Source: Bacillota bacterium (lineage in GTDB: Bacteria; Bacillota; UBA994). From it: a DNA stretch of 64,000 bases. Positions 1 through 64,000 of this stretch are shown here, one piece after another. Under the pieces are notes generated by a model, which saw only the letters and a program-made list of their open reading frames with translations, ran no database searches and was not told the DNA's origin. The stretch is from assembly GCA_018333655.1 (NCBI GenBank), contig JAGXTJ010000055.1, forward strand, positions 169,721 through 233,720, read 5' to 3'. How positions within the stretch are numbered: position 1 is the stretch's first letter; each line of letters starts with the position of its first letter. Both the position numbers and the translations under genes were made by a program.

Positions 1-3000
1 CCATGTCCTCAGCCGGACAATTCCCTCCTTGAGTGGCTTACTGGGGATTGGCGGCAAGCAGATGTTATCAGTGCGCAATTCAGCGAAGCAATTGCCAGAG
101 GCAGAGCCGATGAAGAGTCGCGGGAGGAACGGTTTGGTGACGATCCCAACAGACCAGAACTATTTAGATCATGGCATAAAAAAAGGAGCGAGTGGGTTCA
201 CCTCGAGCTACAAAAGAGGCCCGTCATGGACTTTTACAACTCACTCTATAGCTTGTACTCAGAAATCAAGCGCGAAGGGGAAGCAGTCGAGCTCGTGCTT
301 GGCAATTGGATGCTCGAGTGGAGCAGAGGCGGGACGTATACCTCACATCCACTCTTGTTAAGAGGGGTAGTACTTGAGTTTGACCCGAGCACACCAGAGT
401 TTATAGTCACTCTTGGCGAATCAGGCACTGAGCTGTACACCGCGCTATTGCGCTGTCTTCCGGGAGTGGAGCAGACTACGCTTAATGCATTCATAACTGA
501 GATTGAGGAAGCCGGCTATCACATTGCAGACATCGACAATTGGAAACCTATAATGTCACGACTAATTGCAGTTCTGCACCCGCAGGGCATAATTGTTGAC
601 GGAGACTACAGCGCCCCCACCACGCCATACATCAGGGCTAACCCAGTGCTGTTCCTCCGGAAACGCACTCTTGGATTCACGGCCTTCATTGAGCGCGTCT
701 TAGAGGACCTTAACGCCAACGCCGCCACACCACCCTCATTCATGTCCGGCCTAGTCGGCGCGCACGATGACGAAGCATCTCTGGAGCCTCTAGATGAGAA
801 CTGGAACTTCAACGGAATAGACGCTGATACACTCTTGACGCTGCCAGCCAACAACGAACAGCTTAACATCGTCAGACACCTTGTTAGAAGCGGCGCCGTG
901 CTGGTCCAGGGGCCACCAGGCACTGGCAAAACGCATACCATTGCCAATCTCATTGGACACCTCCTGAGCCAAGGGCAGAGTGTCTTAGTCACCAGCCATA
1001 CTGAAAAGGCCCTCACCGTCTTGAAAGACAAGATATTTAAAGACCAAAATAACCCTGACCTAGATTTGCAGAGCCTTTGCGTTAGCCTATTAAGCTCTAA
1101 ATCCCAGAAAACTGAAATGGATAGAACGATTAACACCATGACCGAGAAAATATCCTGCCATGACCGTGTAGCGGCAAAGATGCGGATTAGCCAGCTTGAG
1201 CACCAACGAGAGAAACTAATAGTAACGGCCCAAGCTGTCGCACAACAATTAATGCAGTTGCGTAGGTCCGAGTATCTGGATCTTATTTACGATAACCACA
1301 CAATCTCCCCCGGGAAGGCTGCTAAATTTGTTAGAAACGGAGAAGGCAGTTTAGACTTCATACCGGGCAAGGCTTTTGATAACACAATAGGATTGCCTTT
1401 ATCGAAGCATGACTTGGCCTCGCTGTACCAAACCAATGGTGAACTGACCGCCGAAGAGGAGGCTATGTTGTCTAGTCACCTACCAGAACTAGATAGCCTA
1501 TGGACCGCAGAGAAGTTCCGTGAGGCGACCAAGGAATACTCAAGCATCAAGCTGGTCCTAGCAGGCAATCCGCTAACTACCCCACAACTGCTTGAGCTCG
1601 AGGAGTCCATCTTGTGCGAGTTGTCCCAGTCCACACTGAGAATGCAGCAAATCCTTAAGAGGTTTGACCCTCTTCAAGTGAGTTTAGCCAACCGCATCGC
1701 GGAGGACCCCATATTTACAGAGCTGTGGCAACCAGTTCTCCGAGAAATGGACGAATGGTTGGCTCGCTATGACATTTGCAGAGTTATTAAATTCGAGAAC
1801 GAGTTTACTATCCCGCTTGAGTTGTTATCCACGGAGACAGTTAGTATCCTTGATGAAATTATTGCTTCTGGCGCACAACAGCCAATAAATCTCCTCACCG
1901 GCCTTATCAAGCCCAGATGGAAGAGGATTTCTGTAGGAATAAAGAATCACGGACGCTCTCTTCAGTCTGCGCAAGATTTTAGTAAGGTCAGAGCGCTTGT
2001 CGCCTACGAGGTTCAAAGGAGCCTGCTTGCATCACGCATTGGGAAGCTGTTAGGCGAGATTAGCGCACACGGAGAGCTGAACACTATTTTAAGCGAATCT
2101 TATTGCAGACAGATATCACAAAAAGTAGTTCCCATGCTCAATTACTCTTGTGAGATCCTGCGCCCCTTCACAATCGCGCTCAATAACATTCGCACTCCCT
2201 CTCTGTCCCCAAAGGACGATCCTTGGACCTATGATGAGGTGTTGTCCACCCTCAACAATACTATAGTCCCTAACCTTAGTGCGGCCATATGCACAAATCG
2301 CTTAAAGGCCATGGATCAGTTGTGGGCAGATCAGTCACGCATGACACGCCCCCTTGAGCGCCACGGCTCGGCCTTCAAACTGCTGTCTTTGGCGATTGAA
2401 AGCAAGGATCCAGATCGATATAAAGCGGCTCTTGAACATCTCTCTGCCGTCTACGACAAACGTGATATTCATTTTCTGCGGCAGGACCTCCTAAAGAAAC
2501 TAGATGACATAGCCCCCTCTTGGGCCGATGCAATACGCGCTAGACGTGGCATCCACGGGCATGTTGAAGTGCCTGAAGGCGTCGAGTCCGCCTGGAAATG
2601 GCAACAGCTAAATAACCAGCTCTTGCTTTTGCACAGCCAAAACCCTCTTGCCCTGCAAATAGAGAGTCATGACTTGTATCGCACCCTGCTTACCAATACC
2701 CGCGAGTTAGCCTGCGCAAAAGCATGGGACCAAGTGGTCGGCAACATTACACCACACCAGGCACAGGCACTTGAGGGGTGGCGTCAGACCATGAGACAAT
2801 ATGGCAAAGGAACTGGAAAAAATGCAGGCAAATTTCTTCAACAAGCCAAGGGCCTTATGCCCACATGCCAAACTGCTATCCCCGTCTGGATTATGTCTCT
2901 AAATCGGGTCGCCGAAAGCTTTGACCCCCGCGCCAACAAATTCGACGTACTGATTATTGATGAAGCTAGCCAGGCCAACATATTGGCACTAGCGGCACTC

Positions 3001-4647
3001 TATCTTGGGAAGAAAATTATCATTGTTGGTGATGAAGAGCAAGTAAGCCCAGAGGCCTTCGGCATCAAGAGTGAGGACGTTGAAGCCCTCATTAGCCAGT
3101 ACATCCCCAGCATCCCCCTTAACCATTTGTATAACCCCCGTACCTCAATATACGACCTAGCTAAGCAATGTGGCTTTGCGCCCATCATGCTCACCGAGCA
3201 CTTCCGGTGCCTGCCAGAAATAATCAAGTTCAGCAATGAATTGTCTTACGGCCTAAGGATCAAGCCACTCAGGGATGCCTCAGGGGTCACAGTAACCCCT
3301 GCTGTGGTTGAGTATCGGGTTCCTTATGGAATGAAGGGGAAAAATAAAACTAATGTGTTAGAGGCAGAACATATCGCCTCGCTCATTTGTGCTATGGCCA
3401 CGGATCCCGCCTACAAGGAAAAGACCATTGGAGTTATTTCCCTCCTAGGGCAAGAGCAAGCCTATGTTATCGAAAAACTGCTACACAAGTATCTGGACCC
3501 TGCTGAATACGAGTCCCGTCGCATCCAGTGCGGCAGTTCGGCACAGTTTCAGGGGGACGAACGTGACATTATCTTTTTGTCCATAGTAGATTCACCAAGA
3601 GAAACTGATGGGCCCTTAAGGCTCATAGCAGAAGAAGGCAACAATGACATGAACCGGAAGCGCTACAACGTTGCCGCGAGTCGGGCGAGGGATCAGCTCT
3701 GGGTGGTTCATTCCCTTAATCCTGATATCGATCTCAAGCCACATGATATTCGGCTACGCTTAATCAGTCATGCTCGAAATCCCGCGGCAAATACTGCTGG
3801 TGATTTAACTGTCGCAGAATCAGACTTTGAACGGCAGGTCATGACCCATTTGCGCACAGCTGGCTACAAAGTGAGCCCACAGTGGCGTGTAGGTGCGTAT
3901 CGCATTGACATGGTGATAACTTGTGGCACCCAAAAAGTTGCTATTGAGTGCGATGGCGACAAGTGGCACACCATCGATAACCTCCCAGACGACATCAAAC
4001 GCCAGGCGATTCTGGAACGACTAGGGTGGCGCTTCATTCGAGTCAGGGGGAGTGCCTTCTACAGAAATCCTGACGACGCCATGAAACAGATATTTGAGGA
4101 GCTAAACCGGCTGTCTATCATGCCCGACTACTCTCAACCCAACACTTCGCACAATTGCCCTAGCGAGAATAACGAGAGCAGCGTTCTGAGTACGATTAAG
4201 CGCATGTCTGCAGAAATCCGTCGGGGATGGCACCCCCTACGCATCGTAGATTCCTCTGAAGCTCTCGAACCCTCCCCCCAGCACACCGCAAAACCGACCA
4301 CTAAGGCGGCAGTAAAAGACACACAGACGAAAGCGAAGCAGGAGCAAGTGTCAGATTCTATAGAAGACTATAGTGCACATACGCCTCATCTGAGTGTGCC
4401 AACACAGAGCGGGCGAGCACCTCAAGAAGCAGACACACCGCGCATCACAAAGAACGATGGTCAGGCAGATAGCAAGATCGCTAGACCCGTACCCCTCTTC
4501 GATTTTAGGCAGACTTCAATACCACCAGCAACAGAACCCGCAGCGAGGAAGCCGCTTGCTGGAGCGGTCATTGACAAGCTCCCCAGCGGGGCCAGCCCCT
4601 CGACCCCTACAACTAAGAAGCCCCTCTTTGACTTCCGAAAAAAATAA
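1..4647 (+). CDS. Giant SF1 (Upf1-like, AAA_11/AAA_12-type) helicase fused to a C-terminal Vsr/DUF559-type endonuclease, with a low-complexity tail of about 175 aa. Probably 5'-truncated by the window edge.
   Basis: Helicase motifs: Walker A VQGPPGTGKTHT, motif II DVLIIDEASQA, VGDEEQ, QFQGDERD, YNVAASRARDQLWVV. Endonuclease signature follows: YRIDMVI...VAIECDGDKWH...RQAILERLGWRFIRV. The reading frame of the ATG at 226 has no stop codon from nt 1 to 225, so the ORF likely continues upstream. Confidence 0.85.
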   Translation, partial: PCPQPDNSLLEWLTGDWRQADVISAQFSEAIARGRADEESREERFGDDPNRPELFRSWHKKRSEWVHLELQKRPVMDFYNSLYSLYSEIKREGEAVELVLGNWMLEWSRGGTYTSHPLLLRGVVLEFDPSTPEFIVTLGESGTELYTALLRCLPGVEQTTLNAFITEIEEAGYHIADIDNWKPIMSRLIAVLHPQGIIVDGDYSAPTTPYIRANPVLFLRKRTLGFTAFIERVLEDLNANAATPPSFMSGLVGAHDDEASLEPLDENWNFNGIDADTLLTLPANNEQLNIVRHLVRSGAVLVQGPPGTGKTHTIANLIGHLLSQGQSVLVTSHTEKALTVLKDKIFKDQNNPDLDLQSLCVSLLSSKSQKTEMDRTINTMTEKISCHDRVAAKMRISQLEHQREKLIVTAQAVAQQLMQLRRSEYLDLIYDNHTISPGKAAKFVRNGEGSLDFIPGKAFDNTIGLPLSKHDLASLYQTNGELTAEEEAMLSSHLPELDSLWTAEKFREATKEYSSIKLVLAGNPLTTPQLLELEESILCELSQSTLRMQQILKRFDPLQVSLANRIAEDPIFTELWQPVLREMDEWLARYDICRVIKFENEFTIPLELLSTETVSILDEIIASGAQQPINLLTGLIKPRWKRISVGIKNHGRSLQSAQDFSKVRALVAYEVQRSLLASRIGKLLGEISAHGELNTILSESYCRQISQKVVPMLNYSCEILRPFTIALNNIRTPSLSPKDDPWTYDEVLSTLNNTIVPNLSAAICTNRLKAMDQLWADQSRMTRPLERHGSAFKLLSLAIESKDPDRYKAALEHLSAVYDKRDIHFLRQDLLKKLDDIAPSWADAIRARRGIHGHVEVPEGVESAWKWQQLNNQLLLLHSQNPLALQIESHDLYRTLLTNTRELACAKAWDQVVGNITPHQAQALEGWRQTMRQYGKGTGKNAGKFLQQAKGLMPTCQTAIPVWIMSLNRVAESFDPRANKFDVLIIDEASQANILALAALYLGKKIIIVGDEEQVSPEAFGIKSEDVEALISQYIPSIPLNHLYNPRTSIYDLAKQCGFAPIMLTEHFRCLPEIIKFSNELSYGLRIKPLRDASGVTVTPAVVEYRVPYGMKGKNKTNVLEAEHIASLICAMATDPAYKEKTIGVISLLGQEQAYVIEKLLHKYLDPAEYESRRIQCGSSAQFQGDERDIIFLSIVDSPRETDGPLRLIAEEGNNDMNRKRYNVAASRARDQLWVVHSLNPDIDLKPHDIRLRLISHARNPAANTAGDLTVAESDFERQVMTHLRTAGYKVSPQWRVGAYRIDMVITCGTQKVAIECDGDKWHTIDNLPDDIKRQAILERLGWRFIRVRGSAFYRNPDDAMKQIFEELNRLSIMPDYSQPNTSHNCPSENNESSVLSTIKRMSAEIRRGWHPLRIVDSSEALEPSPQHTAKPTTKAAVKDTQTKAKQEQVSDSIEDYSAHTPHLSVPTQSGRAPQEADTPRITKNDGQADSKIARPVPLFDFRQTSIPPATEPAARKPLAGAVIDKLPSGASPSTPTTKKPLFDFRKK

Positions 4648-4793
4648 GGGTACGCCGGAATACCGATCTGTAGTACGCCTAGATGATCTCCGCCGTTCTT
4701 GGCATGCCCAGAACTGGATTTAAAGGCGATCCAATATGACTTTTCTCCGCTGTATAGTTGCGCGTAAACTAGTTACTCTAAGGAGCAAACATC

Positions 4794-7700
4794 ATGCGAA
4801 TGCCGGAGTTCTTCGACAATGTGAGTAAGACTGTAAGAGACGACTTGCTGGTTACAATTAAGAAGGGCGACAAGCTGTCCGTAGCGGCGGCCTGTTTCTC
4901 GATCTACGCCTATCAAACCCTCAAGAAACAGCTTGATGGCATTGATGAGCTGCGGTTTATTTTTACTTCGCCGACATTTCTGCAAGAGAAAACGCCTAGA
5001 GAAAAGCGCGAGTTCTACATACCCCGCCGCGACCGCGAGCGCTCCCTCTACGGTACAGACTTCGAAGTAAGGCTGCGCAACGAACTGACCCAAAGAGCCA
5101 TCGCCCGCGAATGCGCAGCTTGGATCCGCAAAAAAGTGCAATTCCGCTCTAACCAGACAAGCGGCTATATCAGTGGTTTTATGAGCGTGAACGGAGAGAT
5201 CACCACGACGTATACGCCCCTCCACGGGTTTACCACCGCTGACATCGGGTGCGAGCGGGGCAACAATATCATTAACCCCGTCAGCAAGTTTGATTCGTCG
5301 CATGCTAATGGTTACCTCAGCCTGTTCAACCACATATGGAATGACACCAACCTACTGCGTGACGTGACCGAGCAGGTCATCGACAGCATCACCGCCGCTT
5401 ACAAGGAAAACGCGCCGGAGTTAATCTACTTCGTGGCGATATACCATATATTCAACGAATTTTTGGCAGACGTTTCTGAGGATACGCTGCCAAACGAGGC
5501 TACCGGCTTCAAAGACAGTAAGATCTGGCACAAGCTCTATGCCTTTCAAAAGGATGCTGCCCTGGCTATAATCAACAAGCTCGAGTCCTACAGTGGGTGC
5601 ATCCTTGCCGATAGCGTCGGCCTCGGCAAAACATTCACCGCGCTTGCCGTCATCAAATATTACGAGAACCGCAACCGCTCCGTCCTCGTGCTGTGCCCCA
5701 AGAAGCTATCGGACAACTGGAACACCTTTAAGGGCAACTATGTCAACAACCCCGTCGCCCCCGACCGCCTGAGGTATGACGTTCTTTACCATACAGACCT
5801 TTCGCGGGAGCGCGGCAAATCCAACGGGCTGGATTTAGACAGGCTTAACTGGGGCAACTATGACCTTGTGGTCATCGATGAGTCACATAACTTTAGAAAC
5901 GGCGGCGACTTTTATGGGGAAGACCGCCGCGAGAACCGTTACCTGCGCTTGCTGAACCGTGTCATCCGCGCAGGCGTAAAGACAAAGGTCTTAATGCTTT
6001 CGGCGACCCCAGTCAACAATCGCTTTATCGACTTGCGCAATCAGCTAGAGCTCGCCTATGAGGGCGAGGCGAGTCGTATCCATGAAAAGCTGGGGACAAA
6101 ACAAACCCTAGATGAAATTTTCCGCAATGCCCAAAAGGCCTTCAATCAATGGAGCAAGCTCGACGAGGGCCATCGCACCACTGACGCGCTGTTGCGAGCG
6201 CTAGACTTTGACTTCTTCACGCTTCTCGACAGTGTGACCATTGCCCGCTCCCGCAAGCACATCGTAGATCATTACGATATGAGCGAGATTGGCGCCTTCC
6301 CTGAGCGACTAAAGCCCCTCTCCTTGCGCCCGCGCCTTAGTGATTTACCTAGCGCCATAAATTACAACGAAATCTATGACCAGCTGATGAATTTGAACTT
6401 ATCGGTGTACATCCCGACTAACTTCATTTTTCCGAGCCAACTCGCGAAGTATGTCGACACCTCGCTAAATATTAACCGGGCGGGGCGCGAAATGGGCATT
6501 CGTCGTTTAATGAGCATCAACCTCTTGAAACGCCTAGAGAGCTCCGTAGAGTCCTTCCGCTTGACACTCGGGCGCGTCAAAAAACTGATTGACGATACCC
6601 TTGCCGAGATAGACGCCTTCACCCGTGGGGGCGGCTCGGTTGTAAAGTGCCAGGAACTGCTTGGCGACGAGGCCGACTTTGATGAAGATGACCGCAACAC
6701 CGAGTACTTCGCTGCCCAGCACAGCCTCAAAATTAACCTCGCCGATATGGACTACAAAACTTGGCGCGATAGGCTCGCCGCGGATGCCGAAACGCTCGAG
6801 CTACTTAAATCGATGATCGACGATATTACGCCTCGACACGACACCAAGCTGCAGACCCTACTCGGGCAAATCGAGAGCAAGCTGACAAACCCCCTCAATG
6901 AGAATAACCGCAAAATCCTTATCTTTTCGGCCTTCTCCGACACGGCGGAGTACCTTTACGCCAATGTCAGCGCCTTCGTTAAGTCAAAGTTCGGGCTCGA
7001 CACGGCCCTGATTACCGGCAACGTAGACGGCAAGACAACGATTAAGGGGCAGCGGGCAGCGCTTAACGAGGTGCTGACCTTGTTCTCCCCGATTTCAAAA
7101 GATAAACATCTGCTTATGCCACACAGTCGCGACGACATCGCCGTGCTAATCGCCACGGACTGCATCTCAGAAGGCCAAAATTTGCAGGATTGTGATTACT
7201 GCATCAACTACGATATTCACTGGAACCCCGTGCGCATTATTCAGCGGTTTGGGCGAATCGACCGTATCGGCAGCCGCAATGCCGTTATTCAGCTTGTCAA
7301 TTTCTGGCCTGACCTGGATTTAGATGAGTATCTTGCCCTCAAAGGGCGGGTTGAAACAAGGATGCGAATTTCCGTAATGACCGCCACCGGCGATGACGAC
7401 CTTATCAACACCGAGGAAAAAGGTGACCTTGAATACCGCAAGGCACAACTACAGCAACTTCAAGAAAAAGTCATGGACATTGAGGATATACAATCGGGCA
7501 TCTCCATTATGGACTTGGGGCTGAACGAGTTTAGGCTGGACCTACTGGCCTACGTTAAACGCGTCGGCAATATGGACACCCTGCCCTTAGGTCTGCACGC
7601 CGTTGTGCCTGCCTCAGCAGACTGCCCTCCGGGCGTAATATTCGTCCTTAAGAACCGCAATAACAGCGTAAACCGCGATATGCAGAATCGCCTGCACCCC

Positions 7701-8027
7701 TTTTACATGGTCTATATGGGCACAGCAGGCGACGTCATCTGTGACCACCTTTCGCCTAAGAAATTGCTCGATAGATTCCGCGATCTGTGCAAAGACAAGT
7801 CGACGCCCGTGGTGGATGTTTGCCGCACCTTCAACGCCGAAACCAAGGACGGGCGCGACATGCGGCACATTTCTTCGCTACTGACGGCTGCGATTAAATC
7901 AATTATCGAAGTAAAAGACGAAAGCGACCTCGACAGCCTCTTTCGCCCCGGCGGCACGTCCGCCTTACATACCACCATCAGCGGACTAGACGACTTTGAG
8001 ATGATATGCTTCTTAGTGGTGAGGTGA
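4794..8027 (+). CDS. SNF2-family helicase with an uncharacterised N-terminal region of about 230 aa
   Basis: Motif I ADSVGLGKTFTA, motif II DLVVIDESHNFRN, motif III LMLSATPVNN, helicase-C ATDCISEGQNLQ, motif VI HWNPVRIIQRFGRIDRIGS. AAGGAG SD lies about 10 nt upstream of the ATG. Confidence 0.9.
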   Translation: MRMPEFFDNVSKTVRDDLLVTIKKGDKLSVAAACFSIYAYQTLKKQLDGIDELRFIFTSPTFLQEKTPREKREFYIPRRDRERSLYGTDFEVRLRNELTQRAIARECAAWIRKKVQFRSNQTSGYISGFMSVNGEITTTYTPLHGFTTADIGCERGNNIINPVSKFDSSHANGYLSLFNHIWNDTNLLRDVTEQVIDSITAAYKENAPELIYFVAIYHIFNEFLADVSEDTLPNEATGFKDSKIWHKLYAFQKDAALAIINKLESYSGCILADSVGLGKTFTALAVIKYYENRNRSVLVLCPKKLSDNWNTFKGNYVNNPVAPDRLRYDVLYHTDLSRERGKSNGLDLDRLNWGNYDLVVIDESHNFRNGGDFYGEDRRENRYLRLLNRVIRAGVKTKVLMLSATPVNNRFIDLRNQLELAYEGEASRIHEKLGTKQTLDEIFRNAQKAFNQWSKLDEGHRTTDALLRALDFDFFTLLDSVTIARSRKHIVDHYDMSEIGAFPERLKPLSLRPRLSDLPSAINYNEIYDQLMNLNLSVYIPTNFIFPSQLAKYVDTSLNINRAGREMGIRRLMSINLLKRLESSVESFRLTLGRVKKLIDDTLAEIDAFTRGGGSVVKCQELLGDEADFDEDDRNTEYFAAQHSLKINLADMDYKTWRDRLAADAETLELLKSMIDDITPRHDTKLQTLLGQIESKLTNPLNENNRKILIFSAFSDTAEYLYANVSAFVKSKFGLDTALITGNVDGKTTIKGQRAALNEVLTLFSPISKDKHLLMPHSRDDIAVLIATDCISEGQNLQDCDYCINYDIHWNPVRIIQRFGRIDRIGSRNAVIQLVNFWPDLDLDEYLALKGRVETRMRISVMTATGDDDLINTEEKGDLEYRKAQLQQLQEKVMDIEDIQSGISIMDLGLNEFRLDLLAYVKRVGNMDTLPLGLHAVVPASADCPPGVIFVLKNRNNSVNRDMQNRLHPFYMVYMGTAGDVICDHLSPKKLLDRFRDLCKDKSTPVVDVCRTFNAETKDGRDMRHISSLLTAAIKSIIEVKDESDLDSLFRPGGTSALHTTISGLDDFEMICFLVVR

Positions 8028-8031
8028 CGCT

Positions 8032-8643
8032 ATGTTAGAGCTACCCCGTTCAACTGAGGTGAACCGCCGTGTGCCGAAAGAAAAGCTCTACGCCCACACA
8101 ACCCTAACCACAGAGGTGCGCGACCTAGTGAAAGACCAGGTAGAATCTGTCGTCTGGCGCAACAAACTGGCGGAGAATACCGCTGGCATCGCCACCGGCG
8201 AAACAGTGAAAGAGCTCCAAGTTTTTGCGGTAACCCTGCGTCAGCGTGGGTTAGATAAACGCGTCCTGCAGGTCATCGCCAAGGCCATACCCTACAAGAT
8301 ACTGTTTGTGCTCATTTTTGGTGACGAAGCACAAGCGTGGATCGAAGTGGCCGGCACGTTTTACCACACCGCATGGCTCGCAGTCGACAGTCTGCCGCTG
8401 AAGTTCACGGGGCTTAATCTAGACGCCGTCTATGAGAACTTAGCCCGACAGGTAGCGGGCGGTAAGCTCGGCGAAGCCGGCAACATCGCCGCAGCCGTAG
8501 CCCGTGACAAACAAAGGCAAAAACTCGAACGCGCCATTGCCGCCTTACAGAAGAAATCGCTGCGCGAAAAGCAATTCAACAGACAAGTCGAACTAAACGA
8601 CGAGCTGAAACGACTGCGAAAAGAATTGGCGGGGCTAGGATGA
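8032..8643 (+). CDS. DUF4391-like protein
   Basis: 203 aa, 4 nt downstream of the SNF2 stop. The N-terminal pattern (VPKEKLY..., VESVVWRNKL, ELQVFAVTL..., IPYKILFVL) matches my memory of DUF4391, which is typically found next to SNF2 helicase and methyltransferase genes. Confidence 0.65.
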   Translation: MLELPRSTEVNRRVPKEKLYAHTTLTTEVRDLVKDQVESVVWRNKLAENTAGIATGETVKELQVFAVTLRQRGLDKRVLQVIAKAIPYKILFVLIFGDEAQAWIEVAGTFYHTAWLAVDSLPLKFTGLNLDAVYENLARQVAGGKLGEAGNIAAAVARDKQRQKLERAIAALQKKSLREKQFNRQVELNDELKRLRKELAGLG

Positions 8644-8761
8644 GTGCCTAACGAATACCAGCAGCACTCTCGCCCGTAAAGTCAGCTTCTAAGCCACGCA
8701 GGTATGGCAGTTAGCGCAGCCTATAGTTGCTAGACTGCCCTCATAAAGGAGGAGTAAACCC

Positions 8762-10726
8762 ATGTCTATTAAAATGAAATTCGAAACACCAGACCTTACC
8801 GCCGCGAACGTGGCGAAAATCGCCGCACTGTTTCCCGGGGTGGTTACCGAGGGCAAGGTTAATATTGATCTGCTACGCACCATGCTCGGCGATGACGTGC
8901 ACGGCGACGAAGCCTACGAGTTTACATGGGTGGGTAAGCGCGCCGCCATTGCCGAAGCAGGGCGGCCAGTTCGCAAAACCCTCCGCCCCTGCGTGGAGGA
9001 GAGTAAGGACTGGGACACGACCGAGAATCTTTACATAGAGGGGGACAACCTCGATGTATTGAAATTACTGCAAGAAAGCTACCTCGGCAAGATCAAAATG
9101 TGCTATATCGACCCTCCGTATAACACAGGGAAGGACAGCTTTTTATACCGTGATAAATTCACTATGGACGCGGATGAATACGATGAAGCTGTTGAAATGT
9201 ATGACGAAGAAGGCATGAAAAACTTTCGTGAAAATGTAAAGACAAACCCTCGTTATCATTCCGACTGGTGTACATCCATATATCCTGTATTGGTGTTGGC
9301 CCGAAACATCCTATCAGATGACGGGATAATCCTTATTAATATGGATGAAAATGAAATTATCAATCTCCAAAAACTCTGTGCGGAGGTTTTCGGAGAGTCT
9401 AACGATTTAGGGACAATTATTTGGGATAAGAGAAACCCCAAAGGCGACGCGAAGGGCATTTCATATCAACACGAATACATTGTTGCATACGCCAAGAATA
9501 AGCTGTCATTTGTGGAAAAATGCAAAATGCAACGCCCCAAAAAAAATGCCGCGGCAATTATTGCAAAGGCAAATCAAGTATTTAAGAAGGTAGGAGCTAA
9601 ATACACTCTTGAAGAAGCAAACCGCGAATTTGCATCGTGGGTTTCTGCACAAGATGATTTTAGTGGTGGCGAGAAAGCATATAACCGCATCGACCAAAAC
9701 GGAGATGTGTATAGGCCAGTTTCAATGGCATGGCCAAACAAGAAAAAGGCTCCCGACGATTACTTTATTCCCCTAATACACCCAATAACAAAAAAGCCGT
9801 GTCCTCTTCCAGAGCGTGGTTGGCGCAATCCCTCTGCTACAATGAATGAATTGTTGCGTGAAGGTTTAATTCTGTTTGGTAAAGACGAAACAACTCAACC
9901 TAACAGAAAATATTTATTAAAAGAGAATATGTATGAAAATATTCCATCGCTACTTTATTATGGAGGAAGCGATACAGACTTGCTTGCTGAACTGGAGATT
10001 CCTTTCGACACCCCAAAGGTTGTCAGCATAGTAAAGGAACATATACAGTCTTTTACTGCTGATAGTGATATTGTGTTAGATTTTTATTCCGGCTCCGCCA
10101 CCACTGCCCATGCGGTGATGCAACTGAACGCCGAGGACGGCGGCAAGCGCAAATTCATTATGGTGCAATTACCGGAGCTTTGCGCACCGGACAGCGAAGC
10201 GGCGAAAGCGGGCTACGCCAATATTTGCGAAATCGGCAAAGAGCGCATACGCCGGGCGGGTGACAAAATCAAAGCTGAAGTTGGCTTGACCGCCCAAAAC
10301 CTAGATATCGGCTTCCGCGTCCTAAAAGTCGACGATACTAACATGACCGATATCTACTATGCCGCCAGCGACTACACTCAAGAGTTATTGTTTCAAGTAG
10401 AAAACAACATTAAGCCCGACCGCACAGATATGGATTTGCTCTTTGCCTGCCTCTTAGACTGGGGGCTGCTACTTTCTCTGCCGCACACGCAGGAGCAAAT
10501 TGATGGCTTCACTGTTCATACCTACAAAGGCGGGGACCTAGTAGCCTGTTTTGAGGCGGGTATTAGTGAAAACGCCGTCCGTGAGATCGCCAGCCGTGAA
10601 ATAGCCGACCGCCAGCCGCGGCGCGTCGTTTTCCGAGACTCAGGCTTCGGCAGCTCGCCGGATAAAATAAACGTGTTTGAGATTTTTAAGCTGCTCGCGC
10701 CGAATACGACTGTCAGGGTGATCTAG
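8762..10726 (+). CDS. Site-specific DNA methyltransferase, beta-class N6-adenine/N4-cytosine (Type III Mod-like)
   Basis: Catalytic motif IV CYIDPPYNTG sits N-terminal to SAM motif I VLDFYSGSATTAHA (beta-class order). SD AAAGGAGGAG precedes the ATG. Confidence 0.9.
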   Translation: MSIKMKFETPDLTAANVAKIAALFPGVVTEGKVNIDLLRTMLGDDVHGDEAYEFTWVGKRAAIAEAGRPVRKTLRPCVEESKDWDTTENLYIEGDNLDVLKLLQESYLGKIKMCYIDPPYNTGKDSFLYRDKFTMDADEYDEAVEMYDEEGMKNFRENVKTNPRYHSDWCTSIYPVLVLARNILSDDGIILINMDENEIINLQKLCAEVFGESNDLGTIIWDKRNPKGDAKGISYQHEYIVAYAKNKLSFVEKCKMQRPKKNAAAIIAKANQVFKKVGAKYTLEEANREFASWVSAQDDFSGGEKAYNRIDQNGDVYRPVSMAWPNKKKAPDDYFIPLIHPITKKPCPLPERGWRNPSATMNELLREGLILFGKDETTQPNRKYLLKENMYENIPSLLYYGGSDTDLLAELEIPFDTPKVVSIVKEHIQSFTADSDIVLDFYSGSATTAHAVMQLNAEDGGKRKFIMVQLPELCAPDSEAAKAGYANICEIGKERIRRAGDKIKAEVGLTAQNLDIGFRVLKVDDTNMTDIYYAASDYTQELLFQVENNIKPDRTDMDLLFACLLDWGLLLSLPHTQEQIDGFTVHTYKGGDLVACFEAGISENAVREIASREIADRQPRRVVFRDSGFGSSPDKINVFEIFKLLAPNTTVRVI

Positions 10727-10739
10727 GAGGTGACGATGA

Positions 10740-13700
10740 ATGAAGCTGCAATTTAGGCATCAGGCTTTTCAGGCGGACGCGGCAAGGGCGGTCTGCGATG
10801 TGTTTGCGGGCCAGCCCTTTCACACGCCGACCTACCTCGTAGACCCCGGCCTAGGGCAAATCAAGATGGAAGCTGACCAGGCCTTCACGGGCTTTAACAA
10901 CGCGCCTATCGCCCTAGGCGACGCTCAGATTCTAGAGAATATACGCGCCATACAGCGCGCTGGCCAAATCAAGCCGTCCGAGGCACTTGAAGGTCGCTAC
11001 AACCTGACTATCGAGATGGAGACTGGCGTGGGCAAGACCTACACCTATATCAAGACCATGTATGAGCTCAACAAGCGGTACGGCTGGAGCAAATTCGTCA
11101 TTGTCGTGCCGAGCGTCGCTATCCGCGAGGGGGTATATAAGTCGTTCCAAATAACCGAGGATCATTTTGCCGCAGACTACGGCACTAAAATACGCTACTC
11201 CATCTATAATTCGGCGCGATTAACCGAGATTGACCGTTTTGCCTCCGACAGCGCGATTAATGTCATGATCATCAACAGCCAAGCGTTTAATGCCAGAGGC
11301 AAGGACGCGCGGCGTATTTATATGAAGTTAGATGAGTTTCGCTCTCGCCGCCCCATTGACATCTTAGCTAAGACGAACCCTATTCTCATCATCGACGAGC
11401 CGCAGTCGGTAGAGGGCGCGGCTACCAAGGAGCGACTTAAAGAGTTTACTCCGCTGATAACGCTGCGCTATTCGGCGACCCATCGGCCGGACAGCGTCTA
11501 TAATATGGTTTACCGCCTTGACGCGCTCGAAGCCTATAACAAGAGGCTAGTTAAGAAGATTGCCGTTAAGGGCATCTCTGTTTCTGGCAGCACGGCTACC
11601 GAGGGCTATGTCTACCTACAGAGCATCAATCTCTCTAAGGGTAACCCCAAGGCGACGATAGAGTTCGACGTAAAAGGCAAATCCGGCATCCGCAAGGCGG
11701 TAAAAAATGTAGACGAGGGCTACCGTCTGTATGACAACTCCGGCGAGATGGCTCAGTACCAGGACGGTTACACTGTTATGCGGATCGACGGCAGAGATTC
11801 GTCTGTAGAATTCACCAACGGCAAGAAGCTTTTTGTGGGCGACGTCATCGGCTCGGTCAACGAGGAGCAGCTGCGCCGCATTCAGATCAGAGAAACTATC
11901 CTCTCGCATATCGAGCGCGAGCGCGAGTTGTTTGCCAAGGGCATCAAGGTGCTGTCGTTGTTCTTCATTGACGAAGTGGCGAAGTACAAACAGTACGACG
12001 CCCAGGGCCATGCCACCGGCGGTACTTACGCCCAGGTCTTTGCGGAAGAATATAACGAGATTACTGGCTCTATGCAGCTTCGGCTGGAAGATTCCCCAGA
12101 TTATATAACATACCTGGCGGGCATCCCTGTGGAGCGAACACATGCCGGGTATTTCTCTATTGACAAACAGAGCGGTCGCATCATTGATAGCAAGCTCGGA
12201 GACAGAAGGGAACGCACCTCCGACGATGCCGATGCCTACGACCTTATTATGAAGGACAAGGAGCGCCTGCTTGACCGCAGCGAGCCTGTGCGGTTTATCT
12301 TTAGCCACTCTGCCCTGCGCGAGGGTTGGGATAACCCAAATGTGTTCCAAATTTGCACCCTGAAGCAAAGCGGTAGCGATGTACGCAAACGGCAGGAAGT
12401 CGGGCGCGGTTTGCGCTTAGCCGTCAATCAAAGCGGCGTGCGTATGGACGAGAATGTTCTCTCGCGCGATGAGATCCACAACGTCAATGTGCTGACCGTT
12501 ATCGCCAATGAAAGCTACGACAGCTTTGCCAAGGCCTTGCAAGCTGAGCTTGCGGAGGCGGTCTCTGACCGCCCGCGCAAAGTCGAGGCGCAGCTGTTTG
12601 CCGAGAAATTTGGCAAGGTTACCGCTTTGGTAATTTACGAAAGCATGATTAAAAATGGCTATGTCCAGCGCGGTGAATTGACCGAAGCATACTACGAAGC
12701 GCGTAAGAACGGTGCGTTTGAATTGCCAATAGAAGCTGCCGCCCGCGCCACCGAAGTTCGCGCCGTGCTTGATTCCGTCTATGACCCAAGCGCTAACAAA
12801 CCAGTTAATGCCCGCCATAACAATGTCGACATAACCCTAGACAAAAACAAAATGAACAGCCGCGCCTTCCAAGAACTCTGGTCGCGCATCAACAGCAAAA
12901 GCTACTACATCGTCAATTTTGACGAAGCCCAACTGATCGAGAAAGCTATCGCGGGGCTAGACGCTAGGTTGCAAGTGCCCAAGGTTTACGTCAATGTGGA
13001 GCGAGGCGAACAAGCCAGGACCATCGAGTCCAAAGAACAACTGCAGGCAGGCGCGGCATTTGTTCGCGCAGAAATAGTGCGCGAGGAAGCAGCGCCTAGC
13101 ACTACGCTAAAGGCGAATAGCACCGTTCGCTACGATCTTATTGGCAAAATCGTCAACGAAACAGGGCTGACACGAAAAGCGGTAGCCGCAATCTTGATCG
13201 GCCTAAAAAAGTACGTGTTTGACCAGTTCGCCGACAACCCCGAAGAGTTTATTCTGCGTGCCGCCAATATTATCAACGAGGAAAAGGCCACGGCAATTAT
13301 CCAGCATATCACCTACGATAAACTGACCGCCGCATTCGACACCACTATTTTCACCGAGTCCGGCCTAAAAAAAGGCGCCTTGGGCGTAAACGCCATGGCC
13401 GCCAAAAAACATTTATACGACTACGTCCTCTACGACTCCAATATCGAGCGCGACTTTGCCGCCAAACTAGAGGCCCATAGCCAAGAGGTCGAAGTCTATG
13501 TCAAGCTGCCGCGGGGCTTTTACATTAGCACTCCCCTCGGCAAGTACAACCCCGACTGGGCAATCGCCTTCTACAAAGGCACGGTGAAGCACATTTTCTT
13601 TGTCGCGGAAACAAAGGGCACTATGTCCCCCGTGGACATGCGTGAGATTGAACAAACGAAGGCCGACTGCGCCCGCGCGCATTTTCGCGCCATTAGCGGC

Positions 13701-13763
13701 GCCACAGTAATATACGATGTTGTGGATAGCTATGAGCAGTTATGGAATCTGGTGCAGAAATAG
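10740..13763 (+). CDS. Type III restriction enzyme Res subunit (SF2 helicase + C-terminal PD-(D/E)xK nuclease)
   Basis: Helicase motifs METGVGKTYTY, ILIIDEPQSVEG, LRYSATH, REGWDNPNVFQICTL, QEVGRGLRL. C-terminal YNPDWAIAF...FFVAETKG nuclease motif. Starts 13 nt after the MTase stop, with an AGGAGG SD. Confidence 0.9.
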   Translation: MKLQFRHQAFQADAARAVCDVFAGQPFHTPTYLVDPGLGQIKMEADQAFTGFNNAPIALGDAQILENIRAIQRAGQIKPSEALEGRYNLTIEMETGVGKTYTYIKTMYELNKRYGWSKFVIVVPSVAIREGVYKSFQITEDHFAADYGTKIRYSIYNSARLTEIDRFASDSAINVMIINSQAFNARGKDARRIYMKLDEFRSRRPIDILAKTNPILIIDEPQSVEGAATKERLKEFTPLITLRYSATHRPDSVYNMVYRLDALEAYNKRLVKKIAVKGISVSGSTATEGYVYLQSINLSKGNPKATIEFDVKGKSGIRKAVKNVDEGYRLYDNSGEMAQYQDGYTVMRIDGRDSSVEFTNGKKLFVGDVIGSVNEEQLRRIQIRETILSHIERERELFAKGIKVLSLFFIDEVAKYKQYDAQGHATGGTYAQVFAEEYNEITGSMQLRLEDSPDYITYLAGIPVERTHAGYFSIDKQSGRIIDSKLGDRRERTSDDADAYDLIMKDKERLLDRSEPVRFIFSHSALREGWDNPNVFQICTLKQSGSDVRKRQEVGRGLRLAVNQSGVRMDENVLSRDEIHNVNVLTVIANESYDSFAKALQAELAEAVSDRPRKVEAQLFAEKFGKVTALVIYESMIKNGYVQRGELTEAYYEARKNGAFELPIEAAARATEVRAVLDSVYDPSANKPVNARHNNVDITLDKNKMNSRAFQELWSRINSKSYYIVNFDEAQLIEKAIAGLDARLQVPKVYVNVERGEQARTIESKEQLQAGAAFVRAEIVREEAAPSTTLKANSTVRYDLIGKIVNETGLTRKAVAAILIGLKKYVFDQFADNPEEFILRAANIINEEKATAIIQHITYDKLTAAFDTTIFTESGLKKGALGVNAMAAKKHLYDYVLYDSNIERDFAAKLEAHSQEVEVYVKLPRGFYISTPLGKYNPDWAIAFYKGTVKHIFFVAETKGTMSPVDMREIEQTKADCARAHFRAISGATVIYDVVDSYEQLWNLVQK

Positions 13764-13829
13764 ACGCCAAGGCTACGCTAGCCCCGCACCCTGTGGCGCA
13801 GGGAAGAACGCTGCAAGAGAGGTGGCTTT

Positions 13830-16406
13830 ATGCCGCATAGTATTCGAGAGTTGTTAAATGAGTTGCCTGGAGAGGTAGTATACCAACACAGGCTAGCTGC
13901 TCGATCTGCCCTCCTTGATGAAATACCTAGAAATATCCACAGAAAGCTGTATCTCCCCCTACGTCATGAGTTCCCCCAAGGCCTTTATTCCCATCAGACT
14001 AAGGCCATTAGACAAAGCCTGTCAGGTCGACACGTAGCCCTTGCCACGTCAACTGCATCGGGAAAGTCACTTTGTTTCGTTTTGCCCACCCTCGACGCCC
14101 TGTTGAGGGATCCTCAGGCGTGTGCTCTGTTTGTGTACCCACTAAAAGCACTATCTGGCGACCAACTCGAATTGATTACACATTGGGCAGAACGAGTTGG
14201 GCTAACAAGCCAAGTCTTTCGGCTAGATGGCGATATTAAGGGTGAAGAGCGAAATCAGGCCCTAGCACGCGGAAGATTATTTATCTGCACTCCTGATATA
14301 CTTCACACCACCATCCTCAGACGCAACCTTGATGAGCATTACACGCGGATCTTTAAAAACCTTGCCTATGTAGTTCTGGATGAGTGCCATGTTTATGATG
14401 GGGTTTTTGGCAGTCATATGGCGCTCGTTGTTCGGCGTCTCAGGCAGGTGTGCAGGAACCATGGCAGCTCACCTCGATTTATCGTAGCAAGCGCTACCAT
14501 CGGACAACCGCATGAACACGTCAGCAACCTCATCGGGACAGATGCAGTCGACCTCATCACCGAGGACATGAACGGCAGTCCCACGGCAGAACGGGATTAC
14601 TTCATGGTGAACCCCGCCAACACTGAGAGTTCATACGGATACATCATGAAGCTCACCCGGGAGCTTGTTAAGCGAGTCACCCAATTTGTGGTATTCTGCA
14701 ACTCGCGCAAGGAAGTCGAACAATACGCTTTGAGTTTACGTCAGGATTCCCCGAAAATGCATGATAGCATCATGCCCTACCGGTCGGGATACGAGTCTTC
14801 GGATCGATCTGCGATAGAGCGGGCACTCCGGCAGAAAACCCTCCTCGGCGTTTTCTCCACCTCTGCCCTCGAAATGGGCATCGACCTACCTAATCTTGAT
14901 ATCTGCGTTATGGTCGGGTTACCCAACAGCCAAGTCAGCCTCATTCAGCGTGCTGGTCGCGTAGGCAGGCGGCGCCCCGGAGCTGTAATCATTTGTGGCA
15001 AGGAAACCCCGTTTGATGAGTATTACTTCAAAAGGCCCGCTGATCTTTTTAAGCGGGCCCTAGAACAAACCACCGTCAATCTGTCAAACCCGAATCTTCT
15101 CATTTCACACTATGCCTGTGCGAGGATTGAAGGGGGAGATTTTGAGAATCCTCGTCTGGACCCCGATATTTTTGGCCGAGAGTTTATAAATATAGCCAAA
15201 CAAGTGCATCAGTTTGATTACGCGCAGGACATTCTCTATGACCAGGAGCCGCACTTTAAGATTAGCATCAGATCGATTGATGACCCGGTCTATAAACTTG
15301 GCTACGGCCACAGCACCATAGAAATACCCTTAGGGCAAATAACCTACTCTAGATTGATGCGCGAGGCCTACCCTGGTGGAATATACCTGCACCTAGGAAC
15401 CCGCTATCGGGTAAAAAAGGTCATCTTCGGCAAACGCGAAGTGCTTGTCGACCGGCGTTGCCCCTTTGCTTCCACAAAACCTAGGCTTGAATCATGGGTT
15501 AAACCTAAAACAACACTTCGCAAAGGCGCGGTGCGATCATGGCCAAGCATTGACGTAACAGAATCCACCCTCAGCATAACGGAAAAGATCACGGGATACC
15601 TAGAGAAGTCAGCCTCAGAAGAGAGAGAGGTGGTGTATAAGCAGCCTCTGATGCGGTACTTCGTCACTTCTGGCATAGTCATAAAAATAAAAGGGCTCTC
15701 TAGACTGACGCATGGATCTATAGTGGGCTTCGCTAATGCTATCGAAAACTCATACCCCATTGTCTACCGCTGCGCTCGCGCCGACATTGGGAGCTATGCC
15801 TGGAGCAAGGAAGAGCACGAAGGACATATTTACCTGTATGATGCCACTCCTGGCGGACTGGGCATCACCTCATCTGCCCTCGCCCATTTTGAGAAGCTCG
15901 TCGAGACTGCACTTGATGGCGTGATCAGTTGCGAATGCAGCCTAGACGAAGCCGCCTCTATCCATGGCTGTATAAAATGCGTTAAGTCCAATATGTGGCT
16001 GCGCTACCCGAACAGCACCCGGGCAGATACTTTATTTCTTCTAGAAGAAATTCTCAGGGTAGTCACGCAATCGGCAGCGGAGATTACTTTGCCGCAAGAT
16101 CGTAGACCTCCGTCTCCATCGCAGCGGAACAAGTATGGCCGAACAGTGTTAGCTAACGGATCCGTAGTTTACACTGGTGCGGGCCACGAGGCAGTAGTGA
16201 TAAGCAGTACCCCCATGGAGTCTACTATAAGTCCTGGGGAGAGGTTGTATCTAGTTCAAGGCGCCATGGGGGAATCTAAATCATTTATAGGCAGCAAGCT
16301 AACGCTGATACAGGGAATGGTTGAACTCTGGTGCGTCAACTGCGGTGCCGATTCCATCTCCATGGAAGATGCAGTATGTCCGATTTGTGCAGAAAAGCTG
16401 ATTTAA
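13830..16406 (+). CDS. DEAD/DEAH-box helicase with DUF1998 (MrfA/YprA-like), paralog 1, with extra C-terminal beta-rich + zinc-ribbon module
   Basis: Helicase motifs LYSHQTKA, ATSTASGKSLCF, VVLDECHVYDG, ASATIG, QRAGRVGRR. DUF1998 signature YLYDATPGGLGITS and Cys cluster CECS...GCIKC. Terminal CVNC...CPIC. Confidence 0.85.
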   Translation: MPHSIRELLNELPGEVVYQHRLAARSALLDEIPRNIHRKLYLPLRHEFPQGLYSHQTKAIRQSLSGRHVALATSTASGKSLCFVLPTLDALLRDPQACALFVYPLKALSGDQLELITHWAERVGLTSQVFRLDGDIKGEERNQALARGRLFICTPDILHTTILRRNLDEHYTRIFKNLAYVVLDECHVYDGVFGSHMALVVRRLRQVCRNHGSSPRFIVASATIGQPHEHVSNLIGTDAVDLITEDMNGSPTAERDYFMVNPANTESSYGYIMKLTRELVKRVTQFVVFCNSRKEVEQYALSLRQDSPKMHDSIMPYRSGYESSDRSAIERALRQKTLLGVFSTSALEMGIDLPNLDICVMVGLPNSQVSLIQRAGRVGRRRPGAVIICGKETPFDEYYFKRPADLFKRALEQTTVNLSNPNLLISHYACARIEGGDFENPRLDPDIFGREFINIAKQVHQFDYAQDILYDQEPHFKISIRSIDDPVYKLGYGHSTIEIPLGQITYSRLMREAYPGGIYLHLGTRYRVKKVIFGKREVLVDRRCPFASTKPRLESWVKPKTTLRKGAVRSWPSIDVTESTLSITEKITGYLEKSASEEREVVYKQPLMRYFVTSGIVIKIKGLSRLTHGSIVGFANAIENSYPIVYRCARADIGSYAWSKEEHEGHIYLYDATPGGLGITSSALAHFEKLVETALDGVISCECSLDEAASIHGCIKCVKSNMWLRYPNSTRADTLFLLEEILRVVTQSAAEITLPQDRRPPSPSQRNKYGRTVLANGSVVYTGAGHEAVVISSTPMESTISPGERLYLVQGAMGESKSFIGSKLTLIQGMVELWCVNCGADSISMEDAVCPICAEKLI

Positions 16407-16415
16407 GGGAGGAAG

Positions 16416-19016
16416 ATGGCGATGGATGAAGTAATCCGAATCATCGGAGGGTCGGGCTTTACAGTAGCGCATGAACATCTGGCACACCCCCGGGCATCGC
16501 GCATGTTGCCTTGCCCTGAAGTGCATCATCTTATCGCCGAATATGTGGCGAAAACGTATTCGGGCCAGCTCTTCAGGCACCAGGCCCTAGCAGTACAAGC
16601 TGCCCTAAAGGGGCAGAATGTCGCCCTAGTTACAGGTACTGCCTCAGGTAAGACCCTGAGCTTTGCCATCCCAGTATTTGACGAGCTGCTTAGAAACAAG
16701 CAGTCAAGAGCCATGTTCTTTTATCCCACCAAAGCCCTAGCAGGCGATCAACTCAAGTCCCTGCAAGCGCTTGCGGCAGCTTTAGGAATGCCGGGAACTG
16801 TTTTTAGATTCGATGGAGACACCTCCACCGATGACCGCAAACGGGCGCTTACCAGTGGCCGGCTACTCCTGTGCACGCCAGATGTATTGCATACGACAAT
16901 GCTTAAACGCCATAAAGAAACTCTTTACCACGAGTTCTTCGCCAACCTGAGATCCATTGTGCTAGACGAATGCCACATTTACAGTGGCGCTTTCGGTAGC
17001 AACATGGCCTTTGTGCTCAGGCGTCTACGGCAGGTGTGTCAGTCCAAAAACTCACCCCTCCAGTGGTTCGCCGCCAGCGCCACCAGCTCAGACTCGGGCA
17101 ACCACCTCAAACTACTCACCTCGGAAACGTTCACTATCATCGACGAAGCGGAGAACGGCGCTCCCTCCGGAGGCAGAAGATACATCCTTGCTAATTGTGT
17201 GAATGAAGCTCAGGTTTCTTCCGTTAATCATCTCATTGCCACCTTGGCCACCGAAAAGAAGAAATTTATCGTCTTTTGTCAGTCGCGCCGACTTACTGAG
17301 CAGTTCTACCACGAACTGACCTCGGCTCACCCAGCAATTATGGGCACAGTGATGCCATATCGCTCGGGCTACGAACCAACAGATCGACAAGACATAGAAG
17401 ACTCCATACGAGACAACCGCCTGGTAGGCGTCATATCGACATCAGCACTTGAACTAGGCGTTGATCTGCCGGAGATGGAATATTGCATTCTCATTGGCCT
17501 GCCCACGACGGCAATTAGCCTTATGCAGCGCACTGGTCGCGTCGGTAGGAATCCGGGCCAGCAGGGCAAGGTTATCATTTTCCCCTCAGACAATGCTGTG
17601 GATGACTACTATCGTCGACACCCAGACAAGATCTACACACGCCCCTTGGAGAAACTAGTTCTACACATCGATAACCGTCAGTTGATCCTCTCGCATTTCG
17701 CTTGCGCCAGATATGAGAGTCAAAGTTTCGACAGCCCAGACCTCGACAGCAATATTTTTGGGCCAGATTTCGTAGAGTTGGCGTCTACTGTAAACAACCT
17801 CGATACCGTCGATGACATCCTAGTCAGCAGTGACCCACACTCAATGTTGGGGATTCGCGGAATCGGCGACCCCACGTATGAAATATACACTAGCGGTGGC
17901 GAAAAGCGCCTAGGCACTATAACTTGGTCACAAATACTTAGAGAGGCCTATCCTAAAGCTGTATACAGGCACATGGGCGAAGCCTACAGAGTAGAGCGCA
18001 TTCTATCCCGCGATTGCGTAGTCAAGGTCAAAAAAGAGAATCGCAACCATAGTACTTCCCCGGTAGGACACGTTTTTGTACGCGAACGCACTGGCGCGGG
18101 GGCAACGGTCTATAGGCGTGCAACATGGATAGACAAGGTTGAGCTCCTCCACACCAACATGGTTGCAACAACAGTAACAAGTGGCTTTAGAGAAAAGATT
18201 AACGGGCGATGGGTGCAAGAGAAGTATCAAGCACCTCTGCAACGTCGGGTTTTCTCTGAAGGTGTCTGGTTCAAACTGCTACCGGGCTTTGGCGAGGTCA
18301 CTCGGTCAGGTCTCAACACCTTTGTTCACGCGCTCTCCAGCGCATATGCCATATACATGCCGTGTGACACTGCTGAGTTAGCCACTCATTCTATGCGCAA
18401 ACCAGATGGCAGTTCTTGCATGTATGTATTTGATACCACTTCGGGGGGACTCGGTATCTCAGCAGGCCTCTTCGACTGCTTTCAACAGCTACTGCCTATG
18501 GTAGAGGAGAGGCTATCCACCTGTGGCCACTGCGATACCGACCGCTTCAATAGTGGTTGCCCTGCGTGCGTCCAAGGACCCCGTTGGTATGACGACAATG
18601 ACCACCTAAATAAGAGCGAGGCGCTTGCGATCCTGCGAAATCTCTGCAAAGTACTGTCCGCAGCAAATCCCGATATCATGGTCTCCTCTGCTTATCGTCA
18701 TCGTGAACAAGGTGGGCTAACCTCCATTTCTGACATGGGGAACGCCGAGATGCCCCAGAAATTCGGAGCCCCCGTTTATAATCGCGGCGCCGTCGTTCGC
18801 CTACCTTCTGGACTCGAAGGGACTGTATGTGAGGCATTCGACGAGGCCGGCCAAATGACCTATGTGCTTGAGCTGCCAAATGGGCGCCAAATCCGTATTC
18901 GCGACATGGGTCTCGTGCTCGTCTCTGGGGATCACCACCTGCGATGTGGTTGCTGCGGAAGTGAGTGTGCCCATGATACCCGCTACTGTCCAAACTGCAT
19001 GGCAGAAGTCGGATAG
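16416..19016 (+). CDS. DEAD/DEAH-box helicase with DUF1998 (MrfA/YprA-like), paralog 2, with extra C-terminal beta-rich + zinc-ribbon module
   Basis: Helicase motifs LFRHQALA, VTGTASGKTLSF, IVLDECHIYSG, ASATSS, QRTGRVGRN. DUF1998 signature YVFDTTSGGLGISAG and Cys cluster CGHC...GCPAC. Terminal CGCC...CPNC. Starts 9 nt after paralog 1, with a GGGAGG SD. Confidence 0.85.
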   Translation: MAMDEVIRIIGGSGFTVAHEHLAHPRASRMLPCPEVHHLIAEYVAKTYSGQLFRHQALAVQAALKGQNVALVTGTASGKTLSFAIPVFDELLRNKQSRAMFFYPTKALAGDQLKSLQALAAALGMPGTVFRFDGDTSTDDRKRALTSGRLLLCTPDVLHTTMLKRHKETLYHEFFANLRSIVLDECHIYSGAFGSNMAFVLRRLRQVCQSKNSPLQWFAASATSSDSGNHLKLLTSETFTIIDEAENGAPSGGRRYILANCVNEAQVSSVNHLIATLATEKKKFIVFCQSRRLTEQFYHELTSAHPAIMGTVMPYRSGYEPTDRQDIEDSIRDNRLVGVISTSALELGVDLPEMEYCILIGLPTTAISLMQRTGRVGRNPGQQGKVIIFPSDNAVDDYYRRHPDKIYTRPLEKLVLHIDNRQLILSHFACARYESQSFDSPDLDSNIFGPDFVELASTVNNLDTVDDILVSSDPHSMLGIRGIGDPTYEIYTSGGEKRLGTITWSQILREAYPKAVYRHMGEAYRVERILSRDCVVKVKKENRNHSTSPVGHVFVRERTGAGATVYRRATWIDKVELLHTNMVATTVTSGFREKINGRWVQEKYQAPLQRRVFSEGVWFKLLPGFGEVTRSGLNTFVHALSSAYAIYMPCDTAELATHSMRKPDGSSCMYVFDTTSGGLGISAGLFDCFQQLLPMVEERLSTCGHCDTDRFNSGCPACVQGPRWYDDNDHLNKSEALAILRNLCKVLSAANPDIMVSSAYRHREQGGLTSISDMGNAEMPQKFGAPVYNRGAVVRLPSGLEGTVCEAFDEAGQMTYVLELPNGRQIRIRDMGLVLVSGDHHLRCGCCGSECAHDTRYCPNCMAEVG

Positions 19017-19038
19017 AACTATTTAGCAAGAAGCTGCG

Positions 19039-21816
19039 CTACACCGATGGCGCATGGCACGCTGACGCCGTGATTATCTGCAGCAGTCGACTTTCCAAAC
19101 GCTCCTTTTCTCCGCTCGCATTAGTGGCAAATCGCAAAAGAGGTAAATCAATCTGCGCCAAAATCCTATCTTTGACTTGATCCCGCTCCAATTGCTTGGC
19201 AACTTGTTGGTGATATCTAAAGCCGTCCACTTCAATTGCCAAAACGGGCTCTTTATCCATTCTGTTATAAATGAGGAAATCCACATGAGAACAAGGGTGC
19301 GCAGCAAATCCTTGTTCTCGCTCATTTAGCCCCGCCATGTCCTTTACAATCATGGCCAACGGAACATGCAGCGCGACCTTAAACGAGGCAAATTCTTGCT
19401 TTGCCAGCACTTCCTCAACAAGCTCGTTAAATAAATTTTCTGACTGAAATTGCGATACCTTCTTTGTCTTGATAGCCCTCAGCTGCAGTAGCTCTGCATA
19501 CTCACTATATAGCATATCGAATACGGAGGCCTTCGTGCTTTCAACCGCTTGTCCACCCGCACTATTGTAAGTCATGTAGCGTATTAAATCTCCCAGATGT
19601 GTCCCGTGTTGCCGCGATATGTTGTCGGACGTGACGACTATAAACTTTTTCACCGCCCGCGAAACTGCAACATTTATCAAGTTGGGTTGATCAATAAAGT
19701 CGTTGACCTCATTAGACACCGTGGAAAAAACAATGATTTGTTTTTCTCGTCCTTGAAATTTATGGATTGTGTCTGCTTCTATCCCCTCAACAGCTACCAT
19801 TTTTCTTAACTCAGCAACATGGTCACGATAAGGCGCGATAAGGCCGACCTCGCTGCCGCCACATGACTCCACAGCGCTATCTCTTAACACTTCATCGCGT
19901 ACAACTTCGATCTGCCGAAGATTGTACCAACCAGTCCCTATCCTGCGTGCATGATTTCCTGGTGCTGTTCGATAGACCTGAAGCGCTTTCTCATCGCTAG
20001 CCGCATTAGTCATGACTATTAACTCATTATTGTAAAATTTCTCATTGCAATACCGGATTATCTGGGGTTGACAGCGGTAATGCTCTCGCAACAGCGTCCG
20101 GGCTACCCGTTGCTCGTACAGTGCCACCAAAGATGAAAGAATACTGTGCTTCGAAAAGTCATAAGCGCTACTTATCTGCAAAACTTGCCGCAGCTGATTG
20201 CTCTTGTGCTCCACATCCTGCGATACGATTTGCGGCAATTGTTTTAAATCCCCGACAATAACGGCCTTCTTGCAACAGGACATGGCTAAGGCGGCAGTGG
20301 CTAAATCGACCTGCGAAGCTTCATCTATTATAAGATAGTCGAAGATGAAGTTCTCTGCCATGCTGTTCCGAATGGAATGCGTTGTGCTTAAAATTACAGG
20401 ATAATGCTCCACGAAGGCGTGAAATTGAGCCTTGTACTCCTTAAGAAAAAACTCCCGCCTGCCGCGCTCCCTGTATCGCGTAGACAGGGCGGCACGAAAG
20501 ACGTCTACAGAAAGATTGATCGATTGCTGCATCAGGCTATCAAAATCCGTTGCGCGTAAACGTCCTTCTAATGCAGCGATCTTTTGCTTATGCTCCTGTA
20601 TGGTCCGTTCATAATACAAATGATTTAAGGAATACGTTATGGCGGGCTGCGCCTTCGTCAGTATTGCGAAGTTGTGTATTCCATAATAAAAGAATAGCCT
20701 AGCTCTATTTGGCCAACTCATTAAGCTTCCCTGCTCAATTAATTGGCGATATTCGACTAAAAACTCCAATATATTTCTCCCTAGCCAATGTCTCCGTAGC
20801 GAGAACATTTTAAGGGGAATTAGCTCACCGCCTTGCTCACTCAAAAAATGGCTCTGTTCCGTTTCTAACCTCGCAAGATGCTCTCGCACACTCGCCGATT
20901 CATTGCGTATTTTTAGAAGAGCGGCCACCTCTGGGACAGTTTTGCGAAGTCGATCTGCGCTTGTAGTTAAGTCCTTCTTCGTGCGATCCCAGGCAGACAA
21001 ATCTAGCGCACATCCCGTACTGCCCTCAAAAAAGCGTTTCTGATTTTCTTGATGGCCCAAAGATGCCGCAATGAAGTCATACCCATCTTTTTTTAGTTTC
21101 TCCATCACATTATCTATGGCCGCGTTATTGCTAGAGACCACTGCGACAGTTTGTCCGCGGCACACTGCATTGGCAATTATATTGAGTATGGTCTGTGTTT
21201 TGCCAGTTCCAGGTGGCCCCTCAATGATACTGATGGAATTGTTTAGGGCCTGCTCAACCGCCTTCTTTTGACTCAAGTTAAATCCAAATGGGAAAATGAC
21301 CTCTGAGACGTCTGCCGCTTTTTTTATTTTGGCAGCACTAAGATACGTAGCAAGCACGCTTTTAGGATTTATTCGCCCCATTTTCTGATATTGTTCCCCC
21401 AACAGCGATTGTCCTTGCTCTGTAACATTTAATTGCTGGGCGACTCCTGCAAGATATGTGAAAACTGTGCCCTCTTTTGACGCCGCCACACATATCTCAT
21501 GGTAGCTTACCCGATGGCGCGGTAGACAAGTGGTGGTCCCTTTTGAATTAATGACTCGAACGTATTCGCCAAAGTCGTCGACTCTGACAAGTTGTTCAGC
21601 CGGCACGTCGTCGATGCATACAATTGTGTCTGCTAGGTTGATTGGCTTAGGATTGCTCAGCACACGCACGCGATCCTGTGCATACTCGTATGGCTTGCTG
21701 CTGCCATAAAAAACTACGCGGACCCGCGCGCCAACAAATGTTATCTTTTGCACCTGGGCGCTTTTGTCCTCATATATATCTGTTGTGCTCGACTTTATAA
21801 GAATAAGACGATTCAC
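19039..21816 (-). CDS. SF1 (AAA_11/AAA_12-type) helicase with C-terminal DUF2726-like endonuclease domain
   Basis: Helicase motifs IIEGPPGTGKTQTI, YLIIDEASQV, VGDLKQLPQ, FQGREKQIIVFS, INVAVSRAVKKFIVV. C-terminal signature HVDFLIYNRMDKEPVLAIEVDGFRYH...RDQVKDRIL. Confidence 0.85.
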   Translation of the reverse strand: MNRLILIKSSTTDIYEDKSAQVQKITFVGARVRVVFYGSSKPYEYAQDRVRVLSNPKPINLADTIVCIDDVPAEQLVRVDDFGEYVRVINSKGTTTCLPRHRVSYHEICVAASKEGTVFTYLAGVAQQLNVTEQGQSLLGEQYQKMGRINPKSVLATYLSAAKIKKAADVSEVIFPFGFNLSQKKAVEQALNNSISIIEGPPGTGKTQTILNIIANAVCRGQTVAVVSSNNAAIDNVMEKLKKDGYDFIAASLGHQENQKRFFEGSTGCALDLSAWDRTKKDLTTSADRLRKTVPEVAALLKIRNESASVREHLARLETEQSHFLSEQGGELIPLKMFSLRRHWLGRNILEFLVEYRQLIEQGSLMSWPNRARLFFYYGIHNFAILTKAQPAITYSLNHLYYERTIQEHKQKIAALEGRLRATDFDSLMQQSINLSVDVFRAALSTRYRERGRREFFLKEYKAQFHAFVEHYPVILSTTHSIRNSMAENFIFDYLIIDEASQVDLATAALAMSCCKKAVIVGDLKQLPQIVSQDVEHKSNQLRQVLQISSAYDFSKHSILSSLVALYEQRVARTLLREHYRCQPQIIRYCNEKFYNNELIVMTNAASDEKALQVYRTAPGNHARRIGTGWYNLRQIEVVRDEVLRDSAVESCGGSEVGLIAPYRDHVAELRKMVAVEGIEADTIHKFQGREKQIIVFSTVSNEVNDFIDQPNLINVAVSRAVKKFIVVTSDNISRQHGTHLGDLIRYMTYNSAGGQAVESTKASVFDMLYSEYAELLQLRAIKTKKVSQFQSENLFNELVEEVLAKQEFASFKVALHVPLAMIVKDMAGLNEREQGFAAHPCSHVDFLIYNRMDKEPVLAIEVDGFRYHQQVAKQLERDQVKDRILAQIDLPLLRFATNASGEKERLESRLLQIITASACHAPSV

Positions 21817-21856
21817 TCTGCACCTCGCTCTCCTGTATCCTCCGCGTAATTACGCA

Positions 21857-22552
21857 CTACTTTGACCACAGCGCGGTAAGCTCTCCATACTTCGCGAGGG
21901 CGGCCTGGCCTAACTCAGTCAGCGAATATACCCCTCGCCCCATGCGCTGAAACCACCCGTAGACATTGCGATAGAGAGTGGCCCAAGTATTGGGATTCGT
22001 GGTGAATTTGCGTAGCTGCGCTGCTGTCAGTGGCCCATGAATGGATAAGAGGTAGGCCATGCGCAAGGCGTGCTCACGGTAGGCCGTCATAAGCTCTTGC
22101 CCAGTCGTGCCTGCCGTGTTTAGATCGAGACTACGCTCGGACGCTTCTGTGCCCATCGCCTTGCGGGCCTTGGCATTGCGCCGCCCCGTGAACGGCTGTG
22201 GAGACAGTGCCAGCTCTACATGCGGCGGACTGCACAAGGGATCAACTAACAATAACCCTAGCTCCAGTCTGCGCAAGAGCTGCAGCACTCCCCGCCAGCG
22301 ACCAGACCTCAGGCCGCGTTGCGGCCTAAACACGGCAACATAGACCGCGTCCGCTACTTGTTGACGCCTTGTGGCTTGAACTAAGGCATGGAGCCCTAAG
22401 GTCAGCTTAAGCTCTACGGCTACTAGTTCTTCTCCGCGCATGCACACAAGGTCGCAGTGCTTTACCTCTGTACGCACCACATAGCCCTGCCTCTGCCAGT
22501 ATTCCACTATCGGTGCGGAGAGGTCGCTTTCCTTCAGTTTGCTACGCATCAA
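21857..22552 (-). CDS. PD-(D/E)xK nuclease-fold + wHTH protein (DUF2161-like), copy 1
   Basis: N-terminal GYVVRTEVKHCDLVCMRGEELVAVELKL fits a D...E.K restriction-endonuclease-like core. About 87% aa identity (hand alignment) to the paralog at 37172-37903. Lies 40 nt upstream of the 19039-21816 helicase. Confidence 0.6.
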   Translation of the reverse strand: MMRSKLKESDLSAPIVEYWQRQGYVVRTEVKHCDLVCMRGEELVAVELKLTLGLHALVQATRRQQVADAVYVAVFRPQRGLRSGRWRGVLQLLRRLELGLLLVDPLCSPPHVELALSPQPFTGRRNAKARKAMGTEASERSLDLNTAGTTGQELMTAYREHALRMAYLLSIHGPLTAAQLRKFTTNPNTWATLYRNVYGWFQRMGRGVYSLTELGQAALAKYGELTALWSK

Positions 22553-22615
22553 ATCTCCCTTTCAGTCTAAGTTGTAAAAGAACAGGCAGACTCACACCTC
22601 ACATACTGAATGTGT

Positions 22616-22650
22616 CTCTCGTCAAGCAGCAGGCTCCGTCCCTAGCGCAA
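22616..22650 (+). repeat. Junction motif copy 1 (CTCTCGTCAAGCAGCAGGCTCCGTCCCTAGCGCAA)
   Basis: Read directly. The core CAAGCARCAGGCTCCGTCCCTAG recurs six times in the window. Its CTA supplies the stop codon of the amidase fragment. Confidence 0.8.
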
Positions 22651-22914
22651 GAGACTGGGGGGCTTGCGTAGCTCTGTCCCCTGTTCAAAACTATAGGCCA
22701 AGCGTATAAGTGTTGTTTCTTCGTATGCGCGGGCGGTAAAGGTAAGCCCTAAGGGCTTGCCCTCGGTAGTGTAACCTGCCGGCACAGTGATAGATGGATA
22801 GCCCGCCTTGGCGGCGATGGCCGCGGTAAAGATCGCATCGGGGTCTAGTTCAGCTATGCTGTTCAAACGTGGCCCGCTCTTGTCTAGCGCCGCAAAGATG
22901 CTAATTTCATGCAT
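22642..22914 (-). pseudogene. C-terminal fragment of an amidase-signature-family enzyme
   Basis: Only about 90 aa remain (AGYPSITVPAGYTTEGKPLGLTFTARAYEETTLIRLAYSFEQ), which is typical of amidase C-termini. The roughly 400 N-terminal residues are absent. Confidence 0.6.
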
Positions 22915-23036
22915 CGCTCATCCTCCTTCTCAGCTAGAATTTACCTCGCCACAAATACACCCCGTAATATTTCTCTGTGGATGCGCCATATCCCTTTGCT
23001 AAGATTATGGAGGGCAGATGGCCGCCAATTTAACAA

Positions 23037-23067
23037 GGGAGCAGACACATGATACATGTCCGCTCCC
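23037..23067 (-). terminator. Hairpin downstream of the PTPS/QueD-like gene
   Basis: GGGAGCAGACA...TGTCCGCTCCC imperfect inverted repeat, followed on the minus strand by a moderately T-rich tract. Confidence 0.4.
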
Positions 23068-23088
23068 TTGACTTAACTTAGCTATTTT

Positions 23089-23601
23089 TTACTTAAACTC
23101 TTTCGATGCTGCATTCATGGAAGATGAACGGAAAGTAATTTTTTTGATTGGCATCTTGTCTTTAAGAAGCTCGTAGAAGAGCTCACATAGATTCTCGCAA
23201 GTGGAGACTTTTTTAGTCACAACGACTCTGTACTCCGGATATGACCAGGCAAGAGCGTGGTCAATCTTTTTCAGCGGGATACAGTGCTCTGGATCATTGG
23301 TGATGCCTTCCTTTTTGTAGACAGCAAGGACGGCCTCAAGAAGTGGGTCGCCTTCTTGAAACAATGTTGCATGGTGGAAATGGTCGCAAACTTCCCATGC
23401 CTTTTTGACCCCATCTTTACAGGAGTGAGCAAAGCCAGTTACTGGGTCGACGGTGTCTTCAAGCTCTATCGTCAATAAGCCTGAGTGCCCATGCAGGTGC
23501 TTTGCCTCTCTCGGCCAGTTCATAAACCTATGTGCGTACTGGAAATCGAGGTTTACGATTGATGTGTACTTGTCGTTTGGCAAGTTAATGACCTCCTTCA
23601 T
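23089..23601 (-). CDS. 6-pyruvoyl-tetrahydropterin synthase / QueD-family protein
   Basis: FQYAHRF...HLHGHSGLLTIELED...CDHFHHATLF...TCENLCELFYELL matches the PTPS/QueD zinc-binding His pattern. Confidence 0.65.
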   Translation of the reverse strand: MKEVINLPNDKYTSIVNLDFQYAHRFMNWPREAKHLHGHSGLLTIELEDTVDPVTGFAHSCKDGVKKAWEVCDHFHHATLFQEGDPLLEAVLAVYKKEGITNDPEHCIPLKKIDHALAWSYPEYRVVVTKKVSTCENLCELFYELLKDKMPIKKITFRSSSMNAASKEFK

Positions 23602-23842
23602 TTTGTTTTCACTTATATTCGAAAGGCACCCGAGACAGATGCCTTCAAATATACCACTTGGTCATCGACATGAAATGTCTTCACTTCCGGAGCGTAGGTC
23701 AGGGAGGCTTGCTTCCTTTTTAGCTGCCACCCTGACGCGAGGCAATAATTACTAGACCGTATTTATTACTAGATTGTAATTATCACAACCTAAGTATATA
23801 CGTACAGAAGAAAAAAGCAATAGTGAGGTAAAAGATTCGAAG

Positions 23843-23899
23843 CAACAGGCAAGCAACAGGAACGAAGCAACAGGGACGGAGCCTGTTGCTTGCCTGTTG
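23843..23899 (-). terminator. Hairpin with perfect 18-bp arms, built from GCAACAGG repeats, downstream of SMI1 copy 1
   Basis: CAACAGGCAAGCAACAGG (23843-23860) is the exact reverse complement of CCTGTTGCTTGCCTGTTG (23882-23899). An alternative inner 8-bp stem is GCAACAGG/CCTGTTGC. Confidence 0.5.
23871..23892 (-). repeat. Junction motif copy (inverted orientation)
   Basis: CAGGGACGGAGCCTGTTGCTTG is the reverse complement of the core motif. Confidence 0.75.
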
Positions 23900-23914
23900 T
23901 AACATTTTCTGCCA

Positions 23915-24334
23915 CTAGAGAGCGTCTGCGTAGTATTTTTCTATTGCTTCGCGCAACCCATTGGCCTTAAAGACACGGTTGTCGTACTCGTGCTCCCACA
24001 TAAATATATCTGTCTCCTTCACGCCGTCTCCAGTGATAGGGTAACCAAAATAATCCCCGCATCCGTTACCCGCCACAAATAGCAAACAATCAAGCGGCAT
24101 CCAAGCGGTTACGCTGCGCAGCATGAGGTTGGTATCGATGATCTGCTGACAGGAGAACACGAAATAACTGTCCCCATCAAATTGCCGAAGCATCTCTACT
24201 AAATCGGACGGCAAACGAACACCTAGTGCTCTCTCGGCTGCTTGGATGTCGCGATTGGACGCCGGCGGGTTTAGTCTTACGTTCGGATTACCAGCCGAGA
24301 CCTTTTGCACAAATTGTCTCCACATCATTTTCAC
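23915..24334 (-). CDS. SMI1/KNR4 (SUKH-1) family immunity-type protein, copy 1
   Basis: AAERALGVRLPSDLVEMLRQFDGD...FVAGNGCGDYFGY is typical of SMI1/KNR4. Two close paralogs occur in the window. Confidence 0.8.
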   Translation of the reverse strand: MKMMWRQFVQKVSAGNPNVRLNPPASNRDIQAAERALGVRLPSDLVEMLRQFDGDSYFVFSCQQIIDTNLMLRSVTAWMPLDCLLFVAGNGCGDYFGYPITGDGVKETDIFMWEHEYDNRVFKANGLREAIEKYYADAL

Positions 24335-24431
24335 CTTACCCTTATGATTTCGCCCTCATTGGGTGGCGAAAGATACTGCGTTGTAGAGCATACATACCTT
24401 AACCCCTGATTTTTCGTCAGCGGACACGAAT

Positions 24432-24749
24432 TTACCCTCTATGGTGTCGCTGCGTCTCTATATCCTCTTCCGTTGTCAGTTTTTCTCTTGTCAAAGAGGC
24501 CTTAGCCATCTCTAGCAGGACCCTATACGGGTCCCCGAGCAAACCAAAGTGCTTGGCGAACGCCGGCTCAGTCTTGTATCCCAAACGTTTGAGAGCTCTA
24601 ATCGCCTCTCGGGCCGCTTGATGCAGACAGAGCAGTTCGTACTCTACCACCATGTGCAGGTATGCGTTTTGTCGTTCGACGGGAAGTGCTTGCCCAAAAA
24701 TCTCCACTGGAAATCCGTCGAAGGTGAACCTGCAGATGGTTGTGGGCAA
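24432..24749 (-). pseudogene. C-terminal portion of a DUF4269-like (nucleotidyltransferase-related) protein
   Basis: FPVEIFGQALPVERQNAYLHMVVEYELL...LKRLGYKTEPAFAKHFGLLGDPY resembles the C-terminal half of DUF4269. The N-terminal NTase half is absent, and the ORF starts at TTG. Confidence 0.45.
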
Positions 24750-24906
24750 ACCCTGCCTTCCACCAGACTTGTTATTGGCAATAACAAAGGCACTGGCTCC
24801 GGTGTTAGACGAAGCTAGCTATGGACGTGTCTTCCTAATCATCGGTGCAACAGACCTCCTGAAGTCTATAGATGAACTGACACTGCGGTTTAATCCGACT
24901 AGTGAC

Positions 24907-24941
24907 CTCTCGTCAAGCGGCAGGCTCCGTCCCTAGCGCAA
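24907..24941 (+). repeat. Junction motif copy 2
   Basis: CTCTCGTCAAGCGGCAGGCTCCGTCCCTAGCGCAA read directly. Confidence 0.8.
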
Positions 24942-25009
24942 AACTGCGAACTAGGTCGAACTACAAATATCTACCAACTACCTTCGCGACCGCATCGACA
25001 TAGCTACGC

Positions 25010-26350
25010 CTACTTCCACAAACCAAAATAGCGCAGAGTCCCCCCTACTAGTATGAGCATCGTCACAATAACAGCCACATACTTGCCTAAAAAGTCCCAC
25101 CAGGCGGCCATAGGCGTCGCTGCCCCTTCATTGACCTCTTTGCGGATACGGGCGCTACCATAGACCCAAAAGATTACCACCATCATGATGAGGGTGCCTA
25201 CAGGCATGATAATTGCTGAAGTAAAGCGCATCCACGTAGAGAACAAGGGCTGGTTAACGGTGAGCGGCAAACCGATGATGAGCGACAGCGCTCCTGTAGC
25301 GAGAGTCGCCTTCTTTCTATTCCACTTTAGCGCGTCCATCATCGGCTCCACTGCCGATTCAAAAAGTGAAACAGCGGAAGTAATAGACGCGAAGGCAACC
25401 AACAGGAAGAATAGCGTGCCAAACAATGCGCCTGCGGGCATCTGGGCGAACAAGCTGGGCAAAGTTATAAACAACAACGGAATGCCTGCGTTAGGCGCGA
25501 CACCAAAGGCAAAGGCTGTAGGGAACACGATTAAGGCAGCTAAAATGGCGGCCACAGTGTCAAAGAGGGCTGTGTAGGCTGCAGCCTGCGGTATGTCCGC
25601 TTTTTTGGGGAGGTAACTGCCATAAATAACCAACGTGCATCCGAGCAGACTCAAAGAGAAGAGCGCTTGGGCCAAGGCGTTAAACCAAGTCAACGGGTTA
25701 GCTAGTTGACTAAAATCCGGAGTGAAGATAAACCGCAGTCCTTCCTGCGCACCCGGCAAGGTCAAGGCACGCACAGCCAGTACTACAAGAATCACGAAAA
25801 GGGCGGGCAACAAAATGTTATTGACTGGCTCGAGGCCTTTTTTCACACCCGCATAAACAATAGCTGTCGTCATCACCACAGCGATAACATGCCATGGCAC
25901 CGCCGCGGCGGAACCGGCAAAAGAATTGAAAGCTAGCGCGAGATCTTGCCCTGCGAAACCGCGCAAGGCTAATCCGACATAGTACAAGACCCAGCCCACG
26001 ACAATCATGTAAAAGACGGTTACGGCGCCCGTAGCGAGAACAGGCAAGAAGCCGACCCAAGCCCCACCACGCCATTTGCGCTCGGCAAAGGCAGCTGCCA
26101 CCGCGCTGATGGGGCCGGTTTTGTTAGCTCTGCCAAAAGCGAATTCACCCATCAGGGCCACGAGACCGATTACCGCGATAATCACGAGATAGATTAGCAA
26201 AAATGCGCTGCCACCGTAAGTCCCCATGCGCCACGGGAACATCCAAATATTGCCGAGGCCAATGGCTGACCCCGCGCTGGCCAGGATAAAGGCGAGCTTT
26301 CCTGACCACATCTCCCGCTTCTCGCTTGTTGCCGGTGTTTTGTCACTCAT
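25010..26350 (-). CDS. Sodium-dependent transporter, neurotransmitter:sodium symporter (NSS/SNF) family
   Basis: N-terminal SAGSAIGLGNIWMFPWRMGTYGGSAFLLIYL signature in a multi-TM protein of 446 aa. Confidence 0.9.
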   Translation of the reverse strand: MSDKTPATSEKREMWSGKLAFILASAGSAIGLGNIWMFPWRMGTYGGSAFLLIYLVIIAVIGLVALMGEFAFGRANKTGPISAVAAAFAERKWRGGAWVGFLPVLATGAVTVFYMIVVGWVLYYVGLALRGFAGQDLALAFNSFAGSAAAVPWHVIAVVMTTAIVYAGVKKGLEPVNNILLPALFVILVVLAVRALTLPGAQEGLRFIFTPDFSQLANPLTWFNALAQALFSLSLLGCTLVIYGSYLPKKADIPQAAAYTALFDTVAAILAALIVFPTAFAFGVAPNAGIPLLFITLPSLFAQMPAGALFGTLFFLLVAFASITSAVSLFESAVEPMMDALKWNRKKATLATGALSLIIGLPLTVNQPLFSTWMRFTSAIIMPVGTLIMMVVIFWVYGSARIRKEVNEGAATPMAAWWDFLGKYVAVIVTMLILVGGTLRYFGLWK

Positions 26351-26953
26351 AATTGGTTGATCCCCCTTGCATTACTTACGTTCGTGTCCGCCTGCCAAAG
26401 ATACAGAGTCTAGGGTCTACGCGTTGCGCTTGCGCTACTCACCTCCCACCGCAATTTATCGCAATATTAAGTATATAATCGCTATAGTACCTCAAGCGCA
26501 GAACTTAAGTCAACAGAATTCTCAAGAAATTACCTAGGGATCTCTCCATCTTGGCCTTTATGGCGCAGATTACGCATTCTCATCGCTAAAAATAGAAGGT
26601 CATTCCTGCTTGGACCTCTTTTCCAGAGCTTTACGGGCAAGATCAAGCACGTCAGCACGAATGTACCATGGCCCTTCTCGCAGTTTCTCCAAATGCTGAC
26701 CATACCGAATGAACCGGAGTAGCACCGCTCCTTTGGCAAGTGCGTTGAATCCGCGATGCAATTGTTTCTGCCTCGCGGCAGCGTCGTTCGCGACTAGGGT
26801 CAAGGGTAATCTAGGCCCATCTCCCGGCCCTAGCCACCGCGCAAAAAAACCGGAGCCCGCTTATGGCGCGAAGCTGTATCATCACGCGCACGGCACCCCG
26901 GAGGTACGGCCCCCATACTAAAGAGCGGCTTAAGCAACTGAGAGACCACCTGC

Positions 26954-26976
26954 CAAGCAACAGGCTCCGTCCCTAG
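26954..26976 (+). repeat. Junction motif copy 3
   Basis: CAAGCAACAGGCTCCGTCCCTAG. Its CTA is the stop codon of the DUF4411 gene. Confidence 0.8.
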
Positions 26977-27455
26977 AGAACGAACCGCGCGCGCTCTGAT
27001 CGAAGCATCTCATAGGGGGTCATGTAACGCAGCCCAACCCCGATGCAGGCGTTCGGGATCTTGATGCGCCTAGTGGAGATGGCTGGCACTTCGTGAGTAA
27101 CCACCACGTGACCATCTGCAAGTGCGTGTGCGATTAGGTAGAAATCAGCCACTTGGAGAAAGGTACTGATAGCCGCCGGTTCATATCGCTGACTCGTCGC
27201 CCAGGCGCTCACCTTGGCGAACTGCGCGGCCACGCGCGTATCCGTAGGGCGGACGAGCGCTGCACCATGAAGTTTCATCCAATTGGTCAGTTCGTCGCCT
27301 CCGGCGGCAATCTCCTCTGCTACTTTATCGATACTGAACACACGCCCTGCTGCTCCGTTCACGACCAGCCACGCCCAAAAAGCGGGGCAGAAATCCAACC
27401 CGTAGTGCAGATTCTTGGCTTGGATGAATACATTAGCATCCAACAGGTAAGTCAC
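26973..27455 (-). CDS. DUF4411 (PIN-like) protein, putative toxin/effector
   Basis: MTYLLDANVFIQAKNLHY...FCPAFW is a PIN-like N-terminus typical of DUF4411. There is a 4-nt ATGA overlap with the upstream ImmA/IrrE gene. Confidence 0.7.
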   Translation of the reverse strand: MTYLLDANVFIQAKNLHYGLDFCPAFWAWLVVNGAAGRVFSIDKVAEEIAAGGDELTNWMKLHGAALVRPTDTRVAAQFAKVSAWATSQRYEPAAISTFLQVADFYLIAHALADGHVVVTHEVPAISTRRIKIPNACIGVGLRYMTPYEMLRSERARFVL

Positions 27456-28606
27456 AGCATTACCCCCATCTCCCGTGCCGCTTGATAAAACGTAGCCGTC
27501 TTGCGCACGCCCAACATACGGAAGGCATCCTGGAATAGCGTGTGCCCCTCCAATGTGCTGATCAGCACTGCGCGTGCGAAGCGCTTTCCAGTGCGTACCC
27601 CGAGCGTGCGATAGAAGTCGCCGCCACCCTTCACGCCCTGGTCAAGTCTGCGCAGCCGGGCGAGCTCCTCGCGATATACGGCCCACAACGTGGCCTGGTC
27701 TATATGGCCCGCATCAAATAACCTTCGAATCGCTACAAGCGAACTAACCTTGAAGACACGAGCAAGCCGCTGTATCTCCTCCGCCAAAGGAGCATCGGCG
27801 TGAAACTCCTTCCGCAAATCCTCTAGCGGCGCCAGCAGTTCCGCCGCAACAGCACAACACCAACGCTCCACGTGCTGCTGCGGCACGCGTCCAGCCTCAA
27901 CGTCGGACACGCCGCTCTCGCCGAGCCAGAGGTGAACGAGCTCATGGGCCAAGGTAAACATCTGCGCCGCCTTGCTGTCGGCCGCATTGATGAAAACCAG
28001 CGGCGCTAGGTCGTCAGCAAGAGCGAAACCGCGGAACTCTTCCATGTCGAGCCTGCGGTGGCTGTTGCTGCCGACGATGGAACTTGCCATCACCAGCACC
28101 CCAGCATCCTCAGCCTTGGCAGTAAGCTGCCGCAACGCGTCTGTCCAGGTAGGAAGCCGGATACGATCAGCCACCGTGAGCCCCAGCGTATGCCGCATGG
28201 ACCTAGCAACCTGCAAAACATCGTCCTGCAGCCGGACACTGCCGACAAAAGCAAGCCTCCGTAGGCCGTGGATCCTAGCATAGTCACGAAACCAGTCTTG
28301 GCGCTGTTGACACAAGTAGAGCGTGTCTAGGAGATTAGGGCTGGGCCGCATGATGTGGTGACTGGCCAAGGTACGAAAATCCGACACCGGCAACGTTTCG
28401 TGCGGCGGCTCAGCTAGGAACAGGTAGCCGATCGGCACATGAGCCACACGGGCGAATTCCTCCAGTTGCCGCAGCGTAGGCGGAAGACTACCGTCTTCCC
28501 ACTGTGCGATCTTAGGAAAGCGCTTCGCCAAGGTAAGAGCATCCATCCTGGCGCGCTCGCGTGCCCAAGCAAGCAAGGCAGGATTAACGGCTATACGAGT
28601 TTTCAT
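27452..28606 (-). CDS. XRE-type HTH + ImmA/IrrE family metallopeptidase
   Basis: HELVHLWL zinc-peptidase motif and an N-terminal HTH-like region. I prefer the ATG at 28606 (MKTRIAVNP), which has a GGAGGGG SD. The tracked ORF extends to 28648. Confidence 0.85.
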   Translation of the reverse strand: MKTRIAVNPALLAWARERARMDALTLAKRFPKIAQWEDGSLPPTLRQLEEFARVAHVPIGYLFLAEPPHETLPVSDFRTLASHHIMRPSPNLLDTLYLCQQRQDWFRDYARIHGLRRLAFVGSVRLQDDVLQVARSMRHTLGLTVADRIRLPTWTDALRQLTAKAEDAGVLVMASSIVGSNSHRRLDMEEFRGFALADDLAPLVFINAADSKAAQMFTLAHELVHLWLGESGVSDVEAGRVPQQHVERWCCAVAAELLAPLEDLRKEFHADAPLAEEIQRLARVFKVSSLVAIRRLFDAGHIDQATLWAVYREELARLRRLDQGVKGGGDFYRTLGVRTGKRFARAVLISTLEGHTLFQDAFRMLGVRKTATFYQAAREMGVML

Positions 28607-28758
28607 ATGGCTTCCCCTCCGAACTTCTTGGCATCCCTTGCCCGACACCCGCCAGAGACAAGCTTTGGTAGCAGCATGTCGCGCAAAGCAGCAAGAATGT
28701 GTGGATCACGGATACACGTTACTATTATACAGTCAGTCAAACTATCTGAGCCACCCAG

Positions 28759-29016
28759 TCACTCGCCAAACTCCAATTCCTTCAACCTCATGGCTACTTT
28801 ATCGTCCAGCCTCACAAATACAACGTATTCCTCGCGGACATCCACAGCCAACGCTTTTCCTTCCCTCAGGGCAGCAAGATGCTCGGCCCGCAGGACTATT
28901 GCCTCGTGATGCCAGCGTTTTCCAAATGGTTTTTCAGTCTCTTCGACGTCGCCGACCTCTTCGACGACGGCGATACGCGAGTCGGTATGCCGCCCGACTT
29001 CCTCTCGTTTTCTCAT
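28759..29016 (-). CDS. Hypothetical 85-aa protein
   Basis: ORF only. A 30-nt fragment of it (VLRAEHL-coding) is duplicated at about 38004-38026. Confidence 0.35.
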   Translation of the reverse strand: MRKREEVGRHTDSRIAVVEEVGDVEETEKPFGKRWHHEAIVLRAEHLAALREGKALAVDVREEYVVFVRLDDKVAMRLKELEFGE

Positions 29017-29153
29017 GGTCTGCCTCCTTCAGGTTAATCTAAATTACCTCGTCCGGTATCGCGGCTTCGGCCTGCTATTCGCATAGAGTGACCACCAGCC
29101 GCTTCGTTTCACACCACACTTGCGCCTTGTCACTTTGCCAAAGCTTATGCCCC

Positions 29154-29564
29154 CTAGGCTTCAAAGCAAAAGGGACGTATTGCTTCGCTCAACCCATTAG
29201 CCTTAAAGATGCGATTGTCGTACTCGTGCTCCCACATAAATATCTCTGTCTCCTTCACGCCGTCTCCAGTGATAGGGTAGCCAAAATAATCCCCACATCC
29301 GTTACCCGCCACAAATAGCAAACAGTCAAGCGGCATCCAAGCGGTTACGCTGCGCAGCATTAGATTAACATCAACGATCTGCTGACAGGATAACAAGAAG
29401 TAATTGTCGCCATCAACTTGCCTCCGCAACTCTACTAAATCGGACGGGAAACAGATGCCTAGTGCTCTCTCGGCTGCTAGGATGTCGCTACTGTCCGCTG
29501 GCGGGTTTAGCTTTACATTCGGATTACCAGCCGCGGCCTTTAGCACAAATTGTCTCCACATCAT
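29154..29564 (-). CDS. SMI1/KNR4 family protein, copy 2 (divergent C-terminal end)
   Basis: Near-identical to copy 3 up to ...FKANGLSEA, then an unrelated tail (IRPFCFEA). Start taken at MMWRQF by homology. Confidence 0.7.
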   Translation of the reverse strand: MMWRQFVLKAAAGNPNVKLNPPADSSDILAAERALGICFPSDLVELRRQVDGDNYFLLSCQQIVDVNLMLRSVTAWMPLDCLLFVAGNGCGDYFGYPITGDGVKETEIFMWEHEYDNRIFKANGLSEAIRPFCFEA

Positions 29565-29718
29565 TTTCACCTTACCCTTACAGCTAGAAGTTGTGTTTTC
29601 GGCCACGATATGTAAAGCCCTGTGTCGCACAGAAAGAATAGCAACGCAAACAAAGGACCCAGCGCTTTTGTGTCACAATGCCCGACATGCCGATAACTCT
29701 TTGCAGCTTGGCGTCTGC

Positions 29719-29830
29719 ATTTCTCTTGGGCGGGCGACCGAATTCTATGGCTGCCTCCGGGCACAATTTACATAGCATATTGTGCTTTCGCCACTTTACC
29801 AGCAAGTTCGACGCCTCAAGTATTTTACCT
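29719..29830 (-). pseudogene. C-terminal remnant of an EFR1-type ferredoxin
   Basis: The minus-strand peptide WRKHNMLCKLCPEAAIEFGRPPKR parallels CEHCMRCVNFCPEAAIEFGRFTKGKK of the intact gene at 43428-44195. Confidence 0.45.
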
Positions 29831-29876
29831 GCCATGCCCAAATAGTTACGATTAAACCAAAGGCATTCCTGCCCCA

Positions 29877-29926
29877 CAAACACACGGGCTTATGTGCTAG
29901 AAGAAGCACATAAGCCCGTGTGTTTG
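29877..29926. terminator. Hairpin with 22-bp perfect stem downstream of the membrane-protein gene
   Basis: CAAACACACGGGCTTATGTGCT (29877-29898), loop AGAAGA, then AGCACATAAGCCCGTGTGTTTG (29905-29926). The T-rich tract CTTTATTTT lies on the plus-strand side. Confidence 0.6.
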
Positions 29927-29936
29927 CTTTATTTTA

Positions 29937-30863
29937 CTAAAGATGATTCGCCGCTATGGTGGCCTTGTAGCCTGCGGTATGCACAAAGACTTCTTGCCGC
30001 AATGGATTTCTCTTAGTCTTAGCTACCGCATAGAGCGTGTACGCCAAGAGCCCGGCGTTAACCGCAAGGGAGGAAGCACTGAGACCCATGAGCACTTGCG
30101 GACTATATGTCGGCAATATTTGAAAAAAGGTAGCCGCCTGAAAATCAACCGAGAGCGAGAACATGGCATAGAAAGCTAGTATCTGCGCACGATGCTGCAG
30201 CCAAGCCCCACGCTTAAAGGCATACTCAGCGATGATAGCCGCCAGCAATATGCCAAAGCCGGCATACATCGACCGCGTAGATATACAATTGTACACATAG
30301 GTAAAGTTCCACAGAGTGTAACCAATTATATACATCCATGTCATATCCGGCCATATCATATCGCGAGTGCGGTCATTGGAGACGCGAATGCCCACAAAAC
30401 CTGTCAAGGTGATAATGGTCAAAATCCCCGCAATACCATTCAGTAAGTTCCACACCCCGCCCTGAACTAATACCCCGCCGGCATCAACAGTCAACGCCCT
30501 GTAGGTAGCATAAACCTCGAACTCACGGTATATCGCTTCGGCAATATTTAGTGCCAGTATTGCAGCTGGAAAGTAAGCCGCGAACTTGCTGCTGCCAAGC
30601 TTGGTATGCCGAATCAGCAAAAAGCCGTAGACACCGGCTAATGCGGATACAACCTTGACCCAGGCAAACCATGTCTTTCCGGTTGGGGATCCAAGCACGC
30701 CGAAGAACACACCTGCAGCCAAAACTACCGGCAAGATCCCATATATGACGACTGACATCAGCTTCGATCTGCGCGAAATTTCATTTACCAGTAGTACTGC
30801 GCCAATGAACAGCACTAGTGCAAAGAAGCTTTCGAAAGTTAGGCCCTTGTACAATATATTCAT
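29937..30863 (-). CDS. Multi-pass membrane protein of unknown function
   Basis: 308 aa, hydrophobic throughout. Lies 15 nt downstream of hypA, so it is probably co-transcribed. Confidence 0.65.
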   Translation of the reverse strand: MNILYKGLTFESFFALVLFIGAVLLVNEISRRSKLMSVVIYGILPVVLAAGVFFGVLGSPTGKTWFAWVKVVSALAGVYGFLLIRHTKLGSSKFAAYFPAAILALNIAEAIYREFEVYATYRALTVDAGGVLVQGGVWNLLNGIAGILTIITLTGFVGIRVSNDRTRDMIWPDMTWMYIIGYTLWNFTYVYNCISTRSMYAGFGILLAAIIAEYAFKRGAWLQHRAQILAFYAMFSLSVDFQAATFFQILPTYSPQVLMGLSASSLAVNAGLLAYTLYAVAKTKRNPLRQEVFVHTAGYKATIAANHL

Positions 30864-30878
30864 GACACACCTCCTAAA

Positions 30879-31220
30879 TTAGCAAGCAACTACTTCTTTG
30901 ATTATGAACTCCTGCCCTGACTGTAGTGTGAAGCGCCCGGCACCACAAGATGGGCAAATCTTGCGCCGTTCCACCACATTGTACTCTACTTGGCACTGAC
31001 CACAGACACCGAGCGCGGGAACAACCACAATCTCAAGCTCAGTCCCTTCGTACGCCGTGCCAGCAACGGCGGCAGGGTAACATTCCTCAATAAAACGAGG
31101 GATGGCCTGTGACAACTGACCTATCTCCAGCACGATTTTTCCGACCTGACTCAGGCCGTTTTCGACCACAAAGCGATCTACGACCCTAAGCACTTCAAAG
31201 ACAATCCCTAATTCATGCAT
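30879..31220 (-). CDS. hypA: Hydrogenase/urease nickel incorporation protein HypA
   Basis: MHELGIVFEVL N-terminus and CGQC...CPSCG zinc site. ATG at 31220 preferred, with a GGGGG SD. Confidence 0.85.
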   Translation of the reverse strand: MHELGIVFEVLRVVDRFVVENGLSQVGKIVLEIGQLSQAIPRFIEECYPAAVAGTAYEGTELEIVVVPALGVCGQCQVEYNVVERRKICPSCGAGRFTLQSGQEFIIKEVVAC

Positions 31221-31249
31221 AGATACCCCCACATGCACTATGCATTTGC

Positions 31250-34024
31250 CTAGCGGCGCCCACTAGGGGCAAAGACCTTGCGCAGCGCAATCTTGGCCTT
31301 GCGGAGTACAGCGTTCTTGAGTACGGTGCGGGGCAACTTCTCAATTTTGTAACCCTTGACATCATGCACTCTCTCGAGTTTAATGGCGTCAAACTTACAC
31401 TTGATATGGCAGGCTCCACATCCGACACACAAGTAGTGGTCAACTTTACTGGCACCGCAATCGAGGCAGCGCGAGGTCTCTTTCTTGATCTGTTCTTCAG
31501 TCAGTAGCCCTCTGGTGTCCTTGAATGTCACCTTTGCTAACTGGTGATCGACCTCACGTGCCCTCTGCCTCTCTGTGCCATCATAGTCAGAGATCGCCGC
31601 CACATTACCTTTGTCTAGTCTTGTGTAGTCAGACATATCGCGTCCGAAGACGAGCGATTGCCCCTGGTGCACAAATCTGTGGATGGAAACAGCTGCCTCT
31701 TTACCCGCTGCGATGGCGTCAATGGCATAGCTTGGGCCACTCACCACGTCGCCACCGGCAAATATATCAGGTCGGGTGGACTGCAAAGTAACGGGGTGCA
31801 CCGCAATAGCCTGCGACTCGGTCGTAGCTACGGACTCGCCTTGTAGCAGAGTGGCATAGTTGTATGCTTGCCCAATACAGACCACTACCTGGTTGCATTC
31901 CACCATAAGGGTCTTAGCTTCATCATACTTTGGCTTAAAGCGCCCCGCCTCATCGTGGGTCGCCGTACACTGCTTAAACAGCATGCCTACGACGGCATCA
32001 TCCCGAACTATGATACGGGCTGGTGCCCATGAATTATGTATCCCCACGCCTTCATGAGCTGCTGCCTCTACCTCTTCTTTGTGTGCTGGCATTGTGCTCC
32101 TTGTTTCAAGACAGTAAAGCTCTGTCTCAGTAACCCCCTGCAGCCTCACAGCGCTTCTTGCAGCATCTAGTGCCACATTGCCGCCACCTATTACCACAAC
32201 TTTGCCCTTGACACCCACTTGTTCGCCGCTGTTTATGCGCCGCAAGAACTCGATACCGCTGAGAACGCCCTCCGCCTCGTCGCCTGGCAGGCCCAATCTA
32301 CGCCCGGGGCCAGCGCCGACAGCTAGGAAGAAAGCGTGAAAGCCCTGTTTACGCAAGTCTTGCAGGGTGGTGTGGCATCCTACCTCTACGCCAGTAACAA
32401 ATTTAACCCCTAGCTCGCGTATGATATCTATCTCTGCCTCTAATACTTCTTTCTCCAGCCTATAAGCAGGAATACCCAGCATCAACATACCACCTAGTTT
32501 GTCTTCTTTTTCGAACACGGTGACATCATAACCATCTACGGCTAGGTCGTAAGCACAGGCTAAGCCGGCAGGCCCAGAGCCAATGATGGCGATCTTTTTG
32601 TCGCTATAATTGTGTCGGATACGTGGTTTGTAACGTGTGTTCTTGATTAAATCTTGTTCGGCAATAAACTTCTTGATGTCATCTACCGCCACAGCCTCAT
32701 CTATGTCCGCCCTCGTACAGTCTTCCTCACAGATGCGAGGACAAACGCGCCCACAGACGGCAGGCAGGGGATTGTGCTTTTTAATAAGCTCCAAGGCCTC
32801 AGTATACTTGCCCTGTGAGGCTAGCTTAAGGTATCCTTGAACTGGGATGTGCGCCGGACACTTGGTAATGCAAGGCGCGGTTCCTGAATCAAGGGTATTC
32901 TTCCTGCTGATGCGGTAATCGCTATTCCACTTGTCCTCTAGCCATTCTGTGTTGTGGGGAGTTTCTTTAGCAATTCTGGCATCAATGGGTTTTACGCTAC
33001 AGAGTTTCTGCCCCAGCCGGACCGCATTAGTGGGGCAGCTTTCGACGCACTCGCCGCAAGCCACGCACTTCCCTTCATCAACAACGGCACGGTAGTTGGA
33101 GCGGACTATATCATTGTTAAGGTATTCATTGGCTAGGCGCAGGGCAAAACAGCCGCAGCCACAGCAATTGCATATGGCATGAGTATGTCCAGGCTCATCG
33201 AGATTGGGTACAGAGTGCATGAGTCCATTCTCTTCTGCCCGGCGTATTATGGCTAGGGCTTCATCACGAGTTATCGCTCTACCGCGCCCTGTTCGTATAT
33301 AGTACTCAGCGGCATGCCCAAGTTGGATGCACATTTCTTCTTTGAGATGACCGCAGCCCTCTCCCATGGCCTCCCGCGAGGTGCGGCAGCTACAATCTGA
33401 GACTGAGAAAATGCTTGCGTCGTTTAAATGCTTGGATAACTCTTCATAACTGGCCTTGCGGGATTGACCATCGATGGCGCGCTCAATAGGCAGCACCCGC
33501 ATGGGTCCGCCACCGATAGGCATGATGCCGACTGCCATAGGCCCCCTCTTGCTGCCAAAGTAGTAAAAGGCCTCGGCCACCTGTGGGTACTTCGCCACTA
33601 CTTCCTTGTTGTTTACGATCATTTCCATATGTCCGGGTACGAAGATATCTTGCCAGTACACATCTTGGCCATTAATGGTGTTAACAAAAGCGACGCCGGC
33701 CCAAGCAATATATTCTAGCGCTGCTTTTACCTTAGCTAGCGGTTCCCCGGAGGACTGCGCCACCGCCTCGGCACTAAGTGGTTTACGAAACTGCAACTGC
33801 ATGGCCACCTTGACTTGGTAGCTATCAAGGATGGGGTCGAGCGCATAGTACTCAGGACCATATGGTATAGCATCACGCCCGCTGCCAGGCTTGGTGCGCC
33901 CAATTTTATTCGCCAAGTCCACGATCTCTTGCCGGTAGGGCCGGCCGTCAACATCTGCCCAGGTTAATGCAAAATTAAAGCGCTGCGACTTATTGAAGTT
34001 AGTCTTCTGGCTTTTATTGGTCAT
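31250..34024 (-). CDS. Multidomain Fe-S flavoprotein: N-terminal Cys-rich/4Fe-4S domains + GltD-like NAD(P)H/FAD oxidoreductase + C-terminal ferredoxin domain
   Basis: Motifs CNCCGCGC, CVACGECVESCP, GltD-like CPRICEEDC, dinucleotide fold KKIAIIGSGPAGLACAYDL, VVVIGGGNVALD, and C-terminal CVGCGACHIKC. Confidence 0.8.
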   Translation of the reverse strand: MTNKSQKTNFNKSQRFNFALTWADVDGRPYRQEIVDLANKIGRTKPGSGRDAIPYGPEYYALDPILDSYQVKVAMQLQFRKPLSAEAVAQSSGEPLAKVKAALEYIAWAGVAFVNTINGQDVYWQDIFVPGHMEMIVNNKEVVAKYPQVAEAFYYFGSKRGPMAVGIMPIGGGPMRVLPIERAIDGQSRKASYEELSKHLNDASIFSVSDCSCRTSREAMGEGCGHLKEEMCIQLGHAAEYYIRTGRGRAITRDEALAIIRRAEENGLMHSVPNLDEPGHTHAICNCCGCGCFALRLANEYLNNDIVRSNYRAVVDEGKCVACGECVESCPTNAVRLGQKLCSVKPIDARIAKETPHNTEWLEDKWNSDYRISRKNTLDSGTAPCITKCPAHIPVQGYLKLASQGKYTEALELIKKHNPLPAVCGRVCPRICEEDCTRADIDEAVAVDDIKKFIAEQDLIKNTRYKPRIRHNYSDKKIAIIGSGPAGLACAYDLAVDGYDVTVFEKEDKLGGMLMLGIPAYRLEKEVLEAEIDIIRELGVKFVTGVEVGCHTTLQDLRKQGFHAFFLAVGAGPGRRLGLPGDEAEGVLSGIEFLRRINSGEQVGVKGKVVVIGGGNVALDAARSAVRLQGVTETELYCLETRSTMPAHKEEVEAAAHEGVGIHNSWAPARIIVRDDAVVGMLFKQCTATHDEAGRFKPKYDEAKTLMVECNQVVVCIGQAYNYATLLQGESVATTESQAIAVHPVTLQSTRPDIFAGGDVVSGPSYAIDAIAAGKEAAVSIHRFVHQGQSLVFGRDMSDYTRLDKGNVAAISDYDGTERQRAREVDHQLAKVTFKDTRGLLTEEQIKKETSRCLDCGASKVDHYLCVGCGACHIKCKFDAIKLERVHDVKGYKIEKLPRTVLKNAVLRKAKIALRKVFAPSGRR

Positions 34025-34027
34025 CGC

Positions 34028-34702
34028 TTAACCCCTTCCTATCTCTGATCTTATCCAGTCCAGCCAAACATTCATTCCTTGCCCAGTCCTCGCCGATATC
34101 GGCATGATCTTAATCTTAGGGTTCAGTTTTAGCACAGCTTGTTCTAAAAGTAACAAGTTGAAATCAAAAAACGGCGCGACATCTACCTTGCTTATCAGCA
34201 GCACATCTACTTTTGTAAAAATGGCTGGATACTTTAAAGGTTTGTCATCGCCTTCTGGAATACTGAGAATCGCGACATTGCGCATCGCCCCCGTGTCATA
34301 CCCTGCCGGACAGATGAGATTGCCGATATTTTCAATGAAGATTAGGTCTAGGTCTTCGCATCCAAGCTCATCTAGCCCCGTTTTAACCATTGTCGCGTCC
34401 ACATGGCAGAGCCCGCCCGTGTGCATCTGCACGGCCTTACCCCCCGCAGCTTCTACAGCCCGCGCATCTACATCAGAATCGACATCGGCCTCAATGACAC
34501 CAATGCGCATCTTCGTGCGCAGCGCCTGTATAGTGCTTACAATAGCCTCTGTCTTGCCGCTCCCTGGCGATGACATGATGTTGATCATAAAGACATTTTT
34601 TGCTCGCAGTCTGGCCCGCGTTGCTTCTGCCACTAGCTTATTGTCCTCATACAAACCTTTCTTCACCGTAAAAACTTTTGGCCCTTCGATACTATTCACC
34701 AC
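34028..34702 (-). CDS. hypB: Nickel-insertion GTPase HypB
   Basis: P-loop SSPGSGKT, CHVDA, ENIGNLICPA and DDKPLKYP motifs. Confidence 0.85.
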   Translation of the reverse strand: MVNSIEGPKVFTVKKGLYEDNKLVAEATRARLRAKNVFMINIMSSPGSGKTEAIVSTIQALRTKMRIGVIEADVDSDVDARAVEAAGGKAVQMHTGGLCHVDATMVKTGLDELGCEDLDLIFIENIGNLICPAGYDTGAMRNVAILSIPEGDDKPLKYPAIFTKVDVLLISKVDVAPFFDFNLLLLEQAVLKLNPKIKIMPISARTGQGMNVWLDWIRSEIGRG

Positions 34703-34954
34703 CTTGTTTTGGCCTGATTATAACAAGGCCCTAGTGGCCATTCAATCTACCCCAGAGCGGTCGCAAACAGAACAAATTACTTTGGCGTACTGTTTACAGC
34801 CCCCATCTCACCGACTCCCCGCACAACTTATGCTGTGCTGCCCCAAAAAATAGGCTGCGCTGTGTTAACACTTCGCAAAAGTAAAATTTCTTTTCTTTTC
34901 GCTAATTCAACGCGGGAGTCACGTGAGAATGTCGCAGACTGAGGTGGTAGCTAC

Positions 34955-35950
34955 GTGTCTAAGTTCAGCAGCGAAATAAAATTGACGATCATTCAAGAGG
35001 CCTTGCGGCATGGCATCTCGGTCACTTGCCGCCGACACAGCATCTCGCGCACCTTGTTTTACCGTTGGCTAAGAAGGTACCAGGAACATGGCCTGCAGGG
35101 CCTCGATTCTGTGCGAGCGGCCTGCCCACCCCACAACAAGACCGCCCGAGCCACTGTGGACAATCTACTCGCCCTGCTCAAGAAGAACCCCCGCCTAGGG
35201 CCGCGTGAGCTCAAGTATCGCCTAGAGAGTATCGGCTGCCACCTTAGTGAGTCCGCGGTCTACAATATCTTGAAACGACATGAGCTGACACGTAGAAAGG
35301 CACGCCTCAGGTACTCGCGTGGCATTCACCCACCAAGAAGCGCAGAGCCACCCCCTCTAGAAGAAATCCAAGTTGGCGAGTGCTGGCTTATGTGGGCGAC
35401 ACCTTTCGGTCGCCATGACGGCATAGGAGAGGTGTACGAGTACACCGTTCTTGACTACAAAAGCCGCGTCGCCTGCTCGCGCGTGCACAGTACTTTCTTG
35501 GGCGGACATAGCGAAAATTTGCTCAGCGCGGTGGCACTTCCTATTGCACAATGCTTAGATTTCGAGCTCAAGCACTTCGTTTTCATGGACACCTGTGGGA
35601 TGAAGGATAGTGACAGCAGGGACTTAATGTCACATGTGCAGGATATTTTACACAGCTCCGGCCTGAATGTCGCCCTGTATCGGCATGTCAAGCATAAGCC
35701 CCTACCAGAACTAGATGCAGTACGCGAGGCCTACACCAGAAATCTATCTGCGACACTCATACCACACTTGCTCGCGGTGCGCTCATTGCCAGAAGTGCGT
35801 TTAGCAGTGCAGCAGTTTCTACGCCGCTACAATTTTAGAGACCAGCTTGAATATGAGCACGCCACTTGCTCTCCCCTTGAATATGTGACTAAGACCACGG
35901 GCATCGCGCCCATACTGCCGCTCTGGGCTTACATCGACCGAGTCTACTAG
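34955..35950 (+). mobile_element. IS481-like transposase homolog (HTH + degenerate DDE/rve domain), possibly inactive or domesticated
   Basis: N-terminal HTH (SRTLFYRWLRRYQEHGLQGL; LGPRELKYRL...SAVYNILKRH). In the core, WLMWATPF has Ala where IS481 enzymes carry the first catalytic Asp, while FMDTCG retains the second. GTG start with a GAGGTGG SD. I found no terminal inverted repeats. Confidence 0.55.
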
Positions 35951-35961
35951 GAGGTGGACAT

Positions 35962-37158
35962 ATGCGGATAGCTGTCATCGGCGGAGGCTTTAGCGGCCTG
36001 CTTGCCGCCTACTTACTCGAGCAAAAGGGTATCAAAACCACTGTCTTTGAGCGCGAAGATAACCTTGGCGGCCACTGCCAAACCCTGGTCAGCAAGAACT
36101 TTCGGGTGGAACTTGGCACCGCCTTTTTTCTTAACGACCACATTAAGGAGCTGCTCGCAGAGCTCGATGTCAGCTACACTGCTCGCCACAGTTACCGAGA
36201 CTTTGTCGACAAGAGCTACGCCCGCGTCCCCTTGCTGCCGGAGCACGAAATCGCTCTCCTCATGTCCGAGCTAGCGCGACTTGAAGTCTTGTTGACCAAG
36301 TACGGTGGCTTTGATGGCGAGACTACCTACGGCTATGTACACGAGGACCTAAATGTGCCCTTGAGTGAGTTCTTATCCGGCCACGATTTTAAAGCCGTGC
36401 ACCGCGTTATAGCTCCGCACCTCTCGGCCTATGGCTTTGGCAGCATCGACGAAGTACAAGCTTACTACGCGCTTAATGCCTTCGACCTTAGGACCATCAA
36501 CCAATTTATGCGCGGCGAAAAGCTCCTTTTCATCAATGAGGGAACTGCAGATATCATTGCGAAATTGAGCTGCCACATTACCGACATCCGCTACACCGAG
36601 GTCAGTGGCATCGCGCCGCAGGGCGGCAGAGTACAGGTTAGCACTGCCTACGGCATAGACACCTTCGACAAGGTGCTCATATCTACGGTGGTGTCCCCTA
36701 CTGCCATCCAAGATGAACCGGCTCGCGCGTTCATGCAAAGGCTAAGCACCAATGACTACGTGTCTTGTGCCTTTGAGATCGCCAACAAGAATCGAGTGAC
36801 CACCTACTACCTCGACAATCTGGGCCAGCAAAATGCACTGCAATTTTTTCACGCCTACAAACAAAAAGAGCGCACCATTGCCGTGGCCTATGCATACGGC
36901 CTCCTAGACCAACACTTTATCACCGCTATCCACCACGAACTGCAGGCCTCGGGCATAGTCGTAAAGCATCTCATCGCGGCCAGGCAGTGGCGCATCTTCC
37001 CCCACCTAAAAAAGGAGGCCCTGCACGGAGCTACCTACACAGATATTACCCAACAAAAAGAGAGCCGACCTATCTACTTCATCGGCTCCCTAATCACCAA
37101 ACCCTCAATCTCCCACCTCTACTTGTCGGTAAAGGGCTTCGTCGAGCAGACATTCTAG
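35962..37158 (+). CDS. FAD/NAD(P)-binding oxidoreductase (amine-oxidase/protoporphyrinogen-oxidase-like fold)
   Basis: MRIAVIGGGFSGLLAAYLLEQKG...EREDNLGGHC dinucleotide-binding motif. Starts 11 nt after the IS481-like stop, with an AGGAGGTGG SD. Confidence 0.75.
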   Translation: MRIAVIGGGFSGLLAAYLLEQKGIKTTVFEREDNLGGHCQTLVSKNFRVELGTAFFLNDHIKELLAELDVSYTARHSYRDFVDKSYARVPLLPEHEIALLMSELARLEVLLTKYGGFDGETTYGYVHEDLNVPLSEFLSGHDFKAVHRVIAPHLSAYGFGSIDEVQAYYALNAFDLRTINQFMRGEKLLFINEGTADIIAKLSCHITDIRYTEVSGIAPQGGRVQVSTAYGIDTFDKVLISTVVSPTAIQDEPARAFMQRLSTNDYVSCAFEIANKNRVTTYYLDNLGQQNALQFFHAYKQKERTIAVAYAYGLLDQHFITAIHHELQASGIVVKHLIAARQWRIFPHLKKEALHGATYTDITQQKESRPIYFIGSLITKPSISHLYLSVKGFVEQTF

Positions 37159-37171
37159 CGCCGCGTTACCC

Positions 37172-37903
37172 CTACTCGCCAAAGTAGGGAACCCGCCCAT
37201 CTTCAGGAGTCACTGACCACAGTGCGACAAGCTCTCCATACTTGGCGAGTGCTGCATGGCCTATATCAGTCAGCGCATATATCCCTCGCCCCATGCGCTT
37301 AAACCACCCATAGACGTTGCGATACAGAGTCGCCCAAGTCTTAGGATTCATGGTGAATTTACGTAGCTGCGCTGCCGTCAAGGGCCCATGCATCGATAAC
37401 AGATGAGCCAAGCGCAAGGCGTGCTCACGGTAGGCCGTCATAATCTCTTGCCCTGAAGTGCCTGCCGTGTTTAGATCGAGACTACGTTGAGACGCTTCTA
37501 TGCCCATCGCCTTTCGGGCCTTGGAATTACGCCGTCCCGTGAACGGCTGCGGAGACAGTGCCAGCTCTACTTGCGGAGGACTGCAAAAAGGATCGACTAA
37601 CAATAACCCCAGCTCCAGTCTACGCAAGAGCTGCAGCACTCCCCTCCAGCGACCAGACTTCGTGCCGCGTTGCGGCCTAAACACAGCAACATACACCGCG
37701 TCCGCTACTTGCTGACGCCTGGTGGCTTGAACTAAGGCGTGGAGCCCCAGGGTAAGCTTAAGCTCTACGGCTACTAGTTCTTCTCCGCGCATGGCCACAA
37801 GGTCGCAGTTCTTTACCTCCGTACGCACGGAATAGCCTAGCTTGTGCCAGTATTCCACAATCGGTATGGAAAGGTCGCTTTCCTTCAGTTTGCTACGCAT
37901 CAT
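37172..37903 (-). CDS. PD-(D/E)xK + wHTH protein (DUF2161-like), copy 2
   Basis: Paralog of 21857-22552. Start set at MMRSKLKESD by homology. The tracked ORF's 43-aa N-terminal extension runs through the junction motif and is probably spurious. Confidence 0.6.
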   Translation of the reverse strand: MMRSKLKESDLSIPIVEYWHKLGYSVRTEVKNCDLVAMRGEELVAVELKLTLGLHALVQATRRQQVADAVYVAVFRPQRGTKSGRWRGVLQLLRRLELGLLLVDPFCSPPQVELALSPQPFTGRRNSKARKAMGIEASQRSLDLNTAGTSGQEIMTAYREHALRLAHLLSMHGPLTAAQLRKFTMNPKTWATLYRNVYGWFKRMGRGIYALTDIGHAALAKYGELVALWSVTPEDGRVPYFGE

Positions 37904-37968
37904 ATCTCCCTTTCCATCTAAACCGCCTGCGGTTTGGCAAGCGAAAAGTATCGGTGGATTGACAGTAT

Positions 37969-38003
37969 CTCTCGCCAAGCAGTAGGCTCCGTCCCTAGCG
38001 CAA
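37969..38003 (+). repeat. Junction motif copy 4
   Basis: CTCTCGCCAAGCAGTAGGCTCCGTCCCTAGCGCAA read directly. Confidence 0.8.
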
Positions 38004-38032
38004 CAAGATGCTCGGCTCGCAGGACTAAGCAA

Positions 38033-38052
38033 CAGACGGAGCCTGTTGCTTG
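38033..38052 (-). repeat. Junction motif copy (inverted orientation), forming an inverted pair with copy 4
   Basis: CAGACGGAGCCTGTTGCTTG is the reverse complement of the core, with one base missing. Confidence 0.7.
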
Positions 38053-38072
38053 CCTGTTGACACTTTCTGCTA

Positions 38073-38492
38073 CTAGATAGTGTCTTTGTAGTAGTTTTCT
38101 ACTGCTTCGCGCAACCCATTGGCCTTGAAGATGCGGTTGTCGTACTCGTGCTCCCACATAAATATCTCTGTCTCCTTAACGCCGTCTCCAGTGATAGGGT
38201 AGCCAAAATAATCCCCACATCCGTTACCAGCCACAAATAACAAGCAGTCAAGCGGCATCCAGGCGGTTACGCTGCGCAGCCTTAGATTAACATCAACGAT
38301 CTGCCGACATGATAACAAGAAGTAATTGTCGCCATCAACTTGCCTAAGCATCTCTACTAAATCGGACGGAAAACGAATGCCTAGTGCTCTCTCGGCTGCT
38401 AGGATGTCGCTATTGTCCGCTGGCGGGTTTAGCTTTACGTTCGGATTACCAGCCGCGGCCTTTAGCACACATTGTCTCCACATGATTATCAC
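38073..38492 (-). CDS. SMI1/KNR4 family protein, copy 3
   Basis: 139 aa, collinear with copies 1 and 2. Confidence 0.8.
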   Translation of the reverse strand: MIIMWRQCVLKAAAGNPNVKLNPPADNSDILAAERALGIRFPSDLVEMLRQVDGDNYFLLSCRQIVDVNLRLRSVTAWMPLDCLLFVAGNGCGDYFGYPITGDGVKETEIFMWEHEYDNRIFKANGLREAVENYYKDTI

Positions 38493-38534
38493 CTTGCCTT
38501 TACAGCTAAAACTAGTAACGCTTACACCCGCCGA

Positions 38535-38711
38535 TTAAGACAGCAGGGTCAAACTCCGCGTCGTGACTAAGCAGCCGCCAGTCCGCAGTTCATCTGTCAG
38601 CTCATTGGCCACCCACCACGTGTTGCCAGTTCCAGAGAAGTAGAAGATAGCTACCCTATCTACTGTCTTTTCGTCATCGGACACGAAATCCACCCTATGC
38701 GTACGCTCCAT
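38535..38711 (-). pseudogene. N-terminal remnant (58 codons) of an EFR1-type ferredoxin/flavodoxin
   Basis: My translation: MERTHRVDFVSDDEKTVDRVAIFYFSGTGNTWWVANELTDELRTGGCLV... then stop. The YFSGTGNT flavodoxin-like motif matches the intact gene at 43428-44195. A GAGGAGG SD is retained. Confidence 0.55.
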
Positions 38712-38930
38712 CTACTTCTCCTCCTCGATTGCCGGTCTGTATATGGCCAAAGAGGCCTTGGCCATCTCAAGTAGAGCTTGATACGGGTCGCCTAGCAAAC
38801 CAAAATGCTTGGCGAATGTTGGCTCAGTCATGTGCAGGTATGCGTTCTGTCGTTCGACGGGGAGTGCTTGCCCAAAAATCTCCACCGGAAATTCGCCAAA
38901 GTTGAATCTTCAGATGGTTGTCGGCAACCC
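38695..38930 (-). pseudogene. DUF4269-like fragment, second copy, with an internal deletion
   Basis: Nucleotide homology to 24432-24760, but about 80 bp (24581-24660 in copy 1) are missing between GGCTCAGTC and ATGTGCAGG. Confidence 0.5.
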
Positions 38931-38953
38931 TTGCACCTGCTCCACTTGCTACA

Positions 38954-40747
38954 TCACGCCACAGCAAATTGACTGTTGTAAAGCTCCGCGTAGAATCCGC
39001 CCTTGTCCATAAGCTCATCGTGCTTACCGCTCTCGACAATGTCTCCGTCATTTAGGACCAAGATCAAGTCGGCATTTCTTATCGTTGACAGGCGGTGAGC
39101 GATAACAAATGAAGTCCGCCCTTGCATCAACATATCCATAGCCTGCTGAATATGCAGCTCAGTTCGTGTATCAATAGAGCTTGTAGCTTCATCCAAAATC
39201 AACATGGGGGCATCGTCAATCATGGCCCTGGCGATAGCAATCTGTTGCCGTTGCCCCATGGAGAGGTTTACTTTATCACTGAGAGCGGTATCGTAGCCAT
39301 TTGGCAAGGTGCGAATGAAGTGATGCAGCCCGACAGCTTTGCACGCCCTCTCCACTGCCTCATCCGACACATTTTGTTTGTTGTAGATGACATTCTCCTT
39401 TATAGTTCCATCGAAGAGCCAGGTATCCTGCAACACCATACAAAAAAGGGAACGAACATGCTCTCTGGTCATCCGACTAGTGGGTACGCCATCGATCAAA
39501 ATTTCACCCTCATTGACTTCATTAAAGCGCATGAGCAGATTGACAAGTGTTGTTTTACCCGCACCCGTTGGGCCGACAATGGCCACCTTCTGCCCGCGTA
39601 CCGCCTTGGCCGAAAAGTCCTTGATGATGACCTTGCCGGTGTGCTCGTAGCTGAAGTTTACCTTCCTAAACTCCACCGTGCCAGCAGCCGCCACAACGGC
39701 ATCTCTTGTTTCGCCTTGATCTGCCATTTCTTCTGCGCCAAGGAATTCAAAAATCCGCTCACTTGCCGCTGCTGCGACCTGCAAACCCTGTGCTAGCTGC
39801 GCAATTTGAGTTAGAGGTTGGGTGAAGAAACGGATGTAGAGCAAAAAGGCAACTATATCCCCTAAGGATGTATGGCCACCTAGGGCTAAGGCTGCACCCA
39901 CTACGATGACCGCAACATAGCCTATATTTTCTACAAAACTCATGATCGGCATCATCAGCCCCGAAAGAAACTGAGCCTTAAAGGCACTTCGCTCTAAATG
40001 GGCATTCTGTTCCGCAAAGACTTGAGACATCTGCTTCTCGGCATTGTATGCCTTGACGATGGTATGGGCTGTGAATGTTTCTTCGATATGGCCGTTTATT
40101 ATGCCAAGGTACTTTTGCTGGCCGTCAAAGTGCTTTTGCGACACTTTCATGATGGCCATCATGATGCCAAACCCGAAGGCGACCGAAGCAACTGCCGCCA
40201 CCGTCATTATCCAATTCATCAGTAGCATCATGACAAGAGCACCCACGAGCATGGTCAATGACGCGATAAGAGTCGTCAGGCTTTGATTTAAGTTGTTCCC
40301 TAGCGCGTCTACATCGTTGGTGATGCGCGACAAGGTGTCGCCTGTTGTGTTCTTGCTAAAAAACCACATGGGCAGCCGGTTAATTTTTTGGGCAAGATCT
40401 TGGCGCATCCGTTGCGACAATTTTTGCGTTACCGTGGCCATGATCTGCCCTTGCAAGGCCCACAAAACGGCGCTAGCAAAGTAAATTACGACCAAACTGA
40501 ACCCTATTGATGTTACCCGACCAATATCAACTGAAGTCATCAGTCCCGCTGTTATCAAGTCAGTGAGCGCCGCTAGCCTATCTGGGCCAACTAACGAAAG
40601 TATCGTTCCGGTAATGGCCGCCATGACAGCTAGTGAGATTTGGGGCAGAAATTTGCGTGTATAGGCGAGCAATAATCTCACTGTTTTCTTGGTGTCTTTC
40701 GCCTTCGCAAAACTGCCTGCTCCATCAAACATCGTGAAATCAGGCAT
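38954..40747 (-). CDS. ABC transporter permease/ATP-binding protein (exporter half-transporter)
   Basis: Walker A GPTGAGKTT, signature LSMGQRQ, Walker B ILILDEATS, preceded by a six-TM domain. Start uncertain: ATG at 40747, or GTG at 40807 overlapping the upstream stop. Confidence 0.85.
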   Translation of the reverse strand: MPDFTMFDGAGSFAKAKDTKKTVRLLLAYTRKFLPQISLAVMAAITGTILSLVGPDRLAALTDLITAGLMTSVDIGRVTSIGFSLVVIYFASAVLWALQGQIMATVTQKLSQRMRQDLAQKINRLPMWFFSKNTTGDTLSRITNDVDALGNNLNQSLTTLIASLTMLVGALVMMLLMNWIMTVAAVASVAFGFGIMMAIMKVSQKHFDGQQKYLGIINGHIEETFTAHTIVKAYNAEKQMSQVFAEQNAHLERSAFKAQFLSGLMMPIMSFVENIGYVAVIVVGAALALGGHTSLGDIVAFLLYIRFFTQPLTQIAQLAQGLQVAAAASERIFEFLGAEEMADQGETRDAVVAAAGTVEFRKVNFSYEHTGKVIIKDFSAKAVRGQKVAIVGPTGAGKTTLVNLLMRFNEVNEGEILIDGVPTSRMTREHVRSLFCMVLQDTWLFDGTIKENVIYNKQNVSDEAVERACKAVGLHHFIRTLPNGYDTALSDKVNLSMGQRQQIAIARAMIDDAPMLILDEATSSIDTRTELHIQQAMDMLMQGRTSFVIAHRLSTIRNADLILVLNDGDIVESGKHDELMDKGGFYAELYNSQFAVA

Positions 40748-40799
40748 GCCAAGCGAATCAGAGGACGTACTGTCTGTCTCGCGCTCTGTGAAACCTTCG

Positions 40800-42581
40800 T
40801 TAGTCACCTGCCAATTCCTCCCTTGAAAGCTGAGAATATGCAATCTCCTGGTACACGGGGCAATTTTGCAAGAGTTCGTGGTGCGTACCGATGCCGGCAA
40901 TCCTGCCTTCTTCTAAAACAATTATTTTATCTGCCTCTTTGACGGTCCCTATGCGCTGACCAACAATGAAGATGGTTGTTCCCACCGCAGCTTTCTTTAG
41001 TTCGCTACGTAGCATCCTATCTGTTTTATAATCTAACGCCGAAAAGCTGTCGTCAAAAATCAGTATCTCCGGCTTTTTCGCTATGGCCCGCGCAATCGAA
41101 ATGCGTTGTTTTTGTCCACCAGAGAAAGTACTACCTCCTGGAGCAACATCGCTGTCATACCCACTCGCCATGCTCTCCACAAATTCCGTTGCTTGTGCAG
41201 CGGCCACTGCCGAGACAATATCCTCTCGCTTAATTTCACCGTTACCGTTCGCACCAAAGGCGACGTTAGAGGAGATGGTCCCGCTTAGAAGAATTGCCTT
41301 TTGGCCTACATAACCTATCTTGTCACGCAGTGACGCCTGCATATAATCCTTGACATTTACGTCCGCTACTAGGATCGCCCCTGCGGTGACATCAAAAAAC
41401 CTAGGAATAAGATTAACAATCGTGCTTTTTCCACAACCCGTGGCGCCAATAAAGGCCACGGTTTCTCCTTTGTGGGCTTTGAAGCTGATATCTTTAAGAA
41501 CATAATCCTCCGCATCCGGATATTTAAAGCTCACATCCCTGAATTCGACCTCGCCGATTTTCGCGCCGTGCGCCCCAATCAACTTCCCATCTAAAATTGT
41601 TGGCTCAGTTTCCAGAACCTCATTGATGCGCTTGGCTGCTACACTAGCGCGAGGAAGCATCATAAAAATCATCACTAGCAACATAAACGCTACTAGTAGC
41701 TGAATGGAATAGAATGAAAATGCCATCATGTCGGAAAACAGAGCGAGTCTTTGCGCCCCCACCGTTGCGGCAATTAAGACGGCACCAATCCAAAACGCGG
41801 ATAAAGTCAAGCCGTTCATGAGCAGCTCAATGCATGGCCATAGGTAGGCCATTAAACGGTTAGTGTGCAAATTTGTTCGTGCGAGGGCCCTGTTTGACCT
41901 GGCAAATTTGGCCTCTTGAAAGGCCTCGGCATTATAGGCCCGTACAACGCGAATACCCGTCAACTGCTCCCGCGAAACTCGGTTAAGGTCATCTGTTTGC
42001 TCCTGCAATAGTCTAAATTTAGGAATAGCAAGGCCAATGAACAGTGTCGATATTATGACTAAGGCGGCGACGGCAAGGCCAGTTGCGGCTGACCATTGCC
42101 AACTCATGTCCATAATTTTAATTGTTGCCCATACGGCCAAGATGGGAGACCGGGCAAGAATCTGTAACCCGACCATCATCAGTCCCTGCACCTGCGCAAC
42201 ATCATTGGTTGACCTAGTTATCAAGCTAGAAACCGTAAAATCATTGACTTCTTTCGTAGAGAAAGACTGCACCCGATTGTATATGTTCGCTCGCAGCCGT
42301 GCCGCCAGACTAGAGGAGATACGTGCTGCCAATCCGGCCACAACTACGGCCATAACAACACTCCCTAGCGTTATCAGCAACATCGCCCTGCCAGCACTGA
42401 TAATTTCGCTCATTGCCGTGCCAGGCGTCTGCACTAGCCGCGTAATCTGCCCCATGCGCTCAGGTAGTGATAAATCCAACCAGACCTGCAAGATAATGAG
42501 CACGAGACTTGTAATGACAAGTCCCCACTCTTTGTTGCTAAGGTATTTAAGAATTTTTAGCAAAGGTGCTCCCCCATTCAT
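40800..42581 (-). CDS. ABC transporter permease/ATP-binding protein (partner half-transporter)
   Basis: Walker A GATGCGKST, signature FSGGQKQR, Walker B ILIFDDSFS. ATG at 42581 preferred over the TTG at 42626. Confidence 0.85.
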   Translation of the reverse strand: MNGGAPLLKILKYLSNKEWGLVITSLVLIILQVWLDLSLPERMGQITRLVQTPGTAMSEIISAGRAMLLITLGSVVMAVVVAGLAARISSSLAARLRANIYNRVQSFSTKEVNDFTVSSLITRSTNDVAQVQGLMMVGLQILARSPILAVWATIKIMDMSWQWSAATGLAVAALVIISTLFIGLAIPKFRLLQEQTDDLNRVSREQLTGIRVVRAYNAEAFQEAKFARSNRALARTNLHTNRLMAYLWPCIELLMNGLTLSAFWIGAVLIAATVGAQRLALFSDMMAFSFYSIQLLVAFMLLVMIFMMLPRASVAAKRINEVLETEPTILDGKLIGAHGAKIGEVEFRDVSFKYPDAEDYVLKDISFKAHKGETVAFIGATGCGKSTIVNLIPRFFDVTAGAILVADVNVKDYMQASLRDKIGYVGQKAILLSGTISSNVAFGANGNGEIKREDIVSAVAAAQATEFVESMASGYDSDVAPGGSTFSGGQKQRISIARAIAKKPEILIFDDSFSALDYKTDRMLRSELKKAAVGTTIFIVGQRIGTVKEADKIIVLEEGRIAGIGTHHELLQNCPVYQEIAYSQLSREELAGD

Positions 42582-42629
42582 TCCGTCAATCGAACCCCAA
42601 CCCTGAGCCGCTTGACATGAACTCAAATG

Positions 42630-43220
42630 CTAGGCCCGTGTTCCTCGCACGAAAATCTCTAAACAATCATGCCAAGCCTCTTTAGACGACTCTCGGGTAG
42701 AATCTACGCTAAAGAGATGCTCTTCCTCATAGAGCCCCACCCAAATTCCTAAAAACATCTTGGCCGCAACTCGCGCGTCAAACTTGCGTACAATGTTTTT
42801 CTCCTGCAGCTCTGCTAAGTAGGATGCTAAGAGTGCGCTACTGTTGTCAACTAGCGCAATGTAAATCCGCTCCATAAGTTCGCTGTGCCGCTGATGCTCC
42901 ATGTGCAATATCTTGATTAAAGCCTCATTTTCCCGCAGACCCGCCACGAAAAACTCTGCGATCGCCAGCAGCGCCTGTTCGTACTCTAATTCTTTCGCTT
43001 GGGCCACGAACTCGGCAAACCTAGGACCCGGCAAGGACTTGCACACCACCTCCTCGAAAAGCTTCTCTTTGGTAGGAAAGTGCCTGAACAGAGTAACTTC
43101 AGTCACTTGAGCAAGTCCGGCTATCTGCCGCGTGGTCGCAGCAGCATACCCTTGGCTCGAGAAAAGCCCCAACGCCGCCCGCAAAATGCGATTTCGCGTC
43201 TCATCCAACCCCAACACCAC
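42630..43220 (-). CDS. TetR/AcrR family transcriptional regulator
   Basis: N-terminal HTH: RNRILRAALGLFSSQGYAAATTRQIAGLAQVTEVTLFRHFPTKEKL. Confidence 0.85.
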   Translation of the reverse strand: MVLGLDETRNRILRAALGLFSSQGYAAATTRQIAGLAQVTEVTLFRHFPTKEKLFEEVVCKSLPGPRFAEFVAQAKELEYEQALLAIAEFFVAGLRENEALIKILHMEHQRHSELMERIYIALVDNSSALLASYLAELQEKNIVRKFDARVAAKMFLGIWVGLYEEEHLFSVDSTRESSKEAWHDCLEIFVRGTRA

Positions 43221-43230
43221 CCCTATTAAA

Positions 43231-43246
43231 GTAAGTAAGCACTTAC
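43231..43246. promoter_or_regulatory. Palindrome GTAAGTAAGCACTTAC just upstream of the TetR gene; candidate operator
   Basis: Perfect 6-bp arms (GTAAGT/ACTTAC) with a 4-nt spacer, extendable to 7/8 matches. Its position fits TetR autoregulation. Confidence 0.3.
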
Positions 43247-43316
43247 ATTGTAGGAGTTGAACACGGCTCTGTCAAGGTAGGATTCTCTTTTTTTTCCGCC
43301 ACGCGCTAAAAGAAGC

Positions 43317-43354
43317 GGACGCAGGCTCATCCCACCGGGGACTGCCCTGCGTCC
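43317..43354 (-). terminator. Hairpin downstream of the EFR1 ferredoxin gene
   Basis: GGACGCAGG ... CCTGCGTCC, a 9-bp stem with a 20-nt loop, followed on the minus strand by GCTTCTTTT. Confidence 0.4.
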
Positions 43355-43427
43355 AAAATATGTGTCACGTTTTCACCTTGCCATAGACGACTCAGCGCGT
43401 TAGGCGGTTACAAAAGCCCTTTACGTC

Positions 43428-44195
43428 TCAACGCATTTCTCCCTGCCAGTAAGTGTACCGCTTCTTCCCCTTGGTGAAGCGGCCGAATTCTATAGCTGCC
43501 TCAGGGCAGAAATTGACACAGCGCATGCAGTGCTCGCACCCTACCTTCCAGAGGGGGCGAGCTTCATTGTTAAGCGCGATACTTTGCGTGGGGCACATGG
43601 CCACACAGGCGCAGCAGCCCGTACACTTGGTATTCACCCGATAGAAGCGGTGCATGTAGTTTAACCCGAGCAAAAACATGCGATGGGCGAGTGCTATAGG
43701 GCTGTACGGATTAAAGCTAGGCCGTGATTTTGGCGTAGTATCCATAGCACTAAGTAGCGAGATCACCCTGCCTATGCCAGGACCGATGATTTTGCTTGCT
43801 TCCTCGTGCGCAATTGCTTCTCGGCCGACAATGTAGTTGCTAGGCATATTCACCCATTCAGCTAATTTAACATGGTACCCCTTAAGAATTAGCGTTCTGG
43901 CGATCGCCGCATGCGCCGTGCCCGCCATGCCTGCGGCGTTAGCAATAACAAAGGCCGCCCTGCCCTCCCCTGGTGGCAGTGCTTGCACGAAATTGATGAC
44001 GATGCGGGGCGCGCCAAGGGAATAAACGGGCAAGAAAATACCTATGAGATCAACTGGGCTGAATCCGTTACCAACGGCTATGTCGCTCAGTACAACCTTT
44101 GAACCCGACTGTGTCATAAACAGAGCCGCGGCTTCAGCTAAGGCCTTGGTGTTGCCAGTGCCCGAAAAATAGTACAGCTGAACATCTTTGTACAT
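43428..44195 (-). CDS. EFR1-family ferredoxin (flavodoxin-like domain + 2x[4Fe-4S])
   Basis: YYFSGTGNTKALAE N-terminus, then CTGCCACVAMCP and CEHCMRCVNFCP. Confidence 0.8.
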   Translation of the reverse strand: MYKDVQLYYFSGTGNTKALAEAAALFMTQSGSKVVLSDIAVGNGFSPVDLIGIFLPVYSLGAPRIVINFVQALPPGEGRAAFVIANAAGMAGTAHAAIARTLILKGYHVKLAEWVNMPSNYIVGREAIAHEEASKIIGPGIGRVISLLSAMDTTPKSRPSFNPYSPIALAHRMFLLGLNYMHRFYRVNTKCTGCCACVAMCPTQSIALNNEARPLWKVGCEHCMRCVNFCPEAAIEFGRFTKGKKRYTYWQGEMR

Positions 44196-44240
44196 GACGA
44201 CTTCCCCCTTAAATCTATCGATTTACGCAATCACCATGGG

Positions 44241-44651
44241 TCAATGATGGTGCCCGGTCGCCTCGCACCACTTCGCTATTTCCGCTATCAATGTCAACGG
44301 CAAAGCCTTGCTATATGGGAACTGCACAGCACCTTTACTGGTCTTGTAACCTGCGAGCTGCTCCGCAAAATGCACTATGGCCTCCGACCCTGGATACAAC
44401 CCAATATGCTTACTAAAGGCCGCAAAATGAATGATGTTTTTGCCTTTATAGAAGGTTGGCATTCGCCAAGAGATACGCTCCTTGGCCTGCGGCAAGGCGC
44501 TTCGCAGCACAGCGCGCACAGCGATTAAGTAGGGCCGCACCTCTTCCGGTTTTGTCGCGATATAGGCATCAATTGTCTCCGGCGCAGCACCGCAGTAGTG
44601 CGCCTGTTGCACTTTGGCAAATTCTCTTTGGCATTCTGGACATCGCCACAT
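44241..44651 (-). CDS. DUF1801 (YdhG-like) domain protein
   Basis: IDAYIATKPEEVRPYL...ERISWRMPTFY...IHFAAFSKHIGLYPG. ATG at 44651 (MWRCPECQ) with a GGAGGTGG SD. Confidence 0.7.
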   Translation of the reverse strand: MWRCPECQREFAKVQQAHYCGAAPETIDAYIATKPEEVRPYLIAVRAVLRSALPQAKERISWRMPTFYKGKNIIHFAAFSKHIGLYPGSEAIVHFAEQLAGYKTSKGAVQFPYSKALPLTLIAEIAKWCEATGHHH

Positions 44652-44857
44652 AACTTCTCCACCTCCAGGCCTTGCTATAAACGAAGCGAAACCGCTCGTT
44701 ACTAGCGCTAGCGTACACTTTCGACGCCTATACCAGTTCACCTGCCGGGCCCTGAAGAACCACGGACTTGCGTACAAGGCGGCCAACAATACCACTCGGT
44801 CCTGTAGGCAAACCTACCGAATCATCGGCGCAAAACTACTAAGAGACGAGCCCCCTT

Positions 44858-45064
44858 TTAAAACTTAAAGAGCTTCTTTAAGATATCCCAAACGCTGACG
44901 GTGGTGCGATTGTATACCCGGTTGTATAGGGCTTTCTTAGGATTAGTTAGCCAGCCTAGTCCGCGCGGCGCTTTGAGGCCAAGATTGTGCCTCACCATGC
45001 GCTTAAGGCTAGTCCTTGCCCTCAGGCTCTTTTTGATGCTTGGCGTTCTAAACCCAAACTTCAT
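44858..45064 (-). CDS. Small basic hypothetical protein (68 aa)
   Basis: ORF only. Lys/Arg-rich. Confidence 0.35.
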   Translation of the reverse strand: MKFGFRTPSIKKSLRARTSLKRMVRHNLGLKAPRGLGWLTNPKKALYNRVYNRTTVSVWDILKKLFKF

Positions 45065-45392
45065 GTTATCCCTCCATCGGATGTGATTTACTTGTTACCA
45101 GAAGAATGCGAGGCACCTTTCTCCCTACAATCAGTTGACTTCGCTAACTAAAGCCAATCTCCTGCGGGGATTAAGTAGAATTGTCAACATTCACCTTTTG
45201 CGGCCTGCCAATCAAGTCACTTCCCTGCTATTCCATACTTATAGCTGGCGCGCCATGGTGTCGCACTTTTTTCTCTAAAATAGACCGCCGACCACAGTGT
45301 AGTAATCGGCCGCCAGGCACCACCACCTATCGCCAGCGGTGGTGCATCTGACCGCTCTGCTAAAGATTATTGGAAATTTACCTTAACACTTG

Positions 45393-45662
45393 CTATTTCT
45401 CGACCAAGGTCGCCCAAAATGTGGGCACGCCGTGTTCATGGAGCAGGCCGCTGCCAGAGGCTAGCCCCAGCACCTGCTTGCCTACAAGGCTTGGAAACCA
45501 CCCTGTGGGCACCGGCTTGGTCGGCGTCAACAACATTGACCACTGACCTGCCTTTGCCAGAGCAAACTGGGCTTCTGAGATTGGCACCCCCCATTCCCAG
45601 CCCTCCTCCACCCACTTGTCGATAGTCTGGGAGTTAATCTCCGTGTATTTCAAGCCAAGCAC
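45393..45662 (-). pseudogene. In-frame internal-deletion derivative of the class I SAM methyltransferase at 49187-49945
   Basis: The N-terminal 67 aa and C-terminal 19 aa are near-identical to the full-length paralog. The junction ...LGLASG|SGLLHEH... removes about 163 codons, including the Rossmann core. Confidence 0.7.
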
Positions 45663-45904
45663 CCCTTCACAAATTGAAATTTCTCTCCTAGCCCAACGCT
45701 TCACTTTGCTGCGCACCCAAGCGTCCCCTGAGGTTCTCGACAGCCTCACTAGCATCAGTCACTCTGACTTTCTGGGCAAGCTGCATGACACTGCAGTCTC
45801 TTACTTACTCCCGCCAGACCAGAAATCCTGCTAGCCCTACAAGCTGTTGTCAATATTCGTAAGCGTCAAAGAGCCCTCACCTTGCCACAGGGCAAGATGA
45901 GGGC

Positions 45905-46276
45905 TTGCGGTTAATGCTAGGCGGTTACGAAAATCTGACAGCATTGGGGGCAGATGTGTGGCTGATGAGCGAAACCATTTTGGCGGTGGTGCGTATGTAC
46001 TATTGGCACTTTGTTAGCGGAGAGACTTGGAGTTGGGTTGCGTTTTTGCAAATATCAAGGGGCCTCTGGCTACGTCCCGCCGGCGATGCAGTCTATGTGC
46101 TAATCAACGACGGCGCTTCCGTTAGCCAGACTGGTAGTACGTGGACGGGCAACAAGATTGACCTTGCTCGCATTGAGTATCGCGATGACCGCACAACCAT
46201 ACATATCGTCGAGGGCAATCGCCCCTTCTTAGTCCTGCACTTGCCTTTGGACCAACACGCCAAACCCATAGATTAG
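45905..46276 (+). CDS. Hypothetical protein
   Basis: ORF only, TTG/ATG start ambiguous. Confidence 0.3.
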   Translation: MRLMLGGYENLTALGADVWLMSETILAVVRMYYWHFVSGETWSWVAFLQISRGLWLRPAGDAVYVLINDGASVSQTGSTWTGNKIDLARIEYRDDRTTIHIVEGNRPFLVLHLPLDQHAKPID

Positions 46277-46425
46277 TGCGCGGGGCAAAGCGCTAGGGAC
46301 GCAATGCCTAATGATTCGGACTTAAGATAGATTATAGATAGATGAGTGATTGAGGGTACATGGCAAGGCATCGAAGACTATGGTACAATAACCACATAGA
46401 ATACTCCGTCTAGGAGGGCACGATA

Positions 46426-47025
46426 ATGAGACTCGCTGGCAAATTCATTGATGTCCGCGACTGGGCACTGCTTGACCTGCCCCTGTTTAGGCATTGGTCA
46501 CAACCTGAGCACGAGTGGCAAAAATTCGATGGCCCATACTACCCTGACTCAACTCCTGCTGAAATAGAGGAAATGATTGCGCGCCGCGAAGCGAATATCA
46601 GGGACAATTCCTTCCCCACCCCGCGGAACAACATGGCCATCACCTGTAAAGAAACGGACAAAATCATCGGCCAGGTGTCATGGTATTGGCAGGGGGAGGA
46701 AACTAACTGGCTATGTGTTGGCGTCAGCATTTTCGATTCATCCTACTGGGGCAGCGGCCTAGGGTATGAGGCCCTTGGGCTTTGGACTGACTACATATTG
46801 CAGGCAAATCCTGCGCTCGTTCGCATCGGGCTAGCCACTTGGTCAGGCAACACCCGCATGATGCGCCTTGCGGAGAAGCTAGGCTTTAAGCAAGAGGCTT
46901 GCTTCCGTAAGGCCCGCATAGTAAATGGTCTTTACTACGACAGCGTGGCCTACGGTGCGCTACGTGAGGAGTGGGAATTGCTCTACCCGCAAGGTTTTGC
47001 GGCCCACCTCCAGGCTTCGCTATAG
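46426..47025 (+). CDS. GNAT family N-acetyltransferase (RimJ/RimL-like)
   Basis: IGQVSWYW...VGVSIFDSSYWGSGLGYEAL...NTRMMRLAEKLGFKQE, a typical GNAT acetyl-CoA-binding core. Confidence 0.8.
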   Translation: MRLAGKFIDVRDWALLDLPLFRHWSQPEHEWQKFDGPYYPDSTPAEIEEMIARREANIRDNSFPTPRNNMAITCKETDKIIGQVSWYWQGEETNWLCVGVSIFDSSYWGSGLGYEALGLWTDYILQANPALVRIGLATWSGNTRMMRLAEKLGFKQEACFRKARIVNGLYYDSVAYGALREEWELLYPQGFAAHLQASL

Positions 47026-48150
47026 AGAAAGGCCCAAGCTACCCAATTATTGGTGACACTGCCCTTACTACACTCCTACTGCACTAACTCTCGCCCTCTG
47101 CACTAAGCGGGCTCACGACTTTATGCAATTTTCGCAGGGCCCATCACGATTAAGGAGATCAAAACAATGTCCATCTATCTTTCCTATGGATGGGCTTCCG
47201 TGCACACTCACTTTCTTCATCACAGGATCGACACATCTAAGTTGATCGAACAAGGCTTCACAACCAGCAAATTTCTCCGGTATCGACTTCATCTCAACTT
47301 GCAAATGCGATCCCCCCCCTTAGTCCCTAGGGGTTCTAATTTTTTGCGCCCCCAAGAATACCCTAACCATATCGTATAGGCATGCTAAAGCACACGCCCA
47401 GCGCAATATCATGGTCTCTGTTTACTTGTGTAACTCGTCTTTGCAAGATAAATCTCCGGCAGCACAATCTTTACTTCTTCGCCAGACTCCTTGTCTCGTT
47501 GCCACCAGACGACGAAGCTAACCGTCGCCCCCTGAGGAACATACCCCTTCTGCTTGAGGGCGCAAGGTTGTCGCACTGGTCTTGTACTCTATGCCCTCCT
47601 AATCCGACAAAACGTTGTCAATATTCGCCTGTTTCCATTTTGGAGGCAGGTTTTCTTAATCTTGATGGCGAAACGAGATTATTCATTATTTACGCCAGCG
47701 CAAACGTCATTGTATAAGGGCATGAGTGCGATTACCAAACACGCTAAATCCAAACAACGAGTTGTAGACCAAGGCCCCGAGGTCTTTACTGCAGAGCGCG
47801 AAACCACCGCTATGCTAGGCCCCGTAAAATAAGAAACGGAACTCATAGAAAGCCGCTTTCTAGAGTCCGCATGTGGCAATGGCCACTCTCCCTCGCTGAA
47901 ATATTGCGTCGATGTCTACAGCCGTTTAGGACTAGGGCCCCGGCGCTTCCCCGCAATTCGCAAGCGATCTCAGCAGAGGCACAGATCATGCTAGACCTGA
48001 GGTGCATGATTCATGCGGACTAGACGACGCACACTATTCAGATTCAGAATTCCGACAAAGAAACTGCAACGCCAGTTGGGGCATGCCGCCACATGGTGCG
48101 CCGTGCTCTACGTCATTGTAGCCGTCATAGCGCTACACCCTTTGTTTGCC

Positions 48151-49134
48151 CTAACAATTACCGCACTGTGCGCCACGGTGTCGGGGCTGAAACTCTTTCT
48201 CGGCAAACCCTGCCTCCCTGTACCCACGCAGAATGCGTGGCACATATCCGTCGCTCGGGATCTTATCGCGCGTCTTGCCATAATCAGTCATCACATAGGC
48301 CATAACAGAAACTGCTCTTCCAGCAATGTTGACGATGACATTAACTTTGTCATAATTATTGGGATACCCTTCATAACGATCTAGCTCTCTTTCGTCAGTG
48401 TCTGTTATTTCCCAAATGAGCCCCGGCGTCGTCTTGCCCTGGCAAGGCTCGATGTTCGCAAACGAAGGCAGAGTCAGCTCCCACCCCTCGAGATATACAG
48501 GAGTTATCGCCTCAGCATCAGGGCATCTTTCGCTCATCTGAGCCTTATCCATGTTACTACCGTAGGCTAGGTACAGGCGTATACGCATTCTGAGTTCTTC
48601 GCAGACTGCTTCCCAATCTGCACGGTAATCTTCTCCCCATGGCCCTTTGGTTATTTGACAGAGCAACTGCGCCTTGTACCTGTGAAGAATGTTGTGCACC
48701 AAATCATGAAACTCTGGGCAGACCAAGCGCTCAGTTTCTAAAAACTGACGAAGCCCCCCTTTGATTAAGGTGCGCAGGGCCATAATTCGTCCTGCCTCTG
48801 CCTCGTAGCCATGCCCCTGCAAGTTCCCTCGCAGGCAGGCCTTAAGTGCCCTCTCTAGAGCGCTAACATGCTGTCTCTCGCCGGCGACATATGCCTTCAT
48901 CAAAATAGCTGCCCCGATGCATGTCGGCACATGGCAGAAATCTACGCGGGCATCGGCTGGCAAATGATAAGAATCTAAAAGCTTGAAAGACCCATCATCA
49001 TCTTGAAATGCACTTAGCTCCTCTGCAGAAACCGCCACACATTGTCTTCCCCCTAACATCTCGCGCATAGCCAACAGCATGGCCTCTAACGCTTCAAAGT
49101 CGGGTTTGTCACTGTCTAATCGTCTTAATTTCAT
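48151..49134 (-). CDS. Fusion protein: unknown helical N-terminal domain + C-terminal gamma-glutamylcyclotransferase (AIG2/GGCT-like) domain
   Basis: C-terminal LYLAYGSNMDKAQMSERCPDA...YLEGWEL...YEGYP is the GGCT-like signature. Confidence 0.65.
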   Translation of the reverse strand: MKLRRLDSDKPDFEALEAMLLAMREMLGGRQCVAVSAEELSAFQDDDGSFKLLDSYHLPADARVDFCHVPTCIGAAILMKAYVAGERQHVSALERALKACLRGNLQGHGYEAEAGRIMALRTLIKGGLRQFLETERLVCPEFHDLVHNILHRYKAQLLCQITKGPWGEDYRADWEAVCEELRMRIRLYLAYGSNMDKAQMSERCPDAEAITPVYLEGWELTLPSFANIEPCQGKTTPGLIWEITDTDERELDRYEGYPNNYDKVNVIVNIAGRAVSVMAYVMTDYGKTRDKIPSDGYVPRILRGYREAGFAEKEFQPRHRGAQCGNC

Positions 49135-49186
49135 TGCAAATCCTCCTCAAACTGACTCATCGTCGCCAAGGTCTAGGCATTCTTGT

Positions 49187-49945
49187 TTATTTCTCGACCA
49201 AGGTCGCCCAAAACGTGGGCACGCCGTGTTCATGGAGTAGGCCACTGCCGTCTGTATCTTCGTAGAGATCGAGCAGCTTGAAGCCGACTTTGAGCTGCCC
49301 ACGGATTTGGTCTTCTAGTGCGTGAGAGAACTGAATGCCGCTGTCTGTGGCGCGCAATACCTCGAGAAGCTCAGGGTTCGCTAGTGGATTAAACGGCAGT
49401 TTGTACTTTATGGTCTTCTCGTCTGCTTCGTCGAAAAGATAGTTAAAGCCGTTATTCAGGCCAGCCATCAGCCGCCCGCCAGGTTTAAGTATGCGGTAGC
49501 ACTCTCGCCATACATGCATTACGTCCTCAATGTAGCAGTTCGACACGGGGTGAAAAACTAAGTCGAATGAGCTATCGGCAAAGGGTAGCGCTTGTGTCAT
49601 GTCGGCGCGAATAGCGTTAATGGTGTAGCCTTCGCGGGCCGCTACCGCTAAGTCAGTCTCAACTTGCCGCAGAGAGTAGTCTAAGAGCGTGCAGTTTGCA
49701 CCTAAAGCCGCAAAAATCGGCATTTGCTGCCCACCGCCAGAGGCTAGCCCCAGCACCTGCTTGCCTACTAGGTTTGGAAACCACTCTGTGGGCACCGGCT
49801 TGGTCGGCGTCAACAACATTGACCACTGACCTGATTTTGCAAGAGCAAACTGGGCTTCTGAGATTGGCACCCCCCATTCCCAGCCCTCGTCCACCCACTT
49901 GTCGATAGTCTGGGAGTTAATCTCCGTGTATTTCAAGCCAAGCAC
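49187..49945 (-). CDS. Class I SAM-dependent methyltransferase
   Basis: Motif I VLGLASGGGQQ, LLDYS, and post-I/II motifs FDLVFHP and LKPGGRL. GTG start. Confidence 0.8.
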   Translation of the reverse strand: MLGLKYTEINSQTIDKWVDEGWEWGVPISEAQFALAKSGQWSMLLTPTKPVPTEWFPNLVGKQVLGLASGGGQQMPIFAALGANCTLLDYSLRQVETDLAVAAREGYTINAIRADMTQALPFADSSFDLVFHPVSNCYIEDVMHVWRECYRILKPGGRLMAGLNNGFNYLFDEADEKTIKYKLPFNPLANPELLEVLRATDSGIQFSHALEDQIRGQLKVGFKLLDLYEDTDGSGLLHEHGVPTFWATLVEK

Positions 49946-50029
49946 CCCTTCACAAATTGAAATTCTGCCCGTAGGTAGCCTTCATATCGCCTAGCTACTA
50001 AGCTAACATCAGCTACTCGCAGCCAAGCT

Positions 50030-50847
50030 ATGCCCCTGCTGCGAACCCCGTTTCAATGCTCATGGTCTGCTCGCAGGCAGGACGATAGCAAGGTGAGTTA
50101 TACTGGCGAAGCTGAATAGACTTATCCATTTCCTGAGCTTCGTCGATGACCATGACGGCCTTAGCGAATCTACAAAGCTCAACCTGCCCTGCCCCGCCAG
50201 CACATAGCTGCGCCCACTGTCGTTATCTTTTTTCTCTAGGTTGTCGACCTGGTCTTTCATAGTCGACGACGGGGTATTGTTTTAGCACCCAAGGCGGTGT
50301 CACCGAAAAGCGGTCTCTGACATTAATGACTGCTAGGGCGTAGGCTACAGCCACTGGCTCTGTCGAAATTAGCGTGGCAAGATTGGCCCTCTGGCAGATA
50401 AGGCCTGCATAATACTCGTTAATAAGTTGTACTAAATCGCAAGTCTTAGTGGCGTAATCAATGTAACGGAAAAAAGCCGCAAACTCATTGCGACCCATAA
50501 GTAATTCGTGACAGACAATTTTTAGGCGCTCGTCAAGCCTAGTAAAGGCCAGCACTTCGTCCTCTAAGAGCTCCTTCGCCTTAAGCGCGTCAGTGTGAGG
50601 ATTGTTTAGCGCCTCGCTCTGCAGTTTTTCATCCTTGCCTAGGCTGTGATAGGGCTTCCTTCATGTATTTCAAGTCGTGCGCCATGATGTTGTGCCCGCA
50701 CAAGTAATCATGACCCTGCAAAAACTTGGCTAAGTCCCGCATGGAGGGCGAGTGCAGAACACTGCCCCGGTCATTGGTCGCGCCAATATCCAGCACAGTA
50801 TGCTTAGTTGCATGAACTTCGAGGTCAACAAAGACAATCGACTTCAC
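50030..50847 (-). pseudogene. Decayed gene for a DnaQ-like exonuclease + UvrD-like helicase fusion
   Basis: Exonuclease N-terminus IVFVDLEV...CGHNIMAHDL ends at a stop. Downstream frames carry LAFTRLDERLKIVCHELL..., SYVLAGQG (broken Walker A) and, by my translation, AVMVIDEAQEM (helicase motif II), in different frames. Confidence 0.5.
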
Positions 50848-51084
50848 CGCGCGCTAGCCCCTTCCTGTCAAACGGCAGGGATTTATACCGTTCGACAGTG
50901 ACTTTCGACAGTGAGTGCCTAAATCCTGTATGGTCTACGTCAAAATCCGGTGAGAACGGCCGCCAAAGTCAGCATGTGGAGAAGATCTTATCAATACCCT
51001 AATTGCCCGCACTAGGTCATTGATTTTAATGCTCATTTTTACTATAATACGAGCATAAAAATCAAGAGAAGGGAGCTGGTGCAA

Positions 51085-51675
51085 ATGCCTTTGCCCGCCA
51101 ACCTGCAAATGCTTCTAAAAAATAAGGGCATTCTCACTGCTGCGCAGGCAAACGTCCTCGGTATTTCGAACGAGCGATTGCGATTGCTTGTCAGGTCAGG
51201 CGATTTAGAGCGGGTGTCCCACGGGGTCTATATCTCGCCCGATGACCACGTTGACAGAATGTACATTGCCCAGCAACGGAGACGGAAAATCATCTATTCC
51301 CATGAAACGGCACTGTACCTTCACGAACTCACTGATCGTGACCCAATCAGCTACACTGTGACAGTGCCCACCGGTTACAACACAAAAACATTGCGCGAGG
51401 CAGGCCTTGCGGTGTTTGCAGTCAAGAGAGAACTCCACGAACTTGGCGCAGTCCAGATGGAAACGATGTTTGGGAATGCGGTACTCGCCTACGGATTAGA
51501 GAGGACAATTTGCGACTGTATTCGAAGCCGAAGCCAAATGGATATCGCCATTGTAACTGACGCTGTGAAACGCTACTCGAAGCGAAAGGACAAGCATCTG
51601 GACGTTCTCATGCAGATGGCTGAAGAATTTCGGATCGTGAAGCCAATCCGAAGTTACATGGAGGTTCTCTTATGA
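51085..51675 (+). CDS. AbiEi-family (type IV TA) antitoxin/transcriptional regulator
   Basis: GILTAAQANVLGISNERLRLLVRSGDLERVSHGVYI N-terminal wHTH is typical of AbiEi. ATG at 51085 preferred over the GTG at 51079. Confidence 0.75.
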   Translation: MPLPANLQMLLKNKGILTAAQANVLGISNERLRLLVRSGDLERVSHGVYISPDDHVDRMYIAQQRRRKIIYSHETALYLHELTDRDPISYTVTVPTGYNTKTLREAGLAVFAVKRELHELGAVQMETMFGNAVLAYGLERTICDCIRSRSQMDIAIVTDAVKRYSKRKDKHLDVLMQMAEEFRIVKPIRSYMEVLL

Positions 51676-51720
51676 GAACGTCGATTCAACTTTAGGCATT
51701 GGTGCGCAACCTCTCCTGCT
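51672..51720 (+). pseudogene. Remnant of the AbiEii nucleotidyltransferase toxin gene (nonsense codon + 3' truncation)
   Basis: The ATG overlaps the AbiEi stop (ATGA). It reads MRTSIQL-TAG-ALVRNLS, whereas AbiEii proteins commonly begin ...MQLKALxRNxx. Homology is lost within about 25 codons, and a convergent gene begins at 51754. Confidence 0.55.
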
Positions 51721-51753
51721 CAAAACAGCGGCGCCTATTGCGCTCCAGCATTA

Positions 51754-52170
51754 TTACTCGTTTATACAGTTAAGCCCCCATGTAATGCCAAATTTATCGA
51801 CAACGCTGCCATAGCACTTGCTCCAGAATGTTTCTTGTAGATCTATCAGCACTTGACCGCCCTCCCGTAGTTTTTGAAAGGCCGCCTTGACTGCATCGGC
51901 GTCGGACAACACCAGGGCCAGAGTGATGTTATTGCCCACCACAAACGGGCTGCCAGGGAAGGTGTCGGAGAACATCAGCTTAGTGCCGTGAACGGTTAGC
52001 TCGCCATGGATGATAAGCTGCTTGGCCTCGTCGGGCAAGGAGAACTCTGGATTAGGAGGCGCGTCGCCGTAAGTAGATAGATCGCCCTTCTCGGCGCTAA
52101 AAACTTCGGCGTAAAATTCATACGCCTGGCGGCAATGGCCATTAAACGTAAGATAGGCGTGGATTCCCAT
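51754..52170 (-). CDS. VOC/glyoxalase-family protein (PhnB-like)
   Basis: MGIHAYLTFNGHCRQAYEFYAEVF...FWSKCYGSVVDKFGITW. ATG at 52170 preferred. Confidence 0.8.
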   Translation of the reverse strand: MGIHAYLTFNGHCRQAYEFYAEVFSAEKGDLSTYGDAPPNPEFSLPDEAKQLIIHGELTVHGTKLMFSDTFPGSPFVVGNNITLALVLSDADAVKAAFQKLREGGQVLIDLQETFWSKCYGSVVDKFGITWGLNCINE

Positions 52171-52487
52171 GTCTTTCACTCCTTCTATGTTTAAGTCATG
52201 AACTAGGGTGCAGTCGCACATCTAGGTCGTTTCCTTCAGGATGTTGAGGCTGTGACCGCAGCTACCATCCTGACCGACTCATATCCCCTCTATGCCCCCC
52301 CCTCTCCCACAATCGTAGGCAGCGATTCATAAAGCGCATCGATTTCTCTCTGATCACATCAATCAAGCCACATGCTCCTTTCGCAAAAAGATGCGTCATG
52401 CTATCGCCTATAATTTCTCGATCCGGGATAGATCTCCTGCTCACCCTATGGGGGGAGTTGAAACACATGAGTTGTACGGGCCCTGCA

Positions 52488-52990
52488 CTAGACCGCATAG
52501 AGTTTGTAGTGACCGAGATGAATCTTGTATTTTGGGTTGGCGTCTTTAATAATCTTGATCAAAACCACAGGGTCATCTTTGAGGTGGTAGGTGCAGATAG
52601 CAAGCCTAGGACGATGCTCCTTTAGCACCTCAACAGCACCCCTGAGCAGATTTCGTTCGGCACCTTCGATATCCGCCTGAATAAAGTCTATCCGCTCCAC
52701 TCCGTTTGTCCTTACCCAGTTATCGTATGTTTGCGCCCACATCACAGACAATGTCACCCGGTAGTACACGCACTCCAAATTCTTCGTAAGTACCCTCTTG
52801 CCCAGGCCAGGGGCAGCTGCGTTAGAGTTTTGGCATCTCTTTCTTCCACGATGGGCAGGGTGAAAATACCGAGATCAAGCACATCGCCTGCCTGGCCGTA
52901 GTGCTCTACCAAGAACTTAAAAAGCTCCTTTTGATGCCTGTGCCCAAGGTAAAAAAAGTCTGACCATACGGCTTTAAATGAGCGACATAC
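52488..52990 (-). pseudogene. Frameshifted FkbM-family methyltransferase
   Basis: The C-terminal part is in frame (IDFIQADIEGAERNLLRGA...RPRLAICTYH). The motif-I-like GDIVCDVGANI appears only in another frame upstream (my translation). Confidence 0.45.
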
Positions 52991-53061
52991 GTAACCTCCT
53001 CAGTTTGCTCTCTATGTGTAGACTACCCAAATGCAGATTTTTGTTTAATCACGACAAAAAA

Positions 53062-53092
53062 CCACTCACATGCCGACAGGCAATGTGAGTGG
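53062..53092 (-). terminator. Rho-independent terminator at the end of the cit/tct operon
   Basis: CCACTCACAT / ATGTGAGTGG, a perfect 10-bp stem with an 11-nt loop. A T7 run follows on the minus strand (plus-strand A-run 53055-53061). Confidence 0.8.
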
Positions 53093-53112
53093 GCTTATTT
53101 TCGAGCAAGAGC

Positions 53113-54153
53113 TCAGTGTCGATTAGTCGTCTGGCGTATTTTATTGATAATGTCCGTGGCCTGCGCTGACTGCAGGAAAGCGAGAGTGGTTTCAGGCACG
53201 AGCTGGCCTAGTGCGGAAAAATCACCAGCTCGCAAGACCCCGCGAACGTGTGAAGCCGAAATCGCCATACCTGCCTTTTCCAAGCGTGGCACCTCAAGCA
53301 ACTGAATGTCATGCTGCGCAAGTATTTCTCGCAACGAATGATTGTAGATAGCTGTAACCGGAGAATAGGGCTCTGTACCGACATAACGCACCCTAACATT
53401 GAGTGCGCGCGCTATATGCGTAGCATAGAGTGTAGCGTCAACAGAGGCACCCGCGCGTGCATGGGCTGTTTCTTCTTCGCTGAAGTAACTCGGAAAGGTG
53501 GCCGCGGAGACAGCGTATGGCCCGGAGGGCAGTACGGTAACGTTCTTAAGATGCTGCGTTCCCTGCTTAACTAGTTCTAACCTTACGGCAAATGGGAAAA
53601 CTGACCTGTTCTCCTCTACGACGAGCACATAGACATGGTCGCACTGCTTCGCAGCTACTGCCACCAGATGTTGATGCCCCAGAGTAAACGGATTGCAGTT
53701 TACTACCAGCCCACCTACTTTACCGTCCTTGGTCGCTGGTACAGCAGAGGCGACAGACTCTAGTTGCGCGAGGTAATCCTCTAAGCACGGGAATCCACTT
53801 TCAAGCAGTGCCGCCCATTCAGTCTTTACTAGCATTCTGAAACCCATGCTGGCAAAGAAACTCGCCTGCTCGGGCATGGTAAAGATAAAGACCCTTGTGT
53901 GCCCTTGCCTAAGCGCAGCAAGCATTAAGTAATGAACAATTTTGGCCGATAAGCCCTCGCCCTGCATGGTGCTGTCGACTGCGATGCATTGCAGCACGTT
54001 GCCCTCGAGCGAGCCAGTCGCCACGATCTGTTGGTGTACTCGTATCTCTACGGTTAAGTCGCTAGCCCTATCATAGCGCAAACCGAACTGATCAAGAAAA
54101 ATCGCGACCGCTCGTAGGTCCTGGCTCTTAACAACCTCATAGGTAGTCCACAT
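53113..54153 (-). CDS. citC: [Citrate (pro-3S)-lyase] ligase
   Basis: GNAT-like N-terminal domain plus the cytidylyltransferase-type motif NCNPFTLGHQHLV. ATG at 54153, or GTG at 54165. Confidence 0.85.
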   Translation of the reverse strand: MWTTYEVVKSQDLRAVAIFLDQFGLRYDRASDLTVEIRVHQQIVATGSLEGNVLQCIAVDSTMQGEGLSAKIVHYLMLAALRQGHTRVFIFTMPEQASFFASMGFRMLVKTEWAALLESGFPCLEDYLAQLESVASAVPATKDGKVGGLVVNCNPFTLGHQHLVAVAAKQCDHVYVLVVEENRSVFPFAVRLELVKQGTQHLKNVTVLPSGPYAVSAATFPSYFSEEETAHARAGASVDATLYATHIARALNVRVRYVGTEPYSPVTAIYNHSLREILAQHDIQLLEVPRLEKAGMAISASHVRGVLRAGDFSALGQLVPETTLAFLQSAQATDIINKIRQTTNRH

Positions 54154-54161
54154 ACTTCTTC

Positions 54162-55067
54162 TCACCCCTTAAACTGACTAGGGCGTAGCAATAACTCTGG
54201 TGTGGGCAAGCCCTCGCCAAGAAGATGTAAGGCGAGTGACAAGGCCAGGAGATCAGCCGACCCGCCAGGGCTGAGTCGAGCCGCGCAGAAAGTGCTGTGG
54301 GCTGACAAAGTAAGTGCTCGGCCAAGCTCCGAGAAGACGCTCCCTGCGCCTAGTATCGCCCGGGCGGTGCTTTGCACAAGGGCCAAGCCTTCCTCTCCGG
54401 CGCGATGAAGAATAGTAGTATCAGGCAAACACGCCATGATATTAATCAGGGCATGGACGGCGGCATCGTTAAAACTTGCCCCTTGTCCTAACGCGTCTTG
54501 CAATGCGGGGTACCCCACCTGCTCTACGGTCGGGAACCCCGCCTCTGCTTCACCCCTTATGCCGGTGTAACCCCCTTCTCTATAGAGCCTTTCTCCGGCG
54601 GTGAGAGAGGGGCGTGCTGTCAGGTTTTCGAGCTCACGCTCGGTCAGCCCCTGACACGCCTGCCGAATAGTAGCAAAAAACTCTACCGAAGGAGCCTTGA
54701 TGCCCTTGGCTAGGCACACGCCGGTAATCCCGGCAGCAAGGCCGAGCACAAAGAGCTGCCCACGCTGCGTATTGACCCCAGATGTGGCCCGCAACAACTC
54801 GCGCTCGGCTTGCACGCCAATATTTCTGAGTTGGCCGAACACTTCCCCTAGACTCTGGCCTGTTTCTCGCCAGCCTACTTCTACGCAAGCGACGAAGTAA
54901 GGGGAAAGAATGCTACTCCCCAGAAGAAACGTCAAGAGACTCATGTCTGTGTGGGCGCCATTGTCGCGTGGGTTTACCAAGCCAGGCGAGGGATAGATAC
55001 AGACCTCAAACAGAGACGCTGCCGTAAAACAGGCACCGACACGATAGAGCTCAACTGGCGCAGTCAT
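54162..55067 (-). CDS. citG: Triphosphoribosyl-dephospho-CoA synthase
   Basis: Its position between citX and citC, and its length and sequence character (PGLVNPRDNGAHTDM..., SPGGSADLLA), fit CitG/MdcB. Confidence 0.8.
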   Translation of the reverse strand: MTAPVELYRVGACFTAASLFEVCIYPSPGLVNPRDNGAHTDMSLLTFLLGSSILSPYFVACVEVGWRETGQSLGEVFGQLRNIGVQAERELLRATSGVNTQRGQLFVLGLAAGITGVCLAKGIKAPSVEFFATIRQACQGLTERELENLTARPSLTAGERLYREGGYTGIRGEAEAGFPTVEQVGYPALQDALGQGASFNDAAVHALINIMACLPDTTILHRAGEEGLALVQSTARAILGAGSVFSELGRALTLSAHSTFCAARLSPGGSADLLALSLALHLLGEGLPTPELLLRPSQFKG

Positions 55068-55587
55068 TTATGCATGTCCCCCAGACCGCTATCTTCTTGG
55101 CAATGGCGATAACTTCATCTGCCGCGTGTGCGCGGAGAAGGCGGCAGACGTGGGCCTCCTCTTGCTCGCACACCCAACACATTCGCCCCTTAAGCCCTAA
55201 GCTGTGGCGATTTACCGCCCCTCTGCGAGTGATAACGTCTATATCCCACAAACGCCCCTGTGTTGCTGTTTCCTCTAGAGCTATGCAGTGCTGTTTCAGA
55301 GTGTGCCCGTCGGCTAAGACCGCCATGAGATGACATGGGCCGAGGGCATTAACTAGGTGCGACTCGCTAACTAGCTCTACCCCTAAGGTTGCCAGCATGG
55401 CATGCACCTCTGCCCGCGCCGCAGTAAGCAGTTTTTCCCACGGGTACAGGGTGAAGCCTCCCGGGAGATTAAGAGTTATCTGCACAACAGACACTCCGCT
55501 TGCCCCGAGTTTCAGCTGCTGCTGTACGTACCTCTCCTCTTTGGCAGCTAAAACATGCCATCTCGCCACGTTATCTTCGCTCTTCAC
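55051..55587 (-). CDS. citX: Apo-citrate lyase phosphoribosyl-dephospho-CoA transferase (holo-ACP synthase)
   Basis: 178 aa with ITLNLPG...RLWDIDV. The operon context with citG/citC fits CitX. Confidence 0.75.
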   Translation of the reverse strand: MKSEDNVARWHVLAAKEERYVQQQLKLGASGVSVVQITLNLPGGFTLYPWEKLLTAARAEVHAMLATLGVELVSESHLVNALGPCHLMAVLADGHTLKQHCIALEETATQGRLWDIDVITRRGAVNRHSLGLKGRMCWVCEQEEAHVCRLLRAHAADEVIAIAKKIAVWGTCINDCAS

Positions 55588-55609
55588 TTACACTGCCTCC
55601 ACTAAAAAC

Positions 55610-57112
55610 TTACGCCGTAACTTTCTTTTTGCGGTTAATTGCCCCGCTAACAACCGGCCAGAGCAAGATAACGGCACACACGATTAGCAGGGATGCCGTA
55701 ATTGGCTTTGAAAGAACCGCCAAGAGATCCCCGCCTTCAAGCAATATCGCTCGTCTAAGATTCGCTTCGGTAAGGCTGCCTAGCACGAGGCCTAGTACAA
55801 GGGCGGCCGAAGAGAACTTAAAGGCAGTAAGTGCCACACCAATAATGCCGGCGATCATCATAAGGACTACGTCTCCGGTACTACTCTTGAGCGCGAAGCT
55901 ACCCATCGCTGCAAACAGCACGATTAGCGGCCCGAGGATGCTATATGGCACATTAAGCACCTTGTTAAAGACTTTCGCAATCGCCATAGAACATATCACC
56001 ATCAGGATGTTAGTAACGATCATCGAGGCAAAAACGGAAGAGAGAAACTGTGGTTGTGTTCTGTGCAGTAGCGGTCCTAACTGCACACCCTGTAAGACTA
56101 GTGCAGACATCATAACCGCGGCAGCTGTACCACCAGGTATGCCGAGCGCTAGCAAAGGCACCATGGAACCCCCGGCTGCGGCATTGTTGGCTGTCTCAGA
56201 CGCGGCAATGCCTTCAATCGCGCCGTGGCCAAATTGCTTACGGTTTGGTGAAATCTTCGCCTCGGTCGTATAGCTGAGAAACGCAGCAATGGTCGCGCCT
56301 GCACCGGGCAAGATGCCGACCACAGTGCCCAAGATGGAGGCGCGGACAACGGTCCACCTAATTGACCATGCCTCTGATAGCGAAAGCAGGCTGGTCTTAA
56401 AGCTCGAGCCACCCTTCGATTCTGCGGTCACAAGCTTTACTGGCTTGCTGGTTTGCTTGAGTACTTCGGTAATGGCAAAGAGGCCTATCATGACCGGAAT
56501 CATCTCGATTCCACCCAAGAGCGAGGAACTGCCCCAGGTGAACCTAGGTATGCCCAGCAGGGGGTCCATGCCTACCGTGGCTAAAAGTGAGCCGATGAGG
56601 CCGGAGATAAGCGTCTTGATCACGTTGTCGCTGTCGAGCGCCGTGAGCACACTAAGCCCTAGCACCGAGACAGCAAACAACTCGGAAGGGCCAAATCTGA
56701 GCCCAAGATTGGCCAGTTGTGGTGCAAGTAGGAGCATGGCTAACGCCGAGACTATGCCACCAATTGCGGAACAGACTAGGGATACACCTAGCGCCTTACC
56801 CGCTTTGCCTTGTTGCGCCATGGGGTACCCGTCAAATGTGGTGGGGGCATTAGAGGGGGTGCCGGGAATTTTGAAGAGAATCGCAGTGATCCCTCCCCCG
56901 GTGATAGACGCGCAGTAGACGGCCACAAGAAAGGCAATTGCCACTACAGGCGACATGGCATAGGTAAAGGGCACAGCGAGAGCGACAGACATCGATGCGC
57001 TAACCCCAGGCATGGCACCGAACAAGACGCCAAGAATAGTTCCGGCAAGAATGAGCAGGAATGTTGCAGGAGCTAAGACAATCTGAAAACCAGATAGTAA
57101 TAAGTCAAACAT
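55610..57112 (-). CDS. tctA: Tripartite tricarboxylate transporter, large permease
   Basis: 500-aa polytopic protein with GAMPGVSASMSVALAVPFT and LPGAGATIAAFLSY motifs. Confidence 0.85.
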   Translation of the reverse strand: MFDLLLSGFQIVLAPATFLLILAGTILGVLFGAMPGVSASMSVALAVPFTYAMSPVVAIAFLVAVYCASITGGGITAILFKIPGTPSNAPTTFDGYPMAQQGKAGKALGVSLVCSAIGGIVSALAMLLLAPQLANLGLRFGPSELFAVSVLGLSVLTALDSDNVIKTLISGLIGSLLATVGMDPLLGIPRFTWGSSSLLGGIEMIPVMIGLFAITEVLKQTSKPVKLVTAESKGGSSFKTSLLSLSEAWSIRWTVVRASILGTVVGILPGAGATIAAFLSYTTEAKISPNRKQFGHGAIEGIAASETANNAAAGGSMVPLLALGIPGGTAAAVMMSALVLQGVQLGPLLHRTQPQFLSSVFASMIVTNILMVICSMAIAKVFNKVLNVPYSILGPLIVLFAAMGSFALKSSTGDVVLMMIAGIIGVALTAFKFSSAALVLGLVLGSLTEANLRRAILLEGGDLLAVLSKPITASLLIVCAVILLWPVVSGAINRKKKVTA

Positions 57113-57127
57113 GGTGCGTGCTCCTCC

Positions 57128-57631
57128 TTACAAACGTTCGAGAATCAAGGCAAAATCGCGCAATATGCCGATGCCCCGCGGCAACATAACGCCCAAGCCG
57201 CGCGAGAACACAAAGTAAACTGATAGCGTGGCCACAAGGGAGCTCAAAACAAGTGACCTCACCTGTCGTTGACCGACTATTCTCGCATACCCAGCAAAGA
57301 ACACAAAGGTGCTGAGGATGAAGCCGAGCGTTTGCAGACAGATTGCATAAACAAGGAGTGCTACCATACTGAGGACAAGTTTGTTCGCCAAGATAGAGTG
57401 CACGCTAATATGTCGCGGCTCTACATCGCTACGCAGAGCGACAGGTGTCCCGCGGTAAATCTTGTACATGTTAGCCCCCAGTAAGATGATAAGAGCAACC
57501 AAGATGGCCTGTGGCCAAACCTCGGCACCCCACCCAACCGCAGTGGTTTTTGGAACAATGGCTCCAATATAAAAGTAGCAGTACGTAAAGAAGGCTAGGA
57601 GAGCCCCGTTAAACAGCAATTCTAAGCCCAA
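57128..57631 (-). CDS. tctB: Tripartite tricarboxylate transporter, small permease
   Basis: 167-aa protein with four predicted TM segments, located between tctC and tctA. Confidence 0.75.
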   Translation of the reverse strand: MGLELLFNGALLAFFTYCYFYIGAIVPKTTAVGWGAEVWPQAILVALIILLGANMYKIYRGTPVALRSDVEPRHISVHSILANKLVLSMVALLVYAICLQTLGFILSTFVFFAGYARIVGQRQVRSLVLSSLVATLSVYFVFSRGLGVMLPRGIGILRDFALILERL

Positions 57632-57717
57632 ATGAGTTCAACTCCTTCCCTGATGGACACCCATGTCTGATAAATGGGGGGCAGACGATGCTGCCCCCTA
57701 AGAGATCTATAAGCGCA

Positions 57718-58710
57718 CTACTTAGACTGCTCATATAGGGCTTTGAGAGTGGTGCTTTGCTCTGCCCATATAACTCCGAGATCGGCCGAATTGGCAAAAG
57801 CCGGTCGCTGATCAAGTGCGTTAGCCTTCATCCAGGCCTGGAATTCAGCACTAGCATGCGCCGTTACGGCAGCGGCTTCAAATGCCTTAATTGCGGCTTC
57901 TGGCGTACCCTTCTTAGCAAAAATACCTCTCATCGGGCCAAGGTAAGATGCTATACCCTTTTCGCCTGTAGCCGGCACGTCGGGGAGCATGGAGATGCGC
58001 TTTTCTGCGGCCACGATAATAGCCTGCATATCGCCCGCCTCTAGCAAACCCTTTACCTCAGACGGTCCGACAACCGCAAGGTGAACATGCCCGCCTAAAA
58101 TAGCGGCGTTTAGCTCGGCGCCAGTGCTAAAAGGCACTAAGGGAACATCGACGCCCGCCTGCTGAAAGGTCTGCCTAATCATAAAAGCGTCTAGGCCCGT
58201 AACCGTTAGTACGCCCGCCTTAACTACGCCAGGATTAGCTCTAACATAAGCGAGCAACTCGTCAAAGCTCTTAAACGGCGCTTTGGCTGAGGCCACGAGA
58301 ATATTAGTGTCGTGCACCAGTCTTACCACGGGAACAAAGGCCTCGATGGGATTCACCGTCGTATGTCCTTGAAAATACGCCAAAAGGTGCGATTGAGTGC
58401 TCAGCATAAAGGTGTATCCGTCGGCTGGCTGACGATAGGCATGCTCAAACCCGAGCACTCCGCCGCCACCAGATACATTGTTAACGACGACGGCTACGCC
58501 TAGTGCTTTCTCTAGCGCGGGAGCAAACGCTCGCACGGTGGTATCGGCGCCGCCGCCGGTACCCCAGGGCACAACAATCTCCACACTGCGAGCGAACTTG
58601 AATCCTTCTTCTTGGGTTTGCCGAGGGGCACAGCCTGCTAAGACAAGCGTCAGGGATACCAGTGCTACAGAGAGAACGAGTGTAACTAGCCTAATTAACC
58701 TTTTGTTCAT
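57718..58710 (-). CDS. tctC: Tripartite tricarboxylate transporter substrate-binding protein (Bug family lipoprotein)
   Basis: Lipobox LAGC, then VVPWGTGGGADT...NVSGGGG, typical of TctC/Bug. Confidence 0.85.
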   Translation of the reverse strand: MNKRLIRLVTLVLSVALVSLTLVLAGCAPRQTQEEGFKFARSVEIVVPWGTGGGADTTVRAFAPALEKALGVAVVVNNVSGGGGVLGFEHAYRQPADGYTFMLSTQSHLLAYFQGHTTVNPIEAFVPVVRLVHDTNILVASAKAPFKSFDELLAYVRANPGVVKAGVLTVTGLDAFMIRQTFQQAGVDVPLVPFSTGAELNAAILGGHVHLAVVGPSEVKGLLEAGDMQAIIVAAEKRISMLPDVPATGEKGIASYLGPMRGIFAKKGTPEAAIKAFEAAAVTAHASAEFQAWMKANALDQRPAFANSADLGVIWAEQSTTLKALYEQSK

Positions 58711-58805
58711 CGCTTATTCCTCCTTCTTTTTATCCCAGAGTGCTGTTTTACTTTCTCACACGACGAGCTGGGTGAGGTAATTCTGACACTCCATAGACAC
58801 ATGTC

Positions 58806-61100
58806 CTACTTACTACGATAGTGATTAATCAGGCTCCCCGCGAGGAGAATCTGCCGCTCATTGGCGGCTAGCTCTCCTAAAGCGAGCCTAATCTCTTGCA
58901 CATCCCCCCCGACAACATATGCTGTCATCTCATTCCGATGTGTTTCTATGGCCTGCCTGATATTAGGCACAAAGATATAGCTAGAGCATATTAATGCAGG
59001 CGCATCGTCTAAAACAAAAGGCAGTATCCCCCAGTTAATCAGGTTAGCACGATACCTACGTGTAGCGTACTCGCAGGCAATATTGGCAGAGCCCCCTAGC
59101 ACGCGCTGTGACGAGGCCGCCTGTTCGCGCGCCGAGCCGTCGCCGATTTTTCTGGCGACGATGGTGCTGCCGAGCCCCACGGTCTTAGCATGCCAGGAGC
59201 CAATACCGACGATGCTACGCAGCTTAGCGAACACGGCGCTTAACTCCGAAGAATGTGCGCACGGGTCGAGCCCACTCTGCCGGATTCTCTCGAGCGCATG
59301 CACCTCCTTCGCTCGACCGACATACATAGGGTCCTTGCGAGAGAGGGTAAACTCTGCCAAACGCAAGGGATTGGAGCGAAACGACGATATTTCACCCGAG
59401 GGAATAAGGTCATCTGTAGTAATAACTTGGTCTGGCAAGACCGTAATGACTTTTAGCAACAAGTGCTCTGTCAACTCGGGTATCGGCGGCCAGTCAGTGA
59501 TACTAGGCGCCATTCTTAGTTCCTCTTGAGGCACGGGCTTACCGAAGCCTTTATAAACTCGCTTTTCATAAACGTCGGGCGAAAAGCGGTAATCCGGGCG
59601 GCTGTACTCGAGCTCAAGTTCCGTCGCCGCCGTCAAACTGCCGCCATTGACCGCCGTCGCGGCGATGGACCGAGAATCCATCAGCGCGACATAGGCAATT
59701 TGCCCCTCACTGGGTATGGACCCTTCACGATGGATGAAGTTTCGCGTTGTGTGACGAATGGAGAAGCTGTGACTCGCGGGCACGTCGCCCGCACCAAAGC
59801 AGGGTCCGCAGAAGGCGGTACGCAGAACAACACCAGCATTAAGTAGTTTCTCTGCGATGCCACTCTTCACCAAGCTGATGTACATGGGCTGACTAGAGGG
59901 GTAGACGCAGAGAGAAAAGGAGCCCCTCCCCGTTGTCTGACCCTCTAGGATGTCCGCCACAGCGGAAATATTCTCGTATGTGCCGCCAGCACAGCCGGCG
60001 ACAATGGCTTGGTCTACATGAAAGCGACCCTCTCTCACATGGCGGGAAAACCCTAGTTGCCCTCGGCCACTGCCAAAGAGCGTCGTCGCTTCTTGAGCGA
60101 GCTTGTGCAAAATATCTTCTGTGTTGGCCTTAAAATCTGCTATGGTAAAGGTGTTGCTAGGGTGAAACGGCAGGGCAATCATCGGCCTAATGGCGGCTAG
60201 GTCAACATGGATTAGACCATCGTAGTAGGCAATCCTAGCTGGGGCTAGGTATTTGTGAGCATCCGCTCTGCCATGCGCGAAGAGATATTGCTTAACCTTT
60301 TCATCTGTACACCAGACCGACGATAGACTGGTGGCCTCCGTAGTCATAACATCTATGCCGTGGCGAAACTCCACCGAGAGCCCTGCGATGCCATCGCCCA
60401 CAAACTCCATGATTTTATCTTTTACGTAGCCATTCTTAAAAACTGCTCCGATGATGGCTAAGGCTACGTCCTGCGGGCCTACTCCTTGTTCGACCTTGCC
60501 ACTAAGATACACCGCTACAACTTCGGGACGTTCAATGTCGTATGTCTTGCCGATAATCTGCTTGACTAACTCTCCCCCGCCTTCGCCGATACCTAGGGTA
60601 CCTAGCGCGCCATAGCGTGTATGGCTGTCAGAACCGAGTATCATCATTCCTCCCCCGGCCACCACTTCGCGCATGTACTGATGAATGACAGCTAGATGTG
60701 GGGGCACGTAGATGCCGCCGTACTTCTTGGCAGCAGAGAGGGCAAAGTCATGGTCGTCCTCGTTTATGGTGCCGCCTACAGCAGAGAGACTGTTATGGCA
60801 ATTGGTCAAAATGTAAGGTACGGCAAACTTCTCTAAGCCGACAGCTCGCGCTGCCTGGATGATGCTGACATGCGTAATATCATGGGAAGCCAAGGCGTCG
60901 AAGCAGAGGCTGAGCCGATCGCCGTCAGAAGATTGAGCATGGCTTTCTAATATTTGGTGAGCAATTGTACCCTGCCTGGCAGCGTCTTTCGCCACTTGCC
61001 TACCAACTCGCTGCAGCAGCCTCTCCTGCGCCTGATCTTTATCGGGTATGACTTCTGTGCCGTCGATCAGGTAGACACCCGTATCATAGAGTTTAATCAC
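58806..61100 (-). CDS. Aconitase-family hydratase
   Basis: Motifs GSDSHTRYGALGTLGIGEGGGE, VAGCAGGTY and FCGPCFGAGD, which are aconitase Fe-S ligand and active-site motifs. Confidence 0.8.
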   Translation of the reverse strand: MIKLYDTGVYLIDGTEVIPDKDQAQERLLQRVGRQVAKDAARQGTIAHQILESHAQSSDGDRLSLCFDALASHDITHVSIIQAARAVGLEKFAVPYILTNCHNSLSAVGGTINEDDHDFALSAAKKYGGIYVPPHLAVIHQYMREVVAGGGMMILGSDSHTRYGALGTLGIGEGGGELVKQIIGKTYDIERPEVVAVYLSGKVEQGVGPQDVALAIIGAVFKNGYVKDKIMEFVGDGIAGLSVEFRHGIDVMTTEATSLSSVWCTDEKVKQYLFAHGRADAHKYLAPARIAYYDGLIHVDLAAIRPMIALPFHPSNTFTIADFKANTEDILHKLAQEATTLFGSGRGQLGFSRHVREGRFHVDQAIVAGCAGGTYENISAVADILEGQTTGRGSFSLCVYPSSQPMYISLVKSGIAEKLLNAGVVLRTAFCGPCFGAGDVPASHSFSIRHTTRNFIHREGSIPSEGQIAYVALMDSRSIAATAVNGGSLTAATELELEYSRPDYRFSPDVYEKRVYKGFGKPVPQEELRMAPSITDWPPIPELTEHLLLKVITVLPDQVITTDDLIPSGEISSFRSNPLRLAEFTLSRKDPMYVGRAKEVHALERIRQSGLDPCAHSSELSAVFAKLRSIVGIGSWHAKTVGLGSTIVARKIGDGSAREQAASSQRVLGGSANIACEYATRRYRANLINWGILPFVLDDAPALICSSYIFVPNIRQAIETHRNEMTAYVVGGDVQEIRLALGELAANERQILLAGSLINHYRSK

Positions 61101-61124
61101 GGCCTATCCTCCCAGTGTGCCTTA

Positions 61125-62675
61125 TCAGATTACTCTCCTTACGACATCGATAAGTGTTCCGTCCCGGTACTCCACCAGCGCTACTATGTCCTCGCTTTGA
61201 GGTAGCGGTTCAGGTCGCCCTGTAAGCTTTTCGGCTCGCCACTGCAGTTCTTCTATGGTCACTGTCTCGATGCCAGCCTGCTTAAGTCGCTCAGCGAGCG
61301 CCTTCTGCAACGGATTAACCGCAATGCCGCGTTCAGTGACAAGGACGTCGATGCATTCCCCCGGCGTAATAACGGTGTGCACCTTGTCTACCACAATTGG
61401 GAAGCGTCCGCGGATGAGAGGCGCAGTAACTAACCGCAGTTTTGTCCCCGCTGCGGTATCTGAATGCCCTCCCGAAGCCCCCATCATTATCCCGTCTGAG
61501 CCCGTGAGTACATTCACGTTGTACGCCGTGTCAATCTCTGTCGCCCCAAGCATCATAATGTCTGTTATATGTGCGGTACAAGCTTTGGAATGAGGATTAG
61601 CATAGAAGGATGCCGACATTTCGACATGGCGGGGATGCGTGCGCAGGCTTTCTACCGCGGCGAGATCAAAGCATTGCGTATCAAGGATGGCTGAGAAATA
61701 CCCTTCATGCAGCATTTCGCAAACATACCCGGTGCTACCACCAGTGCAAAATCCCCCTCTAAGGCCAGTCTCCGCCATGCGCTCTTTGAGGAATTTGGCC
61801 ACTGCAAGCGAGGCGCCGCCGGTTCCGGCCTGAAAAGAAAATCCTTCATTAAAATACCCTGAAGCCTCGATTACCCGTGTCGCCTGAGCGGCTATAAACA
61901 GCTCTAGCGGATCGCGGGTGAGGCGCGTCGCGCCGGTCATAATGCCCGCTGGGTCGCCAATTTTATCAACCCGAACTACGTAGTCCACTTGGGTTTGCGG
62001 TATACTGATCGGAATGGCGGGATAGGGCACTAAATTGTCGGTCACAGCCACCACGCAGTTCGCGTATTGAGCGTCTACCATGGCGTATCCTAGTGAGCCA
62101 AAGGCGGTACTGCCATGTACGCCATTCATGTTTCCGTACACATCAGCGGCCGAGGCCCCCAAAAAGGCCACATCAATTCTCAGCTCTCCAGACTCGATAG
62201 CGCGAGCGCGTCCACCATGCGAGCGAATAACCACGGGAGATTTTAATGGCAACTCGCGCGTCAGCACTTCAGCCAGCTCTCCCCTGAGACCACTGGTCGT
62301 TATGGCCGAGATTACGCCACTTCTAATGTGAGGAAGCAAAGCACTGTGCACACTCTGCAGTGAACTTGGCGCTAGCGTTATATCTCTAATACCTAAGGAA
62401 GCGATTTCGTTTACAACCATGTTTACAAGCATGTCGCCATTACGAAAGCTATGATGGAATGAAATGGTCATACCACTCTTTAGTCCGCTGGCCAGGATGC
62501 TCTCTCTTATCGATGGCAGCAGCTTATTGCCAGTGGAGGGACTCCTCCGAATGGGAGTCGCATGGTGATTACCCGTAGGTGTGGTGGCAAAAACACCCGC
62601 ATAGGGCTTAAAGTTGCCTAGGTTCTGCACAAACAAAGGGACGGAGCGACCGATGGCATTAGTTGTCATTATCAT
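61125..62675 (-). CDS. citF: Citrate lyase alpha subunit (citrate CoA-transferase)
   Basis: 516 aa, with length and sequence typical of CitF. Overlaps the citE stop. Confidence 0.85.
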   Translation of the reverse strand: MIMTTNAIGRSVPLFVQNLGNFKPYAGVFATTPTGNHHATPIRRSPSTGNKLLPSIRESILASGLKSGMTISFHHSFRNGDMLVNMVVNEIASLGIRDITLAPSSLQSVHSALLPHIRSGVISAITTSGLRGELAEVLTRELPLKSPVVIRSHGGRARAIESGELRIDVAFLGASAADVYGNMNGVHGSTAFGSLGYAMVDAQYANCVVAVTDNLVPYPAIPISIPQTQVDYVVRVDKIGDPAGIMTGATRLTRDPLELFIAAQATRVIEASGYFNEGFSFQAGTGGASLAVAKFLKERMAETGLRGGFCTGGSTGYVCEMLHEGYFSAILDTQCFDLAAVESLRTHPRHVEMSASFYANPHSKACTAHITDIMMLGATEIDTAYNVNVLTGSDGIMMGASGGHSDTAAGTKLRLVTAPLIRGRFPIVVDKVHTVITPGECIDVLVTERGIAVNPLQKALAERLKQAGIETVTIEELQWRAEKLTGRPEPLPQSEDIVALVEYRDGTLIDVVRRVI

Positions 62676-63571
62676 ACCTGCACCCCCCGCCCGCTCCCCG
62701 CCGCACGGGCTATGTCTACTATGCGCTGGGCCTTAGCCACAATTGGGCCATCGACCATTCTACCGTCAACAGAGATTACCCCTGTTCCCTTCTGCAGTGC
62801 ATCCGCGTAGGCGGCTAGCACCCGTTCCGCCTTGTATACTTCATCTGACGTCGGTCGATAGACATCATGTACTATCGCGACTTGGCGAGGATGCACGCAG
62901 CTCTTGCCTGCGAAGCCAAGCTGCTTGGCCGCTTTAACATCTGCCCTAAACCCCGGCTCGTCATCAATGTTGCTGTAAACGGTGTCGATGGGGTCGATAC
63001 CCGCTGCTCGTGCCGCTAAAACCACCGCCGAACGAGCAAAGAGAAGCTCTTGCCCTTGTGCTGTTCGCTCTGACTGAATACTATGTGTGAAATCCTCAGC
63101 ACCAAAGGAGATGGCGATGAGCCGCGGTGAGGAGACAGCTATTTTTGCTGCGTTAGTGACACCCCTAGCCGTCTCGATGGAAGCCATGAGCTTGACAGAG
63201 CCACTAGGCAGACCTGCTTCACGCTCACAGTGGTCGATAAACTGATCCGTATAGATGATGTCTTCGGGCGATTCCACCATAGCCAGGCGTAAGACGTGAG
63301 GCCTAGCAGGTACGAGTGCGCGGATATCATCGGCAAAAAACGGGGTATGCCGCCCGTTTATGCGCACACATAACTCGCAATTCCCAAAGTCAAGCGTCTG
63401 CAGGGCGCGGACGACCAGTTCTCTGGCGGCATCCTTTTGATCAACCGCCACGGCATCTTCTAAATCTAGAATAATACTATCGGGAGAGAATACAGCAGCG
63501 TCAATGATAAGGGCAGGATTATTGCCAGGCACAAAAAGCATGCTACGGCGCAGACGCTTACTCATCAACAC
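62672..63571 (-). CDS. citE: Citrate lyase beta subunit (citryl-CoA lyase)
   Basis: RRSMLFVPGNNP...LDLEDAV HpcH/CitE N-terminal signature. Confidence 0.85.
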   Translation of the reverse strand: MLMSKRLRRSMLFVPGNNPALIIDAAVFSPDSIILDLEDAVAVDQKDAARELVVRALQTLDFGNCELCVRINGRHTPFFADDIRALVPARPHVLRLAMVESPEDIIYTDQFIDHCEREAGLPSGSVKLMASIETARGVTNAAKIAVSSPRLIAISFGAEDFTHSIQSERTAQGQELLFARSAVVLAARAAGIDPIDTVYSNIDDEPGFRADVKAAKQLGFAGKSCVHPRQVAIVHDVYRPTSDEVYKAERVLAAYADALQKGTGVISVDGRMVDGPIVAKAQRIVDIARAAGSGRGVQV

Positions 63572-63836
63572 TTGCCTCCATAGATCGCTTTATCGCTGTT
63601 GTTACCCTAGCTCGTAACACAAAATCAAGCGCACCGCTATCCATCACTTCAATGGTAGCAGACATAATGCCGAGCTCTGTGGCAATTTCGCGCACACTAG
63701 ACTGCATAGAAGCAAGGAATCGCGGGGCAACTTTGCTCTTTATCCGGATAGTCAAGGCCTCGTCTTGCGCCAAGGCCACATGCACGAGGGCATCACCAGA
63801 CTCAAGGCTGCCGGCTTGTGCATAGCGTCGTATCAT
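63558..63836 (-). CDS. citD: Citrate lyase acyl carrier protein (gamma subunit)
   Basis: AQAGSLESGDALV contains the prosthetic-group Ser context of CitD. ATG at 63836 preferred, with an AAGGAG SD. The tracked ORF extends to 63872. Confidence 0.8.
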   Translation of the reverse strand: MIRRYAQAGSLESGDALVHVALAQDEALTIRIKSKVAPRFLASMQSSVREIATELGIMSATIEVMDSGALDFVLRARVTTAIKRSMEASVDE

Positions 63837-64000
63837 AGGGAACATCACTCCTTTCTTCATGCCGGTATACAATTTATTATGATACGGGAATAAATCGCCC
63901 TCAAATACCCATATTTGCGCAGAAACACCCCTATTGTCCGAGCTCTTTCATGCCTGTATACACTTTTCTGCGTCTACTTTGCATCTCCTGCCGAATACCA

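Follow-up and report, generated by a model that had tools for sequence, protein, structure and literature searches.

A four-gene Type III restriction-modification cassette, conserved across phyla, and an MrfA-like helicase pair probably form two independent modules of a Bacillota defence island

We analysed a 64,000-nucleotide stretch of DNA from a Bacillota bacterium (the window), in which six open reading frames follow one another on the plus strand with gaps of 4, 118, 13, 66 and 9 nt. They encode an SNF2 helicase (4794-8027, 1077 aa), a DUF4391 protein (8032-8643, 203 aa), a methyltransferase, Mod (8762-10726, 654 aa), the restriction protein Res (10740-13763, 1007 aa) and two further helicases, Hel1 (13830-16406, 858 aa) and Hel2 (16416-19016, 866 aa). 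The first four genes are called module A, or the cassette, and the last two are the core of module B, or the pair. On the minus strand, convergent with Hel2, lies a gene for a 925-aa SF1 helicase with a DUF2726 domain (19039-21816). The coordinates given in a preliminary description of this DNA were exact, the motifs quoted there were all present in the expected proteins, its domain assignments were upheld by profile HMMs (Pfam and PADLOC), and a purine-rich Shine-Dalgarno-like sequence was found before each of the six start codons. Since reading frames, motifs, Shine-Dalgarno-like sequences and HMM domains all agree, we conclude that all six are real genes, and they look intact. No tRNA genes or Rfam families were detected in the window, and searching E. 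coli genomes and plasmids for DNA nearly identical to the locus yielded no useful match.

A scan of the locus for promoter and terminator consensus sequences performed no better than the same scan of shuffled sequence. The element TATAGTTGC occurs three times in the window (0.5 copies expected by chance), and two of the three copies are at equivalent positions on the plus strand: one lies 41 nt before the start codon of SNF2 (4753-4761) and is tentatively read as a -10-like promoter element, and a second, equally tentative one lies 40 nt before that of Mod (8722-8730). This placement is suggestive of a promoter element in front of SNF2 and of Mod; the element was not conserved in relatives.

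Mod belongs to the beta-class N6-adenine DNA methyltransferases and carries the DPPY motif at residue 117. It matched Pfam N6_N4_Mtase (6e-31) and the PADLOC model MTase_III (PDLC03634, 1e-218), the latter with residues 4-654 aligned. Res is an SF2 ATPase whose C-terminal part is a PD-(D/E)xK endonuclease domain (Pfam ResIII, 1e-13; RE_endonuc, 1e-32 over residues 889-996), and it has the motifs TGVGKTY (residue 95), IDEPQS (218) and QEVGRGLRL (552). It was recognised over its full length by the PADLOC model REase_III (PDLC03647, 8e-286) and by NCBIfam PRK15483, the model for StyLTI-type Res, with 348 bits, which is below the equivalog cutoff of 564. The two genes lie on the same strand with a gap of 13 nt, and the mod-res order was kept in all relatives examined. 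The class of Mod with its DPPY motif, the architecture of Res and the adjacency of the genes are all those of Type III systems, and by homology Mod and Res form a genuine Type III pair. They share the mod-to-res order, the beta-class N6-adenine methyltransferase with DPPY and the SF2 plus PD-(D/E)xK Res with EcoP15I, EcoP1I and StyLTI. In contrast to these classical two-gene systems, SNF2 and DUF4391 genes precede mod-res as conserved partners, both here and in the relatives sampled.

The SNF2 protein has SNF2-rel_dom and Helicase_C domains (Pfam) with the motifs GLGKT (residue 276), DESHNFRN (362) and QRFGRIDRIGS (817). Its N-terminal domain (about 240 aa) is conserved and matched no family, and the domain at its C-terminus comprises about 200 aa. 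Its best PADLOC model was C3a139, named 'HKD+Snf2' (4e-120), whose alignment starts only at residue 177. Prompted by this name, we searched for a PLD/HKD domain in the N-terminus; neither an HxK motif nor a Pfam PLD or PDB profile match was found, and the domain was also absent from the N-termini of seven SNF2 homologues (Pfam, E up to 1). This agrees with the earlier remark that the locus has no PLD gene, as a scan of nine genes detected no PLD/HKD domain. The DUF4391 protein was assigned by Pfam (DUF4391, 4e-50) and was modelled by AlphaFold2 (pLDDT 78.8, pTM 0.72) as an alpha/beta domain and, C-terminal to it, a long helical hairpin with a conserved QFNRxVELN motif. Foldseek searches of the PDB and BFVD with this model gave no match better than E=0.02, and a profile search of PDB sequences gave no significant match. 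A faint resemblance to endonuclease-like folds, with a probability of at most 0.35, was dismissed as noise.

The order SNF2, DUF4391, methyltransferase, Res is common to plasmids of E. coli, A. baumannii, E. faecium and Listeria and of the archaeon Methanomethylovorans; one native E. coli version lies at positions 3234-12562 of CP057716.1 (locus L090). SNF2 is encoded immediately upstream of DUF4391 in all 19 DUF4391-anchored loci, Mod and Res follow downstream in all 10 such loci with enough sequence, and both SNF2 and DUF4391 lie upstream of Res in 28 of 35 Res-anchored loci; the loci of the two sets are related to one another, so that these counts are not independent samples. DUF4391 is carried by 56 plasmids, and an SNF2 protein 51-55% identical over its full length is found on 110 plasmids from several phyla, this level of identity (about 51-55%) spanning E. 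coli, Listeria and Mycolicibacterium. Altogether, the cassette ranges over Bacillota, Pseudomonadota, Actinomycetota and archaea and occurs on plasmids and predicted proviral contigs. Literature searches (SNF2 with Type III, COG numbers, a review of lactococcal Abi systems and a paper on BREX diversity) revealed no description of the cassette and no functional study of it; DUF4391 was mentioned once, in an enrichment table, and a second time as an apparent typo for DUF7941. Judged by gene order and homology, positions 4794-13763 hold a Type III restriction-modification cassette of four genes, which is conserved, widespread and uncharacterised.

Hel1 and Hel2 are full-length paralogues of each other (34% identity, BLASTP 1e-172). 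Both have DEAD, Helicase_C and MZB (the DUF1998 domain) matches in Pfam, with the MZB/DUF1998 domain fused within the helicase (residues 634-718 of Hel1 and 637-719 of Hel2). The helicase motifs are TASGKS in Hel1 and TASGKT in Hel2 (residue 75), LDECH (183) and QRAGRVGR or QRTGRVGR (373 and 371, respectively), and all ATPase motifs and catalytic residues as well as both zinc-binding four-cysteine clusters are kept in both paralogue lineages. The closest PDB sequence to Hel1 was MrfA of B. subtilis (6znp, 4e-91), with residues 4-704 of Hel1 aligned to residues 7-723 of MrfA. MrfA was also the top Foldseek match of the Hel1 AlphaFold2 model (pLDDT 86.2), with 6e-56 and a TM-score of 0.74-0.77. 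Hel1 is thus, as far as homology and predicted fold can tell, an MrfA/YprA-like DEAD-box helicase with a DUF1998 four-cysteine domain, to which a family-specific beta domain and a zinc ribbon are added at the C-terminus. The actinobacterial DECH helicase model TIGR03817 scored 388 and 373 bits on the pair, below its cutoff of 874.

The same Hel1-then-Hel2 tandem was found in eight other loci (L001, L003, L005, L006, L007, L174, L177 and L180), which together with the window make up our sample of nine pair loci. Orthologues of Hel1 occupied the first position in all eight, and those of Hel2 were always second (51-57% identity in the loci compared). The neighbouring genes mostly belong to defence systems or their regulators (BREX, AbiE, GmrSD, HEPN/DUF499/DUF1156, WYL regulators), and SF1 helicase and nitrate-reductase genes were found there as well; L006 and L177 sit among metabolic genes. 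The matches listed in a genome contig scan with the pair-family alignment were distant relatives of the TIGR03817 type, at least 80 in number, about 30% identical, single-copy and actinobacterial or archaeal. They served as an outgroup, and neither a tandem nor restriction-modification neighbours were seen among them. No exonuclease domain, and hence no MrfB-like DEDDh exonuclease, was present among the neighbours in any of the nine pair loci inspected. The pairs of Thermincola and Desulfitobacterium do not appear in those supplementary files of Bell et al. that were searched.

The preliminary description had proposed that the six genes form a single hybrid system, while setting the first four apart as a block resembling restriction-modification. 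The comparison of loci bore out the second point: the cassette is conserved, and in the Res- and DUF4391-anchored loci it occurs without the pair. None of the 80 Res-anchored loci, of which 46 extend 3 kb or more downstream, and none of the 19 DUF4391-anchored loci had a Hel1 or Hel2 match longer than 150 aa. Plasmids carried no close relative of the pair, the matches there being at most 31% identical and ending near residue 720. Conversely, the cassette was found in only one of the eight other pair loci, that of Thermincola (L001), where SNF2, DUF4391 and methyltransferase genes lie within 10 kb and the pair is upstream with four genes between, an order different from that in the window. Among the loci sampled outside the window, co-occurrence of cassette and pair is thus limited to this single one; a lack of co-occurrence beyond chance was the first of the results that the preliminary description had named as able to overturn its proposal.

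The two modules are also separated by an indel. A metagenomic contig (L144) matches positions 12126-13803 of the window at 99.7% and resumes at 21861-22565 at 94.5%, joining the end of Res directly to a DUF2161 gene without positions 13804-21860; this evidence comes from a single contig of 3.2 kb. The block-bearing haplotype was present in two independent SRA assemblies (L008 and L009). The presence/absence block (13804-21860, 8.06 kb, no strand) holds Hel1, Hel2 and the SF1-DUF2726 gene, and its junctions showed neither a target-site duplication nor terminal inverted repeats. Cassette loci without the pair, pair loci without the cassette and this indel all show the modules to be separable, and the idea of one six-gene system did not hold up. 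Rather, positions 4794-19016 very probably comprise two independent, separately mobile defence-island modules that lie side by side.

The block starts 26 nt before the Hel1 start codon, and no convincing terminator was found in the 66-nt gap between Res and Hel1. From the position of the block start, Hel1 and Hel2 are probably transcribed in this strain by read-through from Mod-Res, which would lead to co-expression even without co-evolution.

The third gene of the block encodes an Upf1-like SF1 helicase with AAA_11, AAA_12 and the nuclease-like DUF2726 domain (Pfam), a weak match to Pfam REase_MTES_1575 and a negligible GajB score. An orthologue with 46% identity follows the pair co-directionally in L007, and a NERD plus SF1 helicase gene follows it in L174, so that an SF1-DUF2726 or NERD-SF1 gene adjoins the pair in three of the nine pair loci. 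In 5 of 46 cassette loci, moreover, a homologue of the SF1-DUF2726 gene comes after Res with no pair present. The gene is a probable companion of module B on the basis of this gene order.

The locus had been described as fitting neither Type III restriction-modification nor DISARM. The second half of this statement stands. PADLOC and NCBIfam named only Mod and Res, as Type III, and no library names the whole locus. With class 1 DISARM (DrmD, DrmMI, DrmA, DrmB, DrmC) there is a likeness at the superfamily level, since SNF2 helicase, adenine methyltransferase and an SF2 helicase with DUF1998 are found in both; class 1 membership was rejected, as every component fails. The SNF2 protein matched the NCBIfam DrmD model with 153.5 bits (cutoff: 610) and only in the C-terminal helicase lobe. 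Hel1 gave partial alignments with the NCBIfam DrmA models (41.1 bits, cutoff 999; 29.8 bits, cutoff 950) and a partial PADLOC DrmA match (8e-22). DrmB is a separate DUF1998 protein beside DrmA, whereas DUF1998 is fused in the helicase here; the PLD nuclease DrmC has no counterpart; and the methyltransferase is of the Mod type. Furthermore, DISARM is one co-inherited operon, whereas the SNF2 and methyltransferase genes here are not evolutionarily linked to the DUF1998 helicases.

ARMADA type II consists of ArmA (SNF2), ArmB (PglX-like methyltransferase), ArmC (YprA-like) and ArmD (UvrD-like) (PMC12458937). Compared with it by this published description and not by HMM score, the island as a whole has an analogous parts list of SNF2 helicase, methyltransferase, YprA-family helicase(s) and SF1 helicase, a likeness that speaks against two independent modules. 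The island differs in the Mod-type instead of PglX-like methyltransferase, in the Upf1-like SF1 helicase with DUF2726 instead of GajB/UvrD with RelE, in the presence of a Type III Res, and in that the components are not co-inherited. In the YprA homologues of ARMADA and Druantia, RecA1 is followed by a BrxA-like insertion and RecA2 contains a beta-barrel insertion (PMC12458937), whereas Hel1, colinear with the 751-residue MrfA, leaves no room for such insertions. BRIGADE also encodes two YprA-family helicases together, but these are ARMADA- or Dpd-like, and the system is reported only in halophilic archaea, accompanied by 7-deazaguanine biosynthesis genes and PLD nucleases (PMC12458937). The 7-deazaguanine genes, PLD, halophilic archaeal host and ARMADA- or Dpd-like helicases are all missing here. 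With MrfA/YprA of B. subtilis (PDB 6ZNP), the pair shares RecA1, RecA2, the OB/connector and the invariant four cysteines of DUF1998 in colinear arrangement. In contrast to MrfA/YprA, there are two diverged paralogues in fixed tandem without an MrfB exonuclease, each paralogue has an additional, pair-specific C-terminal region of about 140 aa (helix, small beta domain and zinc ribbon; residues 720-858 in Hel1), and the genes lie in a defence-island context within an indel-polymorphic block.

In enzymes of the EcoP15I type, Res and Mod form a complex, and Res cleaves DNA that lacks the methylation. By homology, Mod of the cassette would methylate adenine at the recognition site, and Res, with its SF2 ATPase and PD-(D/E)xK nuclease, would cut unmethylated DNA in complex with Mod. 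DISARM, BREX type 3 and ARMADA each pair an SNF2 helicase with a methyltransferase. We tentatively suggest, at clearly less than an even chance, that the SNF2-family dsDNA translocase and DUF4391, both obligately linked to Mod and Res, form a second motor complex acting on the same unmethylated DNA, in which DUF4391 would be the adaptor via its helical hairpin. Within the four-gene cassette, one methyl mark may plausibly serve two motors, Res and SNF2.

Module B would be an ancient MrfA/YprA-like tandem (13830-19016, probably extending to 21816) in which both Hel1 and Hel2 are probably active, probably as a heteromer. The pair and the convergent SF1-DUF2726 gene would travel as one 8 kb block, here inserted downstream of Res, and module B would be independent of module A and would not read its methyl mark. 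The full proposal, namely a four-component Type III-like class that requires SNF2 and DUF4391, plus a separate, methylation-independent module made of an MrfA-like pair from the repair branch of YprA, is a speculative one, which we rate as rather unlikely to hold in every part.

Two modules of independent origin may nevertheless cooperate in this strain in an additive or synergistic manner, for example if the Hel pair and the SF1-DUF2726 helicase processed DNA ends or single-stranded DNA arising from Type III cleavage. Such cooperation, which is compatible with the two-module reading, is doubtful, although some observations speak for it: with only 26 nt of the block ahead of Hel1, shared transcription is implied, and SF1-DUF2726 homologues adjoin Res in some cassette loci, as SF1-DUF2726 or NERD-SF1 genes adjoin the pair in some pair loci. 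Moreover, neighbouring YprA-family systems synergise in E. coli, where Druantia III has been shown to do so both with ARMADA II and with Zorya II (PMC12458937). Against it, defence genes cluster generically, and the co-localisation recurs only once, in Thermincola.

It is unlikely that the pair serves in DNA repair like MrfA/YprA, acting on crosslinks or adducts and not against phages, and lies beside the restriction-modification cassette incidentally. The repair helicase MrfA is the nearest characterised relative, the insertions of the defence-branch YprA proteins (Bell et al.) are missing, the DEAD (54-226) and Helicase_C (275-381) domains being nearly contiguous and colinear with MrfA, and the two pair loci among metabolic genes would fit this explanation. 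However, the pair loci inspected have no MrfB-like partner, the distribution is patchy and indel-polymorphic, the neighbours are mostly defence genes, and the housekeeping single-copy relatives are never in tandem among the matches listed.

Finally, that all six genes are one integrated hybrid, with the Mod mark licensing Res, SNF2 and both DUF1998 helicases as parallel effectors, is very improbable: the co-directional genes with short gaps and Shine-Dalgarno sites, the intact ATPase motifs, the probable read-through from Res and the presence of both gene sets in Thermincola would agree with it, but no co-occurrence of the gene sets was seen on plasmids or among about 100 cassette loci, the cassette is missing from seven of the eight other pair loci, the near-identical contig lacks the helicase block, the gene order in Thermincola differs and all DISARM component models stayed below their cutoffs. 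The earlier proposal of one methyl mark for all translocases falls with it, since the six genes are not one unit in the comparative data.

As the hybrid-system claim fails, the finding is much less exotic than had been proposed. What the preferred two-module reading leaves is, on the one side, a form of Type III restriction-modification with four genes that is conserved across phyla and under-studied. Since the cassette is present on E. coli plasmids, the role of a second, SNF2-type motor in a Type III enzyme is directly testable in a model host. If SNF2 and DUF4391 proved to be required for restriction, the cassette would be a Type III counterpart of DISARM, BREX-3 and ARMADA, whose logic joins SNF2 to a methyltransferase. 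On the other side, a compact MrfA-like tandem behaves like a mobile defence-island module and would give the YprA family a part in defence beyond that of its large, insertion-rich helicases in DISARM, Druantia and ARMADA; the tandem pair, often with an SF1 helicase bearing DUF2726 or NERD, would then, if this is true, be a new methylation-independent defence module.

Profile searches assigned the six plus-strand genes at 4794–19016 to a SNF2-family ATPase (4794–8027), a DUF4391 protein (8032–8643; profile match 4e-50), a Type III methyltransferase, Mod (8762–10726; PADLOC MTase_III, 1e-218), a Type III Res with a C-terminal RE_endonuc domain (10740–13763; PADLOC REase_III, 8e-286), and two helicases, Hel1 (13830–16406) and Hel2 (16416–19016), each with DEAD, Helicase_C and MZB (DUF1998) domains. 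These searches upheld the domain assignments of the preliminary description; its six ORF positions matched exactly, its gaps of 4, 118, 13, 66 and 9 nt were confirmed, and every ATPase motif, DPPY motif and SD-like site that it quoted was found in the sequence. No PLD/HKD domain was detected in the island proteins or in the conserved SNF2 N-terminus. The initial ~22 kb of the window is a chromosomal defence island, the remainder encoding citrate lyase, aconitase, TctA and ABC transporters, and no tRNA genes or Rfam families were found in the window. The nearest homologues belong to anaerobic Bacillota, e.g. Desulfosporosinus, Dethiobacter, Desulfotomaculaceae and Thermincola.

Genes 1–4 are a conserved cassette. 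Tblastn located DUF4391 on 56 plasmids from Proteobacteria, Firmicutes, Actinobacteria and one archaeon; 110 plasmids encode the SNF2 protein with a full-length identity of 51–55%. The annotated order of helicase-related protein, DUF4391, site-specific methyltransferase and DEAD/DEAH protein (Type III Res) is common to E. coli, A. baumannii, E. faecium, L. monocytogenes and Methanomethylovorans, the "hypothetical" protein in second position in Listeria being a divergent DUF4391. A metagenome sample anchored on Res gave 80 loci (49–79% identity), and SNF2 and DUF4391 were both present in 28 of the 35 with at least 7.5 kb upstream, to which the upstream test was limited. In an IMG/VR sample anchored on DUF4391, SNF2 lay directly 5' of DUF4391 in all 19 loci, and Mod and Res followed 3' in 10/10 with sufficient sequence; the sampled cassette loci are mutually related. 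These 19 contigs, which bear SNF2-DUF4391(-Mod-Res), are classed as viral or proviral, so prophages or other integrated elements may often be its carriers. E. coli seldom has the cassette (10 of 5,426 complete genomes), and then mainly on plasmids.

In some relatives an additional gene separates DUF4391 from Mod, or Mod from Res. Such ORFs of ~240–550 aa (first position) or 359 aa (second position) occur in five comparison loci, L093 (13056–13793), L104, L098, L135 and L169, so the cassette has optional fifth components. On the Listeria monocytogenes plasmid NZ_CP041212.1 (12747–14644 of locus L181), the annotation divides Mod between two ORFs (140 and 475 aa), of which the former includes the beginning of the N6_N4_Mtase domain; a frameshift is one possible explanation, a phase-variable Mod another. 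In the window, identical TATAGTTGC elements lie on the plus strand at 4753–4761, 41 nt 5' of the SNF2 start, and at 8722–8730, 40 nt 5' of the Mod start (three copies in the window, 0.5 expected by chance). They may mark twin promoters that divide the cassette into SNF2-DUF4391 and Mod-Res transcripts; relatives do not conserve the element, and in many of them DUF4391 and Mod are not separated by a spacer.

The gene 146 nt 5' of SNF2, in the same orientation, encodes a 1473 aa SF1 helicase (226–4647; AAA_11/AAA_12) that ends in an MTES_1575/DUF559 nuclease domain. It gave a partial PADLOC PDC-S37 match (8e-72) and partial NCBIfam matches to ProA and Hhe far under the cutoffs. No relative conserves it beside the cassette. 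It is probably a single-gene defence candidate in its own right.

Genes 5–6 form an autonomous unit distinct from the cassette. Hel1 and Hel2 are paralogous over their full length (34% identity, 1e-172), and a tandem of a Hel1-type and then a Hel2-type gene was found in eight loci besides the window (Thermincola potens; MAGs of Desulfotomaculaceae, Desulfitobacterium and Sporomusaceae; four metagenomic lineages), a sample of only nine loci in all, as distant homologues dominated the matches listed by the genome-wide scan. In five of the pair loci, tblastn identities were 41–49% to Hel1 for the first gene and 51–57% to Hel2 for the second. Walker A, DExH, SAT, motif VI, the DUF1998 four-cysteine cluster and a second C-terminal four-cysteine ribbon are kept in all members of both lineages. 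One helicase gene is called as truncated in two pair loci, L174 (10001–11923; 640 aa without DEAD domain) and L180 (13010–14251; 413 aa without MZB); decay of the pair in some lineages is one possible reason, wrong gene calls another.

The closest solved protein to Hel1 is the repair helicase MrfA/YprA (4e-91 by sequence), and the AlphaFold2 model of Hel1 (pLDDT 86.2) matched MrfA at 6e-56 with a TM-score of 0.74–0.77. Compared with MrfA, the pair family has ~140 additional C-terminal residues, made up of a helix, a small beta domain and a zinc ribbon. DruE matched Hel1 weakly; DrmA was absent among the Hel1 sequence or fold matches listed, and the NCBIfam DrmA models scored 30–41 bits against cutoffs of 950–999. 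The neighbours of the pair are mainly defence genes (BREX type 1, WYL/PafC regulators, GmrSD, AbiE, HEPN/DUF499/DUF1156), with SF1 helicases carrying DUF2726 or NERD domains recurring among them. A role of the pair in repair, as for MrfA, seems unlikely beside this neighbourhood, and a role in defence is the somewhat favoured reading. In Thermincola (L001, 8477–9780) and Desulfitobacterium (L005, 123–1400), a WYL/PafC-type regulator and an ORF of ~82 aa precede the pair, which suggests that it is normally under its own inducible regulation, absent from the window.

The preliminary description had proposed that all six genes form a single hybrid system, and had itself named as evidence against this a four-gene block and a DUF1998 pair that do not co-occur beyond chance. 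This is what the comparison showed. No Hel1/Hel2 match longer than 150 aa was found in the 80 Res-anchored loci (46 with at least 3 kb downstream, 28 with at least 6 kb) or in the 19 DUF4391-anchored loci, and plasmids gave only distant relatives of at most 31% identity. Conversely, SNF2, DUF4391 and a methyltransferase lay within 10 kb of the pair in one of the eight non-window pair loci, that of Thermincola, where the pair is upstream and four unrelated genes intervene. The most direct evidence that the modules are separable is a single short metagenomic contig, L144, which is 99.7% identical to the window from inside Res to position 13803, 40 nt past the Res stop codon, and after 39 unrelated bases resumes at 21861 inside a DUF2161 gene. 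A block of 8,057 bp with Hel1, Hel2 and the convergent SF1-DUF2726 gene is thus missing from this near-identical relative; the window has it, as do two independent SRA assemblies (L008 and L009). The hybrid system is therefore not supported, and the locus juxtaposes a widespread, uncharacterised variant of Type III with a helicase module that is mobile on its own. Since only 26 nt separate the start of the inserted block from the Hel1 start codon and Res is not followed by a convincing terminator, Hel1 and Hel2 are probably co-transcribed with Mod-Res in the window strain.

The SF1-DUF2726 gene (19039–21816, minus strand, convergent with Hel2) encodes a 925 aa SF1 helicase that carries a DUF2726 domain and gave a weak REase_MTES_1575 match. 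Homologues lie 3' of Res in five of 46 cassette loci, all without the pair (L103, L107, L123, L127 and L166; directly after Res in L103 and L123); after the pair, L007 carries another homologue and L174 a NERD-SF1 analogue. Genes of this type seem to go with both modules. The neighbouring DUF2161 PD-(D/E)xK gene (21857–22552, minus strand) has a second copy at 37172–38032 (minus strand, ~87% DNA identity), and segments of 100–300 nt are repeated at 23902–24201, 29138–29437 and 38060–38359, and at 24439–24756 and 38695–38934, which indicates that the 21.8–24.8 kb region is partly duplicated at 37.2–38.9 kb. A SUKH/SMI1 immunity-type gene (29154–29630) overlaps one repeat copy, and overlapping DUF4411 (7e-54) and Peptidase_M78 (ImmA/IrrE-like) genes at 26973–28648 (minus strand) look like a toxin-antitoxin or defence pair.

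Among known systems, Mod and Res of the cassette qualify as Type III restriction-modification; the locus differs from DISARM in DrmA, DrmB, DrmC, DrmD and co-inheritance. The parts list of ARMADA II is analogous, but the domains that define it and its type of methyltransferase are missing here; BRIGADE has two YprA helicases, but is confined to halophilic archaea and differs in its partners. Within the YprA family, a repair branch has been distinguished from a defence branch, the latter recognisable by large insertions, and no tandem pair of compact helicases is described in that work (Bell et al. 2025, PMC12458937). The searchable literature yielded no functional description of either the SNF2-DUF4391-Mod-Res cassette or a tandem MrfA-like pair.

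In EcoP15I-type enzymes, Mod methylates adenine at an asymmetric site, and the Mod-Res complex with ATP finds and cuts unmethylated DNA. A structure of such an enzyme has been published (PMC4490356). By homology, the cassette Mod would methylate adenine and Mod-Res would cut unmethylated DNA using ATP. Judging from their strict gene linkage, SNF2 and DUF4391 must work together with Mod-Res. The DUF4391 model has an alpha/beta domain, a long helical hairpin and a conserved QFNRxVELN motif, and no structural relative of it was found; tentatively, DUF4391 might be a tethering adaptor between a dsDNA-translocating SNF2 motor and either the Mod-Res machinery or its target DNA. Hel1 and Hel2 would be two active 3'-5' MrfA-like translocases that work together as a heteromer and rely on a nuclease acting in trans, in this locus the SF1-DUF2726 protein. 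Functional synergy of neighbouring systems has been reported for ARMADA II with Druantia III (PMC12458937), and by analogy the cassette and the pair may also act in synergy.

Follow-up and report, generated by a model that had tools for sequence, protein, structure and literature searches.

A tandem pair of diverged MrfA/YprA-type helicases forms a co-inherited, probably defence-related cassette in anaerobic Bacillota

Introduction

What purpose is served when two complete but diverged helicases of one family are encoded side by side is the question raised by a tandem gene pair (A and B) in the 64,000-nt stretch of DNA analysed here (the window, to which all coordinates refer, position 1 being its first letter). 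Helicases of the YprA/MrfA family form the core of major anti-phage systems, namely DISARM, Dpd, Druantia, ARMADA, BRIGADE and TALON. An earlier reading of the letters alone (the sequence-only reading) had described the two genes as anciently diverged MrfA/YprA-like paralogues and proposed that their products may act as a heterodimeric translocase in defence rather than repair, citing their position between a restriction-modification (R-M) module and another helicase-nuclease, as well as the lack of an adjacent exonuclease partner. Here we report that the pair is a real, undescribed and co-inherited two-helicase cassette within the YprA-family systems, and propose that it is probably defence-related and probably heteromeric, with a repair role as a live rival.

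Results

Genes A and B are old duplicates with intact helicase motifs

The open reading frames of 858 and 866 amino acids, which share a frame and are separated by 9 nt, lie exactly where the sequence-only reading had placed them (Table 1). BLASTP joins the two proteins in a single collinear alignment spanning residues 16-853 (293/858 identities, 34%; 54% positives; E = 1e-172), in which the motifs previously picked out by eye are all visible: HQ..A, TASGK[ST], LDECH, SAT, QRxGRVGR and D(A/T)T.GGLGI, together with a four-cysteine cluster that reads SC-ECS...GCIKC in A and TCGHC...GCPAC in B. This match is far above chance. A and B clearly represent an old duplication, and the claim that both copies kept their catalytic motifs extends to the wider family, where Walker A, DExH, SAT, motif VI and the four MZB cysteines are invariant in ~24 A-type and 23 B-type orthologues. 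The 34% identity, together with a duplication that predates the spread of the family, excludes an assembly artefact or a recent duplicate.

Within the A-B spacer a GGGAGG ribosome-binding site is preceded by the TAA of A and followed by the ATG of B. A Shine-Dalgarno sequence that abuts the stop codon of the preceding gene suggests translational coupling; elsewhere, A and B are mostly spaced by -22 to +29 nt. An Rfam search of the whole window returned no matches, and a promoter and terminator consensus scan around the pair gave counts that were not above those of shuffled sequence, so that operon boundaries are not callable from consensus scans.

Table 1. Positions of the helicase pair, its domains and the adjoining genes in the window.
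Feature	Position	Strand	Evidence or remark
SNF2 helicase	4794-8027	+	Upstream four-gene module
DUF4391 gene	8032-8643	+	Upstream four-gene module
Type III Mod	8762-10726	+	PADLOC E 1e-218
Type III Res	10740-13763	+	PADLOC E 8e-286
Gene A, 858-aa MrfA/YprA-type SF2 DExH helicase	13830..16406	+	ORF, ATG start
A RecA1-RecA2 core, ~residues 52-390	13983..14999	+	Pfam domains at 54-226, 275-381
A MZB (DUF1998) zinc-binding domain, residues 634-718	15729..15983	+	PF09369 51.3 bits, cut-off 24.2
A C-terminal domain, ~residues 765-858: SH3/Tudor/KOW-like beta-barrel, then 4-Cys zinc ribbon	16122..16403	+	
A-B spacer, 9 nt, GGGAGGAAG	16407..16415	+	Shine-Dalgarno for B straight after A stop codon
Gene B, 866-aa MrfA/YprA-type SF2 DExH helicase	16416..19016	+	ORF, ATG start
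B RecA1-RecA2 core, ~residues 52-389	16569..17582	+	Motif residues invariant, 23 B-clade sequences
B MZB (DUF1998) domain, residues 637-719	18324..18572	+	PF09369 47.3 bits, cut-off 24.2
B C-terminal beta-barrel and zinc ribbon	18723..19013	+	Aligns with A C-terminal domain (homologous)
SF1 helicase (AAA_11/AAA_12) fused to DUF2726 (PD-(D/E)XK-like)	19039..21816	-	Pfam; PADLOC MkoA/MkoC-like matches

Domain architecture and a family-specific C-terminal domain

Pfam finds DEAD, Helicase_C and MZB (PF09369, the former DUF1998) domains above the gathering threshold in both A (5.9e-27, 1.1e-17 and 1.9e-13, respectively) and B (5.8e-28, 3e-18 and 3.5e-12). The core motif residues of A (Q motif H55-Q56, Walker A T73-K79, DECH 184-187, SAT 221-223 and motif VI Q373-R380) are invariant across 24 A-clade sequences, and the corresponding motifs of B are located at T73-T80 (Walker A), 184-187 (DE(C)H), 221-223 (SAT) and Q371-R378 (motif VI). 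The MZB cysteines of A (C701, C703, C714 and C717) do not vary among 100 aligned sequences drawn from the family and the outgroup, and those of B (C703, C706, C715 and C718) are invariant within the B clade. Each protein is thus predicted to be a catalytically competent MrfA/YprA-type SF2 helicase composed of RecA1-RecA2, OB-CON and a four-cysteine MZB domain. In the AF2 model of A (pLDDT 92, pTM 0.91), RecA1 passes straight into RecA2 at ~residues 245-255, with no inserted domain. A degenerate, regulatory paralogue was also considered, and is excluded by the invariance of all motifs in both clades.

Downstream of MZB the proteins continue into a beta-barrel followed by a CxxC...CxxC zinc ribbon; of these C-terminal features, the sequence-only reading had recorded the MZB cysteines correctly but had noted the ribbon behind the barrel only in part. 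The ribbon cysteines are C835, C838, C850 and C853 in A, and C844, C847, C858 and C861 in B, where they are at least 90% conserved across the clade. This domain of ~95-110 aa is common to the A, A', B and B' clades, while generic MrfA alignments all end at ~residue 720, short of the A C-terminal domain; the barrel and ribbon are therefore specific to the family, and MrfA is without such a domain. Although the domain is modelled well in A (pLDDT 88), its PDB matches are weak (the KOW region of eS4, E 0.018; the Tudor domain of ERCC6L2, TMt 0.72), and a Foldseek search with it returned nothing at E < 0.001, leaving a generic SH3/KOW/Tudor-like resemblance. When the C-terminal and middle regions were searched alone against Pfam, the sole match was a marginal Zn_ribbon_3 (E 0.001).

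The tandem arrangement is conserved and the two genes are co-inherited

The A-then-B order is kept in 11/11 distinct loci examined, and the tandem is thus not peculiar to the genome of the window. These loci are the window itself, L001 (Thermincola potens), L003, L004, L006, L007/8 (in which a full-length A is present), L009, L010/11, L100 (Desulfitobacterium hafniense), L101-103 (the A' pair) and L105-108. In neighbour-joining trees the A clade has a bootstrap of 81 and the B clade 84, the latter rising to 100 when the basal P0034 is left out; the whole A+B family is supported at 99, and the family plus a single-gene sister clade at 100 of 100. The basal A' clade is paired with the basal B member, which is a congruent pattern, and a mirror-tree comparison of A and B pairwise identities gave r = 0.976 (Mantel p ~2e-4), a correlation that speaks to co-inheritance and not to physical contact. 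Within pairs, A and B are 34-42% identical everywhere, and B-clade orthologues are 48-78% identical, B being the slower-evolving and A the faster-evolving paralogue. The cassette stems from one ancient tandem duplication, after which its two genes were inherited and relocated together.

The family is rare, comprising ~13 clusters at 50% identity (>400 bits) among 1.84 billion representatives, and its hosts are scattered across Thermincola, Desulfitobacterium, Desulfotomaculaceae, Pelotomaculum and Sporomusaceae. As far as seen, the clade is confined to anaerobic Bacillota. Megablast left the pair unmatched in E. coli genomes. When the A-clade alignment was scanned against 185,579 species genomes, none of the 80 loci listed (L013-L092) belonged to the family, a scan that used the generic helicase motifs TSALE[ML]G[IV]D and [VI][LI]DECHxYxG and was saturated by ordinary MrfA at 28-34% identity; a metagenome scan with the family-specific motifs H[FY]ACAR and SQ[ILV][LM]REA found 7 loci only, mostly on short contigs. 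At one further locus (L012), a member of the sister lineage B' adjoins a DruE-like helicase of 1810 aa.

The closest relatives are repair-type helicases

Judged by sequence scores and by the structural model, the nearest relatives of the pair are repair-type MrfA/SftH proteins, and neither DrmA/B nor DruE. The best PDB match to A, and the sole strong one, is B. subtilis MrfA (YprA) 6ZNP (309 bits, E 4e-91, residues 4-704), which also matches the A model in Foldseek (E 3.9e-58, TMt 0.76-0.78, with the related structures 6ZNQ/6ZNS); the two share a fold that runs from an N-terminal strand through RecA1, RecA2, a helical domain and OB-CON to the four-cysteine MZB. In NCBIfam the best match is the MrfA/SftH-type model TIGR03817, which covers both proteins at full length (A 388 bits; B 373 bits, residues 20-745) yet scores below its own cut-off. 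The next database neighbours of the family are MrfA and MrfA-MrfB fusion proteins. The sequence-only reading had suggested a phylogeny asking whether tandem pairs form a clade apart from MrfA, DrmA/B and DruE: the pairs do form their own clade (bootstrap 99-100), but this clade sits nearest to repair-type MrfA/SftH, and DrmA/B and DruE give partial matches to the core only. Placement relative to the ARMADA, DruE and DrmA branches is by scores and architecture, not by the tree.

The pair nevertheless differs from its relatives in several respects. MrfA is encoded by one gene, whereas here two diverged paralogues occur in obligate tandem. Many outgroup MrfA proteins carry a fused PF13482 domain, but MrfB, the DnaQ-type 3'-5' exonuclease of the MrfAB (YprAB) mitomycin-repair system, whose loss causes sensitivity to mitomycin C, is neither adjacent nor fused to A/B; PF22982, found on generic MrfA matches, is likewise without a match in the pair. 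The extra C-terminal domain, the rare and patchy spread and the mostly defence-island context also set the pair apart from MrfA/SftH. MrfA is a 3'-5' DNA helicase, and SftH of M. smegmatis is a monomeric 3'-5' helicase (PMC7797055). Given the same motifs and family as MrfA, 3'-5' ssDNA-dependent helicase activity would be expected of A and B.

Among the defence systems, DISARM resembles the pair in having a two-polypeptide YprA-family helicase (DrmA-DrmB), a DUF1998 zinc domain and an island with a methyltransferase and SNF2. However, DrmA and DrmB are the core and OB-CON-DUF1998 halves of one helicase, whereas A and B are each complete; DISARM includes the PLD nuclease DrmC, and no PLD gene is present here. 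The DrmA models of PADLOC and NCBIfam match ~50-240 residues of A/B at 41-75 bits, a short part of RecA2. The YprA family has been repeatedly recruited to immunity (Bell et al. 2025, 10.1101/2025.09.15.676423), and, of the YprA-family systems described, BRIGADE alone usually has two YprA-like helicases per locus (10.1101/2025.09.15.676423). Those helicases are ARMADA-like or Dpd-like members of the defence branch, with insertions, and are near-identical in Type II; the system is found in haloarchaea only and includes a 7-deazaguanine biosynthesis cluster and a PLD or PD-(D/E)xK nuclease (10.1101/2025.09.15.676423). The two-helicase feature is all that it has in common with the pair, which has no deazaguanine cluster beside it and is hosted by Bacillota. 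ARMADA, TALON and Druantia helicases are defined by a BrxA-like domain after RecA1 and by beta-barrel zinc and MarR-like insertions in RecA2 (10.1101/2025.09.15.676423). The ARMADA and Druantia helicases are much larger than A and B (858 and 866 aa), which are without these insertions, and the ARMADA/TALON/Druantia partners (BrxHII-like and PglX-like, or DruH and others) are absent beside the pair. ARMADA Type I/II and DruE offer a functional parallel as YprA-family helicases of direct, non-abortive anti-phage defence that involves ssDNA-containing intermediates, and they show that the family is able to act in immunity. A and B match the models of these helicases over the generic core alone (PDB 9tu7_Y, 63 bits). 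PADLOC-DB v2.0.0 holds no full-length defence model for A/B (the best, BrxHI and SngC, reach 133-141 bits over the core only), and no 'antiphage' model in NCBIfam release 20 matches either protein.

The genomic neighbourhood and competing explanations

The flanks are as the sequence-only reading described them, with Type III Mod/Res upstream and the SF1-DUF2726 helicase-nuclease downstream, and the island setting it recognised recurs elsewhere: defence genes lie near the pair in 7/11 loci (a raw count, given without a background rate), although the neighbours vary. In D. hafniense the pair is sandwiched between a Shango-like system (TerB, ATPase and helicase) and BREX, which also occurs near the pair in L006. 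PDC-S68 is found near it in L004 and L009 (1207-1635 bits), and other defence-type neighbours include HEPN-DUF499 and DUF1156, a GmrSD_C gene in L004, and AAA_21 with DUF4276 in L009. Four loci have little or no defence context: in L003 the pair lies between nitrate reductase and a molybdoenzyme, in L101 beside a beta-CASP hydrolase and metabolic genes, in L010 near only a ParE-like toxin and a weak HNH match, and in L105 next to three unannotated genes.

The alternative that survives best, though we regard it as rather unlikely, is that A and B are an accessory repair or recombination helicase pair, a lineage-specific elaboration of MrfA/SftH for crosslinks, gaps or forks whose placement in variable regions is incidental. 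The closest relatives belong to the repair branch (6ZNP E 4e-91, Foldseek E 4e-58; TIGR03817 388/373 bits), the next neighbours are MrfA and MrfA-MrfB fusions, and defence-branch insertions are absent. WYL/PafC-type regulators upstream of the pair in two loci (L001 and L006) would also suit a DNA-damage response, and 2-4 loci are without defence context. Set against this, the 11 loci have no conserved exonuclease partner, MrfB or other, beside the pair; as the sequence-only reading had noted for MrfB, a DnaQ/RNase H-like exonuclease of this type is missing from the window ORFs of at least 100 aa (1-41 kb), and it adjoins the pair in 0/11 loci. Extreme rarity and patchy spread are atypical of a repair function. 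The loss or decay seen in L103, where the second helicase is broken, and the 7/11 loci within recognised defence clusters (including the Shango/BREX sandwich and the adjoining PDC-S68) also count against it.

It is improbable, in our view, that A and B are instead the motor or sensor of a larger modular system in which the nuclease is supplied by a variable adjoining SF1 helicase-nuclease. An SF1 helicase gene lies directly beside the pair in 4/11 loci: a 46%-identical, full-length SF1-DUF2726 orthologue is found directly downstream in Sporomusaceae L009, and a NERD-SF1 helicase occupies the matching position in L007, whose pair is the one most closely related to that of the window. In L004 and L009 the supplier of the nuclease would be PDC-S68. 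TALON, in which an ARMADA-like YprA helicase is paired with a NERD nuclease (10.1101/2025.09.15.676423), provides a precedent. However, the partners come from different families and none is present in 7/11 loci; SF1-DUF2726 is absent from the other 9 loci, and in the window it converges on B at a distance of 22 nt and so does not belong to the same operon. Moreover, PDC-S68 is a single-gene candidate in PADLOC, and defence islands often contain helicase-nuclease genes in any case. The SF1-DUF2726 protein is a possible facultative partner.

Still less credible is the idea that the pair provides accessory subunits of the SNF2-DUF4391-Type III Mod-Res module (4794..13763, plus strand), forming a DISARM/ARMADA-like composite. 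The module ends 66 nt upstream of A on the same strand, with no plus-strand terminator-like site in the Res-A gap (scan counts there were no higher than in shuffled sequence), and its parts list resembles those of DISARM class 1 and ARMADA; in T. potens, an SNF2 of 56% identity, together with DUF4391 and a methyltransferase, is found 2.4 kb away from the pair, and a methyltransferase-based system is nearby in 5/11 loci. Yet 9/11 pairs have no SNF2, DUF4391 or Type III genes within 10 kb, and the T. potens genes have four small, unrelated genes between them and the pair. The SNF2 protein scores 153 bits against the DrmD model (cut-off 610), the methylase is a standard Type III Mod, and no systems are found in islands more often than R-M and BREX, making proximity expected by chance. 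An obligate tie to the Type III R-M module is excluded by its absence from 9/11 loci.

Finally, we give very little credence to the pair serving replication, conjugative processing or anti-defence in a mobile element rather than host defence, since the patchy distribution (which implies horizontal transfer) and the ImmA/IrrE-HTH, ParB and TfoX_C genes beside the pair in L004 are countered by plain chromosomal contexts at several loci, by integrase, relaxase and replication genes that are not consistently adjacent, and by a search of 2.9 million viral contigs with the motifs H[FY]ACAR and SQ[ILV][LM]REA that found 0 relatives.

Discussion

The reading that we prefer, with somewhat more doubt than confidence, is a coupled A+B cassette whose heteromeric helicases interfere with invading DNA. 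A and B would constitute a self-contained two-gene cassette, transcribed together and probably coupled in translation. The close linkage of the two genes, their shared inheritance and their surroundings suggest that the two proteins act jointly, most likely as an A-B heteromer held together or targeted via the extra C-terminal domains; SftH works as a monomer, and two helicases therefore need not form a complex. Like MrfA and SftH, each protein would use ATP to translocate along single-stranded DNA in the 3'-to-5' direction, and together they could form a two-motor complex that acts on the two strands of a single fork, D-loop, gap, DNA end or similar structure. RecBCD and AddAB likewise use two homologous helicase-fold subunits to engage both strands of one DNA substrate, but these are SF1 enzymes that contain nucleases of their own, and AddAB has one inactive motor; the likeness is a functional analogy, and homology is not claimed.

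The proposed target of this activity would be invading DNA in the form of phage or plasmid replication or recombination intermediates. The defence role is argued from guilt by association across the 11 loci and from analogy with the YprA-family helicases of immunity (DrmAB, DruE and ARMADA). The cassette has no nuclease of its own, and any destruction of DNA would fall to host nucleases or to neighbouring systems, candidate sources being the Type III R-M module in the window and the SF1 helicase-nucleases (DUF2726/NERD) found here and in two other loci. Several observations count against the defence reading: four of the loci have little or no defence context, the cassette is without a nuclease, a methylase or an obvious self/non-self discriminator, and sequence and fold place it closest to the repair or 'YprA-only' branch, with the defence-branch insertions absent. 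More tentatively still, we suggest that two co-evolving MrfA-type helicases may by themselves constitute an anti-phage system, a heteromeric dual 3'-5' motor free of nuclease and methylase, which would have arisen from the 'YprA-only' side independently of DISARM/Dpd and ARMADA/Druantia and would use its C-terminal domains for assembly or target recognition.

Family members on the 'YprA-only' side are still regarded as housekeeping repair proteins that lack a conserved context. The pair described here is a counter-example, as it forms a distinct clade with a strictly conserved context (its own paralogue), has two motors that are both predicted to be active, carries a new C-terminal domain and resides mostly in defence islands. 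If the defence role is true, the cassette would represent a further, independent recruitment of a YprA-type helicase to immunity, and a minimal system for learning how a helicase alone, without nuclease or methylase, stops a phage. If the repair role is true, it would represent the first MrfA system with an obligate pair of helicases. In both cases, the cassette is a simple two-gene construct that is open to testing.

Two adjacent genes predicted to encode complete MrfA-type helicases

The window carries two adjacent genes, A and B (see table), separated by 9 nt (TAA-GGGAGGAAG-ATG), with a strong Shine-Dalgarno sequence for B immediately after the A stop codon; ORF calling returned the positions, lengths and spacing given earlier in a sequence-only reading. 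BLASTP joins the two proteins in a single collinear alignment (34% identity, E 1e-172) in which all of the helicase and cysteine motifs listed in that reading are present, and both proteins contain DEAD, Helicase_C and MZB (PF09369, formerly DUF1998) domains above Pfam thresholds. The only strong match to a solved structure is B. subtilis MrfA/YprA (6ZNP; E 4e-91, with residues 4-704 of the query aligned to residues 7-723 of the chain). The second PDB match, to a 2108-aa DEAD/DEAH helicase (9tu7), covers RecA1 and scores no more than 63 bits. The best NCBIfam model is TIGR03817 (DECH helicase), which covers nearly the full length of A and B with scores (388 and 373 bits) that fall short of its equivalog cut-off of 874. 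Matches to the PADLOC models BrxHI, SngC, DruE, DrmA, DpdF/J and Cas3 are confined to the generic helicase core and do not exceed 141 bits.

AlphaFold2, given an alignment of 100 sequences, modelled A with high confidence (pLDDT 92, pTM 0.91). When the model was searched with Foldseek, MrfA was again the best match (E 3.9e-58, TMt 0.76-0.78), followed by Lhr, Hel308 and RecQ some 40 orders of magnitude weaker. BrxA-like, beta-barrel and MarR-like insertions are described as hallmarks of the ARMADA and Druantia helicases in a survey of YprA-family systems (Bell et al., doi 10.1101/2025.09.15.676423), whereas in the A model RecA1 passes directly into RecA2 and these insertions are therefore absent. 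On the MrfA-best sequence and structure matches, the core-only PADLOC matches and the lack of lineage-specific insertions, A and B are complete MrfA-type helicases. MrfA unwinds DNA in the 3'-to-5' direction, as does its relative SftH, which acts as a monomer (PMC7797055).

A and B also differ from MrfA at their C-termini. Generic MrfA alignments end at approximately residue 720, whereas A and B run ~110-130 residues further, and every one of the family's four sub-clades retains this tail, including a tyrosine and a glycine that never vary and four cysteines (CxxC...CxxC). Modelled alone (pLDDT 88), it is predicted to form a barrel of seven strands that resembles SH3, Tudor and KOW domains, with a zinc ribbon after it, and its matches in the PDB are weak (KOW region of eS4, E 0.018; Tudor domain of ERCC6L2, TMt 0.72).

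Coordinates of features in the window and in related loci
Locus	Feature	Position	Strand	Remark
Window	SF1 helicase-REase, ProA/Hhe/PDC-S37-like	226-4647	+	upstream of pair
Window	SNF2, DUF4391, Type III Mod, Type III Res	4794-13763	+	four-gene module upstream of pair
Window	gene A	13830-16406	+	858 aa ORF
Window	gene B	16416-19016	+	866 aa ORF, same frame as A
Window	SF1-DUF2726 helicase			directly on downstream side of pair, convergent; domain matches
Window	DUF2161 nuclease-like gene			downstream of pair, convergent; domain matches
Window	duplicated DUF2161 genes	21857-22552; 37172-38032	-	
Window	DNA repeats	23902-24201, 29138-29437, 38060-38359; 24439-24756 vs 38695-38934		
Window	intergenic motif	22607-22667, 24885-24958, 26925-26976, 37960-38020		
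Window	intergenic motif, inverted	23872-23899, 38035-38066		
Window	QueD/PTPS-like gene	23089-23601	-	
Window	CobW-family GTPase gene	34028-34702	-	
L001 (T. potens)	SNF2, DUF4391, methylase	17618-22571		
L101, L102	basal A' pair and beta-CASP protein gene	347-7307		
L105	three-gene block	7499-14679		
L012	B' (P0036), 108-aa ORF, DruE-like helicase	1071-9742		

The pair is inherited as a unit in a small family

A total of 5.8 billion proteins were searched with A and with B, and orthologues were recovered at 41-69% identity to A and 48-78% to B. Each search also recovers the set of the opposite paralogue at 33-40% identity, and below both sets the scores fall to ordinary MrfA proteins and MrfA-MrfB fusions (~350 bits). 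The family is small, with only ~13 clusters exceeding 400 bits in an exhaustive phmmer search of 1.84 billion 50%-identity representatives; at 90% identity its members make up ~60 clusters. In a neighbour-joining tree (100 bootstraps), support is 81 for the A clade and 84 for the B clade (100 once the basal B member P0034 is left out), 100 for B with its sister sub-clade B', 99 for the whole family and 100 for the family with a single-gene sister clade.

In all 11 distinct genomic contexts retrieved, B comes directly after A in the same orientation, so the tandem is not unique to this genome; uniqueness would have counted against the sequence-only reading. Besides the window, these contexts are those of Thermincola potens (CP002028), of Desulfitobacterium hafniense, of one MAG each from Desulfitobacterium, Desulfotomaculaceae and Sporomusaceae, and of five metagenomic lineages that include the basal A' pair. 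In most pairs, A and B are -22 to +29 nt apart. Over nine pairs, the pairwise identities of the A set and the B set are correlated (r = 0.976, Mantel p ~2e-4), the A proteins diverge faster than the B proteins (mean identity 47% vs 56%), and each A shares 34-42% identity with the B of its own pair. Both clades conserve the Walker A, DExH, SAT and motif VI sequences, the four cysteines of the MZB domain and the zinc ribbon at the C-terminus with little or no variation, which bears out the proposal of an old duplication with catalytic motifs in both copies. The picture is one of a single ancient tandem duplication in which both motors appear to have been kept active and inherited as a unit.

The gene after the basal A' pair, whose helicases have 869 and 872 aa, encodes a beta-CASP protein with a metallo-beta-lactamase fold and an N-terminus that resembles a signal peptide; at L103, the second helicase of the A' pair is interrupted and only a 543-aa ORF is called, which suggests that it is decaying. 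The B' protein P0036 (897 aa) is solitary, with no A-type partner gene, and is followed by a 108-aa ORF and a 1810-aa DruE-like helicase (YjiV_N and MZB; PADLOC DruE, 358 bits), making L012 a different arrangement of two DUF1998 helicases. The single-gene sister clade adjoins an AAA_15/23 ATPase and a BrxL-like ATPase, so that the theme of defence neighbours recurs in this clade and in B'.

Genomic neighbourhood of the pair

In the window, the pair lies between Type III Mod/Res genes and the SF1-DUF2726 helicase, in agreement with its earlier placement between a restriction-modification module and another helicase-nuclease. The SNF2-DUF4391-Mod-Res module looks like an elaborated Type III R-M variant: its SNF2 protein matches the PADLOC candidate C3a139 'HKD+Snf2' (E 4e-120) and is DrmD-like below the cut-off, and DUF4391 is almost unmentioned in the literature searched. 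Further upstream, a 1473-aa protein fuses an AAA_11/AAA_12 SF1 helicase to an MTES_1575/DUF559 restriction-endonuclease-like domain; its PDC-S37, ProA and Hhe matches are partial. This protein probably represents a further single-gene defence system at the island's left edge, and the left boundary itself falls outside the window.

The window derives from the chromosome of an uncultured Bacillota bacterium and includes an operon for citrate lyase, whose CitF has its best named relatives (74% identical) in 'Bacillota bacterium' MAGs. Right of the island is a segmental duplication in which the two DUF2161 genes, encoding putative PD-(D/E)XK proteins (88% identical), are flanked by DNA repeats (74-89% identical). 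An intergenic motif of ~25-40 nt with the core CAAGCAGCAGGCTCCGTCCCTAGCGCAA occurs in at least six copies on both strands, matches no Rfam family at the gathering threshold, and may be regulatory or REP-like in nature. Genes for 7-deazaguanine are used by BRIGADE and Dpd systems; the QueD/PTPS-like and CobW-family genes near the island are probably paralogues that serve metal homeostasis and have no connection with the helicases.

Defence-island context is found at 7 of the 11 loci, and the other 4 have little or no recognisable defence content. BREX lies directly downstream of the pair at both Desulfitobacterium loci, and in D. hafniense a Shango-like TerB/ATPase/helicase trio completes the flanks. 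PDC-S68 is immediately upstream at L004 and L009 (1207 and 1635 bits), and L009 also contains an AAA_21 and DUF4276 gene pair. L007, whose pair is the most similar to that of the window (A 69%, B 76%), neighbours NERD-helicase, HEPN-DUF499 and DUF1156 genes, and in T. potens a WYL regulator is located upstream. At L105, a three-gene block (475, 1481 and 428 aa) directly downstream of the pair is kept in several contigs, has no Pfam or PADLOC match beyond a faint AAA_22, and could be an uncharacterised system. As the sequence-only reading had proposed for the window, no MrfB-type exonuclease adjoins the pair, and this holds at all 11 loci.

A putative two-helicase system

A and B make up a self-contained cassette that is rare and horizontally scattered; it consists of two MrfA-type helicases, predicted to be active, that share a novel C-terminal domain, and it is usually lodged among defence systems. 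That the two act jointly, probably as a heteromer, is suggested by the apparently tight coupling of their translation, by their strictly joint inheritance, by the preservation of both active sites and by the extra domain that they share and that monomeric relatives lack. Invading DNA would be their target, on the grounds that the pair sits in defence islands at 7 of 11 loci, has an accessory distribution and has precedents in the DrmAB, DruE and ARMADA helicases.

The main alternative is that the pair has an accessory function in repair, which is consistent with the closeness of A and B to MrfA and SftH and with the loci that are without defence context. Less well placed is an obligate link to the adjacent SF1 helicase-nuclease, a 46%-identical orthologue of which is directly downstream of the pair at L009, or to the Type III/SNF2/DUF4391 module, of which T. 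potens has SNF2 (56% identical), DUF4391 and methylase genes 2.4 kb downstream of the pair; the neighbours of the pair differ between loci. Service to a mobile element is likewise a weaker reading.

In searches of PADLOC-DB v2.0.0 and NCBIfam release 20, neither A nor B matched a defence model over its full length, and full-text literature searches on DUF1998, YprA, MrfA and MZB gave no description of tandem MrfA-type paralogues. Bell et al. (doi 10.1101/2025.09.15.676423) characterise the repair side of the family as 'YprA only ... no conserved genomic context', and the accessible text mentions two-helicase loci solely for haloarchaeal BRIGADE. The pair is a variant YprA-family helicase system that is real and narrow in its distribution and putative in its function, and it is worth a test at the bench.
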